A stretch of 64,000 bases of DNA, taken from assembly GCA_012519425.1 (NCBI GenBank), contig JAAYQF010000011.1, positions 10,658-74,657 on the forward strand. The letters are read 5' to 3'. Made by a program: the position numbers and the translations under genes. The notes under the pieces are model-generated. The model was not told where the DNA came from. It made no database searches and saw nothing but the letters and a program-made list of their open reading frames with translations. Every line of letters begins with the position of its first letter. The stretch's first letter is position 1. The DNA comes from Bacteroidales bacterium. Its GTDB lineage: Bacteria > Bacteroidota > Bacteroidia > Bacteroidales > Paludibacteraceae. Shown in pieces: positions 1 to 64,000 of the stretch.

Positions 1-318
1 TTTGAAAAAACAACTCATGATTTTGAAAAAATCAAAGAACAAGACGGACTTGCAACCAAAAAGTTTGAATTTAAAAATACCGGCGATGCTCCTTTGATTA
101 TTAACAGGGTACATGCTTCTTGTGGCTGTACGGCTACTTCCTGGACCAAAGAACCGGTGTTGCCGGGGAAAACAGGCAGTATCACTGCATCTTATAATCC
201 GGCCAATCGTCCGGGCGTCTTCGTCAAAACTATTACTGTATACACCAATGCGGATAGTAAGCCTGTCCAATTGACCATCAAAGGTGATGTAATCCCTAAA
301 CCTGCTGTTCCACAATAA
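1..318 (+). CDS. DUF1573 domain protein (5' partial)
   Basis: Frame is open from base 1: FEKTTHDFEKIKEQDGLATKKFEFKNTGDAPLIINRVHASCGCT. The SCGCT motif and position upstream of meaB are typical of Bacteroidales. Confidence 0.9.
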   Translation, partial: FEKTTHDFEKIKEQDGLATKKFEFKNTGDAPLIINRVHASCGCTATSWTKEPVLPGKTGSITASYNPANRPGVFVKTITVYTNADSKPVQLTIKGDVIPKPAVPQ

Positions 319-326
319 ATTGCTGC

Positions 327-1427
327 ATGCGTCGTCATCATAAGCATCCCGAGAATGATCCGTCCTACAAAGGTTTGTCGGTCAATAGAGGTGTGGAAGG
401 TGTTTCTTCTGTAAACCCATATCAGAGGCCGAAAACCAAACGCCGTCAATTCACGGTTGAAGAATATCTGGATGGTATCCTGAAAGGAGATACCTCTGTG
501 CTTAGTCAGGCTGTCACCCTGATTGAAAGTGCTTTGCCCAAACACCAACAGCTTGCTCAAAAGCTTGTAGAGGCTTGTATGCCTTACACAGGAAATTCCA
601 TACGATTGGGTATTACAGGCGTTCCCGGAGCAGGCAAAAGTACTTTTATCGAAGCACTGGGGATGTATTTGGTGAAAAAATCACATAAATTGGCTGTACT
701 TGCTATTGACCCAAGCAGTGAACGTTCTAAAGGAAGTATATTGGGTGACAAAACCAGGATGGAGGAACTTTCGGTTGCCGAAAATGCTTTTATCCGTCCT
801 TCGCCATCGGCTGGTTCGTTGGGAGGCGTGGCTCGTAAAACCCGGGAAAGCATCATTCTTTGTGAAGCTGCCGGATATGATGTGATCTTTGTCGAAACCG
901 TCGGGGTTGGGCAGTCTGAGACCGCCGTACATTCCATGGTTGATTTCTTTCTTCTGTTGCAATTGGCAGGTGCCGGCGATGAATTACAGGGCATCAAAAG
1001 AGGCATCATGGAGATGGCTGACGGCATCGCCATCAACAAATCAGATGGTAATAATGTTGATAAAGCCCGAATAGCCAAAACCCAATATCAGAATGCCTTG
1101 CGTCTTTTCCCTGCTACCGATTCAGGCTGGTCGCCGGAAGTGATTCCTTGCTCGGCCTTAGAAAAAACGGGCATAGATGCTATCTGGGATATGGTGCTGA
1201 GATACGTGGAGCTCACACGCGCCAATCGTTTTTTTGATGCACACAGAAATCAGCAAGCAAAATATTGGATGTACGAAACCATCCACGAGCAACTCAGGGA
1301 TAGGTTCTATCAAGATCCTGAAATTATCAAAATGATTGCTGAGGTGGAAAAGAAAGTTTTAGCCAATGAAATAAGCTCCTTTGCAGGTGCCAAACTGCTA
1401 TTGGACCAATATGCTATAAAATCATAG
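327..1427 (+). CDS. meaB: Methylmalonyl-CoA mutase-associated GTPase MeaB
   Basis: GITGVPGAGKST P-loop, AIDPSS, ILGDKTRM, ETVGVGQSE, GDELQGIKRG. Confidence 0.95.
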   Translation: MRRHHKHPENDPSYKGLSVNRGVEGVSSVNPYQRPKTKRRQFTVEEYLDGILKGDTSVLSQAVTLIESALPKHQQLAQKLVEACMPYTGNSIRLGITGVPGAGKSTFIEALGMYLVKKSHKLAVLAIDPSSERSKGSILGDKTRMEELSVAENAFIRPSPSAGSLGGVARKTRESIILCEAAGYDVIFVETVGVGQSETAVHSMVDFFLLLQLAGAGDELQGIKRGIMEMADGIAINKSDGNNVDKARIAKTQYQNALRLFPATDSGWSPEVIPCSALEKTGIDAIWDMVLRYVELTRANRFFDAHRNQQAKYWMYETIHEQLRDRFYQDPEIIKMIAEVEKKVLANEISSFAGAKLLLDQYAIKS

Positions 1428-1956
1428 CTGCAGCAACCTCTTCAGCAACCTGTTTCCCTTTTAATTCTTCTACAATCTTCAAAGCAAAAGGAATGGCAAC
1501 ACCGGGACCTTTGGCGGTCAGTATGTTGTCTGATTTTGCAATTTTCGCTTGAGGGATCCTGGCTCCTGTCAACTGAGACTCAAAACCCGGATAGCAAACT
1601 GCTTCTTTGTTTTTTAAAGCTCCCATTTTACCAAGGATAGAAGGGGCAGCGCAGATAGCAGCAACTTTTTTACCCTTATTAAGCTGTGTTTCTATCAGCT
1701 TTTTCAAACCACTGTGATTGTCCAGGTTCAAGGTTCCCGGCATACCTCCCGGAAGGTAGATTAGATAATCACCCGAAAAATCAGCTTTTGAAAATACTGT
1801 GTCAGCTTGTACTCCAACGTTGTGAGCGCCTGTTACCAACAAATTGTCTGTGATGGATACAGTCGTAACTTCAATTCCGGCACGGCGGAAAATATCAACA
1901 GGTGCAATGGCTTCAATTTCTTCGAAACCTTCAGCTAAAAAAAGAAAAATACGCAT
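1414..1956 (-). CDS. DJ-1/PfpI (ThiJ/YajL) family protein
   Basis: GFEEIE, LPGGMPG and nucleophile elbow AAICAAP. Confidence 0.92.
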   Translation of the reverse strand: MRIFLFLAEGFEEIEAIAPVDIFRRAGIEVTTVSITDNLLVTGAHNVGVQADTVFSKADFSGDYLIYLPGGMPGTLNLDNHSGLKKLIETQLNKGKKVAAICAAPSILGKMGALKNKEAVCYPGFESQLTGARIPQAKIAKSDNILTAKGPGVAIPFALKIVEELKGKQVAEEVAAAMIL

Positions 1957-1958
1957 GG

Positions 1959-2690
1959 TTAATTCAGTTTAAAGTTATATGTAATGGTTCCGGTAACTGT
2001 TCCTTTACCGGATGAAAATCTGGTTTTTTTGGCTGCCTCTATGGCAGAATTTCTTATGGTGTTATCAGAAATGGTTCCTTTTTGTATCCGGGCACTGATC
2101 ACTTCTCCGGCATCATTGACACGTATTTCCACTGTCAAATAGCCTTCTGTGTTTGTACTATAGGCTGGTCGCGGCATTGAGCCTAACAAACCTCTACCGT
2201 CTAAAGTCCAGGAGTTGCCATCCATGTTTCCTTTGCCGACAGGGTTCCCTGCAATCGTTTCGCCTGTAGTCCGACCACTCCCACCGGTAGAAGAGTTGAA
2301 TAAATCTCCCATCAGTTCCTCAGCCTGTTGTGCTGCCCGTCTTTCTTCTTGTAATCTTCGCTCAGCTTCAGTCCTGGCAGCTTCTTCTTGTCTTCGCTTA
2401 GCGTCAGAAAGTGCAACGGACGCGTCTTCTTGCGTCAACACATCTTCGTCCTTTTCTTGTGCTGTTGTTGAAGATGATTGTTCCACGCGTTGTACGCTTG
2501 TCTCTACTGTTCCCCCACCTTCAACTGCGTCTCCAAAACTGATCATCAGACCACCATCTTCCTCATGTTGTAATTCGGGCAATACCACGAAGAACAATAT
2601 GAGCAGGATGATTATCACACTGACAATAGTCCCTGTCCAGGCATACAATTTTGATTTGGGAAATTTATGTAAAAACTTGTCAATTCGCAT
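1959..2690 (-). CDS. TonB family energy transducer (N-terminal TM anchor, TonB C-terminal domain)
   Basis: Single TM helix, charged linker and C-terminal beta-alpha-beta fold, downstream of exbBD. Start placed at the internal ATG (MRIDKF) just after the exbD stop. Confidence 0.8.
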   Translation of the reverse strand: MRIDKFLHKFPKSKLYAWTGTIVSVIIILLILFFVVLPELQHEEDGGLMISFGDAVEGGGTVETSVQRVEQSSSTTAQEKDEDVLTQEDASVALSDAKRRQEEAARTEAERRLQEERRAAQQAEELMGDLFNSSTGGSGRTTGETIAGNPVGKGNMDGNSWTLDGRGLLGSMPRPAYSTNTEGYLTVEIRVNDAGEVISARIQKGTISDNTIRNSAIEAAKKTRFSSGKGTVTGTITYNFKLN

Positions 2691-2694
2691 ATTG

Positions 2695-3111
2695 CTATCT
2701 TTCTGATGCTCTCGTTGCAACCACTAATTTAAGTTTATGTTGATTAGCTATGTCCAATACCCTGACCACCTCTTTGTAAGCAATTTGTTGGTCGGCATGA
2801 AGCGCAATATATGTTGTGGAATCTTGTGCAACCAAATCTAAAATATATGACTCTAACATTTCCGGAGCTATCTGTGTTGGTCTTTCTGTTCCTTTGGCAA
2901 CGAAGAACCGCCCGTTTCCATCTATCGATACCTTAGCTACTACGGATCTTGTAGAGGTGGTTGACCTGCTCTGTGGTAGGTTAAGTTTGATGTCGTTAGG
3001 CGACGACATGGTAGAAGCTATGATGAAAAACAGAAGCAACAGAAAAATTATGTCTGTCATGGACGACATGGAAAAACCGGCTTCAGCTTTTAAGTTTTTT
3101 TTGATGGCCAT
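2695..3111 (-). CDS. exbD: Biopolymer transporter ExbD
   Basis: MSSMTDIIFLLLLFF TM segment with conserved Asp; LHADQQIAYKEVVRVLD. Confidence 0.93.
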   Translation of the reverse strand: MAIKKNLKAEAGFSMSSMTDIIFLLLLFFIIASTMSSPNDIKLNLPQSRSTTSTRSVVAKVSIDGNGRFFVAKGTERPTQIAPEMLESYILDLVAQDSTTYIALHADQQIAYKEVVRVLDIANQHKLKLVVATRASER

Positions 3112-3137
3112 CGTTTTATTCCTTTAATTTTAATTTG

Positions 3138-3833
3138 TTACGCTGGTTCATTTAATAAATCGAGAAATTCTATACTTCTGGCTTCTAACCTACGAACCAC
3201 TGAATCAACGCGAGAAACCAAATAATTATAACCAAAATACGCAATAATTCCAACTATCAACCCGGCAATGGTTGTAACCATGGCTTGATACATACCTACC
3301 GACAAATCTGACAACTGAATTGTTCCGGTATTATTCAGTGACAAATTATAAAAAGTAGTCACCATTCCTGTAACAGTACCAAGGAACCCTAACATGGGTG
3401 CACCACCGGCTATAGAAGCCATAATTACCAAGCCTTTTTCCAGATTGGCAACTTCCAGGCTACCGATGTTTTCGATGGCGACGAGCACGTCATTCATCGG
3501 ACGCCCCAGTCTGCTGATGCCTTTTTCTATCATTCTGGATATTGGATTGTTTGTGTCCTTGCAAAGTTTTTGAGCTGCCTCGATTTTACCGTCATGGATA
3601 TAGTCTCTAATCCTGTTCATAAAAGATTTGTCTTCTTCCAATGCTTGTTTCAGCGTGACCAAACGCTCAATAAACATATAGATGGCAATGACAAGCATGA
3701 TAGCCAAAATAATCATAATAGGTCCGCCGTAAGTAGCCATTGTCCAAAGATTCATCTTAGCCGGAGCACTTGCGGTTTGTACGGTTTCATCAATTAAATC
3801 TGCCTGTAGCAGTATAAACATGAGCTGATTCAT
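3138..3833 (-). CDS. exbB: MotA/TolQ/ExbB proton channel protein
   Basis: APMLGFLGTVTGM and ALVTT-like AMVTTIAGLIVGI motifs. Confidence 0.93.
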   Translation of the reverse strand: MNQLMFILLQADLIDETVQTASAPAKMNLWTMATYGGPIMIILAIMLVIAIYMFIERLVTLKQALEEDKSFMNRIRDYIHDGKIEAAQKLCKDTNNPISRMIEKGISRLGRPMNDVLVAIENIGSLEVANLEKGLVIMASIAGGAPMLGFLGTVTGMVTTFYNLSLNNTGTIQLSDLSVGMYQAMVTTIAGLIVGIIAYFGYNYLVSRVDSVVRRLEARSIEFLDLLNEPA

Positions 3834-3848
3834 TTTCTTAAATAAATG

Positions 3849-4562
3849 TTATTTTAGTTGATCTTTATATTTTTTTATGGTTTCTTCTAATCCGTAATAC
3901 AGGGCATCCGAAATCAGTGCATGTCCGATTGACACTTCATCAATCCATGGAATATTATCAGATAAATATTTCAGGTTGATTAAACTCAAATCGTGACCGG
4001 CATTTAAGCCTAATCCTATATCTTTGACACATTGAGCAGCCTTGATAAAAGGTGCTATTGCTTTTTCTTTGTTGACCAAATAACCGACGGCGTAAGGTTC
4101 TGTATATAATTCTACCCGGTCAGTTCCGGTTTTTGCCGCTGCTTCAATATTTTTGCAGTCGGTATCAATAAAAACAGACACCCGAATGCCTGCCTGCTTG
4201 AATTCAGCAATTACTTCCCGTAAGAAATCCTGATGTTTGATTGCGTCCCATCCTGCGTTGGAGGTCAATGCTTCGGGAGGATCCGGAACTAAAGTAACCT
4301 GATGAGGCTTAACGGACTTCACCAAAGAGATGAATCGATCTGTGGGATAGCCTTCTATATTGAATTCGGTCGTAATTAGTGGTCTTAAATCCAGTACATC
4401 CTGATACCTGATGTGTCGCTCATCCGGTCGCGGATGAACAGTGATGCCCTGTGCCCCAAATCGTTCGCAATCAACTGCAACCTGAAGTACATCGGGTATA
4501 TTACCTCCCCTTGCATTGCGAATGGTGGCGATTTTATTTATGTTTACACTTAGTTTTGTCAT
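3849..4562 (-). CDS. pdxJ: Pyridoxine 5'-phosphate synthase
   Basis: [41 protein letters not shown]. Confidence 0.96.
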
Positions 4563-4635
4563 GAGGACTAAAGATTTGCAAAATCAACAATAAAATATTT
4601 CCTTTGTAGTGGATTTATTTCTTTTATTCAGCCTA

Positions 4636-4643
4636 CAAAAATA
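4636..4643 (-). promoter_or_regulatory. Bacteroidota -7 promoter box for the pdxJ-exbBD-tonB operon
   Basis: Minus strand TATTTTTG matches TAnnTTTG. Confidence 0.55.
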
Positions 4644-4668
4644 AACGAAATAAGCGAACAAAAAAAAT

Positions 4669-5541
4669 ATGACTATAGCCGTTTTTGGAAACACATTTTC
4701 TCCTACAGTACTGGATATTTTGGATACGATTTTCAGCTATTTTAACCACACAGATGTGCAGTTAATAGTTGATCGTCAGTTGCTTGCATATTATCAAAAA
4801 AAATCCGTTCCACCCTCAAATTTGAAACATACAATTGATAACGATGATTTTCAGGCCGATTTTTCGTTAAGTGTTGGCGGTGACGGCACTTTTTTAAACA
4901 CGGCGGCGCGCATTGGTTCTAAAAATATACCAATCATGGGAATCAATACAGGTCGTTTGGGTTTTTTGACTGATGTTTCTGTGGATGAAATAGAAAAAGC
5001 TTTGGATGCGATTAAGCATCGTCAAATCAGTTATGAGGAGCGTACCTTGTTGAAAGTAGAAGTTTCGGATGGCAGCAAGATAGATTATCCCTATGTGCTG
5101 AATGATGTGGCAGTACTAAAACAAGAAAGTGCATCCATGATCAATGTCATTACTTATTTAAATGATGAAGCTGTACACGCGTATCACTCAGATGGTTTAA
5201 TTGTGTCCACTCCGACCGGATCAACGGCTTACTCCATGAGTGCGGGAGGACCCTTGTTGGTTCCGCAGACGCAGAATATTATACTCACTCCTGTAGCCTC
5301 ACATAGCCTTACGGTGCGTCCATTAGTCATTCCCGACGATTGGAAAATTGATTTGGAGGTGCGAAGCAGAAGCGGTAATTATCAGCTAACTTTAGACGGA
5401 CGGACAATGGTGTTGGAGCAGGATAAAAAAATCAGAATTTCTAAGGCTGAGTATAAGATTAGGGTAGCCAAACAATTGAATCATACTTTTTTTGATTCTT
5501 TGAGGAGTAAATTGATGTGGGGACTTGATAAACGCAATTAA
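4669..5541 (+). CDS. nadK: NAD kinase
   Basis: GGDGTFL, GINTGRLGFL, NDV, STPTGSTAYSMSAGGP. Confidence 0.95.
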   Translation: MTIAVFGNTFSPTVLDILDTIFSYFNHTDVQLIVDRQLLAYYQKKSVPPSNLKHTIDNDDFQADFSLSVGGDGTFLNTAARIGSKNIPIMGINTGRLGFLTDVSVDEIEKALDAIKHRQISYEERTLLKVEVSDGSKIDYPYVLNDVAVLKQESASMINVITYLNDEAVHAYHSDGLIVSTPTGSTAYSMSAGGPLLVPQTQNIILTPVASHSLTVRPLVIPDDWKIDLEVRSRSGNYQLTLDGRTMVLEQDKKIRISKAEYKIRVAKQLNHTFFDSLRSKLMWGLDKRN

Positions 5542-6387
5542 ATGGCTAACAAGGATATGAGCATTGTTCCGGGACCGATAGGGGTTTTTGATTCAGGCTA
5601 TGGTGGTTTGACGATTTTGGAAAAGATCAGAAATGAACTTCCTGAATACGATTATATCTATTTGGGTGATAATGCACGTACACCTTATGGTACACGGTCT
5701 TTTGACGTGGTCTATCAATATACTTTGGAGTCCGTGAAAAAACTATTTGATATGGGCTGTCATCTGGTGATACTGGGTTGTAATACCTCTTCAGCAAAAG
5801 CATTAAGATCTATACAACAACAAGATTTGCCTCTGATTAATAAAGGAAGGCGTGTGTTGGGCGTAATTCGACCTACTGTGGAGGTATTGGATCAGGTCAC
5901 TGTAACCAAGCATGTGGGGATGTTTGCTACGCCTGGTACCGTGAAGTCAGATTCTTATTTGTTGGAAATTCAAAAGCTCTTTCCGGATATCCGGCTAACA
6001 TCAGAGGCTTGTCCGATGTGGGTCCCGCTGATCGAAAACAATGAACATTTGTCGCCGGGTGCAGATTATTTTGTCAGGCAACACATAGATAATTTATTGA
6101 ACATAGATGCTGAAATCGACACAATTATCCTGGGATGTACTCATTATCCGCTCATTCTGCCTACTATTTTAAAGTTTTTGCCCAAGCATATCCGGGTTAT
6201 AACACAAGGTGAAATAGTGGCTAAAAGTTTAGGGACTTATCTGGATAACCATCCGGAGATGCGGGTAAAATGTACTACCAAAGGATCTGTTGTCTATTAT
6301 ACAACAGAAACAGTTGAAAAGTTTGCAAGTATGGCTTCGATTTTTCTGAAAGAAGAACACGTGTCAGCCATCAACATCCAATTATAA
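5542..6387 (+). CDS. murI: Glutamate racemase
   Basis: IGVFDSGYGG, catalytic CNT and ILGCTHYP. Confidence 0.96.
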   Translation: MANKDMSIVPGPIGVFDSGYGGLTILEKIRNELPEYDYIYLGDNARTPYGTRSFDVVYQYTLESVKKLFDMGCHLVILGCNTSSAKALRSIQQQDLPLINKGRRVLGVIRPTVEVLDQVTVTKHVGMFATPGTVKSDSYLLEIQKLFPDIRLTSEACPMWVPLIENNEHLSPGADYFVRQHIDNLLNIDAEIDTIILGCTHYPLILPTILKFLPKHIRVITQGEIVAKSLGTYLDNHPEMRVKCTTKGSVVYYTTETVEKFASMASIFLKEEHVSAINIQL

Positions 6388-6405
6388 ATTAAGTATTTAG
6401 TAGTA

Positions 6406-8865
6406 GTGCAACTCGTGAAAATTGCCCATATCATTGGCTCTAAAGCGGATATTCCTAAAGATATCGAGATTAACTGGTTGTTAACTGACAGTCGTTCGTT
6501 GACATTTCCGGCCAAAAGCCTGTTTTTTGCACTTGTTAGTCAGAGAAACAACGGGCATCGGTATATTCAGGATTTGTACCGTCAAGGTGTACGCTTCTTT
6601 GTTATCAGTGAGTTGCGTCCCGAATTTAAGACCATGCGGGATGCTTTTTTCTTACAAGTTGAAGACACCTTGGAGGCTCTGCAACAAATTGCTACAGCCC
6701 ATCGGTCTGTTTTTGACATACCGGTTGTAGGCATAACAGGCAGCAACGGCAAAACCATTGTCAAAGAATGGCTCTTTCAATTGCTTCATGAAGATTTTGA
6801 AATGGTGCGCTCACCTCGTAGTTACAACTCCCAGATTGGCGTTCCTTTATCGGTTTGGCAACTGAAGAGTGATACGGAATTGGCTGTTTTTGAAGCGGGT
6901 ATCTCCAAACCGGGCGAGATGGAGCGCTTGGAACGTATCGTTCGTCCTACCATCGGTATCTTTACCAACATAGGAGATGCACATCAGGAAAATTTCTCCG
7001 ATTATCCTGAAAAAATAAGAGAAAAACTACAATTGTTTACGCATTCCAAATATATCATTTATTGCAGTGATAACCCTGTGCTTCATGCTGAAATGACCCG
7101 TATTAAAACGAAAGGTACCTTGTTGAGTTGGGGGAAGTCACCAGATAATTATGTGCAATTGATTGAAGCGCAAAAAGTAAATGGTAAAACTAATTTATTG
7201 GTTCAATGGCAAAATGTAAAATTTACTTTTTGCATACCTTTTACGGATGATGCATCGGTTGAAAATGCTATGCATTGCATTACGTTTATGCACCATTTTA
7301 AATATACACCGGAAGCAATCAATCAAAGGCTGTTACACTTAGAAAGTGTCGCTATGCGATTGGAACTCAAGCAGGGAGTTCGGGAGTGTTTGTTGATTAA
7401 TGATAGCTATAACGCTGATTTAAACGCCCTGAATATTGCTTTGGATTTTTTATCTCAGCAAGCCGTGTCCAAACAATTATCCAAAACCATTATCCTGTCT
7501 GATATTTTGCAAAGCGGTTTTAGGTCAGATGAGTTGTATAAGCATGTGGCCGTACTTATGAAAGCCAAGAATATTCACAGATTTATTGGGGTAGGAGAGG
7601 AACTTTTAAAGCATGCCGAATTATTTGCCGGCATTGATGCACAATTCTTTTCCACAACCGAAGAATTACTGCAGGATGCTGTGATGCTGAGTTTTAGAAA
7701 CGAAGCTATTTTGCTGAAAGGCTCAAGAAAGTTTGAGTTTGAAAAAATTTCGCACAGGTTGGAGTTAATTGCACATGAGACCGTGTTGGAAGTCGATCTC
7801 AATGCATTAATTGAGAACTTGAATTATTTCAGATCAAAATTATCCGAGGAAACTAAAATCATGTGCATGGTCAAAGCCTTTGGATATGGAAGTGGTTCCA
7901 TCGAAATCGCCAAGGCTTTGCAACACCATCGGGCAGATTATTTGGCTGTTGCAGTTGCAGATGAAGGCGCAGAACTCCGTCGTTCAGGCATTCATATTCC
8001 TATTGTGGTAATGAATCCCGAAAAAAGCACATTCGATGTATTGTTTGAAAACAATTTAGAACCTGAGATTTACAGCTTTAATCTGCTAAAGGCATTCGTC
8101 AATGCTGCCGGCAAGTTGGGTTTGACCGATTATCCCATTCATGTCAAAATAGATACAGGCATGCATCGCCTCGGTTTTGAACCTGAAGACATGGCTGAAT
8201 TGATCCAGTATTTAAAACAATGCAACCAGGTGAAGGTAAAGTCAGTTTTTACCCATTTGGCGGGTGCGGATGATGAGCAATTGGATGATTTCACCCATCA
8301 GCAAATGAGGATTTTTACCTTTTGCACCCGGCAATTTACAAAGGCTTTTTCCCATCCTATCATCAGACATATACTCAATTCAGCGGGAATAGAACGCTTT
8401 CCGGAATATCAACTGGACATGGTGAGATTAGGTATCGGTCATTATGGTATTTCAGCTTTACCGGATGTGCATTTGCAACAAGTTTGTGCCCTGAAAACCA
8501 TTATACTGCAATTGAAAAAGGTGAAATCCGGCGAAACAGTCGGCTACAGTCGCAATGGCAAGGTTGAAACAGACAAGTTGATCGCCACCCTTCCCATAGG
8601 TTATGCAGACGGTTATGACAGGAAGTTAAGCAACGGCATAGGGAAGGTTTATGTACAAGGACAATATGCGCCGGTAATAGGCAATATTTCTATGGATCTG
8701 ACGGCGGTGGATGTGACCGGGTTGGATGTTAGCGAAGGCGATGTAGTGGAAATCTTTGGTGAAAATATTAGTATTTCAACCTTGGCAAAAAAACTTGATA
8801 CCATTCCTTATGAGATTTTAACTTCGGTGTCGAGGAGGGTGAAGAGGGTGTATTTTCAGGAATAG
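6406..8865 (+). CDS. alr: Bifunctional MurF-like ligase / alanine racemase
   Basis: N-terminal GITGSNGKT Mur-ligase fold; C-terminal VKAFGYG (PLP Lys), HVKIDTGMHRLG, IGYADG. GTG start. The fusion is common in Bacteroidota. Confidence 0.93.
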   Translation: MQLVKIAHIIGSKADIPKDIEINWLLTDSRSLTFPAKSLFFALVSQRNNGHRYIQDLYRQGVRFFVISELRPEFKTMRDAFFLQVEDTLEALQQIATAHRSVFDIPVVGITGSNGKTIVKEWLFQLLHEDFEMVRSPRSYNSQIGVPLSVWQLKSDTELAVFEAGISKPGEMERLERIVRPTIGIFTNIGDAHQENFSDYPEKIREKLQLFTHSKYIIYCSDNPVLHAEMTRIKTKGTLLSWGKSPDNYVQLIEAQKVNGKTNLLVQWQNVKFTFCIPFTDDASVENAMHCITFMHHFKYTPEAINQRLLHLESVAMRLELKQGVRECLLINDSYNADLNALNIALDFLSQQAVSKQLSKTIILSDILQSGFRSDELYKHVAVLMKAKNIHRFIGVGEELLKHAELFAGIDAQFFSTTEELLQDAVMLSFRNEAILLKGSRKFEFEKISHRLELIAHETVLEVDLNALIENLNYFRSKLSEETKIMCMVKAFGYGSGSIEIAKALQHHRADYLAVAVADEGAELRRSGIHIPIVVMNPEKSTFDVLFENNLEPEIYSFNLLKAFVNAAGKLGLTDYPIHVKIDTGMHRLGFEPEDMAELIQYLKQCNQVKVKSVFTHLAGADDEQLDDFTHQQMRIFTFCTRQFTKAFSHPIIRHILNSAGIERFPEYQLDMVRLGIGHYGISALPDVHLQQVCALKTIILQLKKVKSGETVGYSRNGKVETDKLIATLPIGYADGYDRKLSNGIGKVYVQGQYAPVIGNISMDLTAVDVTGLDVSEGDVVEIFGENISISTLAKKLDTIPYEILTSVSRRVKRVYFQE

Positions 8866-8866
8866 G

Positions 8867-9010
8867 GGTCCGCGGTCCGTGGTCCGTGGATGCGTGGTAC
8901 GGGTTCCGCGGTAGCGCGGTCGCGAGTTCGCAATTTTTTTGAGCGAAGCGTATATGGCTTGGTTTTTTTGTTTCGTTTTTTTGTATCAAGACAAAACATG
9001 AAGAGGAATG
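8867..9010 (+). repeat. Repeat-system locus E1: GC-rich heptamer tract plus 3' pseudoknot module
   Basis: GGTCCGC GGTCCGT GGTCCGT ... GTTCCGC directly after the alr stop, then TTTTTGAGCGAAGCG and TCAAGACAAAACATGAAG, which resemble the 14.9 and 35.9 kb copies. Confidence 0.8.
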
Positions 9011-9055
9011 TAGAAAAACAAAGTCACGGTCAGGCTGTTTATAAATAGAGATATA

Positions 9056-9826
9056 ATGGTTCTTGCATTTATTCATAATATCACAACATCAACATCACTT
9101 GTTCAAAGCGCTTATGCCTTATCCGTGCAGTTTAAAAAAACATTTGGCGTTTTTGTAATTTGTGCATCGCAATCGGACGAAAAAATACAACAAACATCTG
9201 TTTCAGAGCAATTAAATACATTTGGAATTCATCCGGACTATTTGGCTGTACAAACATTTCAGTTAAATGATCTGACTGAAATATGTGAGGCAGAAGAAGC
9301 ATCTTTTTTGTTTTTGCAACTATCTGACAATAAAGTCCGTACTATTAAAAAATACCTCAGTGCCTGTCGTAAATTGCGTATACCCTATTTGATGTACAAG
9401 GATGGTTTTGATGTTTTGCGTGCCCAAAAGGTATTAGTACCCGTTAATTTTTTGATTGAAGAAATAGAAAAGGCACAATTTGCGGCAGCTTTTGGCAGAT
9501 TTTGTTACTCAGAGATTACTTTGTTGCAGGCTAAGGATTACGGAACAAAAGCAGCCGGGAATGTGGCTAAGATATCAACAATATTGGACAAATTTGACCT
9601 TATTTATCATGTAGAAATAGGTCGCAAAGACAGTTTTAAAATCGATAGTTTTGCTTTACAGTATGCATGCAAAAATAATTACGACCTGTTGATTATCAGC
9701 ACATCAAGAGAATATGGGTTAGATGACATTGTTTTTGGTCCCAAAGAACTACACCTGATAAAAAAGACAGATTTACCCATCATGCTTATTAATCCACGTG
9801 ATGATTTGTACGTACTGTGTGATTGA
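9056..9826 (+). CDS. Universal stress protein (USP-like) domain protein
   Basis: C-terminal KVLVPVNF...DLLIIST...VFGPKELHLIKKTDLPIMLINP has the USP fold pattern. Confidence 0.7.
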   Translation: MVLAFIHNITTSTSLVQSAYALSVQFKKTFGVFVICASQSDEKIQQTSVSEQLNTFGIHPDYLAVQTFQLNDLTEICEAEEASFLFLQLSDNKVRTIKKYLSACRKLRIPYLMYKDGFDVLRAQKVLVPVNFLIEEIEKAQFAAAFGRFCYSEITLLQAKDYGTKAAGNVAKISTILDKFDLIYHVEIGRKDSFKIDSFALQYACKNNYDLLIISTSREYGLDDIVFGPKELHLIKKTDLPIMLINPRDDLYVLCD

Positions 9827-10105
9827 ATTTATTTAATTGATTTTTCGATGAAATGATTGACAATCTATTATTTAACGGAGGATGGATTGTTATATGTTTT
9901 TTAGACACATAATTGTAGACAGTCAGCCTTTGTGCAGCAGTGCCGATTTGCTTCGTTTCAATATGGAAGGCAAATCGAAATTTAAAATTGAAAAAGTCGG
10001 TTTGACTCCGAACAAGGTGGTGTTTGTTAGAATTGATGATTTTAATTATTTTCGCAACAATGAAGTATGTTGACTGAAGATTAGATTCTTATAAAATAGA
10101 AGTAA

Positions 10106-10756
10106 ATGAATGACGATATCGATCAGCGTGAAGCCAGATTAAAAGTGATGGAGCGTATCGCGGGGAAAAATAATTTTCGTGCTGATGTGATGGCTGCTAT
10201 GGAAGCTGTGGAACGCCATAAGTTTATTGCCGAACACCAGCAAGAGAAGGCTTATCGTGATAAGCCATTACCTATTGATGCCGGTCAGACTATTTCTCAA
10301 ATCACGACGGTGGCAGCACAAACCAATTTGTTGAATCTGCAAAAGGGACAAAAAGTATTGGAGATAGGTACCGGAAGTGGCTATCAAACCGCCATTTTGC
10401 TCGAATTGGGATATGAAGTCTATAGCATGGAACGTATTGAGAAGTTGCATTTATTGGCGCGGGAGAATCTGAGAAAAACCGGCTATGACAAAGCTGTGCT
10501 GGTGCATGGAGACGGATTTGAAGGTTTGCCACAATACGCGCCTTACGACGGTATTTTGATTACTTGTGCGGCTCCTGAGATACCTGAAAAGTTGAAGAAA
10601 CAATTAGCGATTGGCGGTAGAATGGTAGTTCCGGTAGGGGTTTACCTGCAAAAAATGACAGTCGTAGAAAGAATCAGTGAAGATGATTATCATACTTCCT
10701 TTGAAGGACATTATCATTTTGTACCGATGTTAAAAGGTAAAATCAGTGATGTTTAG
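10106..10756 (+). CDS. pcm: Protein-L-isoaspartate O-methyltransferase
   Basis: AYRDKPLPIDAGQTISQ, VLEIGTGSGYQ, HGDGFEG, GGRMVVPVG. Confidence 0.95.
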   Translation: MNDDIDQREARLKVMERIAGKNNFRADVMAAMEAVERHKFIAEHQQEKAYRDKPLPIDAGQTISQITTVAAQTNLLNLQKGQKVLEIGTGSGYQTAILLELGYEVYSMERIEKLHLLARENLRKTGYDKAVLVHGDGFEGLPQYAPYDGILITCAAPEIPEKLKKQLAIGGRMVVPVGVYLQKMTVVERISEDDYHTSFEGHYHFVPMLKGKISDV

Positions 10757-10819
10757 GCTGAAAACACTTGGGCAAACTGTAAAATAGACAAGCAAAAGGT
10801 AAAATTCAATAATGATCAT

Positions 10820-12337
10820 ATGAAGTTGTTTACTGCGGATAAGATTCGTGAACTTGATCAATACACGATTCAGCATGAACCGATTGCCTCTATAGATTTG
10901 ATGGAACGGGCTGCCGATGCATTGTTCGAAGTTATCCTCTCCATGTATCCGGTTACGGGAACGAAGTTTTGCATTTTTGCAGGACCGGGCAATAATGGCG
11001 GAGATGCCCTGGCACTTGCACGTAAAATGCAATTGTTGCCTTATGAGGTGCAAATCCATTTGTTTGGTGCAGATAATTTTTCTGAAGATTGCATAACCAA
11101 TAAGAATAGATTGATACAGCAATATCCGCATCTGTTGACCGAGCATAAGTATACTTTTGCTGAACCCGAAATTCATGAAGACACTATAATTATTGATGGT
11201 CTTTTTGGTTCAGGATTAAATCGACCGCTTACAGGTATTTATGCTGATGTGATTGACTTTATCAATAAGACAAAAAACACTGTTATTGCCATTGATATTC
11301 CTTCAGGACTCTTTGCTGAAGGTTGCCATTGTGGTGAGACGCCTGTTGTGAAAGCTGATCATACCTTGAGCTTTCAGTTTCCAAAACTGGCGTTTTTCTT
11401 TCGGGAAAATGAAAGTATTGTGGGTGATTGGTCTGTGTTGGATATAGGCTTACATCCGCAAGGTATTGAAAATACGGATACCAATTATCATTATCTGGAT
11501 AGATCAGATCTTATTTCTATACTTAGAAAACGAAAAAAGTTTTCGCACAAAGGCACTTATGGGCATTTGGCCTTAATTGCCGGAAGCGAAGGAATGGCAG
11601 GTGCGGCGGTCCTTGCAGCAAGATCAGCTGTTAAATCCGGACTTGGATTGTTGACAGTATGTAGCCTGGAGTGCAATCGGGTAATTGTACAAACGGCTGT
11701 ACCGGAAGCTATTTACTTATCATGCCATTCCAGTGGTTGTTTGGCGACAGGGTTTTCAGAAAACAGGTACGATGCAGTTGCTATTGGTCCGGGATTAGGT
11801 ACGGGAGGTCTAAGTGTACAAATGTTGACCGATTTACTTAATAATTTCAATAAACCTTGTGTGTTTGATGCTGATGCTCTCAACATTATTTCAGAACATA
11901 GGGAGATGCTGAAACACCTTCCTCAGAATAGTATTTTGACTCCTCATCCCAAAGAGTTTGAGAGACTGCTTGGAGAGTCTGTTCAAGATTCTTTTGATGT
12001 CGTGGAGTCAGCTACGGAAATGGCCTGCAAATACCACCTAATCATTGTATTGAAGGGTAGATATACCCGGATTGTGACTCCGGATGGAAATATCTGTTTC
12101 AACAGTACCGGAAACCCGGGCATGGCTACGGGCGGCACTGGCGATGTATTGACCGGTATGATAGGCTCTCTGCTGGCACAAGGATATGAACCGGAAGTAG
12201 CTGCAAAATTAGGAGTATTTCTACATGGAATGGCTGCCGATATAGCTTTGGAATCAGAATCGGAAGAATCATTGATAGCAAGCGATATAATCAATCATTT
12301 AGGTCGGGCATTCAAGCAAGTTTCCAAGACGGAATAA
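10820..12337 (+). CDS. nnr: Bifunctional NAD(P)H-hydrate epimerase/dehydratase
   Basis: GPGNNGGD, DGLFGSG, IDIPSG; HKGTYGH, TPHPKEF, ATGGTGDVLTG. Confidence 0.95.
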   Translation: MKLFTADKIRELDQYTIQHEPIASIDLMERAADALFEVILSMYPVTGTKFCIFAGPGNNGGDALALARKMQLLPYEVQIHLFGADNFSEDCITNKNRLIQQYPHLLTEHKYTFAEPEIHEDTIIIDGLFGSGLNRPLTGIYADVIDFINKTKNTVIAIDIPSGLFAEGCHCGETPVVKADHTLSFQFPKLAFFFRENESIVGDWSVLDIGLHPQGIENTDTNYHYLDRSDLISILRKRKKFSHKGTYGHLALIAGSEGMAGAAVLAARSAVKSGLGLLTVCSLECNRVIVQTAVPEAIYLSCHSSGCLATGFSENRYDAVAIGPGLGTGGLSVQMLTDLLNNFNKPCVFDADALNIISEHREMLKHLPQNSILTPHPKEFERLLGESVQDSFDVVESATEMACKYHLIIVLKGRYTRIVTPDGNICFNSTGNPGMATGGTGDVLTGMIGSLLAQGYEPEVAAKLGVFLHGMAADIALESESEESLIASDIINHLGRAFKQVSKTE

Positions 12338-12362
12338 ATGGTAGTGTTTAGGATGGCGCATT

Positions 12363-12387
12363 CGACCTCGTCCGATGAGCCAAAAAA
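12363..12387 (+). repeat. Repeat-system fragment (5' segment of the 14.9-kb element)
   Basis: CGACCTCGTCCGATGAGCCAAAAAA matches the reverse complement of 15019-15043 at 24/25 nt. Confidence 0.8.
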
Positions 12388-12413
12388 AGAGCCGTTTCAT
12401 TTTGAAACAGCTC
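12382..12413 (-). terminator. Intrinsic terminator of dps (between convergent nnr and dps)
   Basis: GAGCCGTTTCA-TTT-TGAAACAGCTC hairpin with an A7 tract on its left, which is a U-tail on the minus strand. Confidence 0.7.
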
Positions 12414-12460
12414 CTCAGGATTTATCAAGCCTAGAGCAACACTCCGGGCTAATTTAATAT

Positions 12461-12934
12461 TTACGATAGCCACGCTGTATACATCCATACCAATTTCTCC
12501 TGATCCCTGATGTAGTCACTCATTATGGCAGTAGTGCCTTCGTCATTGGCTTTTTCTGCAACTTCAATGACGGTTCTTTCGGCAGCGATCAAATAAGCCA
12601 AGTTGTCCAATACAAGTTTTACTGCTTGTTCTGAACCGGCAACATAGTCACTTTCTTTAAGTTTTGCTACTTTGAGATATGCACTCAAATTATGAGCAGG
12701 AACACCACCTAAAGTGAGGATTCTTTCAGCTATTTCATCAATTTGATCTGCAACTTCGTCGTATAGTTCTTCAAATTTTTGATGCAGAGCAAAGAATTTT
12801 TTTCCCTGTATATTCCAGTGCAAACCGCGAAGGTTGGCGTAAAATACGTGATAGTCTGCTAATAATTGCTGTAATGCATTCACTACTTGATTGGATGCAT
12901 TGGCGTCTAATCTGATAAAATCTAATGTTTTCAT
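12461..12934 (-). CDS. dps: DNA starvation/stationary phase protection protein Dps
   Basis: HWNIQG..FFALHQKFEELYD...DEIAER ferroxidase motif. Confidence 0.96.
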   Translation of the reverse strand: MKTLDFIRLDANASNQVVNALQQLLADYHVFYANLRGLHWNIQGKKFFALHQKFEELYDEVADQIDEIAERILTLGGVPAHNLSAYLKVAKLKESDYVAGSEQAVKLVLDNLAYLIAAERTVIEVAEKANDEGTTAIMSDYIRDQEKLVWMYTAWLS

Positions 12935-12982
12935 ACGTTTTTTATTTAAATTAAATTAATAATACTTTCCAATTAGGTATTG

Positions 12983-13014
12983 CAAATGTAAGAGTTTCTG
13001 TATAAGTCCGCAAA
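12983..13014 (-). promoter_or_regulatory. Bacteroidota promoter of dps (-33/-7)
   Basis: Minus strand TTTG-N20-TACATTTG, an exact match to the consensus TTTG-N19-21-TAnnTTTG. Confidence 0.8.
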
Positions 13015-13116
13015 CAGATAATATGAATGGTGTTATAGAAATAATTTATATCCTTGAGACTTGCTTGTCACGCAAGAAAAAATGTCTGGTTAATGTAGTT
13101 TTGCCACCGTATGAGT

Positions 13117-13147
13117 TTTGTTGTCTGAGTTTGTTTATTTAATTTTG
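13117..13147 (+). promoter_or_regulatory. Bacteroidota promoter of the DUF3078 gene
   Basis: TTTG-N19-TAATTTTG. Confidence 0.7.
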
Positions 13148-13239
13148 CGTCAATTATTTAACGATTTATTTTTACTAGTACATAATTTAATCAGAAATAT
13201 TATAAACACATGAAGTCAATAGAATTTTTTTTAAAGGCG

Positions 13240-14172
13240 ATGAGAAAGGTTATTTATTTAGTTGCAGTATTTCTTTTATCCTCCCAAATTTTGTGTGGTC
13301 AGGTGGTCGAAGGTGAGAAGGATTTGCGTAAACAAACTACTGCTGAGGAAAAAGGTTGGAATACAGGAGCCGTTTTTAGTTTGAATGTTTCCCAAACATC
13401 TTTAACAAATTGGGCAGCAGGAGGACAAAATTCATTTGGAATAAATGGTTTGGCAAGCCTTTATGCTAATTATGGTAAAGGCAATATTTCTTGGGACAAC
13501 AGTTTGGACGTTGGTTACGGTGTTTTGCAGCAAGGTGCGAAAACACCTTTTTTGAAGACAGATGACCGCTTTGATTTGCTTTCAAAATTTGGTCGTAAAG
13601 CCTCAGAAAAGTGGTATTATGCTGCATTACTGAATTTTAAAACACAAATGACGCCGGGATGGGATTATAAAAAAGATCCTAAAGTTAAGATATCTAATTT
13701 GTTAGCGCCTGCCTATGTGCTGGGTGCCGTGGGTGCCGATTATAAGCCGAACAAATACTTTAGTGCGTTTTTATCACCTGTAACAGGTAAAATGACTATT
13801 GTTAATGACACAACTTTGTCTAAACAAGGTGCATTTGGTGTTAAAAAAGGCGAAGTCTTAAAAGGTGAATTTGGTGGTTACGTCAGGGCTGCTTTTACCA
13901 AAAATGATTTTACTCAAGAATTGTTGAAAAATGTTTCGCTGACTTCTAAGTTGGATTTATTCTCTAATTATCTGTACAGGCCGCAAGATGTGGACGTGAG
14001 TTGGGAAAATATCATTGCCCTTCAATTGAATAAATATATCACTGTAAATCTAAATACTCACTTGATTTATGATGCAGATATCTTGTTTGATACAGATAAT
14101 GACGGAATTCCCGATAAGACCAAAGTGCAATTTAAAGAAATATTGGGTGTTGGATTTATGGTTAAGTTCTAA
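13240..14172 (+). CDS. DUF3078 domain outer-membrane protein
   Basis: SQTSLTNWAAGGQNS, KTDDRFDLLSKFG, QFKEILGVG; signal peptide from the second ATG. Confidence 0.88.
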   Translation: MRKVIYLVAVFLLSSQILCGQVVEGEKDLRKQTTAEEKGWNTGAVFSLNVSQTSLTNWAAGGQNSFGINGLASLYANYGKGNISWDNSLDVGYGVLQQGAKTPFLKTDDRFDLLSKFGRKASEKWYYAALLNFKTQMTPGWDYKKDPKVKISNLLAPAYVLGAVGADYKPNKYFSAFLSPVTGKMTIVNDTTLSKQGAFGVKKGEVLKGEFGGYVRAAFTKNDFTQELLKNVSLTSKLDLFSNYLYRPQDVDVSWENIIALQLNKYITVNLNTHLIYDADILFDTDNDGIPDKTKVQFKEILGVGFMVKF

Positions 14173-14255
14173 AGAAAAGCACAAAAGCCGCCAATATGGC
14201 ATAGGTTTTTGCCAGCCAATGACAATGTGGCATATATTTCTTCGTTTTTTATTGA

Positions 14256-14288
14256 AAATGCCGTTGTTTTTGCAACGGCATTTCTTTT
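14256..14288 (+). terminator. Intrinsic terminator after DUF3078
   Basis: AAATGCCGTTG-6nt-CAACGGCATTT followed by CTTTT. Confidence 0.7.
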
Positions 14289-14352
14289 GCAAAAGGAAAG
14301 GCGAGAAACAATAAAATAATAAGTATAATTAAAAATAATAGGAGGAAAAATT

Positions 14353-14793
14353 ATGTCATTAGTTAGATTTTCAAGAAGTTATCCATCTTTGTTCGATCGT
14401 TTTTTTGATAATGATTTTTTCAATTGGTCGAATCAGCATCAGTCACCAATAAACGCAACTTTGCCTTCAGTAAACATTAAGGAAGGCGATAAGAGTTTCG
14501 AAGTTCAAATGGCAGCACCCGGTTTAAAGAAAGAAGATTTTAAAATTGAAATAAACCACAATCTGCTGACCATTTCATCCGAAAACAAGGTTGAAAAAGA
14601 AACGAAAAAGGAAGATGAGTGCTACACTTGCAGAGAGTTCAGCTATCAATCTTTCAGTCGTTCATTCACCTTACCTGACAGTGCTGACAGTGAAAAAATT
14701 TCAGCAAAATATGAAGATGGAATTTTAAACGTCACTATTGGTAAAAAGAAAGAAGCTGTGGTTAAACCGAGCAGATTAATTGATATCAAATAA
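14353..14793 (+). CDS. Hsp20/alpha-crystallin small heat-shock protein
   Basis: PSVNIKE, APGLKKEDF, SFSRSFTLP, YEDGILNV. Confidence 0.95.
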   Translation: MSLVRFSRSYPSLFDRFFDNDFFNWSNQHQSPINATLPSVNIKEGDKSFEVQMAAPGLKKEDFKIEINHNLLTISSENKVEKETKKEDECYTCREFSYQSFSRSFTLPDSADSEKISAKYEDGILNVTIGKKKEAVVKPSRLIDIK

Positions 14794-14823
14794 AGAAGAC
14801 GGTTAAAAATTAAATTTCGAAGA

Positions 14824-14853
14824 GAGCTGCCTCATTTTGAGACAGCTCTTTTT
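14824..14853 (+). terminator. Intrinsic terminator after hsp20
   Basis: GAGCTGCCTCA-TTT-TGAGACAGCTC followed by TTTTT. Confidence 0.75.
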
Positions 14854-14861
14854 GCTTTATC

Positions 14862-15100
14862 ACTTCTCTTCATTTTTTGGCTTGAACCAAAAAACGAAGC
14901 AAAAAAGTTCAAGACTGCGCCCGCTTCGCTCAAAAAATTAGCGCTCGAACAGCTAAATCGTCCAAACTCGCAACTTCGTTGCTCAAACAAGGACGATTCT
15001 TAACGCTGTTCTCACTTATTTTTTGGCTCACCGGACGAGGTCGGTTTGCGTTGTACAACGTAACCCCCGGAACACGCACCGCGTAACTCGTAACTTAACC
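14862..15100 (-). repeat. Repeat-system locus E2: longest copy of the structured element (candidate ncRNA or ssDNA element)
   Basis: Nested inverted repeats (GAACAGC/GCTGTTC, AATCGTCC/GGACGATT, GCAAC-GAA-GTTGC), a 3' pseudoknot and a 5' heptamer tract; partial copies at 8.9, 12.4 and 35.9 kb. Confidence 0.8.
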
Positions 15101-15224
15101 ACTTTTCATTATCACAAAAATGATATTGTTGAATATTCAATGAATAAGTTTTCATGGTTGGTGCAAAAGGTAAAAATATTTTCATCTTTTTACTTTTTGC
15201 GTGCATTTTTTCATTTTAACAAGA

Positions 15225-15232
15225 TACTTTTG
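15225..15232 (+). promoter_or_regulatory. -7 box for the accessory lipoprotein gene
   Basis: TACTTTTG; supports a start downstream of the ORF-track start. Confidence 0.5.
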
Positions 15233-15350
15233 TCCGAGCAAGTTTTTCAAAAAAGACGTTTTAAAAAGAAAGGAGGTTATCCATGGATCCATAAACGAAA
15301 TTATCAGAATGAGTTTGCAACATTTTATTAAACCTTTAAAACCAAAAAAT

Positions 15351-16199
15351 ATGAAAAAAATATTTGTTTCTTTATTCTTTTTCACTCTGCTTTTTTCAGC
15401 ATGCGAAAAGAAAGACAGCGTGCAAAGTAATGAGAATCCAATCACCAACCAAAACATATCTGTTGCAGCAAAGGAGTTGTCGGAGCAGCATGATATCATC
15501 TTAATGGAAATGTTAGCCGCTTGTCAGGAGCAATCCAGGCAGAAAGCTCCGGACTTGAATGATGGTGAAAATCACACTTTCAACCTGGAGCAGGTTTTTG
15601 AAATTATTGAAGCAGTAACCAGTGTCAGACCGGAAATAATTGCCGGAAGCAGTCCGGGCAATCAGTTTAAAATACCGGCCGCTGAAGATAATTTGCCGAC
15701 TTATGACTTTGATCAGGAAGAAATCAATTTGTCTCTGCATGTAAATTCTGTTTTACTTAAGCCATATTTTGATGAAGTGGATTTAATCGTTAATGATTGT
15801 ATGATTGATATAAACGATAAAATTGAGAAGATATCCACTTTGCAACAAGATGTGCAGACAAACAGTGAATTGAGTTATCTTGAACTTGAGAGTTTTATGA
15901 ATTCAACTGAAGTTCTAAAAGGTTCTTTACTGTTGTGGGATGATTTTGTCGATGATGATGATGTTATTAAGAAAAAAAGTAATGGAATTATGTATGCCAA
16001 AAGTCCCACTGAATGGTCTTTGCTCAAAAAGATTGCATTTGTTTCTGCAGCTGATGCAGTAGGGGCTGTTGCAGGAAGTTTTGTGGGCGGTTACATTATT
16101 ATTAAAGGCGTACCTGTGTATATTCCTGCCGGTCCCCAAGGTGCTGCAGCAGGTTTGGCCATACTGTCTTTTGTAGCAGCAAAAATGGTCGGATGGTAA
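15351..16199 (+). CDS. Hypothetical lipoprotein with acidic pro-region and hydrophobic Gly/Ala-rich C-terminus
   Basis: MKKIFVSLFFFTLLFSA-C lipobox after an A-rich translation initiation region; C-terminal AADAVGAVAG...GAAAGLAILSFVAA. Confidence 0.8.
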   Translation: MKKIFVSLFFFTLLFSACEKKDSVQSNENPITNQNISVAAKELSEQHDIILMEMLAACQEQSRQKAPDLNDGENHTFNLEQVFEIIEAVTSVRPEIIAGSSPGNQFKIPAAEDNLPTYDFDQEEINLSLHVNSVLLKPYFDEVDLIVNDCMIDINDKIEKISTLQQDVQTNSELSYLELESFMNSTEVLKGSLLLWDDFVDDDDVIKKKSNGIMYAKSPTEWSLLKKIAFVSAADAVGAVAGSFVGGYIIIKGVPVYIPAGPQGAAAGLAILSFVAAKMVGW

Positions 16200-16444
16200 T
16201 TAAAAGATAAATTATTTGTTTGTTTATTTATTGAGTATCAGCCTGAAAAAGATATTTATTTGTACAAAAATCAGGTGTTCTGATCAGGTTGGTACTCAAT
16301 TTTATGCAGTATTTGTCTTTCATGCCAAAAAACGCATAAAAGCGAGTGAATTATTTTCTTAAAATAGTCATTATTCGTATGATTGGCTTTTAGGCTGATT
16401 GACCGGATAACAAAACAATGTTTAATAAATTATAGTGTTACAGT

Positions 16445-16996
16445 ATGAAAAAATCATGTTTATTATTTGCTCTAATGTTGCTTGTGGGTGCATTATTCGC
16501 ACAAACTAAAATTCCCAAATTTGCTTTGGGTATCAGTTCCGATTTTTTGGTGGTTCCGTTAACCAATCAGAGTTTACAAACGCAACCTGTAGATGTTTAC
16601 GTTTCTTTTGTTCCCACCAAAAATCTGAATTTTAAAGTTGGCTACGACCATGCATTGCTTCTTGATTCACAGTCGAAAATTTATGACAGTCTTTCGGGAT
16701 TGATGGTGGGAGCAGGCTATACCGTTTGGAGAGACCAAAGTGGCATTCTTTCCAGTGAACTCAATTTGTCTTTGAGTGAGTCTTTTAAGGATTTTGCTGC
16801 ATTTAAAAATTATCATGCTGATTTAGGGGTGCGTTTTAACGTTTTTGATGCGTTTTATTTGGGCACAGGCATGAGGTGGAGTCACAATGAATCTACTTTC
16901 GTAACCAACACTCCGACTAATAGCCTGAACTGGTATTTTCAACTTGGATATCAACTATATTTAGGCAAAAAACCAGCATCTGGAAACAAACGCTGA
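16445..16996 (+). CDS. Small outer-membrane beta-barrel protein
   Basis: Signal peptide, alternating amphipathic strands, terminal YFQLGYQLYL. Confidence 0.7.
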   Translation: MKKSCLLFALMLLVGALFAQTKIPKFALGISSDFLVVPLTNQSLQTQPVDVYVSFVPTKNLNFKVGYDHALLLDSQSKIYDSLSGLMVGAGYTVWRDQSGILSSELNLSLSESFKDFAAFKNYHADLGVRFNVFDAFYLGTGMRWSHNESTFVTNTPTNSLNWYFQLGYQLYLGKKPASGNKR

Positions 16997-17033
16997 GGTA
17001 CTGTTGATGAATTAAATCTACTTGTAAAAACGG

Positions 17034-17074
17034 CTGATATGTGTGCGTTTGATTCGTAACGTTACACATATCAG
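17034..17074. terminator. Hairpin between convergent OMP and lptG genes
   Basis: CTGATATGTGT ... ACACATATCAG, an 11-bp perfect stem. Confidence 0.6.
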
Positions 17075-17139
17075 GTGTTTAATGATTTTTTTCTTGTGAC
17101 GACTTCCTTTCCTCGTATATTATATCCTAATGACTCCAA

Positions 17140-18240
17140 CTATTTGGGCGCCGTGTGATACAGATAAGCACCAATGATGAGGAAAATGATGTTGGGCAGC
17201 CAGACGGCAACAAAAGGCGACATGGCGCCACTGACTGAAAAAGAAGATGACATGGTAGAAAACAGAATGTACAGAGCACTCAGCGCCAATCCAATTCCCA
17301 AATGCAGGCCGATTCCTCCCTTTACTTTTCTGGAAGAAAGTGAAACGCCCATCAAAGTCATAATAAAAGCTGCAAGTGGCATGGAAAATCTTTTATGGTA
17401 CTCGTCTTCAAAGGCTTGAGTATTACCGATACCCCTGTTTTTCAGTCTTTCCAAATGTTCTCTCAACTCCCTGTTATTGAGCTGGGCGCTTTCCTTTGAG
17501 GTTATAAAAAATTCTTCAGGCTGCACCTTGATTATTGTGTCCATGGAAACACCCTTTGTGATGCTTTCATGCATTCCGTCAAAGTTTCTCAACAGATATT
17601 CTGATAACTTCCAGTTATAGAGAGTATCCCAGCTAATAGTCTCGGCAGTGAGTCTGGAGGTGAGAATTTTTCCTTCAAACTTTTCTAATGAGAACCTGTA
17701 ACCTTTATTTTGTGTTTTTTCAAAACGCTCAATGTACATGATAACGCCGGGTTCAATTTCCATTTGGATATTACGGGCATAATCAGTTTTGAATTTTTTG
17801 ATGTAATCGTTTTCAAATGCCAATAATTTTTCGTTGGACCTTGGAATTACGTACCCACCTAAAAAGAACGACATCAAACAGATAAGAGCTGCTGAAAGAA
17901 AATATGGTTTCATCAATCGTCTGAAACTGATGCCACTTGCAAGCATGGCGACAATTTCACTATTGGCAGCCATTTTAGAAGTGAAAAATATAACCGAAAT
18001 AAAGGTGAACAGCGGGGTAAACATGTTCATGTAAAACGGAATGAAATTCAAATAATAGTCGAAAATGATGGCTCGGACCGGAGCGTTATTATCAAAGAAT
18101 TCATCCAATTTTTCGGTCAGGTCGAAAATAACGGCAATACTTAAAATCAGCACTATGGAGAAAAAGAAAGTACCCAGAAACTTTTTAATGATATAAGTAT
18201 CTATCCTTTTTAATCCTATTTTCTGATAATCAAATGCCAT
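17140..18240 (-). CDS. lptG: LptF/LptG family LPS export permease
   Basis: IDTYIIKKFLGTFF, NSEIVAMLASGISFRRL, VAVWLPNIIF; start placed at the internal ATG (MAFDY). Confidence 0.88.
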   Translation of the reverse strand: MAFDYQKIGLKRIDTYIIKKFLGTFFFSIVLILSIAVIFDLTEKLDEFFDNNAPVRAIIFDYYLNFIPFYMNMFTPLFTFISVIFFTSKMAANSEIVAMLASGISFRRLMKPYFLSAALICLMSFFLGGYVIPRSNEKLLAFENDYIKKFKTDYARNIQMEIEPGVIMYIERFEKTQNKGYRFSLEKFEGKILTSRLTAETISWDTLYNWKLSEYLLRNFDGMHESITKGVSMDTIIKVQPEEFFITSKESAQLNNRELREHLERLKNRGIGNTQAFEDEYHKRFSMPLAAFIMTLMGVSLSSRKVKGGIGLHLGIGLALSALYILFSTMSSSFSVSGAMSPFVAVWLPNIIFLIIGAYLYHTAPK

Positions 18241-18286
18241 GAAATTGTATGTTTCGTTGCCGGAACTTATTTGTGTTTTGACATAA

Positions 18287-18832
18287 CTACGCTTCAACGT
18301 AAAATTTTTCCGGAAAACGGGCTTGTACGTCCTTGTAAAATGCCCGGATATATTTTAAATCAGCCTTTCCATCTCCCGTTGGAACAAAGATTTCTGTTAT
18401 TCCCATTTCTTTGCTTTTATAATCCATATAAGCCAATTGGATGGGAACATTAGCCTTTACGGCAATGTGGTAAAATCCCATTTTCCATTCCTTTACCAAA
18501 GAACGTGTGCCTTCGGGCGTAATGGCAATGTGGAAAAAATCAGATTGCCTGAATCTTTCAGCTACCTGATCAGTTGTAGCTGTTTTTTTATTTCTCTCAA
18601 TGGGTATACCTCCCATGGCACCAAAAATTAAGTTGAACGGAAAAACGAACCATGATTTTTTAATCATAAAGGACAATTTCCTTTTCAATGCCCAGCAACT
18701 TAACTTTCCTATTACAAAATCCCAATTGCTCGTGTGTGGCGCAAGGCATATTACACTTTTGGGAGGCTCTTCTACCGTAATTTTTAGCGTCCATCCTGCC
18801 ATTCGCAGTATCCAACGACTAAGCTTCTGCAT
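18287..18832 (-). CDS. 1-acyl-sn-glycerol-3-phosphate acyltransferase family
   Basis: APHTSNWD (HxxxxD) and ITPEGTRS motifs. Confidence 0.92.
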   Translation of the reverse strand: MQKLSRWILRMAGWTLKITVEEPPKSVICLAPHTSNWDFVIGKLSCWALKRKLSFMIKKSWFVFPFNLIFGAMGGIPIERNKKTATTDQVAERFRQSDFFHIAITPEGTRSLVKEWKMGFYHIAVKANVPIQLAYMDYKSKEMGITEIFVPTGDGKADLKYIRAFYKDVQARFPEKFYVEA

Positions 18833-18854
18833 TTCATCTACATTGAATTGAGTG

Positions 18855-18926
18855 CAAAGCTACAATTTTTTGTTGATAACTCGCCTGCAGACAAGCCAAA
18901 AAACTGTCAGTTTATTTGTATTTTTG
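18855..18926. promoter_or_regulatory. Divergent -7 boxes (acyltransferase on minus, uvrD on plus)
   Basis: TAGCTTTG on minus at 18855-18862; TATTTTTG on plus at 18919-18926. Confidence 0.6.
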
Positions 18927-18947
18927 TAAGTTGAAAAATTAAGATGT

Positions 18948-21308
18948 ATGAGGTTTTTAGATGAATTGAATGACAATCAGCGAAAAGCAGTTGAATTTGT
19001 TGATGGAGCTTCGCTGGTCATTGCAGGTGCCGGGTCGGGAAAAACACGTGTGCTGACATATAAAATTGCCTACCTGTTGAAAAAGGGCTTTGCCCCGTCT
19101 TCAATATTGGCGTTGACATTCACGAATAAAGCAGCCCGCGAAATGAAAAGCAGGATCGCCGATTTGGTGGGAGAGCGGATGGCGCGCTACCTGTGGATGG
19201 GGACCTTTCACTCAATATTTTCAAGGATATTAAGATCTGAAGCCGGTACAATAGGATTCACCAGTAATTTTAGCATTTACGATACTGCTGATTCCCATTC
19301 TTTAATCAAATCTATTATCAAAGGATTAAATTTAGATGATAAAATTTACAGACCCGGATTGGTTCAAAACCGTATTTCAACAGCAAAAAATAATTTGATT
19401 ACTCCCGGAGCCTATGCTTCTAATGCTGATTTGCTGAATGCCGACAAATATGCCCGTGTGCCACGCATGCAAGAGATATACAGGATTTACACTGAAAAAT
19501 GCAAGCAGTCCGATGCCATGGATTTTGATGATTTATTGCTGCAAACCAATATATTATTCCGAGATCATCCCGAGATATTGCAAAGATATCGCGAACGATT
19601 TAATTTTATCCTGGTCGATGAATATCAGGATACTAATTACGCTCAATATTTGATAATTAGAAGGCTTTCCGAAGGGCATGAGCGAATTTGTGTGGTGGGA
19701 GATGATTCACAAAGTATCTATTCTTTCAGGGGGGCTAATATTGATAATATCCTTCAGTTCAAAAATAATTATCAATCGGCACAAGTATTCAAGTTAGAAC
19801 GCAACTATCGTTCTACCAAGATGATAGTCAACGCAGCAAACAGCCTGATTGACAAAAATAAAAATCGGATTCCCAAAGAAGTTTATACAGAAAATCAAGA
19901 TGGGGAGAAAATCAAGGTATTGCAACTCTATTCTGATTTTGAAGAGGCTGCCGTCGTTTCTGAGTACGTTATAGAGTTAAAAGAGTCGGAAGAGTATGCA
20001 TATAAGGATATTGCAATTTTGTATCGCACCAATGCGCAATCGCGTGTATTGGAAGACCAAATGCGCAAGGGGGGAATTTCTTACAGAATTTATGGCGGAC
20101 TTTCTTTCTATCAGCGCAAAGAGATTAAAGATGTGATCGCTTACTGTCGTTTAATATGCAACCCTGCCGATGAAGAAGCACTCAAGCGTTGTATCAACAC
20201 GCCTGCCCGGGGGATTGGAGAAACTACGGTGAATAAAGTTTTAGAAACAGCTGCGCTGCACGGTGTCACTGCCTGGGAAGTGATGGGCGACATACTGAAG
20301 TATAACTTACCTGTTCACTCCGGAACAGCGAACAAATTGACTGATTTTAGGGGGATGATTTCAACTTTTATGGAGCAAAAAGATGTGCTGGATGCTTATC
20401 AATTGGTTGATTCTGTAATCAAAACCACGGGAATGATCAGGGATACCTATACGGATAATTCTCCGGAAAGTATCAGCAGACGCGAAAATATTGAGGAGTT
20501 GGTGAATGCCATTCGGGAGTTTTGTGAAATAAAAACAAATGCAGGTGAACAGGCTTCCTTAGTAGATTTTTTGGCTGAAGTTTCATTGCTGACCGATCAG
20601 GATACGGATAAGAATGCTGATGAAGATAAAGTTACTTTGATGACGGTACATGCTGCTAAAGGGCTGGAGTTCAAGGTGGTGTTTGTGGTGGGTATGGAGG
20701 AAGAATTATTTCCGTCGGCTTTTTCCATGGATAGTGCCCGTGAGTTGGAAGAGGAAAGACGGTTGTTTTATGTGGCAATTACCAGGGCAGAAGAGCGTTG
20801 CTTTATTACCTATGCTAAATCTCGTTTTAGAAACGGACAGTTGAATTTTGTCAATCCCAGCCGTTTCATCAAAGATATTGATTCCAAGTTTTTAGATTTT
20901 CCGGTGCAGCAAACTATTCCATCATCGTCCAATTTTGTGGATGAGGAAATAGAAAATTTCTCAGGATTCAGAAATGCAGGAACCCGGTTTACACGTACTT
21001 CCACCCGCACTTATTATCCAAAGAAGCAAACGGAAGAAAAACCTGTTTACTACGATACTCTCAATCCTGCCCGCAAGCTTACTAAGTTGGAAAGCTCGCC
21101 TACAATTTCTTCAACAAATGCAGATTTAAATGAAACGTTTACACCCACTATTCCTGTGGGAAAATTTGTGAAGCATTCCATGTTTGGTATAGGAAAAGTG
21201 CTCTCAGTCAGTATGTCAGGAGCCAATGAAAAAGCGGAAATCGACTTTGGAGAAAAAGGAGTGAAAACCTTGCTGCTGAAGTTTGCAAAATTGGAGGTTC
21301 TGGATTAA
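18948..21308 (+). CDS. uvrD: UvrD/PcrA ATP-dependent DNA helicase
   Basis: AGAGSGKT, DEYQD, NYRST, TVHAAKGLEF, EERRLFYVAITRA, C-terminal Tudor-like domain. Confidence 0.96.
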   Translation: MRFLDELNDNQRKAVEFVDGASLVIAGAGSGKTRVLTYKIAYLLKKGFAPSSILALTFTNKAAREMKSRIADLVGERMARYLWMGTFHSIFSRILRSEAGTIGFTSNFSIYDTADSHSLIKSIIKGLNLDDKIYRPGLVQNRISTAKNNLITPGAYASNADLLNADKYARVPRMQEIYRIYTEKCKQSDAMDFDDLLLQTNILFRDHPEILQRYRERFNFILVDEYQDTNYAQYLIIRRLSEGHERICVVGDDSQSIYSFRGANIDNILQFKNNYQSAQVFKLERNYRSTKMIVNAANSLIDKNKNRIPKEVYTENQDGEKIKVLQLYSDFEEAAVVSEYVIELKESEEYAYKDIAILYRTNAQSRVLEDQMRKGGISYRIYGGLSFYQRKEIKDVIAYCRLICNPADEEALKRCINTPARGIGETTVNKVLETAALHGVTAWEVMGDILKYNLPVHSGTANKLTDFRGMISTFMEQKDVLDAYQLVDSVIKTTGMIRDTYTDNSPESISRRENIEELVNAIREFCEIKTNAGEQASLVDFLAEVSLLTDQDTDKNADEDKVTLMTVHAAKGLEFKVVFVVGMEEELFPSAFSMDSARELEEERRLFYVAITRAEERCFITYAKSRFRNGQLNFVNPSRFIKDIDSKFLDFPVQQTIPSSSNFVDEEIENFSGFRNAGTRFTRTSTRTYYPKKQTEEKPVYYDTLNPARKLTKLESSPTISSTNADLNETFTPTIPVGKFVKHSMFGIGKVLSVSMSGANEKAEIDFGEKGVKTLLLKFAKLEVLD

Positions 21309-21364
21309 AAGTATTATCACATAAAAAGTTTATCTACCTTTGTGCCCGGAAAATTAAATTACAT

Positions 21365-21946
21365 GTGATGAAGAAATTCCTTTTGGTATTGGTTGGTGTT
21401 CTATTTACTTTTACTGTTTCTTCCCAAGAAGAGAAAAAGAATTTATACAGTGGTGGAATGTTGATCCTTCAACCCGGTATGACCATTACTTCCAATGAAC
21501 ATCAGGATATTAGACATATGAGCACGGCAGTGGGAGGTATTTTGCGTTTATATTTTTGTAATTATCTAACAGCTGGTTTGTATGGAGGAAGCCAAAAGAC
21601 AAACTATCCTACGGCAGGCTCAAAAAACTCCTACTTTAATCTTGGATACGGTGGTGTATTCTTCGGATATAGCCAACAAATCCATAAGTTTAGATATACG
21701 GCCTCATTGTATGCAGGCATGGGTGCTATCAGTAATTTGCATGTCAGTAGTCAGGCTGAAAACAACTTGACAGATGCCGATCTCTATAAGGTTTCTACTT
21801 TTTTATATTCGCCTATTTTCAGTGTTGATTACGCGTTGACCAGAAGAATTTACGCGACTTGTCAAGTAGTGTGTCTGACCGGGAAATACAATGCATCCCG
21901 GTTTTATAATCCGGTGTTTCAACTGGGATTATTGTTTAGCAGATAA
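21365..21946 (+). CDS. Hypothetical outer-membrane beta-barrel protein
   Basis: Signal peptide, beta-strand pattern, terminal FQLGLLF; own -7 box TACCTTTG at 21335-21342. Confidence 0.65.
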   Translation: MMKKFLLVLVGVLFTFTVSSQEEKKNLYSGGMLILQPGMTITSNEHQDIRHMSTAVGGILRLYFCNYLTAGLYGGSQKTNYPTAGSKNSYFNLGYGGVFFGYSQQIHKFRYTASLYAGMGAISNLHVSSQAENNLTDADLYKVSTFLYSPIFSVDYALTRRIYATCQVVCLTGKYNASRFYNPVFQLGLLFSR

Positions 21947-22711
21947 ATTTGTGGCGGGTTGATCCAGTGTCTTTGCCACTAAACTTGCTATGGTCAGTCC
22001 GAATATAGCCGGAATATAAGAACTTGTGCCATTTAATCTGATTTTTTTGCTATCGGAGGTTTGATCAGAGGTGAAAGATGGATATACAGAGGGATCCAAG
22101 GCAGTCTGTTCTCCCTTGTTAGGATAGATTTCGTCGCTGTAAACGCATAGGAATTTTTTGCTGACTCCACCCTGTTTCTTTATTTTTGTTCGTAAAGCTG
22201 CAGCAAGCGGACAGCCGGTTACCTTCCAAAATTCTGCAACTTTTACCCGGCCCGGGTCTGTTTTTAAAGCTGCACCCATAGACGAAAAGAACACAGCATC
22301 GGTTTTGGTGGCCTCTTGGATCAAATGTACTTTATTGGATAAGCTGTCGATGGCATCAATGATGAAGTCGTAGTTTTGTAATTCGAAAGATGCGGCTGTT
22401 TCTGGTGTGTAAACGGCTTGCAAAGCAACTATTTCCGCTTGCGGATTGATGGCAGATAAACGTTCTTTCAAAACTTCAACTTTGATTTTTCCTACAGATT
22501 CAGTGGTTGCCATCAGTTGTCTGTTGATATTTGTTATGTTCACCACATCCGGATCTACAATGGTCAGACTACCTATTCCCATACGGATCAAAGCCTCGGC
22601 ACACCAACTGCCTACACCTCCGACTCCGAATAGAATAACACGTGCCGACCAAGCTCTATCTATAAAGTCTTTGCCAAACAATAATTCAGTTCGCTGAAAC
22701 ATTTCTTTCAT
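21929..22711 (-). CDS. tcdA: tRNA threonylcarbamoyladenosine dehydratase (ThiF/E1-like)
   Basis: GVGGVGSW, NINRQL, DAIDS, SSMGAA, CPLAAALR. A -7 box TATTTTTG at 22718-22725 argues for a start at 22711 or 22702. Confidence 0.9.
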   Translation of the reverse strand: MKEMFQRTELLFGKDFIDRAWSARVILFGVGGVGSWCAEALIRMGIGSLTIVDPDVVNITNINRQLMATTESVGKIKVEVLKERLSAINPQAEIVALQAVYTPETAASFELQNYDFIIDAIDSLSNKVHLIQEATKTDAVFFSSMGAALKTDPGRVKVAEFWKVTGCPLAAALRTKIKKQGGVSKKFLCVYSDEIYPNKGEQTALDPSVYPSFTSDQTSDSKKIRLNGTSSYIPAIFGLTIASLVAKTLDQPATNLSAKQ

Positions 22712-22833
22712 ACTTTGCAAAAATAACACTTTCATTTAAATCATCCGTTATCCTTCAATTACCTACTGCTCACCAACAATTCCCCATATCATAAAAATAT
22801 TGTAACTTTGTTGCCTGAAAAAAATAATTTTTT

Positions 22834-23376
22834 ATGTGTAAAACAGACCAACAATTCGACCAGGTTGCAGCAATTTGCAAGGAGATTTATTCGTCTAAAA
22901 TGAAGGATTACGGGGCTTCATGGCGCATCATGCGAACTCGTTCCGTCACTGATCAGATTTTTATCAAAGCCAATCGCATCCGCAGCATTGAAATTAAAGG
23001 TGTTTCAAAGGTAGATGAAGGAATACGTTCTGAATTGATTGGAATAGTGAATTATGGAATTATTGGACTGATCCAATTGGAATTGGGTGTGTCTGACGAT
23101 GATGATATCGGTCGTGAGAAAGCTTTGCAACTGTATGACAAGTATATGCAAAAAGCCAAAGACTTGATGATGAATAAGAACCACGATTATGATGAGGCCT
23201 GGCGATCTATGCGGATGGAGTCTTATACTGACTTGATTTTAATGAAAATCAACAGAACCAAAAAGATAGAGGATAATGATGGGGAAACCCTGATTTCGGA
23301 AGGTATAGATGCCAATTATCTGGATATGATCAACTACGCTGTTTTCGGCCTGATTAAAATGGAGGAATGTTCTTGA
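22834..23376 (+). CDS. DUF1599 domain protein
   Basis: Duplicated K..DYG.SWR / KNHDYDEAWR...DMINYAVF motifs; -7 box TAACTTTG at 22803-22810. Confidence 0.9.
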   Translation: MCKTDQQFDQVAAICKEIYSSKMKDYGASWRIMRTRSVTDQIFIKANRIRSIEIKGVSKVDEGIRSELIGIVNYGIIGLIQLELGVSDDDDIGREKALQLYDKYMQKAKDLMMNKNHDYDEAWRSMRMESYTDLILMKINRTKKIEDNDGETLISEGIDANYLDMINYAVFGLIKMEECS

Positions 23377-24527
23377 AAACCAAAAGAACGAAATATAGAA
23401 AATCTTCTAAATCAGCAAATTTGCTTGGGACAACCCAAATATTGCTGCATGCCAATCGAATTTTAATCGGGTTGCTCTTTGTCTTTTCAGGTTTTGTAAA
23501 AGCCGTTGATCCTTTAGGAACCGTCTATAAAATCGAAGATTATTTGATTGCATTTGACGGTTTTTTTGTTGGCCTGACGTTTTTGGCTTTTCCCGCTGCC
23601 ATTTGTTTGATTGCTTTAGAGCTTTTGATTGGATTGAATTTGCTGTTTAAAGTATGGCCTAAAATAACAAGTTGGATTGCCTTGGTGTTTATGTTGTTCA
23701 TGACCGCATTAACTTTGTACATCGCTATCTATAATCCGGTTTCAGATTGCGGATGTTTCGGTGATGCACTTGTCATCTCCAATTGGCAGACCTTCTTTAA
23801 AGATGTTGTACTGCTGATCATGATAATTATTCTGCTGTTTGGGAAGAAACAGCTTCGGCCAATCTATCAATCTGGCTTCGAATGGACCTTGGTCGTTCTT
23901 TTTGTCATAGTTGCATTTGGCTTTATGGCTTATAATCTGACACATTTGCCTGTCATTGATTTCAGACCTTATAAAACAGGTGTGAATATTCAGGAAGCTA
24001 TGAGATACCCGGAGGATGCACCGAGGGATGTGTATGAATACGTTTTTACCTACGAAAAGGATGGAATAAAGAGGGAGTTTTCTTTAGAAGAAATTCCTGA
24101 TAGTACCTGGACTTTTATTTCACAAGAAACTAAATTAATATCTGAGGGTTATCAGCCGCCCATACAGGATTTTGAGATCCTTACGGCAAGTTATGAAGAT
24201 CTGACGGATGAAATACTCGAATATCAGGGTGTTACCTACTTAATAATATCTTACGACCTGAGTTTGGCATCCGAAAAAAGTATGGAACGCATCAAATCTT
24301 TTGTGACGCATCAGAGACAGCAAGATCAGGATGTGAAAATATATGCATTGACAGCTTCTTCAACCGATGATATACAGGATTTTAAATTAAAATACGATCT
24401 TGATTTCCCTTTCTATACAACGGATCCCATTACACTTAAAACGATAATTCGGGCCAATCCCGGCGTCATGAAGCTGAAAGCCGGAACGATAAAAGGGAAA
24501 TGGAATTGGAGGCAGATTAAAAATTAA
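23367..24527 (+). CDS. BT_3928 family DoxX/MauE membrane protein with thioredoxin-like C-terminus
   Basis: SGFVKAVDPLG, DCGCFGDA, DFRPYKTG, KTIIRANPG. Confidence 0.88.
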   Translation: MFLKTKRTKYRKSSKSANLLGTTQILLHANRILIGLLFVFSGFVKAVDPLGTVYKIEDYLIAFDGFFVGLTFLAFPAAICLIALELLIGLNLLFKVWPKITSWIALVFMLFMTALTLYIAIYNPVSDCGCFGDALVISNWQTFFKDVVLLIMIIILLFGKKQLRPIYQSGFEWTLVVLFVIVAFGFMAYNLTHLPVIDFRPYKTGVNIQEAMRYPEDAPRDVYEYVFTYEKDGIKREFSLEEIPDSTWTFISQETKLISEGYQPPIQDFEILTASYEDLTDEILEYQGVTYLIISYDLSLASEKSMERIKSFVTHQRQQDQDVKIYALTASSTDDIQDFKLKYDLDFPFYTTDPITLKTIIRANPGVMKLKAGTIKGKWNWRQIKN

Positions 24528-24833
24528 GAACAAAGAACAAAGAACAAAGACAAAGACAAATTGTTTAATGTTTAGTGTTTAATTTTGTTGAATTGTTTAA
24601 TTGTTTAATCGTTTAATCGTTGAATTGTTGAATTGTTGAATTGAGAACAAAAAGTAAAGATAAAAAAACGATGAATGAAGAAGAACAAAGAGCAAAGAAC
24701 AAAGACAAAAGATGAATCAACTAAGAACGAAAAGTGAAGAACGATGAACAAAGAAGACCATGCGACCCCGTAACTTCTCTAACTTCTTTAACTTCTCTAA
24801 CTTCCAAAATATAACTTCAACACTAAAAACTAT
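24528..24833 (-). repeat. Mosaic short-tandem-repeat array A (inverted relative to B and C)
   Basis: (AGAACAA)n, (TGTTTAA)n, (ATTGTTGA)n, (AACTTCTCT)n; 24635-24675 is the exact reverse complement of 40830-40870. Confidence 0.9.
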
Positions 24834-24860
24834 TAACAATCAAATAAATTACAATCAATT

Positions 24861-25616
24861 ATGAGAAAAAACATTGTTGCAGGCAACTGGAAAATGAACA
24901 AAACCTTACAAGAGGGTTTAGCTTTAGCAAAAGAGTTGAATACCATATTGGCAAATGAAACTCCAAATTGTGATGTGGTCATTGGTACGCCTTTCATTCA
25001 TTTGGCAAGTGTGGCATCTGCAGTTGATGCCCATAAAATAGGTGTGGCTGCTCAGAATTGTGCAGACAAGGAATCCGGAGCATATACCGGTGAGGTTTCT
25101 GCTGCTATGGTTAAATCGACCGGAGCCGGCTACGTAATTTTGGGTCATTCCGAGCGTCGCACCTATTATGGCGAGACTGCCCAAACATTAAAGACCAAGG
25201 TTGAGCTGGCATTAAAAAACAATCTGATCCCGATTTTTTGCATTGGTGAAGTGTTGGAAGAAAGAGAGTCAAATGTACATTTCGAAGTGGTTAAATCACA
25301 AATCATTGACTCTTTGTTTGACTTGTCCGCCGAAGATTTTAGTAAAATTATTTTAGCGTACGAACCGGTGTGGGCTATTGGAACGGGTAAGACGGCGACG
25401 CCTGCACAAGCTCAGGAGATGCATGCATTCATTCGTCAGACTTTGGCTTCCAAATACGGAAAAGAAATAGCCAACAATTGCTCTATTCTTTATGGCGGAA
25501 GCTGCAACCCCGGTAATGCCAGGGAATTATTCTCAAATCCCGATGTGGACGGTGGCTTAATTGGAGGTGCTTCTCTGAAAGCAGCTGATTTCAAAGCCAT
25601 TATTGATGCTTTCTAA
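24861..25616 (+). CDS. tpiA: Triosephosphate isomerase
   Basis: [31 protein letters not shown]. Confidence 0.98.
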
Positions 25617-25645
25617 AATCTTACGTCCGTCATCCGGGATCGACA

Positions 25646-27016
25646 ATGGCTAAAACTAAAAATGTCTATATCTGTCAGAATTGCGGCAATGACTCTCCCA
25701 AATGGATAGGAAAATGTCCCGTTTGTGGTGAGTGGAATTCTTATGTCGAAGAGATCATCAGCAAGGAGAGCAAACAAAGCGTTCAACTTGCAGGTATTCA
25801 GATGACAAAGGAAAAGCCGCAGTTGATTTCAGAAGTGGATACTACGGAAGAAATCAGGATTGATTCGGGGTCGGTTGAGCTGAACAGGGTGCTGGGAGGC
25901 GGATTGGTCGCGGGCTCGTTGGTACTGATTGGAGGTGAGCCGGGAATAGGTAAATCCACTTTGGTCTTACAAGTGGTCCTGAATATTAAATCCAGGAAGG
26001 TGCTGTATGTGTCGGGTGAAGAAAGCGTCAGGCAAATAAAGCTCAGGGCTAAGAGGCTCGGTTCGGAAGCTGACTCGGTATATGTTGTCAGTGAAACCTC
26101 TTTGGAAGAAATATTTGTGCACATTCAGAATATCCAACCGGATTTGGTGGTGATAGATTCCGTTCAGACGGTTTCGACAAGCACCATTGATTCGTCCCCC
26201 GGATCGGTTTCGCAGGTGCGCGAATGTGCTGCGGCATTACTGAAGTACTGCAAGATGTCGGCAACTCCGGTCATCCTTATTGGTCATATCAACAAAGAAG
26301 GGAGTATTGCCGGACCGAAAGTACTGGAGCATATTGTTGATACGGTCTTGCAGTTTGAAGGCGATCAGCACTATATGTATCGCATTTTACGGGCGATTAA
26401 AAATCGTTTTGGAAGTACTTCTGAATTGGGAATTTTTGAGATGCGTCACGATGGCTTGCGAGAAGTGCCCAATCCTTCTGAATTGTTGTTGTCGCAGCAT
26501 AACGAAGGATTGAGCGGTGTGGCCATTGCATCGGCAGTGGAGGGTATTCGTCCCTTCCTGATTGAAGTCCAGTCTTTGGTGAGTTCGGCTGCGTACGGAA
26601 TGCCTCAACGATCGAGTACCGGATTTGATCTACGCAGATTAAATATGTTGCTAGCTGTATTGGAAAAACGCGTAGGCTTTAAGTTGGCGCAAAAAGATGT
26701 TTTTCTCAACATAGCCGGAGGTATCAAAGTTAATGATCCGGCAATTGATTTGGCGGTGATCTCAGCCATTCTTTCTTCCAATGTCGATTTAGCCATCGAC
26801 AAAGGTGTTTGTGTGGCAGGAGAAGTAGGTCTGTCGGGCGAAATACGTCCCATCAATCGCATTGAACAACGCATCCGTGAAGCGGCAAAGCTTGGTTTTA
26901 CCAAAATGCTTATTCCGGATTTTGATTTGAAGAGTTTGAATGTAGGAAAATTAAATATGGAAATTATTCGCGTTAAGAGAGTAGAGGAAGCGTTTAAGAT
27001 ATTATTTAGAAAATAA
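25646..27016 (+). CDS. radA: DNA repair protein RadA/Sms
   Basis: C4 zinc finger, GEPGIGKST, KNRFG, Lon-like C-terminus. Confidence 0.97.
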   Translation: MAKTKNVYICQNCGNDSPKWIGKCPVCGEWNSYVEEIISKESKQSVQLAGIQMTKEKPQLISEVDTTEEIRIDSGSVELNRVLGGGLVAGSLVLIGGEPGIGKSTLVLQVVLNIKSRKVLYVSGEESVRQIKLRAKRLGSEADSVYVVSETSLEEIFVHIQNIQPDLVVIDSVQTVSTSTIDSSPGSVSQVRECAAALLKYCKMSATPVILIGHINKEGSIAGPKVLEHIVDTVLQFEGDQHYMYRILRAIKNRFGSTSELGIFEMRHDGLREVPNPSELLLSQHNEGLSGVAIASAVEGIRPFLIEVQSLVSSAAYGMPQRSSTGFDLRRLNMLLAVLEKRVGFKLAQKDVFLNIAGGIKVNDPAIDLAVISAILSSNVDLAIDKGVCVAGEVGLSGEIRPINRIEQRIREAAKLGFTKMLIPDFDLKSLNVGKLNMEIIRVKRVEEAFKILFRK

Positions 27017-27027
27017 TTTCGCATGAC

Positions 27028-27134
27028 GGCGGTTTCTCAAAGGTACCCAACTGCTGCGGTCTGAGTTCCGGGTTCCGCGGTGCGTGGTCGCGAGGTTGTT
27101 TTTTTAAGTTAAATATTGGTTTTGAGACGGCCTC
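27028..27134 (+). mobile_element. MITE-like element M1 with imperfect terminal IRs and an internal heptamer tract
   Basis: Left GGCGGTTTCTCAAA, right TTTTGAGACGGCCTC; internal AGTTCCG GGTTCCG CGGTGCG TGGTCGCG; colinear with the reverse complement of 30316-30440. Confidence 0.6.
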
Positions 27135-27320
27135 TTTGGTGTTTTTTTTAAAATTTTCTTATTTTTGGAGTCTGTATTCAAGTTTTTTTAGAAAAATATA
27201 TAATTGTTTATTGATATGAAACGAACATGAACTAATTTAATCATTCGCAGGGCGAAATAATTGATTAAATTAGTTCATCGAGAGTTCCATATGACAACTA
27301 AAAGAATAAATTATAATCAT

Positions 27321-29084
27321 ATGAAAGTAACACGCATTTTCGATTTGCTGGATAATTATTTGGAAAATTATCCAAACCAAGATGCTGCTTTAGCAAGTAA
27401 AAGAGGTGGACAGTGGAAAAAGATCAGCATACAACAATATGTTGAAACAGTGAATAACATCAGCTACGGTATGTTAAAGATGGGTGTAAAACCCGGTGAT
27501 AATATCGGAATCGTGAGTGGAAACCGTCCTGAATGGAACATGCTCGACATGGCCATTATGCAAGTGGGTGCTATTTCTATTCCTATTTATCCTACCGTCA
27601 GCCAGGATGATTATCGTTACATCCTCAATCATGCTGAAATGAAGATGATTTTCATTGAGGGGAAAGAGCTTCGTCGTAAACTTGAGCCGGTTATGCCGGA
27701 AATTAAAACCTTGAAAGATATTTTCTTATTTGATGAACAAGATGGAGAATATAAGTATTTAGATCAACTGATCCAATTGGGAATAGAAAATCCGAATGCC
27801 GAAAAATTGGCGAAGATAAAAGCCGGTATCAAAGGTGGAGATATGGCTACTATCATTTATACCTCCGGTACAACCGGTGATCCGAAAGGAGTCATGTTAT
27901 CACACAGCAACCTTATCAATCAGCTTGATAACCTGAAGATGACTCCTGCAAAATGGAGTAAAGTGGCATTGAGTTTCCTTCCTTTGTGTCATGCCTACGA
28001 ACGCATCCTGGTGTATCTGTATCAATACCTGGGAATGTCGGTCTATTATGCCGAAAATTTAGGTACTATTGCCGAAAACATCAAGGAAGTACAGCCGACC
28101 ATGATGACTGCCGTGCCGCGCGTATTAGAAAAAATATACGACAAGTTATTCCTTGCAGGTAAAAAACTACCTTTTATTCAGAAAAGAATTTATTATTGGG
28201 CTTTCAATCTGGCCAAGAAATATCAGTTGGAAGGTAACAGCTGGTGCTACAGGCAACAGTTAAAATTAGCCGATAAGCTGATTTACAGAAAATGGAGAGA
28301 AGCCCTGGGTGGTAATTTTGACATTGTGGTTTCAGGAGGTTCTTCTCTTCAGCCCCACATGGGTTCTTTCTTCTCAGCTATAGGTATGCCGGTCTTTGAA
28401 GGGTATGGTTTGAGTGAAACCTCTCCGGTAATTGCCGTTAGTCGACGTGGTAAACATGGAAGAAAATTTGGTACGGTAGGACCGCCACTCCCCGGTGTGG
28501 AAGTGAAATTAGGTGATCGTGATGAGATTTTGTGCCGTGGACATAATGTCATGCTTGGCTACTATCGCAATCCTGAACTAACTGCAGAAGTAATTGATGA
28601 AGACGGTTGGTTCCATACGGGAGATACCGGTAAATTTACTCCTGAAGGTCAATTGATTGTAACCGGACGTCTAAAGAGTATTTTTAAAACATCTTTTGGA
28701 AAATACATCAATCCTCAAGCTATTGAATCCAAGTTCACTGAATCACCTTTCATTGATAATATGATCGTGTTGGGAGAAAATAAAAAGTTTGCAGCTGCCC
28801 TTATTGCGCCGGATTTTGTATTCTTAAAATCATGGTGCGCAGCCAATGAAATTCCTTATTCAACAAATGTTGAAATGGTTCAAAATCCGGATGTCTTGAG
28901 ACGTTTTGATGAAGAAATAAAAAAATATAATGCTCTCTTTGGAGATTATGAACAAATAAAGCGCTGGCAACTGGTGACCGAAGAGTGGTCGCAATCTTCC
29001 GGATTCTTGTCTCCAACCTTAAAGATCAAACGAAATGTGTTGGGAGAGTTTTATGCCGAAAGAATTGAAAAATTGTTCTCGTAA
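27321..29084 (+). CDS. Long-chain fatty acid-CoA ligase (AMP-binding family)
   Basis: YTSGTTGDPKG, GYGLSET, GWFHTGD; start uncertain (27291 or 27321). Confidence 0.92.
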   Translation: MKVTRIFDLLDNYLENYPNQDAALASKRGGQWKKISIQQYVETVNNISYGMLKMGVKPGDNIGIVSGNRPEWNMLDMAIMQVGAISIPIYPTVSQDDYRYILNHAEMKMIFIEGKELRRKLEPVMPEIKTLKDIFLFDEQDGEYKYLDQLIQLGIENPNAEKLAKIKAGIKGGDMATIIYTSGTTGDPKGVMLSHSNLINQLDNLKMTPAKWSKVALSFLPLCHAYERILVYLYQYLGMSVYYAENLGTIAENIKEVQPTMMTAVPRVLEKIYDKLFLAGKKLPFIQKRIYYWAFNLAKKYQLEGNSWCYRQQLKLADKLIYRKWREALGGNFDIVVSGGSSLQPHMGSFFSAIGMPVFEGYGLSETSPVIAVSRRGKHGRKFGTVGPPLPGVEVKLGDRDEILCRGHNVMLGYYRNPELTAEVIDEDGWFHTGDTGKFTPEGQLIVTGRLKSIFKTSFGKYINPQAIESKFTESPFIDNMIVLGENKKFAAALIAPDFVFLKSWCAANEIPYSTNVEMVQNPDVLRRFDEEIKKYNALFGDYEQIKRWQLVTEEWSQSSGFLSPTLKIKRNVLGEFYAERIEKLFS

Positions 29085-29113
29085 GACAATCAATCGGGAT
29101 TCTTAAATCAGGA

Positions 29114-29866
29114 ATGCGCTATTTCATTTATTTCGCTTACGACGGTTCAGCTTATCATGGATGGCAGATCCAGCCCAATGGAATTTCTGTACAGGAGGTA
29201 TTCACGCAGTCAATTCGTGTCATCCTTAGGGAGAAAACCGTAATAACTGCTGCCGGACGTACCGATGCGGGTGTGCATGCAAAAAGGATGGTAGCGCATT
29301 TTGATTCAGAGCGAACAGATTTGAATTCTGAAGGATTTGTCCGTCAATTGAACAGCCTCTTGCCCAAAGATATTGCCGTTCAGAAAATTGTACCTGTGAA
29401 GGAAAATGCTCATGCACGTTTCGATGCCTTGACACGTAAATACGAATATCGTATCTATTACGGAAAAAATGTTTTCAAGGATAAGTTTGCTGTCAGGATG
29501 TATCATTCTCTGGACTTCGAGCAGATGAATACGGCTGCTCAAAGGTTATTGGAATACAAAGACTTTACGAGTTTCAGTAAATTACATACTGATACCAAAA
29601 CCAATGATTGTAAGATAACCCGGGCCTTTTGGCAATCCTGCGGAGACGAATGGGTGTTTACGATAGAAGCAGACCGGTTTTTACGCAATATGGTGAGGGC
29701 AATTGTCGGTACATTGTTCGACGTCGGTATGGGAAAGATGAGTGTGAATGATTTTTGTAGCATCATCGAAGCCAAAGATCGTTGTCGGGCAGGAGTTTCT
29801 GTCCCGCCTCACGGACTGTATTTGGTTGATGTAAGTTATCCGGAAGAGATTTTTCTGCTGAGCTAA
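29114..29866 (+). CDS. truA: tRNA pseudouridine(38-40) synthase
   Basis: YDGSAYHGWQ, AGRTDAGVHA, RFLRNMVR. Confidence 0.97.
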   Translation: MRYFIYFAYDGSAYHGWQIQPNGISVQEVFTQSIRVILREKTVITAAGRTDAGVHAKRMVAHFDSERTDLNSEGFVRQLNSLLPKDIAVQKIVPVKENAHARFDALTRKYEYRIYYGKNVFKDKFAVRMYHSLDFEQMNTAAQRLLEYKDFTSFSKLHTDTKTNDCKITRAFWQSCGDEWVFTIEADRFLRNMVRAIVGTLFDVGMGKMSVNDFCSIIEAKDRCRAGVSVPPHGLYLVDVSYPEEIFLLS

Positions 29867-29985
29867 AACAATGGAGAGGAGGGGGATTTATAACAAAATC
29901 CGAATTTTATATCATCCCTTTTGAATATTAAAATAAATTATTGTATCTTTGCAACCCAATTTAAAGATAAAAATTACTTGAAGAT

Positions 29986-30246
29986 ATGAAAAGCGGAATT
30001 CATCCAGAAAATTATCGTCCTGTTGCGTTTAGGGATATGTCGAATGGCGACACTTTCATTTCACGCTCTACCGTTACTACAAAAGAAACTGTCGATATTG
30101 ACGGTGTCACTTATCCTTTGTATAAACTCGAGATTTCAAGTACATCTCATCCGTTTTATACCGGTAAAACGAACCTGGTTGACACTGCCGGTCGCGTAGA
30201 TAAGTTTATGAGTCGCTACGGTAAACGCATGGAGAAGAAAAAATAA
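29986..30246 (+). CDS. rpmE2: 50S ribosomal protein L31 type B
   Basis: [28 protein letters not shown]; no zinc-binding cysteines; -7 box TATCTTTG at 29944-29951. Confidence 0.96.
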
Positions 30247-30273
30247 GAATTTTTCCGGATCACATATATAATG

Positions 30274-30311
30274 AAGGGAAGTCAAACAAAATGAATTTGA
30301 CTTCCCTTTTT
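30274..30311 (+). terminator. Intrinsic terminator of rpmE2
   Basis: AAGGGAAGTCAAA...TTTGACTTCCCTT followed by T run. Confidence 0.8.
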
Positions 30312-30315
30312 GTGT

Positions 30316-30440
30316 GAGGCTGTCTCAAAATATTCAGCTAAAGTGTCTTACGTTAAATTTAACTTTAAACTAAGGCCGAGCATTACGCACCGCTGAACCC
30401 GGACCGCGGAACACAGCAGTTAGGCGCTTATGAGACACCG
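30316..30440 (-). mobile_element. MITE-like element M2 with terminal IRs and an internal heptamer tract
   Basis: GAGGCTGTCTCAAAA ... TTATGAGACACCG; internal minus-strand TGTTCCG CGGTCCG GGTTCAG CGGTGCG. Confidence 0.6.
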
Positions 30441-30444
30441 TTTT

Positions 30445-33342
30445 TTATAAGATAATCTTAATCGTTTTATTTCCGGATTTAATGAGGTAGATTTCTCCCG
30501 GTTTTAAATTTTGTATCAAAACCATCTGACTGTCTGACTCAATTTGTCGGATCAGAATTCCTTCTAAAGAGTATATGTAAACCGATTGGTTGTTTTCAGT
30601 ATGTTCTCCCTTATTTAGGATGATGTTTTTATGGGTGTCAACGCATACCGACCATGCATCTTTGTCTTTATCTTTGTTTGTGAATTGGGTAATTCCTTCT
30701 TGACTTAACAATACTTCCACCAAAGGAGAGGCAGAGGTTATATTTTCATATCTGACAGAATTATTCAGATTATACACTTTGTTACTGGCCTTTACAAAAT
30801 AGTAATATTCTCTGCCGGGGATGAGCATGTCAACGAAAGTTGATGTTTCTGTGGTCCAGTAATTTCTAAAATTAAATTCTATTTGTTGGGCAAACCGGAC
30901 GGAAACATCGTCTATATTTACATATCCCACTCTTTTTTCAAAGGATATTCTAAATTGATTGTAACCTTCAACTTCAGAGAAGGAATATTCTTGGGTACCA
31001 TTTGAAGGTGAAAATATCGGAATTCTTTCAAGTAGCACCCAGTCTTCCTGGTTCCTGCGAGCTTCAACAACTACAGTTCCTGAGGTTGCACCCACAGATC
31101 GCATGTAAAAAGAGAATCCGGTAAGGGGAAAGAGGTATTTTTCTGTCTGAATGAAATCACCCGTTTGAGTGAATTGTATGGACGGACTTGATGCACCGGC
31201 ATATCTGTCATTATCATCTAAGCTTGATGCCTTGATGATCCAGTCAATAGGCGCAGTCAAACCATTGTCGAATGCTTCAGTGAGCGATGATGACCCTTCT
31301 TTAACATTATAAACAGTCAGGTAATATCCGGTAGCACCTTGTACAGCATTCCAGCTTGCCGTGAAACCATCTATTGTCGTCAATGTGATTTGCTCTTCAT
31401 TGATGGTTGGTGCTTTGATGGGCGGTGGTGTTGATATGCCGGAAATAACTTGCTGTTCCAGATCAGCTTCGTCGGATTGTATGTTCAGATATTCAAAATG
31501 CGTATCGTCTAAAGAAGCATGCGTGGGATTATAACGTATCAGAATAACGGTATTTTCAACTACAGAGTCTGTGGCAACGAGTTCTATGCTTTTTGTCCAT
31601 GTATCTGTGGGATCATTTTTCTCCTGAAGTTCAAAATTTTCATTGAATTCAAAATTGATGATGATATTGGATTTTAAGTGCTGTCCGCTTACAGTAAACT
31701 CCTGTGGCTCGGAAGGAATTCCAGCCTCAGTAGAAAAAGGTATTAAGAGATGATGGTTGGTGTTGATGACAGGAGGAAGGCCACCTCCCATGAAGTCAAA
31801 CGTAATTAATTCTCCCATCTGTCTGATATTGGTGACAGGTTGGCCTATATCCGTACCATCCCTTAACATAGGATTGAAACTGGTAATATTGGCAGACCCC
31901 GGAAACGGATCACCGGCCAATGTTTTTTTGTCGGCTATGCCATCTGCTTCCATGATGTCCACACCCATTTCATCTTTATTGTTGTTGGGCGAATTGTTTC
32001 TCCAGGTGGCAGCATTGTAATTAATTCTTGTAATTAGCATGCCGCTGTTTGGTAAGAAAGTGTCCCAACCTGTCTTTTGTCGGTTTTCCAATATGAAAAA
32101 TTCTTTGGGATTTGGATTGTCTCCCTCCAAATTATGGAGGCCTGTTTGGCTGATTAAATAGGCTTTGTTAGTTGATTGTAATTCCGGCAAAGAAACCCCG
32201 CGGGAAGATTTTAAAATGGTCGGGGTCAGCCATCCCAAATAAAACCTGTCGTATGCAGAATGAGTTGGGGGAGTACGACCTTCATTCAAATACGCGCCGT
32301 CATCCATGATGCTCCACATGGATAAAGTATGGTGTTCTCCGCCATCAGTTGCGTAATAGTCAACAAGCCCATAAACATGACTAAATTCATGGGCAAAAGT
32401 TCCTATGCCACACATGATTGTGCCTTTGTTGCCTCTTAGCTCTGAACTGCAGGCATATCCTTTTACCCGTACCCCATCAATGGTCAAACGCCTCTCTAGC
32501 TCCCAGCGGTGCGGCCAAACTGAATTTTCCGGACCTCCTTCAGCTTCATTGTATCCTGCATAATAGACAAATACATTGTCAACAATGCCGTCTCCGTCTG
32601 TATCAAATTGAGAAAAATCAACTCCATCGGATGCCGCAAGGTTGCAAGCATCAATAACCATTTGTCTTGGATTTTTGTCATCTCCGTTTTTATCATTGGC
32701 TCCGTAGTATGCCATGCTGTCGGGTAAGGTGTAAGGACCTACTACTATAAAATCGGGAGAGGATACACCATTTGATGCTGCTATAAAATAATCCCTTGCC
32801 GAACCAGTGCCTCCGTTTTTCCTGTATCCCTCTTCATTCAGCAGGTTGGTAAAGGCAATTTGAGGTTCAGGAACTTTGAATTTGACATCTTTGAAATTTA
32901 CGAGAATGACTAAGGATTGTGGCGAACCTGTTTTAGGAAAGCTGCTGGTCAATTCCGATGCTGCAGGAATTTTTTGCATTTTTCTTTCCTGTCTTACCCG
33001 ACTGAAATCCGGGAATGGAATTTCATTTTTTAAGAAATCACGTTCTTGCTGCGTCCGTTTTTCAATGGGGTTGACCCTTATGTCGGTAATACTGATGTTG
33101 CCTGCTTCGTCTTTTATAGCATGATGATAAAAACCTTGTGGGTTGCGTTTGATTAAATATCCGTCGGTTGTCAGTTCATATTTGAAAAATTCGTCGCCCC
33201 GCAAACAGATGGTTAGCTCGCTGCCGTCCGGCTGGACCTTGGTCACAGGATAAGGTATTGCAGGTACTGCATGGACTTGTATGCTGTTTGCAAAAAGAAA
33301 AACAGCAATCATCAATTTATATATGGAAAGAGTTGTTCTCAT
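30445..33342 (-). CDS. M6 family (immune inhibitor A-like) metalloprotease with FN3 and T9SS-type C-terminal domain
   Basis: Signal peptide, QPDG propeptide, HEFSHVYGLVDYY (HExxH), C-terminal VYIYSLEG...KIIL. Confidence 0.9.
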   Translation of the reverse strand: MRTTLSIYKLMIAVFLFANSIQVHAVPAIPYPVTKVQPDGSELTICLRGDEFFKYELTTDGYLIKRNPQGFYHHAIKDEAGNISITDIRVNPIEKRTQQERDFLKNEIPFPDFSRVRQERKMQKIPAASELTSSFPKTGSPQSLVILVNFKDVKFKVPEPQIAFTNLLNEEGYRKNGGTGSARDYFIAASNGVSSPDFIVVGPYTLPDSMAYYGANDKNGDDKNPRQMVIDACNLAASDGVDFSQFDTDGDGIVDNVFVYYAGYNEAEGGPENSVWPHRWELERRLTIDGVRVKGYACSSELRGNKGTIMCGIGTFAHEFSHVYGLVDYYATDGGEHHTLSMWSIMDDGAYLNEGRTPPTHSAYDRFYLGWLTPTILKSSRGVSLPELQSTNKAYLISQTGLHNLEGDNPNPKEFFILENRQKTGWDTFLPNSGMLITRINYNAATWRNNSPNNNKDEMGVDIMEADGIADKKTLAGDPFPGSANITSFNPMLRDGTDIGQPVTNIRQMGELITFDFMGGGLPPVINTNHHLLIPFSTEAGIPSEPQEFTVSGQHLKSNIIINFEFNENFELQEKNDPTDTWTKSIELVATDSVVENTVILIRYNPTHASLDDTHFEYLNIQSDEADLEQQVISGISTPPPIKAPTINEEQITLTTIDGFTASWNAVQGATGYYLTVYNVKEGSSSLTEAFDNGLTAPIDWIIKASSLDDNDRYAGASSPSIQFTQTGDFIQTEKYLFPLTGFSFYMRSVGATSGTVVVEARRNQEDWVLLERIPIFSPSNGTQEYSFSEVEGYNQFRISFEKRVGYVNIDDVSVRFAQQIEFNFRNYWTTETSTFVDMLIPGREYYYFVKASNKVYNLNNSVRYENITSASPLVEVLLSQEGITQFTNKDKDKDAWSVCVDTHKNIILNKGEHTENNQSVYIYSLEGILIRQIESDSQMVLIQNLKPGEIYLIKSGNKTIKIIL

Positions 33343-33372
33343 TTCAGAACGCGAAGATAGACAATTAATTTT

Positions 33373-34500
33373 TCAAAAGGACACCTTGTTGTTTTTAGTC
33401 GAATATTTGTTTTGAGACAGCCTGTTGATTGCTTCCAATAATATTTTTTCTTCCTGTTCCCAGCAATACAGTTTTTTGACTGTATCAAAATGTGTTGTAT
33501 CCATTGGGTTCTCCAACATAGCCTGGATGGTTGCCGCTAATTTATGCGGTTCATACTCATCTGTCAAAATGCCTGTGTGGTGTTTTTTTACGATTTGCAC
33601 TATCTCCGGAAATGGACTTGCCAGGATGGGTACATGGGCATGTAAATAGGCAAAAACCCTGTTGGGCAGGGAGTAATAATAGCTTAACCCTTTGTTTTCC
33701 AACAAGCACAGGCCTATGTCTCCCGATGAGGTATAGCTTTGTAATTCTTTTCCCGAAACTTTCCCGTGAAAGATCACTTTCGATTCCAATCCAAGCATTT
33801 TTACCTTTTGCTTTAGCTCCATGAGCAAGTCTCCGTCACCTATAATGTACAGAACAGCATCTTTTATATATGGCATGGCATTAATTACCCATTCCAATCC
33901 CCTGCCCATATTGACGGCTCCCTGATACAAAATGATTTTTTTATCCGGTACAGTGATTTTCCGCTCTGTTGGCAGCTCCGAAAGATGAGGAACATTTCTG
34001 AGTACTTGCATGTTGATGCCGTATTTATTCTGATAATAGTCAGCAATAGAATCACATACAGTAAAGGATGTATTGAGGTGTGGAAATATAAGATCTTCAA
34101 TTTTTGTCCAAAACTTTTTGACGAATGGTCTGTCCCGGAGTTCCGGTGTTTCCGGGAAAAGTTCATGAGCATCGAAGATCAACTGTTTTTTTCTGATTTT
34201 GGAGGCGAGGAAACAGGCAGGAAGGGTGTCTGTATCGTTGGCGTAATAAATATCAGCTTTTGAAAAAAGCAAATACAGAAACAAACGGATATTCAGTTCA
34301 GCGTAAAATAAAAAAGACCGATTGAAGAGCAAACGCAATCTTTTATGAGGAAATACTATCCGGCTGTTTAAGGTGTTTTTTCGTCTTCTGCCTATTAAAA
34401 ATACCTCATATCCATGCTTAAATAATGAACCGGATACTTTCAACACACGCTGGTCCGTTACGAGATCGTTTGATACAGCTATCAGAATTCTTTTGCCCAT
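33373..34500 (-). CDS. Glycosyltransferase family 4
   Basis: VSNDLVTDQRV, YQGAVNMGRGLE, SLPNRVFAYLHA. Confidence 0.9.
   Translation of the reverse strand: MGKRILIAVSNDLVTDQRVLKVSGSLFKHGYEVFLIGRRRKNTLNSRIVFPHKRLRLLFNRSFLFYAELNIRLFLYLLFSKADIYYANDTDTLPACFLASKIRKKQLIFDAHELFPETPELRDRPFVKKFWTKIEDLIFPHLNTSFTVCDSIADYYQNKYGINMQVLRNVPHLSELPTERKITVPDKKIILYQGAVNMGRGLEWVINAMPYIKDAVLYIIGDGDLLMELKQKVKMLGLESKVIFHGKVSGKELQSYTSSGDIGLCLLENKGLSYYYSLPNRVFAYLHAHVPILASPFPEIVQIVKKHHTGILTDEYEPHKLAATIQAMLENPMDTTHFDTVKKLYCWEQEEKILLEAINRLSQNKYSTKNNKVSF
33380..33424 (-). repeat. Isolated IR end of the GGCTGTCTCAAAA type inside the GT4 3' end
   Basis: Minus strand CAGGCTGTCTCAAAACAAATATTCGACTAAA versus GAGGCTGTCTCAAAATATTCAGCTAAA at 30316. 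Confidence 0.55.
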
Positions 34501-34504
34501 TTGA

Positions 34505-35821
34505 TTACAATTCTTTTTGTAAATATTTCAACACATCCTTATAAAGTGTTCTATGATAGGAATTGACGTTTTTTTCAACGGAATTATTGTGCCACAAAAA
34601 ACTGATTTCTCCGTGGGCATTGCGTACAGTGTTAATTAATCTCTTACAATATTGGAAGGCTTCATGGGCGTTCATGAACATGTATTTTTTTTCGCTGAGC
34701 GTTACGTCCATGATGGTCAAGTGGTGCAAACGCAGATTTGTAAGTTTTTTTTCTATAGGGTTGATCCATCGGACTTCCCGGCAAGTTCCCAATCTAAATC
34801 CCGCCATGTCGGCATATCCCATGCTGAAATCATCTGTAATTCCGCTGTTGATGTGATATTCGAAATCTTCAGGTTCCCTGTTGTTTAAAAAATGACTTCT
34901 GCTGTAATTAATTTTGAGGCGCGTAAATTTTTCCAGACGCTTTTTTTCTTCGGCGATCAGTGTGGGATTACAACCCGCTTCATAACTGGTGTGTAAACCA
35001 ATGGTAATTTTCTTTCTCCTGATATATCGAATCAATTGTTTGTAGTCCGGATGTGCTAAATTAACTATAGGTTTATCTTCCTTCCTCTTGCTGTTGTGAG
35101 ATCGGATAAAAGTGATAATTTCACAACCTTCCTTACTCATTTTTTTTTGAAGCTCGGTATCTAATTTAAAAAGATACGGAAAGGTGTACCAAGGGTCAAA
35201 AATCAATCCTCCAAAATAACTTTTAATAGCCTGTTTAGCTTCTTTTGGTCGCCTGATACCTCGCAGAATTCCGCCCATCATGCCGCGGATGCTTCTGTAA
35301 TGAGCCAGTTGGTCAACATCATGCGTTAAGTAGACTTTGTTTATTTTACGAGGGGGGTCGTTGACTTCAATTCCTGTTTCCCTTAATTTCTGTCGCAGTA
35401 TTGCCCCCCATTCCTCAATGATGGGGCGGTCAATAAAGCCCGCCCTGTAGGGTAAAGACTCTTTGCCCGGAAATCGTCGGTGAGCATCACGAACGTCACG
35501 ACGCACCATTTCCTCATATCTTGAGATGAGGAAGTAGGTGCCTGCAACAATATCCGCATGTAATACAAGCGTATTCCCAACCATTTCCTCAGTAGGTTCC
35601 CCAAAAAGAACGGGTGTCTCTTCCCACAATTTGAGTGGTAGTTTCGGGAGACTGTCTTGTGTTCCGTAAATTCCATCTTCAAAGAATTCTGAAGGTTTGA
35701 TGACCAATTTATATTGAGCATAATCTTCTTCTTTTGAAGTATAACCGATTAATTCGGCAATATCTTCAGAAACATGGTCCCCAACCAAAAACCTAATGAT
35801 GTATTTAATAATTTCTTCCAC
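34505..35821 (-). CDS. Polysaccharide deacetylase-like protein (DUF7033 N-terminus)
   Basis: FLISRYEE, LTHDVD, IGLHTSY, RSHFL, MGYADMAGFRLGT; GTG start; paired with GT4. Confidence 0.8.
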   Translation of the reverse strand: MEEIIKYIIRFLVGDHVSEDIAELIGYTSKEEDYAQYKLVIKPSEFFEDGIYGTQDSLPKLPLKLWEETPVLFGEPTEEMVGNTLVLHADIVAGTYFLISRYEEMVRRDVRDAHRRFPGKESLPYRAGFIDRPIIEEWGAILRQKLRETGIEVNDPPRKINKVYLTHDVDQLAHYRSIRGMMGGILRGIRRPKEAKQAIKSYFGGLIFDPWYTFPYLFKLDTELQKKMSKEGCEIITFIRSHNSKRKEDKPIVNLAHPDYKQLIRYIRRKKITIGLHTSYEAGCNPTLIAEEKKRLEKFTRLKINYSRSHFLNNREPEDFEYHINSGITDDFSMGYADMAGFRLGTCREVRWINPIEKKLTNLRLHHLTIMDVTLSEKKYMFMNAHEAFQYCKRLINTVRNAHGEISFLWHNNSVEKNVNSYHRTLYKDVLKYLQKEL

Positions 35822-35861
35822 TTCAATGCTTAATATAAGTTCTTATTGCCTGCAAATTCAC

Positions 35862-36004
35862 ACTTTCTTCATTTTTTTGTCTTGACCGAAGCAAAAAAAA
35901 GTCAAGACTGTGCCCGCTTCGCTCGAGAAATTAACTTCATAATTTGCAATCTTCCGACCTCGGAACCCGCTACCCCGGAACCCGGAACGCGGAACTCGCT
36001 ACTA
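35862..36004 (-). repeat. Repeat-system locus E3: heptamer tract plus shortened pseudoknot module
   Basis: Abuts the uvrA stop; 35903-35924 matches 14910-14931 at 21/22 nt. Confidence 0.85.
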
Positions 36005-38857
36005 TCAACTGCCTTCTAACTCCCTCTTCAAATATTCCCCCGTTTTACTGTTGGGGTTATTAGCGACTTCCTGAGGTGTTCCGGAACAAATAATTTGTCC
36101 TCCCTCTCGTCCGCCGCCCGGACCTATATCAATAATATGGTCGCAAACCTTGATAACATCCATATTATGTTCTATGATGATTATCGTATTCCCCCTGTCT
36201 GTCAAACGATTCAAAACGGATAAAAGTACGCGGATATCTTCAAAGTGCAACCCTGTTGTTGGCTCATCCAGTAAATACAAGGTGTTTCCAGTGTCTTTTT
36301 TCGAGAGTTCCGCCGCTAGCTTTACGCGCTGGCTCTCGCCTCCGGAGAGGGTTGTGCTTGGTTGTCCCAGTTTAATGTATCCTAATCCGACTTCTTTTAA
36401 AGTTTTTATTTTATTTAAAATTCTAGGTTGATTCTCGAAGAAATCAACGGCCTGATTGATTGTCATGTTTAGCACGTCGGCAATGGATTTCCCTTTGAAT
36501 CTGATTTCCAGAGTTTCTTTGTTATATCTTTTCCCTCCACAACTTTCGCAAGTTACATGCACATCGGGCAGAAAATTCATTTCGATGGTTTTGTAACCAT
36601 TGCCACTACATACTTCACAGCGCCCTCCGACGGTGTTGAAGGAAAATCTTCCGGGTTTATAAGCGCGGATTTTAGCTTCCGGTAAAGATACAAATAGATT
36701 TCTTATCTCGGAAAAGACTCCGGTGTAGGTTACCGGATTGGAACGTGGTGACCTTCCTATGGGGGATTGATCGACCATAACAACCTTGTCGATATTCTCA
36801 ATGCCCTCCACTGATCGATAGCCAAGAGGATCTTTCAAAGAGGAGTAGAAATGCTGACTTAAAATAGGCTGTAAGGTGCTGTTGATCAGTGTTGATTTTC
36901 CGCTTCCCGATACACCGGTCACACAAATCATTTTACCTAAAGGAAAGCTTACGTCAATATTCTTCAGATTGTTTCCGCAGGCACCTTTGATGGTTAAAAG
37001 TTTACCGGATCCGGGACGTATCTTCGATGGGATCTCGATTTTTTCTTTACCGTTGAGATAAGATGCCGTGAGTGAATTCGATTTTAAGATGCCTTCCGGA
37101 CTGCCGGCATAAACCACATTGCCGCCAAGTCGCCCCGCACCCGGACCTAAATCTATTAAAAAATCAGCCGACAGCATCATTTCCTTGTCGTGTTCCACAA
37201 CGATGATGGAGTTACCGCTGTCGCGCAACTGCTTAAGTGATTTGATCAACTTTTGATTGTCACGCTGGTGTAGTCCGATGCTCGGTTCATCCAGGATGTA
37301 AAGCACATTGACTAATTGGGTCCCGATCTGTGTTGCCAAACGAATGCGTTGACTTTCACCCCCGGACAATGAATAAGAATTTCGGTTCAAAGATAAATAG
37401 TCCAGGCCTACATTAATCAAAAATCGAAGGCGCTGTTTGATTTCTTTTAAAATTTCGACGGCTATGGTCCTTTGTTTTTCTGACAAATATTGCTCCACTT
37501 GGGATATCCATTCATGTAATTCATCTATATCCATTTTGGCCAATTCAGCAATATTTTTGTCGTGAATTTTAAAATATAAAGATTCTTTTTTTAGTCTCGT
37601 ACCTTTACATGCCGGACAAATAATTTCTTGAGAAAACTGATTTGCCCATTTTTGCTCAGTGGCAGATGCATCCCGATCTTGCTGCATCTCAATGTATTTG
37701 ATGATGCCGTCGTAATTGAGAAAATAATTTGAATCACCCAAAGATTGATTTTTGATTTTCAATCTTTCGTCAGTTCCATTCAGAATCTCATCCATTGCCT
37801 CTTTTGGTATTTCGGTTACCGGCATCTTAATATGACAGTCATATTTCTCCAGGATTGCCTCAATCTGCCAATATATAACCGAGTTTTTATGTTTTCCCAA
37901 TGGAACAATGGCGCCGTTATAAATGCTGAGAGATGGATTTGGGATGATTTTTTCAATGTCAATTTCGTTGATAAAGCCTAAGCCTTTGCAAGTCGGGCAA
38001 GCTCCGTGGGGTGAATTGAAAGAGAAATTATGCGGTGCGGGTTCGTTGTACGAAATACCGGTGGTCGGACACATCAGGTTCTTACTGAAGTACCTGATTG
38101 AGTCAGCTTCAACATCCAATATCATGATGATGCCATCACCCTGTTGCATACCTTGCTTTAATGATTTTGAAAGACGTTGTCGATTGCTGTCCTGCACAAT
38201 GATCCGGTCGATTACCAACTCAATATCGTGGATTTTATACCTGTCAACTTTCAACCCATAGCTAAGTTCTTGTATGTCACCATCAATGCGTACATGCAAA
38301 TAACCTTTTTTACGGGTGGTTTCAAATAATTCTTTGTAATGTCCCTTGCGTCCTTTTACCAAGGGAGCTAAGAGCATGATTTTTTTACCTTTATACTCTT
38401 TGGCGATAAGTTCAAGAATTTGCTCTTCAGAATATCTGACCATTTTCTCTCCGGTAAGGTAGGAAAAGGCCTCACCTGCACGTGCATATAACAACCTGAG
38501 AAAATCATAAATTTCAGTGGTCGTTCCCACCGTAGAACGAGGATTTTTGTTGGTTGTTTTTTGCTCGATGGAAATGACGGGGCTTAGTCCGGTAATCTTA
38601 TCAACATCCGGTCTTTCCAAATTGCCCAAGAAGTTACGGGCATATGCCGAAAAAGTCTCTATGTAACGACGTTGCCCCTCGGCGTATATCGTATCGAAAG
38701 CCAGGGAAGATTTGCCGCTGCCGCTCAGTCCGGTTATGACAGTCAGCGCATTGCGGGGTATGGATACATTGATGTTTTTTAAGTTGTGAACACGGGCACC
38801 GGTGACCACTATTTCACCTGACCTGTCTGTTTTTTCTATGTCTGTATTTTGTTTCAA
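36005..38857 (-). CDS. uvrA: Excinuclease ABC subunit A
   Basis: Two ABC modules (GLSGSGKSS, GVSGSGKST), LSGGE signatures, zinc fingers; -7 box TACCTTTG at 38890-38897. Confidence 0.97.
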   Translation of the reverse strand: MKQNTDIEKTDRSGEIVVTGARVHNLKNINVSIPRNALTVITGLSGSGKSSLAFDTIYAEGQRRYIETFSAYARNFLGNLERPDVDKITGLSPVISIEQKTTNKNPRSTVGTTTEIYDFLRLLYARAGEAFSYLTGEKMVRYSEEQILELIAKEYKGKKIMLLAPLVKGRKGHYKELFETTRKKGYLHVRIDGDIQELSYGLKVDRYKIHDIELVIDRIIVQDSNRQRLSKSLKQGMQQGDGIIMILDVEADSIRYFSKNLMCPTTGISYNEPAPHNFSFNSPHGACPTCKGLGFINEIDIEKIIPNPSLSIYNGAIVPLGKHKNSVIYWQIEAILEKYDCHIKMPVTEIPKEAMDEILNGTDERLKIKNQSLGDSNYFLNYDGIIKYIEMQQDRDASATEQKWANQFSQEIICPACKGTRLKKESLYFKIHDKNIAELAKMDIDELHEWISQVEQYLSEKQRTIAVEILKEIKQRLRFLINVGLDYLSLNRNSYSLSGGESQRIRLATQIGTQLVNVLYILDEPSIGLHQRDNQKLIKSLKQLRDSGNSIIVVEHDKEMMLSADFLIDLGPGAGRLGGNVVYAGSPEGILKSNSLTASYLNGKEKIEIPSKIRPGSGKLLTIKGACGNNLKNIDVSFPLGKMICVTGVSGSGKSTLINSTLQPILSQHFYSSLKDPLGYRSVEGIENIDKVVMVDQSPIGRSPRSNPVTYTGVFSEIRNLFVSLPEAKIRAYKPGRFSFNTVGGRCEVCSGNGYKTIEMNFLPDVHVTCESCGGKRYNKETLEIRFKGKSIADVLNMTINQAVDFFENQPRILNKIKTLKEVGLGYIKLGQPSTTLSGGESQRVKLAAELSKKDTGNTLYLLDEPTTGLHFEDIRVLLSVLNRLTDRGNTIIIIEHNMDVIKVCDHIIDIGPGGGREGGQIICSGTPQEVANNPNSKTGEYLKRELEGS

Positions 38858-38934
38858 AATGATGTCTTGTCCGAAAGCCTGTTAACTTGCAAAGGTAATA
38901 TTTTTTACGTAGAGAATAATTGACCGAGTGTCGG

Positions 38935-38965
38935 TTTGTGATATCAATAAAAAATATTAACTTTG
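38935..38965 (+). promoter_or_regulatory. Bacteroidota promoter of rplY-pth-hslR
   Basis: TTTG-N19-TAACTTTG. Confidence 0.75.
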
Positions 38966-39063
38966 CCTCGCTTTTTTAACAAAGAAAAGTGTGATGGGAA
39001 ATTTAGCGACTAATCACTTAATAATCAACGCTAAAATTTTGAGTAACACATATAAAAAAACAA

Positions 39064-39696
39064 ATGAAAACATTCGATTTAGAAGGAAAACTACGCCGGG
39101 AAGTTGGTAAGAAGTCAGCTAAAATTGCTCGCGCAACCGACAATGTGCCGTGCGTTTTGTATGGCAACAGTGAAAACGTACATTTTACAGTAACACAAGG
39201 TGCTATTCGTAAGTTGATTTACACACCTGAAGTGTTTGTTGTTAACTTAACGATTGATGGTAAGAAAAAGAAAGCCATTATCAAAGAATTGCAGTTTCAT
39301 CCGGTTAAAGATACATTGATGCACGTTGATTTTTTGGAAATCACAGATAAGAAACCGGTTGCCATGGATATCCCTGTAAAATTAACCGGGCTTGCTGAAG
39401 GAGTAAAGGCTGGTGGTAAATTGAATTTACAATTGCGTAAATTAAGAGTAAAAGGAATTTATACGGATTTCCCTGAAACCATTACTTTAGATGTGACCGA
39501 TTTGGTGTTGGGTAAATCAATTCGAGTTGGTGATATAAAACTTGATAATTTAGAAATTCTATCTCCCAAGCATGCTGTTGTTTGTCAGGTTAAATTGACG
39601 CGTGCTGCTCGCTCTGCCGATGAAGAAGAACTGGAAGCAGAAGAAGGAGCAGAAGGAGAAGGAACTGAAGGAGGAGAAAAAACTTCAGAAGAATAA
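39064..39696 (+). CDS. rplY: 50S ribosomal protein L25/general stress protein Ctc
   Basis: [28 protein letters not shown]; acidic tail. Confidence 0.96.
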
Positions 39697-39707
39697 TCTG
39701 TTGTAAC

Positions 39708-40268
39708 ATGAAGTACCTGATAGTTGGACTCGGGAATATCGGTCCCGATTACCAGGACACCCGACACAACATAGGATTCACAATATTGGATGCTCTTGCG
39801 AGGGTGTCCAATGTTGTTTTTGAGGATAAGCGATACGGGTTTGTAGCCCGCATCAAATTGAAAGGACGTACATTGATTTTGTTGAAGCCCTCAACTTTTA
39901 TGAATTTGAGTGGCAATGCAGTGCGTTATTGGATGAGAAAAGAGAAGATTGAAAATGAAAACTTATTGGTTGTTGTCGATGATATTGCGCTTCCGTTTGG
40001 AACGTTGAGACTGAAGCCTCAGGGGTCGGATGCAGGGCACAACGGACTGAAAAGTATTCAGGATTTGATCGGTACTGAGTATCCCCGTTTACGTTTTGGT
40101 ATTGCCAGTAATTTTCCCAGAGGATGTCAGGTTGAATATGTGTTGGGAAAATTTGAAGAAGAAGAGCAATTGTTGTTGCCCGAAAGAATTGACAAAGCCA
40201 TTGAAATGATCAAAAGCTTTTGTTTAGCTGGTATACAACTGACCATGACACAGTTTAATAACAAGTAA
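39708..40268 (+). CDS. pth: Peptidyl-tRNA hydrolase
   Basis: [31 protein letters not shown]. Confidence 0.97.
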
Positions 40269-40292
40269 ATTGAAAAGAGAGGGAGTACGGAT

Positions 40293-40685
40293 ATGGAAAC
40301 TGAAGTACGAATAGATAAATGGCTGTGGGCAGTCCGCCTCTATAAAACCCGCACATTGGCTGCTGAGGCTTGTAAAAAGGGGAAAGTCCTGGTTGACGGT
40401 GTTGAAGTTAAGCCTTCACGCAATGTCAAGATAGGTGATATCATTCAAGTCAAACGAAACCCGGTACTTTTTTCCTATGAGGTGCTGGCACTGACAGAAA
40501 GAAGGGTGGGTGCCAGGTTGGTTCCTGAATTGATCAAAGACGTCACTACTCCCGATCAGTTGGAATTGTATGAACTGGGTAAAATCGCTGCCAAGAGTAA
40601 TCGTCAGAGAGGTAAAGGACGACCGACCAAAAAAGAGAGGCGAGATCTGGAAGCCTTCCTTGAACCTGTTTTTTGGGAAGAATAA
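40293..40685 (+). CDS. hslR: RNA-binding S4 domain protein (Hsp15)
   Basis: RIDKWLWAVRLYKTR, GRPTKKERR. Confidence 0.93.
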   Translation: METEVRIDKWLWAVRLYKTRTLAAEACKKGKVLVDGVEVKPSRNVKIGDIIQVKRNPVLFSYEVLALTERRVGARLVPELIKDVTTPDQLELYELGKIAAKSNRQRGKGRPTKKERRDLEAFLEPVFWEE

Positions 40686-40690
40686 TATTT

Positions 40691-41067
40691 GGTAGTTAGT
40701 AGTTGGTAGTTAGTAGTTAGTAGTTTTTTTGGAAGTTATTGAAGTTAAAGAAGTTAGGGAAGTTACGGGGTCCGAGGTCCGAGTTCCGCGGTCGCGAGTT
40801 TAGCTTTTGGCTCTTGGCTTTGTTCTTCGTTCATCGTTTTTTTATCTTTACTTTTTGTTCTCAATTCAACGATTCAACAATTCAACGATTCAACAGTTCA
40901 ACGACTCAACAATTCAACAATTCAACAAAATTAAACATTAAACATTAAACATTAAACAATTTGTCTTTACTCTTTTGTCTTTGTTCTTTGCTCTTTGTTC
41001 TTCTTCGTTCTTCGTTTTTAGTTGATCTGTCTTTATTCTTTTGTCTTTGTTCTTTGCTCTTTGTTCT
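40691..41067 (+). repeat. Mosaic short-tandem-repeat array B (most complete copy)
   Basis: (RGTAGTT)5-(GAAGTTANN)4-(NGKTCCG)3-T-rich-(RATTCAAC-like)8-(ATTAAAC)4-(CTTTGTT-like)n; fills the whole intergenic region. Confidence 0.92.
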
Positions 41068-41073
41068 GTAAAC

Positions 41074-41619
41074 ATGCTCATCGCTTCTTATCTTAAAAAT
41101 ACGAACATCGCCGAATACTTGCTGTATATGTGGCAGGTGGAAGATACCATACGTGCCATGAATTTTGATATTGGTCGCATTGAAAAATCGGTGGTCGACC
41201 GCCTTCCAGTGAAAGATGAAAATGAACGTCTTACTGTTTTAACCTGGTATGAAGACTTGATAGACATGATGCGACGTGAAAATGTGATGGACAAAGGACA
41301 TTTACAAATAAATAAAAATACGATCGTCGACCTTGACGACTTTCATTATTTAATCTTGGGCTCTGAGCGTGTTCCGGCATATAATGCCAAATACCTGCAT
41401 GTGTTGCCGTTTATTAATCAATTCAGACAGAAGTCGGAGGCGGGTTTAACAGACATTGAACTGTGCTTTAATTTCCAATATGGTATATTGATGCTCAGAT
41501 TACAGAAAAAAGAGATCAGTGCGGAGACACTTAAAACACAGGAAGAAATTTCAAAGTTTTTGGTTTTACTAACTAAAAATTACCATGCTTTTGCGGAAGG
41601 CAAGCTTGACTTGGAATAA
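41074..41619 (+). CDS. DUF4924 family protein
   Basis: NIAEYLLYMWQVEDTIRA, GHLQINKN, IELCF..YG.LMLRLQKKEIS.ET; the upstream extension in the ORF track is repeat-derived. Confidence 0.85.
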   Translation: MLIASYLKNTNIAEYLLYMWQVEDTIRAMNFDIGRIEKSVVDRLPVKDENERLTVLTWYEDLIDMMRRENVMDKGHLQINKNTIVDLDDFHYLILGSERVPAYNAKYLHVLPFINQFRQKSEAGLTDIELCFNFQYGILMLRLQKKEISAETLKTQEEISKFLVLLTKNYHAFAEGKLDLE

Positions 41620-41724
41620 ATTGATTACCTTTGTTCCTGTTAATTTTATTAAAATTTATTATAGTGACCGTTTGTAGAAAACAGTCCATTCAGACTAATC
41701 ACTAAAACTAAAACCAGTACAAAA

Positions 41725-42603
41725 ATGAAAGGAATCATTCTTGCCGGGGGAGCAGGCACCCGCTTATACCCCATTACAAAAAGTATTTCCAAGCAAATCA
41801 TTCCGGTGTATGATAAACCCATGATCTATTACCCGCTTTCGGTGCTTCTGCTGTCGGGTATACGTGAAATATTGATTATCTCAACACCGCAGGACATTCA
41901 TTTGTATGAAAATTTATTGGGTGATGGCAAAGAGCTTGGAATAGATATACAGTATGCCATTCAACCTTCTCCGGACGGATTGGCACAGGCTTTTATCATT
42001 GGAGAGGAATTTATCGGAAATGACACTGTCTGTATGATATTGGGCGATAATATTTTTTATGGATTTGATTTTTCCAAGATTTTGAGAGAAGCTGCTCAGT
42101 TAAAAGAAGGAGCCATCGTGTTTGGATATTATGTGCGTGATCCGGAACGTTATGGAGTTGCTGAATTTGACGCCAAAGGCAGGGTAATCAGTTTGGAGGA
42201 AAAACCTGCGAAACCAAAATCAAATTATGCGGTGACCGGTTTGTATTTTTATGGAAATGATGTGATTGAGAAAGCTAAGTCTTTAAAGCCTTCCAAGAGG
42301 GGAGAATTAGAGATTACAGACTTAAACAGGTTGTATTTGGAGGAAAATCGTTTGAGTGTAAAACTTATGGGGCGTGGTATGGCCTGGTTGGATACCGGAA
42401 CACACGATAGTCTGTTAGATGCTTCTAATTTTATAGCAACCATCGAAAGCAGACAAGGTTTGAAAGTTGCCTGTATCGAAGAAATAGCCTATAGAAACGG
42501 TTATATTGATAAAGAACAGCTGCTTAAATTGGCTGAACCGCTTAAAAAGAATCACTACGGAGAGTATTTGATAAAAATTGCTGATGAAAAAGTTTTTGAC
42601 TGA
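41725..42603 (+). CDS. rfbA: Glucose-1-phosphate thymidylyltransferase
   Basis: [32 protein letters not shown]; -7 box TACCTTTG at 41626-41633. Confidence 0.97.
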
Positions 42604-43151
42604 TGGAAATTATTCATACACCCATTGAGGGATTATTAATTATTAAACCGCGTATTTTTGAAGACAAGCGGGGATTTTTCTTTGAAAGCTTCAATCGCAA
42701 TAAATACATTGAAGCAGGTATTGACCAGGATTTTTGCCAGGATAATCTTTCTAAATCTTCTTATGGGGTTGTCAGGGGGTTACATTATCAGTTACATCCC
42801 TACAGTCAGTCTAAATTAGTATCAGTTGTCGTCGGTACTGTATGGGACGTGGCTGTGGATTTAAGAAAGGATTCCCCTACCTTCGGTAAATGGTATGGTG
42901 TTGAGTTGTCGGCCGCAAATAAATTACAATTTCTGCTGCCCAAAGGTTTTGCACATGGATTTTCTGTATTGAGCGAGACGGCCGTTTTTTCCTATAAGTG
43001 TGATGATTATTACAATCAGTCAGCCGAAAGGGGTATCATGTACAACGACCCGTTTCTGAATATTGATTGGAAAATACCGGCTGATAAAATATCGTTGTCT
43101 CCGAAAGACGGTCTCCATCCTTCGTTTCAAGAAGCCGAAATGAATTTCTAA
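42603..43151 (+). CDS. rfbC: dTDP-4-dehydrorhamnose 3,5-epimerase
   Basis: DKRGFFFE, QDNLSKS, RGLHYQ, GFAHGF; TGATG coupling. Confidence 0.97.
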   Translation: MEIIHTPIEGLLIIKPRIFEDKRGFFFESFNRNKYIEAGIDQDFCQDNLSKSSYGVVRGLHYQLHPYSQSKLVSVVVGTVWDVAVDLRKDSPTFGKWYGVELSAANKLQFLLPKGFAHGFSVLSETAVFSYKCDDYYNQSAERGIMYNDPFLNIDWKIPADKISLSPKDGLHPSFQEAEMNF

Positions 43152-43173
43152 AGTACTCAAAAGGTAAAAAAGC

Positions 43174-44034
43174 ATGCAAACCATATTAGTAACAGGTAGT
43201 AAAGGGCAGTTGGGAAATGAGATCCGGATACTGGCACCTTCTTATCCACAATTCAATTTTATCTTCACTGATATCGAAGAATTGGATATCTGCAATCGCC
43301 GGTCTGTCGATGATTTTTTTGCCGCACATAAAATCGATCTTTTGATCAACTGTGCAGCTTATACCGCTGTGGACAGGGCGGAAGATGACAGATTGATGTG
43401 TTATCAGATCAATAAAGATGCAGTAGGATATTTAGGGGAGGCTTCCTCGCGTCATGGGGTGAAGATGTTGCATATCTCCACCGATTATGTGTTTGATGGA
43501 AAGAGCTACATACCGTACACAGAAGAGATACCGATGTCTCCCACATCGGTATATGGGCAGTCAAAGGCTGAAGGAGAACAGTTGCTTACTTCCGTTTTGC
43601 AGGATGCTGTTATAGTCAGGACCTCCTGGCTCTATTCATCATTTGGTAATAATTTCGTAAAGACCATGCTTAGGTTGGGCAGGGAGCGTACAAGCCTGCA
43701 AGTTGTTTTTGATCAAGTTGGAACACCCACCTATGCAGCCGATTTGGCGGATGCATTGTTGCAAATCATCAGTGCCGGGAAACTTATTCCTGGTATCTAT
43801 CATTATTCCAATGAAGGCGTATGTAGCTGGTACGATTTTGCTCTTGCGATTTTTAAATTGGCAAAAATTGAATGCGATGTGTTACCAATCAACAGTAAGG
43901 ATTATCCTACAAAAACACCCCGTCCGCATTATAGTGTACTGAATAAGCAAAAAGTAAAATCCACCTATAATTTACGAATTGCGCACTGGGAAGACAGCCT
44001 GAGACTTTGTATCCAAAAGTTAGAAAACCGATAA
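43174..44034 (+). CDS. rfbD: dTDP-4-dehydrorhamnose reductase
   Basis: TGSKGQLG, CAAYTAVD, STDYVFDG, YGQSK. Confidence 0.96.
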   Translation: MQTILVTGSKGQLGNEIRILAPSYPQFNFIFTDIEELDICNRRSVDDFFAAHKIDLLINCAAYTAVDRAEDDRLMCYQINKDAVGYLGEASSRHGVKMLHISTDYVFDGKSYIPYTEEIPMSPTSVYGQSKAEGEQLLTSVLQDAVIVRTSWLYSSFGNNFVKTMLRLGRERTSLQVVFDQVGTPTYAADLADALLQIISAGKLIPGIYHYSNEGVCSWYDFALAIFKLAKIECDVLPINSKDYPTKTPRPHYSVLNKQKVKSTYNLRIAHWEDSLRLCIQKLENR

Positions 44035-44045
44035 TTCTTTGAGTC

Positions 44046-46535
44046 TTATCTCAGTTTGGCTCCCAGTTCTTGTTCGAAATTCTTGATCAGTTTTTTCATA
44101 ACAGTGTCTATTTCTGCATCAGTCAATGTTTTGGCAGCATCTTGAATGTAGAAACTTACGGCATATGACTTTTTCCCCGGATCAAGATTTTTACCTTCGT
44201 ATACGTCGAATAGATTAACCTTTTTGAGGAGTTTTTTTTCTGTTTTAAAGGCAATTTTTTCAATGGCTTCGAAACTGATGTTTTTGTCTAACAATAATGC
44301 CAGATCCCTCTTTACTCCAGGAAATTTTGGCATGTCATTAAATAGTATGCGGTGTCGTTTGACCTCTTTCAAAATATTTTCCCAGGACAAATCAGCAAAA
44401 TAAACAGGTTGTCCGATATCGGTCGCTTTCAACAGTGTTGCATGCACGATGCCGTAGGTAGCTAAATTTCTGTTTGAGAGCGTTTTGATGGCAATAGCTT
44501 CGCTGAATATATCATTTTCACAAGGAACATAAACTAACTTGGAAAAATCGACACCCAGCCTTTTTAAAATGCCTTCAACATATGCTTTCAGGTCATACAC
44601 GCTGACATTTTGAGCTGTTTGCGTCCATGACGGTGCATGTTTTTGTCCCGTCAGCCAAATGCCTAAGTGAAACTCTTCATGATAGGCAGAGAGCAGATCA
44701 TCGCCGGTATTTTTATTGCGTGCACTTTCATCACCTGCTTTTTCGTTATTTACATACTGGTAGCAATTGCCGAATTCATATAGCTTTAAATCGGCATGCT
44801 GTCTGTTTATGTTATGAGCAATGCTTTCCAGTCCGCCGAACAATAAGGTTTGACGCATTACATTCAAATCATTGCTTAAGGAATTGATGATTTTTACGCT
44901 TTTGTTTTCCGGATAAGTTGATAACTCCCGGTAATAAGCTCCTTTTGTCAGCGAATTATTCATGATCTCAAAGAAACCTTGCGCGGTCAGCTGTCCGGAA
45001 ATCAATTGCTGCAAACGTTGATTTTTTGAGTCGTTGATATGGCTTACAGCATAAGATAAATTATGTTCTATTTCAACATTATTGTATCCATATATGCGCA
45101 GAATATCCTCAATTACATCAACATCCCTCTGTACATCGACTCTGTAGGTCGGAATTTGCAATAAATATCCCGCCTCATCACTTCGAAGGATAGCCATCTC
45201 TAAGGCCAATAAGATTTTCTCTATGACAGGTCTTTCGATTTCTTTACCAATCAAATTGTGCGTTTTTTGAATCGAAATACTGACTTTAGCGGGTTGGATC
45301 ACCTTGGGATACACATCCACGACTTCGCTGGAAATTTCTCCTCCGGCTATTTCCCGGATCAACATGGCACAACGTTTCAACACATATACCGTGTTGGAAG
45401 GGTCGCATCCTCTTTCGAAGCGAAAAGAAGCATCAGTATGTAAATCGTGCAATTTAGAGGTTTTGCGTATACTGACAGGATTAAAATAAGCACTTTCCAG
45501 GAAGATATTGGTTGTGGTTTCAGTCACCCCGGAGTCAATACCTCCAAAGACACCCCCAATACACATGGGGTTTTCAGCATCACAAATCATCAAATCTTCA
45601 GCACTTAATTTACGTACCACGCTGTCTAATCCGGTAAAAGGTGTAGCATTAGGCATGGTTCTCACCCTAACACGCTTTCCTTGAATTTTATCTGCATCGA
45701 AAGCATGCAAGGGCTGTCCGGTTTCATGCATGACATAATTGGTGATGTCAACTATGCTGTTGATGGGACGTAAACCAATGCTATTTAACCTGTCTTTTAA
45801 CCACTGTGGAGACTCTTTAACCTTGACATTGGCAATGGTTACAGCCGAATATCTCGGGCATGCCTCAGGAGATTCAATATCTACCGGAATTGTCAAAGCA
45901 GTACTTTGAACTTTAAAATTACTTACATCAGGCTTTGTCAACTTGATGTTTTTATTGCGGATGGAAAAATAGGCAGCCAAATCACGTGCTACACCATAAT
46001 GAGAAGTAGCATCACTCCGGTTAGGAGTAATGTCAATTTCAAAGACATGATCGTCCTCAATATCATAGTATTCTTTGGCTAAAGTCCCTACTTTTACGGT
46101 TTCTGGCAGCGCAATGATCCCGTCATGGCTTGTTCCGACACCTATTTCATCTTCAGCACAGATCATCCCGAAAGATTCAACGCCTCTTATTTTGGATCGT
46201 TTAATGGTGAACGTCTTGTCTTCTGAATACAATTTAGTACCGATGGGAGCCACTATCACTTTCTGACCGACAGCTACATTGGGAGCACCGCAAACAATTT
46301 GTAAAGGGCTTTCGTCACCGATATTTACGGTCGTTACCGACAAGTGATCTGAGTTTTCATGTTTTTCGCAAGTCAAAACCTCACCAACTACCAAACCTTC
46401 CAAACCACCTTGAATCGTCTGGACCTTTTCAACACCACCCACTTCCAAACCGATAGAAGTGAGAATTGTACTTAATGCTTCAGCAGGTATATCTAAATTG
46501 ATATAGTCTCTTAACCAGTTATAAGAAATTTTCAT
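44046..46535 (-). CDS. pheT: Phenylalanine-tRNA ligase beta subunit
   Basis: MKISYNWL, CGAPNV, ITPNRSD, FERGCDP, C-terminal anticodon-binding domain; -7 box TAAATTTG at 46563-46570. Confidence 0.96.
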   Translation of the reverse strand: MKISYNWLRDYINLDIPAEALSTILTSIGLEVGGVEKVQTIQGGLEGLVVGEVLTCEKHENSDHLSVTTVNIGDESPLQIVCGAPNVAVGQKVIVAPIGTKLYSEDKTFTIKRSKIRGVESFGMICAEDEIGVGTSHDGIIALPETVKVGTLAKEYYDIEDDHVFEIDITPNRSDATSHYGVARDLAAYFSIRNKNIKLTKPDVSNFKVQSTALTIPVDIESPEACPRYSAVTIANVKVKESPQWLKDRLNSIGLRPINSIVDITNYVMHETGQPLHAFDADKIQGKRVRVRTMPNATPFTGLDSVVRKLSAEDLMICDAENPMCIGGVFGGIDSGVTETTTNIFLESAYFNPVSIRKTSKLHDLHTDASFRFERGCDPSNTVYVLKRCAMLIREIAGGEISSEVVDVYPKVIQPAKVSISIQKTHNLIGKEIERPVIEKILLALEMAILRSDEAGYLLQIPTYRVDVQRDVDVIEDILRIYGYNNVEIEHNLSYAVSHINDSKNQRLQQLISGQLTAQGFFEIMNNSLTKGAYYRELSTYPENKSVKIINSLSNDLNVMRQTLLFGGLESIAHNINRQHADLKLYEFGNCYQYVNNEKAGDESARNKNTGDDLLSAYHEEFHLGIWLTGQKHAPSWTQTAQNVSVYDLKAYVEGILKRLGVDFSKLVYVPCENDIFSEAIAIKTLSNRNLATYGIVHATLLKATDIGQPVYFADLSWENILKEVKRHRILFNDMPKFPGVKRDLALLLDKNISFEAIEKIAFKTEKKLLKKVNLFDVYEGKNLDPGKKSYAVSFYIQDAAKTLTDAEIDTVMKKLIKNFEQELGAKLR

Positions 46536-46623
46536 TGAAATGAATGTTTTTTTAATGACTTGCAAATTTACATCAATTAATTAGATTGACAATTTTTTGG
46601 GAGAAGTTTGAGAATGATGATAG

Positions 46624-46914
46624 GGTAGTTGGTAGTTGGTAGTTAGTAGTTAGTAGTTAGTAGTTAGTAGTTTTGGAAATTAGGGAAGTTAAGGAGAAGT
46701 TAAAGAAGTTAGCGTGTTCCGAGTTCCGGGGTCGCGAGTTTAGCTTTTGGCTTTGTTCTTCGTTCATCGTTCTTCGTTCTTAGTTAAATTTGTCTTTGTT
46801 CTTTTGTCTTTACTCTTTGTTCTCAGTTCAACAATTCAACGATTCAACACTACACACTACACACTACACACTAAACATTAAACAATTTGTCTTTATTCTT
46901 TGCTCTTTGTTCTT
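46624..46914 (+). repeat. Mosaic short-tandem-repeat array C
   Basis: (RGTAGTT)7-(GAAGTTA..)n-heptamers-(ATTCAAC-like)3-(ACTACAC)3-ACTAAAC-ATTAAAC; shares GGTCGCGAGTTTAGCTTTTGGCT with array B. Confidence 0.92.
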
Positions 46915-47001
46915 CAATAAAATCTTGAAAATTGCACAAAATGTTGCAAGTTGTGCAAAATATATCTATTTTTGCAGCCGTAATTTTAAATCCAATCAAA
47001 A

Positions 47002-48732
47002 ATGATTAAAGAAAATTTCATTAAACTATTTGAAAATGCATTTCAAAAGTATTGGGACTTGCCTGCATATAGCAATTACGGTGAGGATATAACTTTGACC
47101 TATGCTGATGTAGCTAAACGTGTAGCCAAATTGCATATCTTGTTTGAACAATGTAATATTCAGCCGAATGATCACATTGCCCTGATTGGACGCAATAATG
47201 CTAATTGGGCTATAACCTATCTGGCGACTGTGACTTATGGAGCCATCATTGTACCTATTTTACAAGATTTTAATCCTAATGATGTGCATCATATTTCAAA
47301 TCACTCTGAATCCAAATTGTTGTTTGCTAGCGACAATATTTGGGAAAACCTGGAAGAGGAAAAACTGCAAACCGTACAAGCGGTATTCTCGTTGACCAAT
47401 TTCAATTGTATTACGATTATTGACAGAAGGGGAGAAGATGAAAAGACTGGAGTGGAGCCGGTTTTAGAGCGCCGAAACTTGAGACCTGAGGTGATTAGTT
47501 CGATTTTTAAATCAAAGTATCCGCAAGGTTTCTACAAAGAACATGTAAAATATATTGATAAGGATAATTCGGAATTGGTTTCCATCAATTATACTTCCGG
47601 AACCACAGGATTTAGCAAAGGGGTGATGACCAGTGGAAATGCATTGGCGGGAAATATTATGTTTGCCGTTGGCACCGGAATTATCAAGGAAGGATACAAA
47701 CTCATCTCATTTTTACCCTTGGCGCACTCCTATGGTTGTGCTTTCGACTTTTTGACGACCACCTGCATAGGTTGCCACGTTCATTTCTTAGGAAAGATAC
47801 CGTCACCCAAGATATTATTAAAGGCTTTTGCTGAAATTAAACCCAATGTGATTTTCCTTGTTCCGCTTATCATCGAGAAGATATATAAAAGACAAATTCA
47901 GCCTATGATAGCCAAACCAACTATTCGTTGGGTATTGAAGATTCCGTTATTGGATCAAACCATTTTGTCCGCCATACGTAAAAAACTGATACAGGCATTT
48001 GGTGGTGAGTTTGTTCAGTTGGTGTGCGGCGGAGCTCCCATGAATGCAGAAGTAGAGGATTTTTTGCAAAAGATTAAATTTCCTTATACCGTTGGATACG
48101 GTATGACTGAGTGTGCGCCTCTTATCAGTTTTACGCCTGCTGATCGTTTCGTTCCAAAATCATCAGGAGAAGTGATTCCTGTAATGGAAGCAAAAATTAT
48201 AAAGGCCGATCCCGAAACAGGTATAGGCGAAATTTGTGTCAGAGGTGAAAATTTAATGTCCGGTTACTATAAAAATCCCGAAGCTACAGACAGTATCATT
48301 GATGAGGATGGATGGCTGCATACGGGTGATTTGGGTACAATTGATAAACAAGGTAATATTTTTATCAAGGGAAGAAGTAAAAGTATGATTTTGGGTTCAA
48401 GTGGTCAGAATATCTATCCGGAAGAGATAGAAGCAAAGCTCAACAATATGCCGTATGTGATGGAAAGTCTTGTAGTAGAGAATCGTGGGAAATTACATGC
48501 TTTGGTATATCCGGACTACGAAGCGGTTGATTTGGAAAATCTGAATCAGAAACAATTGGAAAGAGTAATGGAGGAAAACAGAGTGGCACTCAATAGTATG
48601 ACTGCTTCTTATGAAGCCATTCTCAAGATTCACTTATATCCAAATGAATTTGAAAAAACCCCGAAAAAGAGCATTAAGAGATATCTCTATTCAACGGCTT
48701 TTCAAAAAGATTCTGATGCTAATGGACAATAA
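47002..48732 (+). CDS. Long-chain fatty acid-CoA ligase (AMP-binding family), second paralogue
   Basis: YTSGTTGFSKG, GYGMTE, GWLHTGDLG; -7 box TATTTTTG at 46967-46974. Confidence 0.92.
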   Translation: MIKENFIKLFENAFQKYWDLPAYSNYGEDITLTYADVAKRVAKLHILFEQCNIQPNDHIALIGRNNANWAITYLATVTYGAIIVPILQDFNPNDVHHISNHSESKLLFASDNIWENLEEEKLQTVQAVFSLTNFNCITIIDRRGEDEKTGVEPVLERRNLRPEVISSIFKSKYPQGFYKEHVKYIDKDNSELVSINYTSGTTGFSKGVMTSGNALAGNIMFAVGTGIIKEGYKLISFLPLAHSYGCAFDFLTTTCIGCHVHFLGKIPSPKILLKAFAEIKPNVIFLVPLIIEKIYKRQIQPMIAKPTIRWVLKIPLLDQTILSAIRKKLIQAFGGEFVQLVCGGAPMNAEVEDFLQKIKFPYTVGYGMTECAPLISFTPADRFVPKSSGEVIPVMEAKIIKADPETGIGEICVRGENLMSGYYKNPEATDSIIDEDGWLHTGDLGTIDKQGNIFIKGRSKSMILGSSGQNIYPEEIEAKLNNMPYVMESLVVENRGKLHALVYPDYEAVDLENLNQKQLERVMEENRVALNSMTASYEAILKIHLYPNEFEKTPKKSIKRYLYSTAFQKDSDANGQ

Positions 48733-48873
48733 ATTTTGGCTATTTGTAAAAAAAAGTTGGTAAAAACCAAAAAAAGCATCAAAAAGTTTTTTTATTCTAA
48801 AAATTAAGTGTAATTTTGCGGGGATTTTGAATTGCAAACTATATTTATGTCGAATTTTTAAAGATTTTGAAAA

Positions 48874-49047
48874 ATGAAAAAATTATTTTTATTATTTGCC
48901 GTTGCTTCATTTTTTGTAGCATGTGCACCTAAAGCTGCAGAAACAACTGAAGAAGAAGCTGTTGTAACAGAAGAAGTTGTAGTTGTAGAAGAAGAAGCTC
49001 CTGCTGAAGAAGCTCCTGTAGAAGAGGCAGCTCCTGAAGTTCAATAA
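48874..49047 (+). CDS. Small acidic lipoprotein, 57 aa (absent from the ORF track)
   Basis: MKKLFLLFAVASFFVA-CAPKAAETTEEEAVVTEEVVVVEEEAPAEEAPVEEAAPEVQ; -7 box TAATTTTG at 48811-48818 and its own terminator. Confidence 0.85.
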   Translation: MKKLFLLFAVASFFVACAPKAAETTEEEAVVTEEVVVVEEEAPAEEAPVEEAAPEVQ

Positions 49048-49070
49048 AAAAATTAAATTAAGAAAAAAGG

Positions 49071-49099
49071 AAGTCCGTTATGCGTAACGGACTTTTTTT
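49071..49099 (+). terminator. Intrinsic terminator of the small lipoprotein gene
   Basis: AAGTCCGTTA-TGCG-TAACGGACTT plus T run. Confidence 0.85.
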
Positions 49100-49189
49100 G
49101 TTTCCAGGGGTTAGGTTTTAAGTTTGAGAGTTCCAAACTTTAAAAATGCAATAATTTGATGTAAATTTGCGGTTTTAAAAAATAATGAC

Positions 49190-50044
49190 ATGGTTTTGAG
49201 AATTGCTGTACAAGCCAAAGGACGTTTGTTTGATGATACGATGTCCCTGCTACATGAAACAGGTATTAAATTGGAATCGGCGAAGAGATTGCTGTTGGTG
49301 TCTGCAACCAATTTTCCATTGGAGGTGTTGTTTCTTCGCGATGATGATATTCCGCAATCTGTTGCTGACGGTATTGCCGATATCGGTATTGTAGGAGAGA
49401 ATGAATTTGTTGAGAAAAGAAAACGAGCTTTGATTGTCAAGCGTCTTGGCTTTAGCAAGTGCCGTTTGTCGTTAGCTATACCTAAAGGAATAGATTATCC
49501 GGGTATTCATTGGTTTGATGGAAAAACCATTGCGACTACCTATCCGAAAGTGTTGGGAGATTTTTTGAGAGAGAAAAAGATCAATGCAGATATCCACGTA
49601 ATTACAGGCTCTGTTGAGATTGCTCCAAGTATAGGCCTGGCAGATGCTATTTTCGATTTGGTGAGCTCAGGCAGTACACTTGTCACTAATCATCTGAAAG
49701 AAGTAGAAGTTGTGATGAAGTCAGAGGCTGTCTTGATCAAACATCCTGATCTTTCCGCTGAGAAGACAGCCATTTTGAAAGAACTTTTATTCCGAATAGA
49801 ATCAGTGCTGTTGGCTGACGACAAGAAATATGTTTTGATGAATGTCCCTACCGAAAACATACCGAAGATTGTAGAAGTGTTGCCCGGCATGAAGAGTCCG
49901 ACCGTTCTTTCCCTGGCTAAAGAGGGATGGAGTTCTTTGCATGCGGTCATCTCTGAAAAAGAGTTTTGGAATATCATAGGGAAGTTGAAGGAATTGGATG
50001 CTGAAGGAATTTTGGTGGTACCTATTGAAAAAATGATTTTATAA
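49190..50044 (+). CDS. hisG: ATP phosphoribosyltransferase (long form)
   Basis: AVQAKGRL, LRDDDIP, GSVEIAP, DLVSSGSTL, C-terminal regulatory domain; -7 box TAAATTTG at 49162-49169. Confidence 0.96.
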   Translation: MVLRIAVQAKGRLFDDTMSLLHETGIKLESAKRLLLVSATNFPLEVLFLRDDDIPQSVADGIADIGIVGENEFVEKRKRALIVKRLGFSKCRLSLAIPKGIDYPGIHWFDGKTIATTYPKVLGDFLREKKINADIHVITGSVEIAPSIGLADAIFDLVSSGSTLVTNHLKEVEVVMKSEAVLIKHPDLSAEKTAILKELLFRIESVLLADDKKYVLMNVPTENIPKIVEVLPGMKSPTVLSLAKEGWSSLHAVISEKEFWNIIGKLKELDAEGILVVPIEKMIL

Positions 50045-50056
50045 TGTCGTTTTACT

Positions 50057-50791
50057 ATGAATTTATGCATCGATCAAGGAAATACCAATACGAAGATTGC
50101 TATTTTTGATCAAGACAATATTGTTGGCCTGAGTGTACATGAAAATCCGGATTTACAGGTTTTTAAAAAGATATTTGAATCTCACCGCCCTGTAGAACAT
50201 GTCATTTTATCAAGTGTCATTGACTGTCAAAGCGATTTGTTGTCTTTTTTGCAAAAGCACAGTAAAAAGTTTTTTTGGTTAGACCATCATACTCCATTAC
50301 CCATTGTCAATCGATATGAAACTCCGGAAACGCTTGGCAAAGACAGGTTGGCAGCTGTTGTCGGTGCGGCATCAATTCAAAAGAATACCGATCTTTTGGT
50401 AATTGATATAGGTACGGCCATTACCTATGATTTCATCAATGCTGAAGGAGTTTATACCGGTGGCGATATCACGCCGGGTATAGATTTAAGATTGAAATCT
50501 TTACATCATTTTACGCAACGGTTGCCACGGGTAGAATTTGATGAGCAGGTCGGTTTTATGGGGACCAATACTACAACGGCCATTCAATCCGGAGTGCTAT
50601 ATGGTATTGTGTCAGAGATAGATGGATACATCAATCGACATATGCGAAAATATCCTAAACTTTCAGTTTTTTTAACAGGAGGTGGTGCGGTTTACTTTGA
50701 AAAGAGATTAAAAAGTGCCATCTTTGCAAACGAAAATTTGGTGTTAATCGGCCTCAATAGAATATTGGAATATAATGTTAAAAACAATTAA
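50057..50791 (+). CDS. coaX: Type III pantothenate kinase
   Basis: IDQGNT, TLGKDR, IDIGTAITYD, GGDITPG. Confidence 0.94.
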   Translation: MNLCIDQGNTNTKIAIFDQDNIVGLSVHENPDLQVFKKIFESHRPVEHVILSSVIDCQSDLLSFLQKHSKKFFWLDHHTPLPIVNRYETPETLGKDRLAAVVGAASIQKNTDLLVIDIGTAITYDFINAEGVYTGGDITPGIDLRLKSLHHFTQRLPRVEFDEQVGFMGTNTTTAIQSGVLYGIVSEIDGYINRHMRKYPKLSVFLTGGGAVYFEKRLKSAIFANENLVLIGLNRILEYNVKNN

Positions 50792-52031
50792 GCCCTTTTT
50801 GTTGGTTTTTGTTCTTTTTCTTGTACAGTTATCTGTTGGGCAGAACAATACTAATTCTCCTTATACCCGATACGGTTATGGAGAACTTGTTGATGTGAAT
50901 TCGGCAGAGCAGCGCGCCATGGGAGGTGTTGCACTTGGGTTAAGAAACAATTCCATGATCAATCCTGCAAATCCGGCTTCGTATAGTGTTGTAGATTCTA
51001 CATCCTTTATGTTTGATTTTGGTGTGAGTGGGTTGCTGTCCGCGTTTTCCGATGCCAGTGGGCGAATTGTAAGTTTTACTTCTAACATTGAATATATCAA
51101 TCTGCAGTTTCCCATAACAAAATGGTTGGGATTAAGCGCTGGTTTATTACCTTATTCATTTTCCGGGTATAACTACTACGATACCGATTCGATTGAAATG
51201 TTCAATCATACTTCGACATCAACTTATGCCAATTATTCCAGGAAGTACGTGGGAAGTGGGGCTATTAGTCAGATTTATACCGGATTGGGACTGAAATTGT
51301 TCGATCACATAGCTTTGGGCGTAAACGCCTATTATATGATGGGTGGTTCATCTAATAGCAGTTCGATCCTGTTTGACAACAAGGATTTTAGTTCGTCTTC
51401 TTCTACACAAGAAAATGTGATTGTGGTCAATAGTTTCAGATTTAGATATGGTTTGCAATTGTTTCATACTTTCAAGGAAAATCACGGGTTGACAATAGGT
51501 GGAATTTATGAACACAAAGCACCATTTGGGGGAGAGTTTCTGCAATATAATTATGGTATACCCGCTGATACTGTGTCGTATGATCACCATTTTGGATTAC
51601 CTACAACCTATGGCGTGGGGGTTAATTATGTGTTTAAAAACAAATTGACGTTGTCGGCAGACTATATGATGCAGAGATGGGGAGATGCTTTGTTTTTTGG
51701 CAAGACAGATAGTCTGACCAATAGAAACAAAATAGCTGTTGGAGCGGAATATATAATAAATCCGAGAGGAAACAAATATGTCGACAGGATGCGTTATCGT
51801 GCAGGCATCAACCTGCAAGAGTCGTATTTTAAAGTTGACGGTCAGGTTCCCCCGAAGAACTTCGGCATTAGTTTTGGCGTGGGGTTGCCTTTGCGTACAA
51901 CTAACACGATGTTAAATGCATCGTTTGAATATGGAAAAGTTGGAGACAAGACGCTTTTGAGACAAGATTATTTTAAATTTACCTTTAATGTTGTCTTCAA
52001 CGAAAATTGGTTTTTTAAGAGAAAATTATAA
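50775..52031 (+). CDS. FadL-like outer-membrane protein
   Basis: NSPYTRYGYGE, INPANPASY, terminal ENWFFKRK; conserved coaX-OMP-TPR-lptC cluster. Confidence 0.8.
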   Translation: MLKTIKPFLLVFVLFLVQLSVGQNNTNSPYTRYGYGELVDVNSAEQRAMGGVALGLRNNSMINPANPASYSVVDSTSFMFDFGVSGLLSAFSDASGRIVSFTSNIEYINLQFPITKWLGLSAGLLPYSFSGYNYYDTDSIEMFNHTSTSTYANYSRKYVGSGAISQIYTGLGLKLFDHIALGVNAYYMMGGSSNSSSILFDNKDFSSSSSTQENVIVVNSFRFRYGLQLFHTFKENHGLTIGGIYEHKAPFGGEFLQYNYGIPADTVSYDHHFGLPTTYGVGVNYVFKNKLTLSADYMMQRWGDALFFGKTDSLTNRNKIAVGAEYIINPRGNKYVDRMRYRAGINLQESYFKVDGQVPPKNFGISFGVGLPLRTTNTMLNASFEYGKVGDKTLLRQDYFKFTFNVVFNENWFFKRKL

Positions 52032-52052
52032 CATTAAGTAAAGATAGATTTT

Positions 52053-53471
52053 ATGAAAATTATGAAAAAATTAATTTTATTGTCGTTGAGTATAGTTGTT
52101 TTGACTAACTGTTATGCTCAAAGAAGGACAAGAAGAGCAGCTAAAGAAGAGGTGACCCCGGTAGAAGTTGTAACTCCTCAGGAGCCGGCAGCAGAAGAAC
52201 CCACTGGTGAGCCTGTCATTACAGAGGAGTGTTTGATAAACTTAAGTTTGTTTAATGAGTCTGCTAAAAATCAACAATATGCTGATGCATTGGATCCTTG
52301 GAATCAGGTGTTTGATAACTGCCCGAATGCCAACAGAGCTATTTACAGCCATGGACGTAATATATTACATTGGCTGTTGAGTCAGCAAACGGATGAGGCC
52401 AAATATCAGGAGGTCTTTGATAGACTGATGTTGATGTATGACAAACGCATACAGTATTTTGGAGATGATCCCAGATATTCTACACCTTGGATTAAAGGAT
52501 TAAAAGCCTTGGATTACATCGTGTTTGTCAAGAATGACGAATTGAAAGAGCCTGCCTATCAATGGTTAGAAGAAGCCATGGACGGATTGGGTGACGAAAC
52601 GGAAATAGAGGTGATTAGACAGTTTGTTATTTTGTCAGACAGACTCTATGCCAACGATAACGCACATGGTGATAAATACATTGCTGACTATTTAAAAGCC
52701 AATGACCTATTGGAATCTATCATTGAGAAAGTTCAGGATTCAGATTCAATACTTGCTGCTCAGGCAACGCAATATAAGAATGGATTGGACATTGTGTTCG
52801 CCGAAAGTGGGGCAGCCGATTGCGAAACATTGGATGGATTATACGAAGACAAGATAGCTGCTAATGAAGATGATTTGGGGTATTTGAATAAAATTATTTC
52901 TTTTTACAGAAGAGTTAGATGTGTGGAATCAAAAGTATATTTTGATGCTGCTGAAAAAGCACATAAAATTCAACCAACTGCCGAATCTGCAAGTGCATTA
53001 GCTGCTATGTCGTATAATCAGGAGGAATTTCAACAGGCGGTCAATTACTATGAGGATGCTACCAGATTAAGTGAGATTGACGAAGATAAAGCAGATTATC
53101 AATATAAAATTTCCCAGATCTATTACTCCAAAATAGGAGATTATCCTCGTACCAAGACTCATGCTCTAAATGCATTGGAATATGATTCGTCATTGGGTAG
53201 CGCTCACATGATTATTGGACTTGCCTATGCTGCCGCAAAAGGAATTTATGATGATCCGGTATTGTCTAAATCTGTGTTCTGGGTGGCTGTTGATAGATTG
53301 AACAAAGCCAAACAAGTAGATCCTTCTTTGGCAGAAGATGTGGATAAGCTGATCGCTACCTATGTTCGCCATTTCCCCTCCAAAGAAGATATTTTCTTTA
53401 AGCCTGAGCTTAGTAATGGAAAGTCTTTCTACGTGGGTGGCTGGATAGGAGAGACCACAATTTGCAGATAA
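52053..53471 (+). CDS. Tetratricopeptide-repeat protein
   Basis: Signal peptide, helical repeats, VFWVAVD...AKQVDP, GGWIGETT end. Confidence 0.8.
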   Translation: MKIMKKLILLSLSIVVLTNCYAQRRTRRAAKEEVTPVEVVTPQEPAAEEPTGEPVITEECLINLSLFNESAKNQQYADALDPWNQVFDNCPNANRAIYSHGRNILHWLLSQQTDEAKYQEVFDRLMLMYDKRIQYFGDDPRYSTPWIKGLKALDYIVFVKNDELKEPAYQWLEEAMDGLGDETEIEVIRQFVILSDRLYANDNAHGDKYIADYLKANDLLESIIEKVQDSDSILAAQATQYKNGLDIVFAESGAADCETLDGLYEDKIAANEDDLGYLNKIISFYRRVRCVESKVYFDAAEKAHKIQPTAESASALAAMSYNQEEFQQAVNYYEDATRLSEIDEDKADYQYKISQIYYSKIGDYPRTKTHALNALEYDSSLGSAHMIIGLAYAAAKGIYDDPVLSKSVFWVAVDRLNKAKQVDPSLAEDVDKLIATYVRHFPSKEDIFFKPELSNGKSFYVGGWIGETTICR

Positions 53472-53477
53472 TAAATC

Positions 53478-54068
53478 TTGAAGTATTTGCAGAAAAAATA
53501 TGATTATAAAAGCATCACAACCGCCTTTTCGGTGGTTGTTGTGTTTTTTTTACTTTTTTCATGCAATACTTCCGTAACTGAACAGATTGATTTGGAGTTA
53601 AGCTCCGGTGAAGTTCCACGTTTGCATACATCTGATGTTACAACGGTTATATCAGATTCGGGAATAACCCGATACAGAATATATACGCCAATATGGAACG
53701 TTTATGATGATATTTCGAAACCGTATTGGGAGTTTCCGGTTGGGGTGCATTTTGAACGCTTCGATGAAGATTTGACCGTTGACGCCAATGTCCATTGTGA
53801 ATATGCCAAGTTTCTTGAAAAAGAAAAAATCTGGGAGTTGAAGGGAAATGTCCGGGCTACCAATATCAAAGGTGAATTGTTTGAGACAGAGCAACTTTTT
53901 TGGAACCAGAGGACTGAAAAAATCTATTCGGATAGCTTGGTCACAATTACCCAGGAAGATTATATCATCAATGCGCAAGGCTTTGAATCGAATCAGCAGA
54001 TGACCAAGTATACCTGGAAGCAAACTCAGGGGATTTTTCCTGTAGAAGAAGAGGAAGAGCAAAATTAG
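53478..54068 (+). CDS. lptC: LPS export ABC transporter periplasmic protein LptC
   Basis: ISDSG, EFPVGVHFERF, ETEQLFWNQ...IYSD; TTG start. Confidence 0.88.
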   Translation: MKYLQKKYDYKSITTAFSVVVVFFLLFSCNTSVTEQIDLELSSGEVPRLHTSDVTTVISDSGITRYRIYTPIWNVYDDISKPYWEFPVGVHFERFDEDLTVDANVHCEYAKFLEKEKIWELKGNVRATNIKGELFETEQLFWNQRTEKIYSDSLVTITQEDYIINAQGFESNQQMTKYTWKQTQGIFPVEEEEEQN

Positions 54069-54127
54069 AAGTAAAGGTCTCCGGTATAATTCTTTTATTG
54101 GAGATTTTGACAAATTAGATAATCAAG

Positions 54128-56023
54128 GTGTTGCAGATGTTGAGAAATATCCGGATTTTTATGTTTTTACTGCTATCTCCGGTTTTACTGTCGGAAAACG
54201 ACCCTACATCCGTAGAAATCATACAATCTGTAAAGACCTGGCAAATCGTTGATAAGTTTGCTACTGCTGATTCTGTTGCTCCCGATACGGCACATTTAAA
54301 TTTTCAAAATGCCAACCACATCGATCGTTTCAGTATATCCAATGCTTATCGCGGAAATTTAGGTTCGCCTGTTCAGCCTAAAGTCTATTTTGACAGACCA
54401 CTGAAACACGATTTTATTTTTGCAGAGGCCTATTATCCATACATGGCTCAGGTTGAGTCAGCTACGTTTTATAATACTACCAAACCATTCACGAGTCTAT
54501 ACTATCTCAGCGGTGGAACTCATTATTACAAGGATGAACAGATCAAGTTTTTATTTTCAGCTAATGCCAATAAGAAGCTGAATCTTGGATTTACATTGGA
54601 TTATCTTTATGCGCGGGGCGAATACACAAACCTTGGAACTAAAAGATTTGCCGGTTCTGCTTTTGGGACTTACGACGGTGTTAAATATAAGGCAACCGGC
54701 TTTGCAAGTAGCAATAGCCTCAGCAATTACGAAAACGGAGGTATTTCAGATACTACCTACATCAATGGTCCCATAGTCTATCCTTCATATAATATTCCGG
54801 TGAACATTACAGGATATGCAAATTATATACACAATCAATTCTTTTACAATCATCAATATAATATTGGGATAACCAGGTTGATTGAGATTACCCCTGATTC
54901 TGTTGTGTCGGAATATGTGCCTGTTACGGTTTTTGGGCATACCGTTCGGTTGGATGATATGCGAAAGCGATACTACGAGCCTAATGTAGAAAAAGACTTC
55001 TACGAAAATACTTACCTTCCCTTTGCTTTTACAAATGATAGCGCAGCTTATTTTGCTGTCAAAAACACCTTGTCTGTTAGCATGGCTGAGGAGTTTAACA
55101 AATGGCTGAAATTTGGTTTGACGGCTTATGTGGAAAATGAAGTAGTCAGATACGGGGTAAAGGAAGACAGTACCTATATCCATAAAAATTATATGAATAA
55201 CAGAGTGGGGGGTATTTTGTCGAAAAATAAAGGAGATTTGTTGAAGTATAATTTTAGTGGAGAGTTGACATTTTTGGGACGCAACATTGGGGACCTGGTG
55301 TTGGATGCAAATCTGAACAGTAAATTCAATTTGCTGAAACAAAGCATCAATTTACAGGCATATGGATTTATGAAAAGTATCAAACCGTCTGTGTTTTACG
55401 ATTTTTATCACTCGAATCATTTCAAATGGGAGAACAGTTTTTCAAAATTGTACCATACACGCATAGGCGGTAAATTTGTCATTCCTACGCTTTATTTTAA
55501 TTTTGATGTGTCTGTAGAAAATTTAACTAATCCGGTATATTTTAATAAAAAGGCTTTACCAGATCAATATGATGGTAATGTTCAAATACTTGCGGGAAAT
55601 TTAAAGCAGGATTTCCATGTAGGTAGTTTTACTTTAGAAAATCAGGCGGTTTATCAATTGAGTTCTAATCAATCAGTGATACCCCTGCCGACTGTTGTCT
55701 TGTATCATAATTTGTATTATCATGGGCTTTGGTTCAAGGTTCTAAGCATGCAGATGGGTGTGGATGTACGGTATCATACTACTTACTACGCCCCTTCCTA
55801 TATGCCGGCAACCGGACAGTTTCATGTGCAGGATAGGATGAAAATTGGCAATTATCCTGTGATGAATGTATATCTGAATGCGCATCTGAAACGTACGAGA
55901 TTTTTCGTTCAGTATTATCATATAAATCAGTTGTTTATGAAAGGAAACTGTTATTCCATGCCTTATTATCCCATCAATCCGGCAACATTTAAGATAGGAT
56001 TGACATGGAATTTTTACGATTAA
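54128..56023 (+). CDS. Putative porin (Bacteroidota)
   Basis: YRGNLGSP, FYNTTKPF, GLTWNFYD C-terminus. Confidence 0.85.
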   Translation: MLQMLRNIRIFMFLLLSPVLLSENDPTSVEIIQSVKTWQIVDKFATADSVAPDTAHLNFQNANHIDRFSISNAYRGNLGSPVQPKVYFDRPLKHDFIFAEAYYPYMAQVESATFYNTTKPFTSLYYLSGGTHYYKDEQIKFLFSANANKKLNLGFTLDYLYARGEYTNLGTKRFAGSAFGTYDGVKYKATGFASSNSLSNYENGGISDTTYINGPIVYPSYNIPVNITGYANYIHNQFFYNHQYNIGITRLIEITPDSVVSEYVPVTVFGHTVRLDDMRKRYYEPNVEKDFYENTYLPFAFTNDSAAYFAVKNTLSVSMAEEFNKWLKFGLTAYVENEVVRYGVKEDSTYIHKNYMNNRVGGILSKNKGDLLKYNFSGELTFLGRNIGDLVLDANLNSKFNLLKQSINLQAYGFMKSIKPSVFYDFYHSNHFKWENSFSKLYHTRIGGKFVIPTLYFNFDVSVENLTNPVYFNKKALPDQYDGNVQILAGNLKQDFHVGSFTLENQAVYQLSSNQSVIPLPTVVLYHNLYYHGLWFKVLSMQMGVDVRYHTTYYAPSYMPATGQFHVQDRMKIGNYPVMNVYLNAHLKRTRFFVQYYHINQLFMKGNCYSMPYYPINPATFKIGLTWNFYD

Positions 56024-56166
56024 ATTAATTCATCGGGAATTTCAAAAAACAACTTAAAATAAATTATAACCATATGAAACAGCCATTTGAGAAAATTCTC
56101 AAACACAAGGAAATGATTAATGGCGTGTTCCATGTGACCTTAATGTAAAAAATAAAAAATAAACAC

Positions 56167-56970
56167 ATGAAAAAGAGAATTGCAATATTGTTTGTTGCAA
56201 GCGTTTTATTACTGATAATTTTGCTGTGGATGGGAGTTTCTTCCACAATCAGAGACTTGCCCGAAATTATTGAAGATGCCCGTTTGTCAGTTTTGATTGA
56301 ACCTGGTGAACATGGACTTGTGCGCGATAGCTCTCAAGCCTATGGTTTTCAATATGAGTTGATAAAAATATTTGCAGATTCGTTGGATGTGGAACTTTCA
56401 ATCATTCATTCGTCCGGGAAAGGAAATGACGTGCGCAGACTTCAAAAAGGCAAGGCGGACGTATGGGTAGCTCTGATGCCTGTCACAACCTGCTTTGAAC
56501 ATACGGTTGTTTGCCTGACACCCATTATTTCTACGAGGTTGATGTTGGTTCAGCCAAAGGCAGATGTTACTTCAAAAGTTCGCAAGCAATACGAATTAGA
56601 TGGAGACACCATTTGGGTACAGAAAAATTCTCCCTATATCGAAAGACTGAATGATCTTGCCGACGAAATAGCCTTTGATCCGGTGATCATTGAAATGCGG
56701 GCAAGCGGCTACGAAGAGATGGTGGATTTGGTCCAAAAAGGAGAGATCAGGTTTACCATTTGCCCCGAATATCTGACAGAACAATTCAAAACAAAGTATG
56801 ATCAGGTTGATTTCAGTCTACCCTTGAGTTTGAAGCATGATTTGTCCTGGTGTGTGAATGCGCATTCACCTTTGCTACAAGAGCGGTTGAATGAATTTTT
56901 ATATGCATTCAAAGAAACGAATGATTTCCAGGCACTATTAAAGAAGTATAATTATCAAGTTGAATTTTAA
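56167..56970 (+). CDS. Substrate-binding domain protein (MltF N-terminus-like)
   Basis: DLPEII, GFQYELIKIFA, PBP2 fold pattern; no transglycosylase domain. Confidence 0.7.
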   Translation: MKKRIAILFVASVLLLIILLWMGVSSTIRDLPEIIEDARLSVLIEPGEHGLVRDSSQAYGFQYELIKIFADSLDVELSIIHSSGKGNDVRRLQKGKADVWVALMPVTTCFEHTVVCLTPIISTRLMLVQPKADVTSKVRKQYELDGDTIWVQKNSPYIERLNDLADEIAFDPVIIEMRASGYEEMVDLVQKGEIRFTICPEYLTEQFKTKYDQVDFSLPLSLKHDLSWCVNAHSPLLQERLNEFLYAFKETNDFQALLKKYNYQVEF

Positions 56971-56982
56971 AATATATAGAAT

Positions 56983-57903
56983 ATGCCAGTAAATATTCCG
57001 GATTCGTTACCTGCAGTTGATTTGTTGAGGAAAGAGAATATTTTTGTTATGGATTCAAAGCGAGCATCCTCTCAGGATATTCGTCCCTTGAAAATCCTGA
57101 TATTGAATCTTATGCCTGTCAAGATAACTACAGAAACCGATTTGATTCGTTTGTTGTCTAACACGCCTTTGCAAATAGAGCTGGATTTTTTACAAATGGA
57201 AAGTCATACTTCGAAAAATACGCCCATTGAACATTTGATGACTTTCTATAAAACCTTTGATGTCATCAGGCAAAGCAATTATGACGGCATGATCATAACA
57301 GGCGCACCGGTTGAATTGTTACCTTTTGAGGAAGTCGATTATTGGGAAGAAATAAAAAGTATATTCGATTGGGCAAGACGTCATGTTACCTCTACACTTT
57401 ATATATGTTGGGCTGCACAAGCCGGTTTGTACCATTATTATGGAGTGCCGAAACATGAACTGCGCGAAAAACTGTTTGGCGTATTCAGGCATTATGTTCA
57501 CAATCCTTACAACAACCCTATTTTCAGAGGTTTTGATGATATGTTCTACGTGCCACACAGCAGATATACGGAGGTGCGCAAAGAGGACATATTGAAAGTA
57601 CCCGAACTGACCATCTTGTCGGAATCTCCTGATGCCGGTGTTTATATAGTGATGGGCAGGAACGGCCGTGAATTTTTCATTACCGGGCATTCCGAATATT
57701 CGCCTATGACACTCGACACTGAATATAAAAGGGATCTGTCCAAAGGATTGAAGATCAACATCCCACAAAATTATTATCAGGACGATGATGTTCGGTTAGC
57801 TCCCGTGGTCAGATGGAGAGGTCACGCAAACTTGCTGATAACCAACTGGCTGAACTATTTTGTATATCAAGAAACACCATATGATTTATCACAAATAAAA
57901 TGA
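56983..57903 (+). CDS. metA: Homoserine O-acyltransferase MetA family (probably acetyltransferase)
   Basis: [26 protein letters not shown]. Confidence 0.95.
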
Positions 57904-58355
57904 AAACATTACAAATTGGAGATCAAGCTCCGGAAATTTTAGGAATCAACCAGGATGGTCAGGAAATCAAATTGTCTGACTACGTCGGGAAAAAAGTTGT
58001 TTTGTATTTTTATCCGAAAGACAATACATCGGGATGTACGGCTCAAGCTTGTAACCTGAGAGATAACTATCAAGAGTTGAGGCAAGCCGGTTATGAGGTG
58101 ATAGGCGTGAGTGCAGACAGTCAAAAGTCACATCAGGGATTCATTGCCAAACACAATTTACCTTTTAACCTCATTGCCGATACAGACAAGAAGCTGTCCG
58201 CATTATTCGGTACCTGGGGCGAAAAATCCATGTATGGCAGAAAATACATGGGTATGTTCCGAACTACCTTTATCATCAACGAAAAAGGGGTGATTGAAAG
58301 AATTATTTTGCCCAAACAAATTAAAACCAAAGATCACGCAGCACAGATTTTATAA
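57900..58355 (+). CDS. bcp: Thioredoxin-dependent thiol peroxidase (BCP/PrxQ)
   Basis: [16 protein letters not shown]; ATGA overlap with metA. Confidence 0.95.
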
Positions 58356-58472
58356 ATTTTGTTCTGTTTTTTGATGGTAAAAATTTATCTCTTTTATAGG
58401 GAACTATTTTTCATGCTTTCTGTTTCAGGAAAAATGAAAATAGTTAACTTTGCAAATTAAAATTATCCGGAT

Positions 58473-61400
58473 ATGATTCAATTCTTTCAAGCTCCTTCGC
58501 AACAGGTTTACGCTGTACAGTCAGCAAGTGCTTTAACAACAACTGATATTCAAAAACTACAATGGCTTTTTGGTAATGCCCGTTTGATTGACTCACAAGA
58601 AATTAAAGGCGATTTTGTGGGTTTTTCACGGGAAATGATCACGCCATGGGGTAGTACAGCTACAGAAATTGCACACAACATTGGTATATGTGGTATCGAG
58701 CGCATAGAACTTTTTACTCCTTTATCTTTGTCTCAATCATTGATCAATGAGGAAGGGTATGACCCTTTGTTGGAACGTGTTCACAAAGGTTTGAATCAGG
58801 ATGTTTTTGAATTTGACAAACAACCGGACCCAATCATTTACATAGACGATATAGCTGCTTATAATGAGCAGGAAGGTCTGGCTTTGAGTGAAGATGAGGT
58901 AGAGTATCTGAATGAGGTCAGTAAAATTGTTGGAAGAAAATTAACGGATTCTGAGGTGTTCGGTTTTTCACAAGTTAACTCCGAGCATTGTCGTCATAAA
59001 ATATTCAATGGTCAATTTGTGATTGATGGGGAAGAAAAGGAATTTTCTCTTTTTAAACTGATACGTCAAACTTCTGAAGAAAACCCCAACCAAATAGTAT
59101 CTGCATACAAAGACAATGTGGCATTTATATCCGGGCCTTCCATTGAACAGTTTGCTCCTAAAACGGGCGACAAGCCTGATGTGTACACAACCAAGGAGAT
59201 AGAATCCGTTTTGTCCCTTAAGGCTGAAACACATAATTTCCCTACTACGGTGGAGCCCTTTAACGGTGGTGCAACGGGTAGCGGCGGCGAGATACGCGAC
59301 CGTATGGGTGGAGGTAAAGCATCTGTGCCCTTAGCCGGTATTTCTGTTTATATGACCTCTTATACCCGCAATTCATTAATTGCTGATCCCTATTTTAAAA
59401 CTAATATTAGAAAGCCTTGGGAAGCAGCCATTCAACCCAGAAAATGGTTATATCAAACCCCAGAGCAAATTTTGATCAAAGCTTCCAACGGAGCTTCGGA
59501 TTATGGAAACAAACACGGTCAGCCTTTAATTTGTGGTTCGCTGGTTACATTTGAGCATGAAGAGAACAACAAGCAATACGGATTTGATAAGGTGATCATG
59601 ATGGCGGGCGGAATCGGCTTTGCCAACAGTAGAGATGCCATGAAGGGTGAGCCTGAAGTTGGTGACAAGGTTGTGGTGCTTGGTGGTGATAATTATCGCA
59701 TTGGTATGGGTGGCGGTGCCGGATCGTCTGTTGATACCGGTCATTTTGATAATGAGGTGGAGTTAAATGCCATCCAACGCTCTAATCCTGAGTTGCAAAA
59801 GCGGGTGGCCAATGTGATACGTGCATTGGTTGAAGCTGAAAGAAATCCGGTGATTTCCATCCACGACCACGGAGCCGGCGGTCATCTCAATTGTTTGTCG
59901 GAGTTGGTTGAAACTACCGGTGGTAAAATTGATATGTCAAAATTGCCTATCGGAGATCCGACTTTAAGTGCCAAAGAGATCATTGCCAATGAAAGCCAGG
60001 AACGCATGGGCTTATTGGTAAAGCCGGAAGATTTGGATATGCTGCAAAAAATCGCAGATCGCGAACAAGCGCCGATGTATGTGGTAGGAGAAACTACCGG
60101 TGACATGCATTTCTCTTTCGAACAGGCTGATGGTCAGAAACCCATCGACTTGCAGTTGGAATACATGTTCGGTAAATCGCCCAAGACCGTTATGACTGAC
60201 GAGACCACAGAGGAAAGTTTCGCACCGGTTGCATGGAGTGATGATCAACTGCAAACTTATATTGAAAATGTTTTGCAGCTCGAATCGGTAGCTTGTAAAG
60301 ATTGGTTGACCAATAAGGTGGATCGTTCGGTTACCGGTAAGGTTGCCCGTCAGCAGTGCCTGGGAGAAATCCAACTGCCCTTAAGCGATTTGGGCGTTGT
60401 GGCACTTGATTATCGTGGAAAAGCCGGTGTGGCAACCGCTATTGGTCATGCTCCCATCGCAGCCATCATTGATGCGGAAGCAGGTTCGGTCCTGGCTGTT
60501 GCCGAGGCGCTGACCAATATTGTTTGGACACCCTTGAAATATGGCATCAAATCGGTTTCATTGAGTGCTAACTGGATGTGGCCCTGCAAAAATCCGGGTG
60601 AAGATGCACGCTTGTATCAAGCGGTTGAATCTTGCAGTCAGTTTGCACGCGCCTTAGAAATCAATATTCCTACAGGAAAAGATTCTCTTTCCATGACACA
60701 AAAGTATGGTGAAGATAAGGTTTTTTCTCCAGGAACAGTGATTATCACGGCAGTTGCCGAAGTGTCGGATGTGCAAAAAACAGTCAGTCCCGTCTTGGTA
60801 AATGATCCGGATACTTCCATTTATTATATTGATTTTTCATTTGATATACAAAAACTCGGCGGTTCGGCATTGGCACAGACCATGAATAAAATCGGATACG
60901 AAGTGCCGACTATCAAAGATCCCGAATACTTTAAATCTGCTTTTGCAGCCGTTCAGGAATTGGTTTCCAAAGAATTAGTGCTTGCGGGACATGATATCTC
61001 CGAAGGAGGAATGTTTACTGCCTTATTAGAGATGTGTTTTGCCAATACACAGGGTGGACTTTCAGTCAATTTGGATGATTTAAAAGAAAAATCTTTGATC
61101 GTTAATCTTTTCGCTGAAAATCCGGGTGTATTGATTCAGGTGAAAGACAAACAGGAAGTTGAAAAGATTCTGAATGCTCATGGTATTGGCTATGCCATTC
61201 TTGCGAAGCCGATAGCAGAAAGAAGGATAGACATTAACAAGAAAAAGCAAGCCTACAGTTTTTCTATTGATGCCTTGAGAGATTTATGGTACCGTTCTTC
61301 CTATTTGTTAGATAAAAAACAAAGCGGAGAAAAACACGCCTGGATGCGTTATCAGAATTATAAGAATCAACCCCTTAGCTTCAATTTCAAGAATGATTTT

Positions 61401-62201
61401 CAAGGTACTTTGTCCCAATTCGATTTAAGTTTCGAACCTAAACCAACAGGTATAAAAGCTGCCGTGATTCGCGAGAAGGGTTCAAGCGGAGAAAGGGAAC
61501 TTGCCTATGCGCTTTATTTAGCCGGTTTTGAGGTTAAAGATGTGCATATGACCGATTTGGTGTCGGGGCGCGAAACCCTTGAAGACGTTCAAATGATTGT
61601 GTTCAGCGGCGGTTCTTCCAATGCCGACGTATTTGGTTCCGGCAAAGGATGGGCAGGAAGATTTTTATACAATGAAAAAGCGAAGAAAGCATTGGATGCA
61701 TTCTACAAAAGAACGGATACCTTGAGTTTCGGTGTAGGAGACGGTTGCAGCCTGATGCTCAGACTTGGTTTGATCACTCCGAATGGTGATGCTGTACCTG
61801 AAATTTTACCGAATGATTCAGCTAAATATGAATCGGCCTTTGTGGGTGTTGCCATTCCTGAAAACCAATCAATTATGTTAAGTAGCTTGTCGAACAGCCA
61901 ATTAGGAGCCTGGATATCCCATGATCAAGGAAAATTTAAATTCCCCAAAACGGTTCATGCCTGGCAAGTGGTCGCTAAATATGCATACGAGGAATATCCT
62001 GCCAATCCCAACGGTTCGGAAGATGCCGTTGCGGGGATTTGTTCAGCAGACGGACGCCATTTGGCAGTTATGATCCATATTGAACGTGGGCTATTCCCGT
62101 GGCAGTGGGCACATTACCCGGCAAACAGGAAAAAAACTGATCAAATTACCCCTTGGGTGGAAGCGTTTGTAAATGCCCGCAAGTGGATCGAAAAGCATTG
62201 A
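58473..62201 (+). CDS. purL: Phosphoribosylformylglycinamidine synthase (large PurL) with degenerate glutaminase domain
   Basis: NSEHCRH, KAETHNFP, HDHGAGG, GKDSLSM intact; GATase nucleophile reads GVGDG; -7 box TAACTTTG at 58445-58452. Confidence 0.95.
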   Translation: MIQFFQAPSQQVYAVQSASALTTTDIQKLQWLFGNARLIDSQEIKGDFVGFSREMITPWGSTATEIAHNIGICGIERIELFTPLSLSQSLINEEGYDPLLERVHKGLNQDVFEFDKQPDPIIYIDDIAAYNEQEGLALSEDEVEYLNEVSKIVGRKLTDSEVFGFSQVNSEHCRHKIFNGQFVIDGEEKEFSLFKLIRQTSEENPNQIVSAYKDNVAFISGPSIEQFAPKTGDKPDVYTTKEIESVLSLKAETHNFPTTVEPFNGGATGSGGEIRDRMGGGKASVPLAGISVYMTSYTRNSLIADPYFKTNIRKPWEAAIQPRKWLYQTPEQILIKASNGASDYGNKHGQPLICGSLVTFEHEENNKQYGFDKVIMMAGGIGFANSRDAMKGEPEVGDKVVVLGGDNYRIGMGGGAGSSVDTGHFDNEVELNAIQRSNPELQKRVANVIRALVEAERNPVISIHDHGAGGHLNCLSELVETTGGKIDMSKLPIGDPTLSAKEIIANESQERMGLLVKPEDLDMLQKIADREQAPMYVVGETTGDMHFSFEQADGQKPIDLQLEYMFGKSPKTVMTDETTEESFAPVAWSDDQLQTYIENVLQLESVACKDWLTNKVDRSVTGKVARQQCLGEIQLPLSDLGVVALDYRGKAGVATAIGHAPIAAIIDAEAGSVLAVAEALTNIVWTPLKYGIKSVSLSANWMWPCKNPGEDARLYQAVESCSQFARALEINIPTGKDSLSMTQKYGEDKVFSPGTVIITAVAEVSDVQKTVSPVLVNDPDTSIYYIDFSFDIQKLGGSALAQTMNKIGYEVPTIKDPEYFKSAFAAVQELVSKELVLAGHDISEGGMFTALLEMCFANTQGGLSVNLDDLKEKSLIVNLFAENPGVLIQVKDKQEVEKILNAHGIGYAILAKPIAERRIDINKKKQAYSFSIDALRDLWYRSSYLLDKKQSGEKHAWMRYQNYKNQPLSFNFKNDFQGTLSQFDLSFEPKPTGIKAAVIREKGSSGERELAYALYLAGFEVKDVHMTDLVSGRETLEDVQMIVFSGGSSNADVFGSGKGWAGRFLYNEKAKKALDAFYKRTDTLSFGVGDGCSLMLRLGLITPNGDAVPEILPNDSAKYESAFVGVAIPENQSIMLSSLSNSQLGAWISHDQGKFKFPKTVHAWQVVAKYAYEEYPANPNGSEDAVAGICSADGRHLAVMIHIERGLFPWQWAHYPANRKKTDQITPWVEAFVNARKWIEKH

Positions 62202-62354
62202 AATAAAAATTGGTAAATACTGAATTTTTCCTGCTGATTTTTCATTACTTAATAATGTAAATACGCGTTAATAGTTATTAAACCAAGAGTTTAAGACGTT
62301 TTTTTATCGTACATTTGTTTCTCTTTTTGATGAAAATTACTTTAATTAAAATGT

Positions 62355-63350
62355 ATGGAACATACTGTCGATATTCGTGAATTAAACGAAAAAATTGAGA
62401 AGCAAAGTTATTTTGTAGATTCCCTGATGATGGGAATGGATAAGGTCATTGTGGGTCAGCGTCACTTGGTTGAGTCCTTATTAATCGGTTTACTTTCAGA
62501 TGGTCATATTTTATTGGAAGGTGTTCCGGGTTTGGCAAAAACTCTGGCTATCAAGACTCTGTCGGATTTAATTAAAGGAGACTTTAGCAGGGTTCAGTTT
62601 ACACCGGACCTTTTGCCGGCAGACCTTGTAGGGACAATGATTTATAGCCAGCATAGAGAAGAGTTTAACATTCGCAAAGGTCCGATCTTCGCTAATTTAG
62701 TTTTAGCAGATGAGATCAACCGTGCTCCTGCCAAGGTGCAAAGCGCTTTGCTTGAAGCAATGCAGGAACGTCAGGTTACCATAGGCGATGAAACCTACAA
62801 ATTGCCTGAGCCTTTCCTGGTAATGGCAACACAGAATCCCATTGAACAGGAAGGAACATATCCCTTACCTGAAGCTCAGGTTGACCGTTTCATGCTGAAG
62901 GTGGTGATCAGCTACCCAAAAAGGGAAGAAGAAAAGCTTATCATTCGTCAGAATCTGAAAAAAGATAAACCCAAGGTGGACGCCATTCTTTCTCCAAAAG
63001 AAATTATGGAAGCACGCGATGTAGTTCGCCAGGTGTATATTGATGAAAAAATTGAAAAGTACATCATCGATATAGTTTTTGCCACTCGTTTTCCGGAAGA
63101 TTACGGACTGACTTCGCTCAAAGATATGATTGCCTTTGGAGCTTCCCCCCGTGCGTCCATCAATCTTGCTTTGGCAGCAAGGGCTTATGCATTTATAAAA
63201 CGGCGTGGATATGTAATTCCCGAAGATGTACGTGCAGTATGTTATGATGTGTTGCGTCATCGCATTGGCTTGAGTTACGAAGCAGAAGCCAACAACATGA
63301 CCTCTGATGAAATCATTACCGAAATTTTGAATTCTGTAGAAGTTCCCTAA
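62355..63350 (+). CDS. moxR: MoxR family AAA+ ATPase
   Basis: GVPGLAKT, QFTPDLLPAD, ADEINRAP, ATQNPIEQEGTY; -7 box TACATTTG at 62310-62317. Confidence 0.95.
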   Translation: MEHTVDIRELNEKIEKQSYFVDSLMMGMDKVIVGQRHLVESLLIGLLSDGHILLEGVPGLAKTLAIKTLSDLIKGDFSRVQFTPDLLPADLVGTMIYSQHREEFNIRKGPIFANLVLADEINRAPAKVQSALLEAMQERQVTIGDETYKLPEPFLVMATQNPIEQEGTYPLPEAQVDRFMLKVVISYPKREEEKLIIRQNLKKDKPKVDAILSPKEIMEARDVVRQVYIDEKIEKYIIDIVFATRFPEDYGLTSLKDMIAFGASPRASINLALAARAYAFIKRRGYVIPEDVRAVCYDVLRHRIGLSYEAEANNMTSDEIITEILNSVEVP

Positions 63351-63357
63351 AAAATAG

Positions 63358-64000
63358 ATGGAAACTAGTGAAATCATAAAGAAAGTAAGAAAGATTGAAA
63401 TCAAAACACGTGGTCTTTCCAATCACATTTTTGCCGGAGAATATCATTCAGCTTTCAAAGGAAGGGGTATGACCTTTTCAGAAGTTCGTGAATATCAATA
63501 CGGTGATGATGTGCGATCAATCGATTGGAACGTGACTGCGCGTTTTGCACATCCTTATATCAAAGTATTTGAGGAAGAAAGAGAGCTGACGGTGATGCTG
63601 TTGATAGATGTTTCGGGAAGCCGTGTTTTTGGTACGGTGTCTCAATATAAAATGGATATTTTCACAGAAGTGGCCGCCGTGCTTGCTTTCTCGACCATTC
63701 ACAACAATGATAAAGTAGGTGTGATATTTTTTTCCGATAAAATTGAGAAATTCATACCACCCAAAAAAGGACGCAAGCACGTTTTGCACATCATTCGGGA
63801 AATGATTGATTTCAAGCCTGAAAGTAAGCAAACTGATATAGCCGAAGCCTTGCGTTATTTTACCAATGCCATTAAAAAGAGGTCGACTGCATTTATCATT
63901 TCAGATTTTATAGATGATGATTTTGAGAAAGAACTTACCATTGCCAATAAAAAACATGATGTGGTAGCTTTGCAAGTGTATGATATCAGGGAAACAGAAA
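63358..64000 (+). CDS. DUF58 domain protein (3' partial)
   Basis: METSEIIKKVRKIEIKTR, FKGRGMTFSEVREY, IDWNVTAR, EEERELT; follows moxR as in Bat-type operons. Confidence 0.92.
   Translation, partial: METSEIIKKVRKIEIKTRGLSNHIFAGEYHSAFKGRGMTFSEVREYQYGDDVRSIDWNVTARFAHPYIKVFEEERELTVMLLIDVSGSRVFGTVSQYKMDIFTEVAAVLAFSTIHNNDKVGVIFFSDKIEKFIPPKKGRKHVLHIIREMIDFKPESKQTDIAEALRYFTNAIKKRSTAFIISDFIDDDFEKELTIANKKHDVVALQVYDIRETE

What the first reader, a model, noticed from the sequence alone, without database searches (positions are those of the whole stretch)
61450..62201. PurL glutaminase site is systematically dismantled while the synthetase is intact
Seen: the nucleophile elbow reads FGVGDGCSL (GGA codon at 61737-61739, Gly1089) where class I GATase domains of PurL have G(I/V)CNGxQ. 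Other glutamine-site motifs are also changed: GGSSNADV for GGFS..DV, SHDQGK for AHGEG, GSSGE for the Asn-containing GTNG/PGxN motif, and MIHIER for MPHxER. The His and Glu of the triad, the reading frame and all synthetase motifs are kept. Established: without the catalytic Cys no glutamyl-thioester forms, and such enzymes can still use free NH3. Inference: an ammonia-dependent FGAM synthase with a structural pseudo-glutaminase domain, plausible in an ammonium-rich habitat, or one fed by a separate PurQ.
Basis: partly seen in the sequence, partly recalled or inferred. Interest (0 to 1): 0.72.

Follow-up and report, generated by a model that had tools for sequence, protein, structure and literature searches.

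The report
PurL with a dead glutaminase domain
A common anaerobic-digester bacterium carries an otherwise healthy purine-synthesis enzyme (large PurL) whose glutamine-splitting site has been taken apart yet kept under selection, so it most likely uses free ammonia instead of glutamine, which I did not find described for this enzyme.

Summary
The ORF at 58473-62201 is a full-length large PurL of 1242 aa. The nucleophile Cys (Salmonella C1135) is Gly1089, codon GGA at 61737-61739. Four other family-invariant glutaminase motifs are also altered. His, Glu and the frame are kept.

This is not an error or a pseudogene. The identical protein occurs on at least 22 independently assembled contigs. Sister alleles 86-97 % identical keep every change. 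dN/dS of the dead domain is 0.07-0.11, against 0.04 for the synthetase.

The Cys is present in 79/79 other Bacteroidales species and in 144/144 informative cluster representatives.

It also hits the PurS-like N-terminal domain, including the Salmonella R80 equivalent, and positions beside the ammonia channel. Both channel gates are retained.

The closest relative, L007, keeps the Cys but already shares many of the changes, so decay began before the Cys was lost. Two unrelated metagenomic fragments lost the Cys independently, with changes at the same sites.

Best explanation: an ammonia-dependent FGAM synthetase with a retained pseudo-glutaminase domain, analogous to CPS I. No assay was done, and the genome could not be searched for purQ or a second purL.

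The parts
58473..62201 (+). purL: large (single-chain) FGAM synthase, 1242 aa, intact frame
   Evidence: ORF. (Pfam FGAR-AT_N, linker, AIRS_C x2, FGAR-AT_PurM_N-like, GATase_5). (NCBIfam PRK05297 1414 bits against cut-off 783). (E 1e-199 to Salmonella PurL, 2e-204 to human).
58473..58802 (+). PurS-like N-terminal domain (aa 1-110), with excess divergence
   Evidence: 9 of 63 near-invariant columns changed; identity to canonical PurLs is 44.5 % against 54.0 % expected from synthetase divergence.
58623..58628 (+). Phe51-Ser52 replacing the family-invariant Pro-Arg. By position, Ser52 corresponds to Salmonella R80, the residue that anchors the N-terminal domain to the catalytic loop
   Evidence: consensus VGPRREMITPWSTNAVEI against VGFSREMITPWGSTATEI. 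The HMMER alignment starts at query 55 = St T83, so the R80 assignment rests on gapless extension plus the invariant family Arg in that column. Role of R80: PMC7124931.
58650..58664 (+). Gly60-Ser-Thr-Ala-Thr64 replacing invariant S-T-N-x-V. Thr62 aligns with Salmonella K90 at the N-terminal/glutaminase domain interface
59013..61427 (+). FGAM synthetase (PurM-type) domains, aa 181-985. 305 of 318 near-invariant columns kept
   Evidence: dN/dS 0.04. Channel end-gate residues H254 (St H296) and T268 (St T310), plus Q435 (human Q485), are kept.
59340..59345 (+). Ile290-Ser291 replacing invariant Thr-Ala. They align with Salmonella L332-V333, and V333 is an ammonia-channel wall residue
   Evidence: PMC7124931 section 8.
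59502..59516 (+). Tyr344 and His348 replacing invariant Phe and Phe. They align with Salmonella F376 and F380 on helix alpha12, which lines the ammonia channel around N378
59772..59774 (+). Ile434 replacing invariant Val. It aligns with Salmonella V470 in the catalytic (C-) loop that contacts the N-terminal domain. Conservative change
61455..62189 (+). Class I GATase-like domain (aa 995-1239): fold kept, catalytic nucleophile lost
   Evidence: GATase_5 2.4e-73, profile 3-260 of 260. (pLDDT 87.5; TM 0.82-0.86 to PurL glutaminase domains). (omega 0.07-0.11).
61479..61493 (+). GSSGE: Ser1005 replaces the omega-loop Asn (St N1051 / human N1074), which holds the oxyanion strand and forms part of the channel mouth gate
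   Evidence: PMC7124931. PMC13013826.
61608..61631 (+). GGSSNADV, the oxyanion strand (St 1092-1099). Ser1048 replaces Phe (St F1094 / human F1117, glutamine entry gate 2). Ala1051 replaces Ser
   Evidence: This is the lowest-confidence block of the predicted structure.
61728..61754 (+). FGVGDGCSL, the former nucleophile elbow. Gly1089 (61737-61739) replaces Cys, Asp1090 replaces Asn, Ser1093 replaces Gln
61917..61934 (+). SHDQGK replacing the invariant (A/S)HGEGK. Asp1151 replaces Gly and Gln1152 replaces Glu
62070..62087 (+). MIHIER. Triad His1202 and Glu1204 and the gate Arg1205 (St R1263) are kept. Ile1201 replaces the invariant Pro

Best explanation
This is the working FGAM synthetase (purine step 4) of an uncultured Paludibacter-like Bacteroidales bacterium from anaerobic digesters. 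Its C-terminal class I amidotransferase domain can no longer hydrolyse glutamine.

Shown here:
- The nucleophile Cys is replaced by Gly, and no alternative small-X-Nu-X-small elbow exists around it.
- The oxyanion-strand / entry-gate Phe, the omega-loop Asn and the Gln of CNGCQ are replaced.
- The N-terminal-domain Arg at the Salmonella R80 position is gone. In Salmonella, R80 anchors the N-terminal domain to the catalytic loop in the pathway that relays 'FGAR bound' to the glutaminase site.
- The synthetase half and both ends of the ammonia channel are conserved. These are the D617-R1205 salt bridge, H254/T268 and Q435.
- The whole gene, including the dead domain, is under purifying selection.

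Inferred:
- The enzyme takes free NH3/NH4+ from the cytoplasm of a cell living at tens to hundreds of mM ammonium.
- Entry is most likely through the emptied and widened glutamine pocket, where C>G, F>S, Q>S and N>S shrink side chains and two new Asp residues appear at 1090 and 1151. From there the ammonia would pass down the retained channel to the iminophosphate intermediate.
- The domain is kept because it buries a large interface with the synthetase, stabilises it, and forms the channel mouth.

The loss was stepwise. Coupling and glutamine-binding residues changed first, in the common ancestor with the Cys-bearing sister L007. The Cys, its neighbouring Asn, the Gly of HGEG and the Pro of MPHxER changed afterwards. 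This is the order expected when selection for glutamine use is relaxed.
For: Identity and intactness.

Motif losses against solved structures. Residue roles come from PMC7124931 and PMC13013826.

Uniqueness of the Cys loss:
- 79/79 species keep the Cys.
- About 70 metagenome loci keep it, apart from the clade itself.
- 144/144 informative cluster representatives keep it.
- 118/118 further homologues keep it.

Not an artefact. The exact protein sits in 53 collection blocks and on at least 22 contigs from MEGAHIT, SPAdes and JGI assemblies. Alleles at 86-97 % identity carry the same motifs.

Selection:
- The glutaminase-like domain has omega 0.107, 0.081, 0.098 and 0.074, against 0.040-0.044 for the synthetase, in four pairs within the clade.
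- Canonical control pairs have 0.036-0.041 against 0.041-0.048.
- Constraint is therefore about 2-fold relaxed but far from neutral.

Domain-specific excess divergence: glutaminase domain 62.0 % against 72.6 % expected, N-terminal domain 44.5 % against 54.0 % expected. Both lie beyond every canonical species.

Phylogeny: the Cys-less clade is monophyletic in 100/100 replicates and sister to L007 in 100/100. L007 shares F1048S, S1051A, Q1093S, E1152Q, R52S, F344Y and F348H but keeps the Cys.

Independent Cys-less fragments P0032 and P0116 changed at the same sites, F1048 and G1151.

Fold retained.

Habitat: a cluster member comes from MAG ADurb.Bin174, and ADurb bins are anaerobic-digester sludge.

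Precedent: CPS I is ammonia-specific, with its catalytic Cys replaced in a retained glutaminase-like domain. Frog CPS I keeps the triad yet cannot use glutamine (PMC4655335).
Against: - There is no biochemical data of any kind.
- From my own memory, unverified here: canonical E. coli large PurL uses NH3 very poorly (Km near 1 M, Schendel et al. 1989). A Cys-less enzyme would therefore need real adaptation, and I can only point to candidate changes beside the channel.
- The rest of the genome could not be searched, so a separate glutaminase partner or a second purL is not excluded.
- The triad His and Glu and the second Cys (C1092) are kept. This could hint at residual chemistry, although the His-Glu-Arg motif also makes the inter-domain salt bridge.
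- Some of the 'lost' residues are not universally essential. Parabacteroides-type PurLs that keep the Cys have Gln or Cys in place of the omega-loop Asn.
- Several of the synthetase-side changes are conservative (V>I, M>L, F>Y).
- The habitat link rests on one MAG name plus my recollection of JGI sample types.
Confidence: 0.62

Rival explanations
1. The large PurL is fed by a separate glutaminase encoded elsewhere in the genome, either a stand-alone PurQ or another class I amidotransferase subunit. That partner would dock on the enzyme, so the pathway would remain glutamine-dependent.
For: Three-protein PurL/PurQ/PurS systems exist in Gram-positives and archaea (PMC3261824; PDB 3d54). The channel gates are conserved in the query. 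The genome beyond the window could not be searched.
Against: - The fused dead domain occupies the docking site that PurQ uses on small PurL. It is retained and folded.
- The N-terminal (PurS-like) domain that mediates coupling is itself degraded at the R80 and K90 equivalents.
- Genomes with large PurL are expected to lack purQ and purS (PMC3261824).
- No GATase gene lies in the 64 kb window or the 10 kb flanks of related contigs.
Confidence: 0.1
2. A second, canonical purL elsewhere in the genome does the metabolic job. This copy is then a paralogue that is either decaying or recruited to another, non-catalytic role, as in the herpesvirus FGAM-synthase-like tegument proteins.
For: Pseudo-FGARATs with non-metabolic roles exist in herpesviruses (PMC7605207). 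The protein hits TIGR01739 weakly. It scores just under the TIGR01735 cut-off, 1064.9 against 1123.
Against: - Synthetase-domain omega is 0.04, identical to canonical PurLs.
- 305 of 318 near-invariant synthetase columns are kept.
- PRK05297 scores 1414 bits against a cut-off of 783.
- The phylogeny places the gene among Paludibacter-like PurLs rather than as a divergent paralogue.
- The TIGR01739 score of 316 is far below its cut-off of 716.
Confidence: 0.07
3. The domain still liberates ammonia from glutamine or another amide donor using non-canonical chemistry. Candidates are Cys1092, Asp1090 or Ser1093 acting with the retained His1202/Glu1204.
For: His and Glu of the triad and Cys1092 are conserved across the whole Cys-less clade. 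Domain omega of about 0.1 shows it still matters.
Against: - Cys1092 is ancestral in all canonical enzymes (GxCNGCQ), so it is not a new nucleophile. The sister L007 has lost it.
- No residue near position 1089 sits in a small-X-Nu-X-small elbow (sequence).
- The Gln of CNGCQ, the oxyanion-strand Phe and the HGEG motif are all changed.
- The independent Cys-less fragments carry different residues at 1089/1090 (G-N, S-G), which argues against a specific new catalytic solution.
Confidence: 0.08
4. The changes are sequencing or assembly errors, or a chimeric contig.
For: None found.
Against: - The 3729 bp gene sequence is identical in six independently assembled contigs from different projects and assemblers.
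- The same motif state appears in alleles differing at 59-63 residues and in an 86 %-identical homologue.
- The changes are multi-nucleotide and spread over more than 30 codons.
Confidence: 0.01

Closest known systems
Large PurL / FGAM synthase (EC 6.3.5.3) of Salmonella (PDB 1T3T), E. coli and human (PDB 9N9W)
   Same: - Same four-part architecture: N-terminal domain, linker, duplicated PurM-type synthetase, C-terminal GATase_5.
- 32-41 % identity in the C-terminal domain with TM 0.82-0.86.
- Both channel gates (D-R salt bridge, His/Thr) and the triad His and Glu are conserved.
   Different: - The nucleophile Cys is Gly.
- The oxyanion / gate-2 Phe is Ser.
- The omega-loop Asn is Ser.
- The Gln of CNGCQ is Ser.
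- HGEG is HDQG.
- The residue at the R80 position in the N-terminal domain is Ser.
- It therefore cannot run the thioester mechanism that defines the glutamine-hydrolysing enzyme.
Carbamoyl phosphate synthetase I (ammonia-specific CPS of ureotelic vertebrates)
   Same: - An amidotransferase whose fused glutaminase-like domain lost the catalytic Cys but is retained, so the enzyme takes external ammonia.
- There is a lineage that keeps the triad yet has already lost glutamine use (frog CPS I), which parallels L007 here (PMC4655335).
   Different: - A different synthetase fold (ATP-grasp against PurM) and a different pathway.
- It is eukaryotic and arose by gene duplication with a glutamine-using paralogue kept.
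- Cys is replaced by Ser rather than Gly.
- Ammonia dependence is proven for CPS I and only inferred here.
Small PurL acting alone (PurL without PurQ/PurS) and other NH3-dependent versions of amidotransferase reactions (NadE, AsnA)
   Same: The same chemistry (FGAR + ATP + NH3) is carried out by a synthetase without a working glutaminase.
   Different: Here the glutaminase and PurS-like modules are still fused and under selection, not absent.
Herpesvirus FGAM-synthase-like tegument proteins (vGAT / vFGARAT, TIGR01739)
   Same: They are PurL homologues that lack glutaminase catalytic residues, i.e. pseudoenzymes.
   Different: The viral proteins have no purine-synthesis role and a degenerate synthetase. 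Here the synthetase is fully conserved, the gene is chromosomal and bacterial, and the TIGR01739 score (316) is far below its cut-off (716).

Membership tests
Large PurL (phosphoribosylformylglycinamidine synthase, NCBIfam NF003672/PRK05297; TIGR01735) | Full-length match above the curated cut-off | tested here: met
   PRK05297 scores 1414 bits against cut-off 783, covering 8-1240. Note that TIGR01735 scores 1064.9, just below its cut-off of 1123.05.
Large PurL | Domain order: FGAR-AT_N, linker, PurM-like N/AIRS_C x2, GATase_5 | tested here: met
Large PurL | Conserved synthetase core and ammonia-channel gates (St H296, T310, D657, R1263) | tested here: met
   H254, T268, D617 and R1205 are kept. 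305 of 318 near-invariant columns are kept.
Large PurL | Glutamine-dependent FGAM synthesis (EC 6.3.5.3) | not testable with these tools
   Needs an enzyme assay. The sequence predicts it is lost.
Class I (triad) glutamine amidotransferase domain | Nucleophile-elbow Cys (G-x-C-x-G) | tested here: not met
   Gly1089 lies opposite St C1135 / human C1158.
Class I (triad) glutamine amidotransferase domain | Triad His and Glu | tested here: met
   His1202 and Glu1204 in MIHIER.
Class I (triad) glutamine amidotransferase domain | Oxyanion strand GGF and the Gln of the C-x-G-x-Q motif | tested here: not met
   GGS replaces GGF, and CNGCQ reads GDGCS.
Class I (triad) glutamine amidotransferase domain | Flavodoxin-like GATase fold | tested here: met
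   GATase_5 covers 3-260 of 260 at E 2.4e-73. AlphaFold pLDDT 87.5, Foldseek TM 0.82-0.86.
Ammonia-dependent synthetase with retained pseudo-glutaminase domain (CPS I type) | Catalytic Cys replaced while the domain is retained under purifying selection | tested here: met
   Omega 0.07-0.11 within the Cys-less clade. The state is fixed across alleles 86-100 % identical.
Ammonia-dependent synthetase with retained pseudo-glutaminase domain (CPS I type) | Uses free NH3 and not glutamine | not testable with these tools
   Needs kinetics with NH4Cl against glutamine.
Herpesvirus v-FGAM-synthase (TIGR01739) | Score above the family cut-off | tested here: not met
   316.5 bits against cut-off 716.1. 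The context is a bacterial housekeeping chromosome.
Three-protein FGAR amidotransferase (smPurL + PurQ + PurS) | Separate purQ and purS genes | not testable with these tools
   None in the 64 kb window or the fetched flanks.

The most novel reading that the evidence does not exclude
The dead glutaminase domain is not just scaffolding. It may have been remodelled into an ammonium-capture vestibule.

The basis for this reading:
- The entry-gate Phe and the nucleophile are replaced by small residues.
- Two new acidic residues (Asp1090, Asp1151) sit beside the retained His1202.
- Positions beside the channel wall are changed (S291, Y344, H348).

Together these would recruit NH4+, deprotonate it, and pass NH3 down the old channel. 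That would give a dedicated high-affinity ammonia-dependent FGAM synthetase.

The same solution may have evolved repeatedly in Bacteroidales of ammonium-rich anaerobic habitats, given the convergent changes at F1048, C1089 and G1151 in independent lineages.
Probability: 0.3. Interest if true: 0.75.

Novelty: new variant of a known kind. Interest (0 to 1): 0.6.

Why it matters
Large PurL is a textbook model for allosteric coupling and transient ammonia tunnelling. Its catalytic Cys is treated as universal. An archaeal survey reports it fully conserved (PMC3261824), and here it is present in 144/144 diverse representatives.

A natural, selected, abundant lineage that has discarded glutamine hydrolysis is useful in three ways.
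- It gives an evolutionary 'knock-out series': canonical enzyme, then the Cys-bearing intermediate L007, then the Cys-less clade. The series shows which residues exist only for coupling. They turn out to include sites picked out by MD and cryo-EM work: the R80 position, N1051 and F1094, plus neighbours of the V333 and alpha12 channel wall.
- It is a bacterial counterpart of the CPS III to CPS I transition.
- It is a possible marker of adaptation of nitrogen metabolism to high-ammonium environments such as digesters.

It also matters for annotation, because such genes are labelled EC 6.3.5.3 (glutamine-hydrolysing) automatically.

Tried and rejected
- Sequencing error or chimera: rejected.
- Pseudogene or decaying copy: rejected. 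The frame is intact and omega is 0.04-0.11.
- Parallel loss in other amidotransferases: not testable. Pfam annotation of about 40 window ORFs found no other GATase gene, only an unrelated DJ-1/PfpI protein at 1414-1956.
- Riboswitch or RNA regulator upstream of purL: no Rfam hit at gathering threshold and no tRNA anywhere in the window. The promoter and terminator scan was uninformative.
- Finding the organism's own genome among GTDB species representatives: the best hit was only 76 % identical. Neither a second purL nor purQ could therefore be sought.
- The search for homologous proteins timed out for the full-length protein and for P0116 and P0032. A 117-aa query around the P0116 motif worked but found no further Cys-less relatives.
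- Literature: searches for a natural Cys-less or ammonia-dependent cellular PurL found nothing. JGI sample numbers and 'ADurb.Bin174' are not in the paper library.
- Cys1092 as a substitute nucleophile: rejected as unlikely. It is ancestral in every canonical enzyme and is lost in L007.
- dN/dS against L007 or canonical species: synonymous sites are saturated, so only amino-acid relative-rate comparisons were used at that depth.
Full report
**1. What is there**

The finding lies in the last fifth of a 3729-bp ORF, 58473-62201 on the + strand, encoding 1242 aa. Pfam finds the complete large-PurL architecture: FGAR-AT_N, linker, PurM-like N and AIRS_C twice, and GATase_5 over profile positions 3-260 of 260. 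NCBIfam PRK05297 (phosphoribosylformylglycinamidine synthase) scores 1414 bits against a cut-off of 783. The older TIGR01735 model scores 1064.9, just under its 1123 cut-off. The best solved relatives are human FGAM synthase (E 2e-204) and Salmonella PurL (E 9e-199).

The neighbourhood is ordinary Bacteroidales housekeeping chromosome. It holds hisG, pantothenate kinase, lptC, a porin, homoserine O-succinyltransferase and a peroxiredoxin upstream of purL, then the MoxR/BatA-D operon downstream. Elsewhere in the window are pheT, uvrA, the rml genes and others. No other glutamine amidotransferase gene is present in the 64 kb.

**2.

Codon 1089 is GGA at 61737-61739, and the local peptide is T-L-S-F-G-V-G-D-G-C-S-L. 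In gap-free HMMER alignments, Gly1089 lies opposite Salmonella C1135 and human C1158 in GVCNGCQ. The other motifs align as follows:

| Query | Canonical counterpart |
|---|---|
| GSSGE | REQGVNS / REEGSNG |
| GGSSNADV | GGFSYGDV |
| SHDQGK | SHGEG |
| MIHIER | MPHPER |

**3. It is far outside family variation**

I fetched PurL loci from 80 GTDB species representatives of Bacteroidales. In 79 of them the motifs read G[VT]NG[DE]R (Parabacteroides type GCQCER), GGFSNSDV, G[IV]CNGCQ, HGEG and MPH[PL]ER.

An exhaustive HMMER scan of 1.84 billion cluster representatives returned 150 best hits, down to 35 % identity. All 144 that cover the column have Cys. A further 118 of 118 and 118 of 120 homologues from two word-index searches have Cys.

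At columns at least 97 % conserved in the other species, the query deviates at 13 of 97 in the glutaminase domain, 9 of 63 in the N-terminal domain and 13 of 318 in the synthetase. Typical species deviate at 0-4, 0-3 and 0-6 respectively.

Relative to what synthetase divergence predicts, identity to canonical PurLs is 10.6 points too low in the glutaminase domain and 9.5 points too low in the N-terminal domain. Both values lie beyond every one of 76 canonical species, whose per-sequence residuals have SDs of 1.7 and 2.1 points.

**4. It is not an artefact and not a dying gene**

The exact 1242-aa protein is indexed in 53 blocks of the assembly collection. It was read on 22 contigs from JGI and ENA projects built with different assemblers, one of them over 1 Mb. 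Six fetched copies are identical over all 3729 bp, although their flanks differ.

Its 90 % cluster holds 39 members. These include OQB31499.1 from MAG 'Bacteroidetes bacterium ADurb.Bin174' and several 'Paludibacter sp.' MAG proteins. Full-length members differ at 4-63 residues, none of them at the altered motifs. A metagenome scan added an 86 %-identical homologue, L093, with the same state plus one further hit in the oxyanion strand: GGSSNAHV.

Nei-Gojobori dN/dS within this clade:

| Pair | Glutaminase-like domain | Synthetase |
|---|---|---|
| window / L087 | 0.107 | 0.043 |
| window / L089 | 0.081 | 0.042 |
| L087 / L089 | 0.098 | 0.044 |
| window / L093 | 0.074 | 0.040 |
| canonical L009 / L013 | 0.036 | 0.048 |
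| canonical L010 / L014 | 0.041 | 0.041 |

The dead domain is therefore about two-fold relaxed but still strongly constrained. The synthetase is as constrained as in any canonical PurL.

AlphaFold2 on the domain gives pLDDT 87.5 and pTM 0.88. The weakest block falls exactly on the oxyanion strand. Foldseek matches the glutaminase domains of human and Salmonella PurL at TM 0.82-0.86.

**5. The dismantling covers the coupling machinery, not only the glutamine site**

I mapped the deviant near-invariant positions onto Salmonella numbering through the HMMER alignments. I then read the residue roles in the MD/crystallography paper on StPurL (PMC7124931) and the 2026 cryo-EM paper on human FGAMS (PMC13013826).

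Changed residues:
- C1135 (nucleophile) is Gly1089, and N1136 is Asp1090.
- Q1139 is Ser1093.
- F1094 is Ser1048. This corresponds to human F1117, which is part of the oxyanion loop and of glutamine entry 'gate 2'.
- N1051 is Ser1005. This corresponds to human N1074, the omega-loop residue that latches the oxyanion strand and is part of the channel mouth gate.
- G1197 and E1198 of HGEG are Asp1151 and Gln1152.
- The Pro of MPHxER is Ile1201.
- In the N-terminal domain, the invariant Pro-Arg is Phe51-Ser52. Ser52 falls at the Salmonella R80 position, the residue that anchors the domain to the catalytic loop. This assignment rests on gapless extension three residues beyond the aligned region plus the invariant family Arg in that column.
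- Thr62 lies at the K90 position, which is part of the interface with glutaminase residues 1096-1100.
- On the synthetase side, Ile290-Ser291 align with L332-V333. V333 is a channel-wall residue, and the V333I mutation constricts the tunnel.
- Tyr344 and His348 align with F376 and F380, which flank N378 on channel helix alpha12.
- Ile434 aligns with V470 in the C-loop's hydrophobic contact with the N-terminal domain.

Retained residues:
- Triad His1202 and Glu1204.
- The mouth-gate salt bridge Arg1205-Asp617 (St R1263-D657; human gate 3).
- The exit gate His254/Thr268 (St H296/T310).
- Gln435 (human Q485, gate 4).

In short, the parts needed to admit, activate and hydrolyse glutamine are changed. 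The parts that form and gate the tunnel into the synthetase site are kept.

Two caveats apply. Several synthetase-side changes are conservative. The omega-loop Asn is also absent from Cys-bearing Parabacteroides-type enzymes, so no single substitution other than the Cys is decisive.

**6. Order of events**

A neighbour-joining tree on synthetase columns only gives three results:
- The Cys-less sequences form a clade in 100 of 100 bootstrap replicates.
- L007, an uncultured Paludibacter MAG 76 % identical to the query, is their sister in 100 of 100.
- Both nest among Paludibacter-like PurLs.

L007 keeps the nucleophile Cys, N1090, G1151 and P1201. It already shares F1048S, S1051A, Q1093S, E1152Q, D1020E, the R52S and 60-64 changes in the N-terminal domain, and T290I, F344Y, F348H and V434I. 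It shows the same excess divergence of the glutaminase and N-terminal domains.

So relaxation, or remodelling, began in the common ancestor, and the Cys fell later. This mirrors frog CPS I, which keeps its triad yet cannot use glutamine (PMC4655335).

**7. Recurrence**

Two short metagenomic fragments also lack the Cys: P0032 (GIGNGCQ) and P0116 (GISGGCQ), from JGI 3300042600 and 3300042622. They are about 77 % identical to each other and to canonical Parabacteroides-like PurLs, and about 65 % identical to the query. They therefore represent at least one independent loss.

They changed at the same otherwise invariant sites: F1048 to S or V, and G1151 to R or S. They are single low-coverage contigs, so I treat them as tentative.

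**8. Mechanism**

Shown: without the Cys, no gamma-glutamyl thioester can form. No neighbouring residue sits in a nucleophile-elbow context. Cys1092 is ancestral and is lost in L007.

Established knowledge: amidotransferase synthetase domains accept free NH3, small PurL does so without PurQ, and CPS I is the classic case of an ammonia-specific enzyme with a retained dead glutaminase domain.

Inferred: this PurL is an NH3-dependent FGAM synthetase. The domain is kept for stability, since the glutaminase-synthetase interface is extensive and the two domains appear to unfold together (PMC3815217), and as the mouth of the tunnel. The shrinking of pocket and gate residues, together with two new Asp residues, may turn the old pocket into the ammonia entrance.

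The habitat fits. ADurb bins come from anaerobic-digester sludge (PMC8092238). From my own knowledge, digesters hold roughly 35-350 mM total ammonia.

Against this, and again from memory, canonical E. coli PurL has a very high Km for NH3. Adaptation would therefore be required, and it is not demonstrated.

**9. What could not be done**

The organism's genome is not among the searchable species representatives; the best hit was 76 % identical. I therefore could not test for purQ/purS, a second purL, or parallel Cys loss in other amidotransferases. No literature on a natural Cys-less cellular PurL was found in ten searches, and an archaeal survey reports the Cys as fully conserved.

**10. Verdict**

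It is plausible but unproven in its functional claim of ammonia dependence.

It is a new variant of a known kind. The principle is known from CPS I, but I found no description of it for PurL, and here it comes with an evolutionary intermediate and a convergent second lineage.

Noticed in passing
window 51500-58000, compared with L001 and L005: Strain-level mosaicism. purL and everything downstream are 99.4-100 % identical between independently assembled contigs. All 103 mismatches of L001 cluster in 51.5-58 kb, over the unknown 472-aa protein, LptC, Porin_10, SBP_bac_3 and HTS. L005 drops to 92.5 % identity upstream of about 56.1 kb. This looks like recombination tracts over envelope genes.
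   Followed up: partly
L007 (CAYPYZ010000041.1, uncultured Paludibacter MAG), locus 3001-6648: This is the closest relative. It keeps the nucleophile Cys but reads GICNGLS, GGSSNADV, SHGQGK and MPHIER. It shows even more deviations at near-invariant columns than the query: 15, 11 and 23 in the glutaminase, N-terminal and synthetase domains. It may already be glutaminase-impaired. The contig ends at residue 1220.
   Followed up: partly
L171 (JGI 3300042622) 23-1171; L172 (JGI 3300042600) 55-825: Two further Cys-less PurL C-terminal fragments, GISGGCQ and GIGNGCQ, from a Parabacteroides-like lineage. They carry parallel changes at the oxyanion-strand Phe and the Gly of HGEG. Both are single short contigs, and no close relatives were found.
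   Followed up: partly
L027, L032, L062, L157, L162, L164-L167, L170: Parabacteroides/Butyricimonas-type PurLs that keep the Cys read GCQCER, GSQCER or GTQCER where other Bacteroidales have G(V/T)NG(D/E)R. The omega-loop Asn (St N1051), described as a key signalling residue, is therefore naturally replaced in apparently functional enzymes.
   Followed up: no
L130, L131: Two metagenomic PurLs read WTANGEGK instead of W(V/I)AHGEGK. The otherwise invariant His before GEG is Asn, with the Cys kept.
   Followed up: no
window 6406-8865 (+): A single 819-aa ORF fuses Mur ligase middle and C-terminal domains (MurF-like) to a complete alanine racemase.
   Followed up: no
window 62355-64000 and L001 13883-22145: Immediately downstream of purL lies a MoxR (AAA_3) / DUF58 / BatA / BatB / TPR / BatD cluster, which is the Bacteroides aerotolerance-type operon.
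   Followed up: no
window 1-64000: There are no tRNA genes and no Rfam family at gathering threshold in 64 kb. Cumulative GC skew rises almost monotonically, so most genes lie on the + strand.
   Followed up: no
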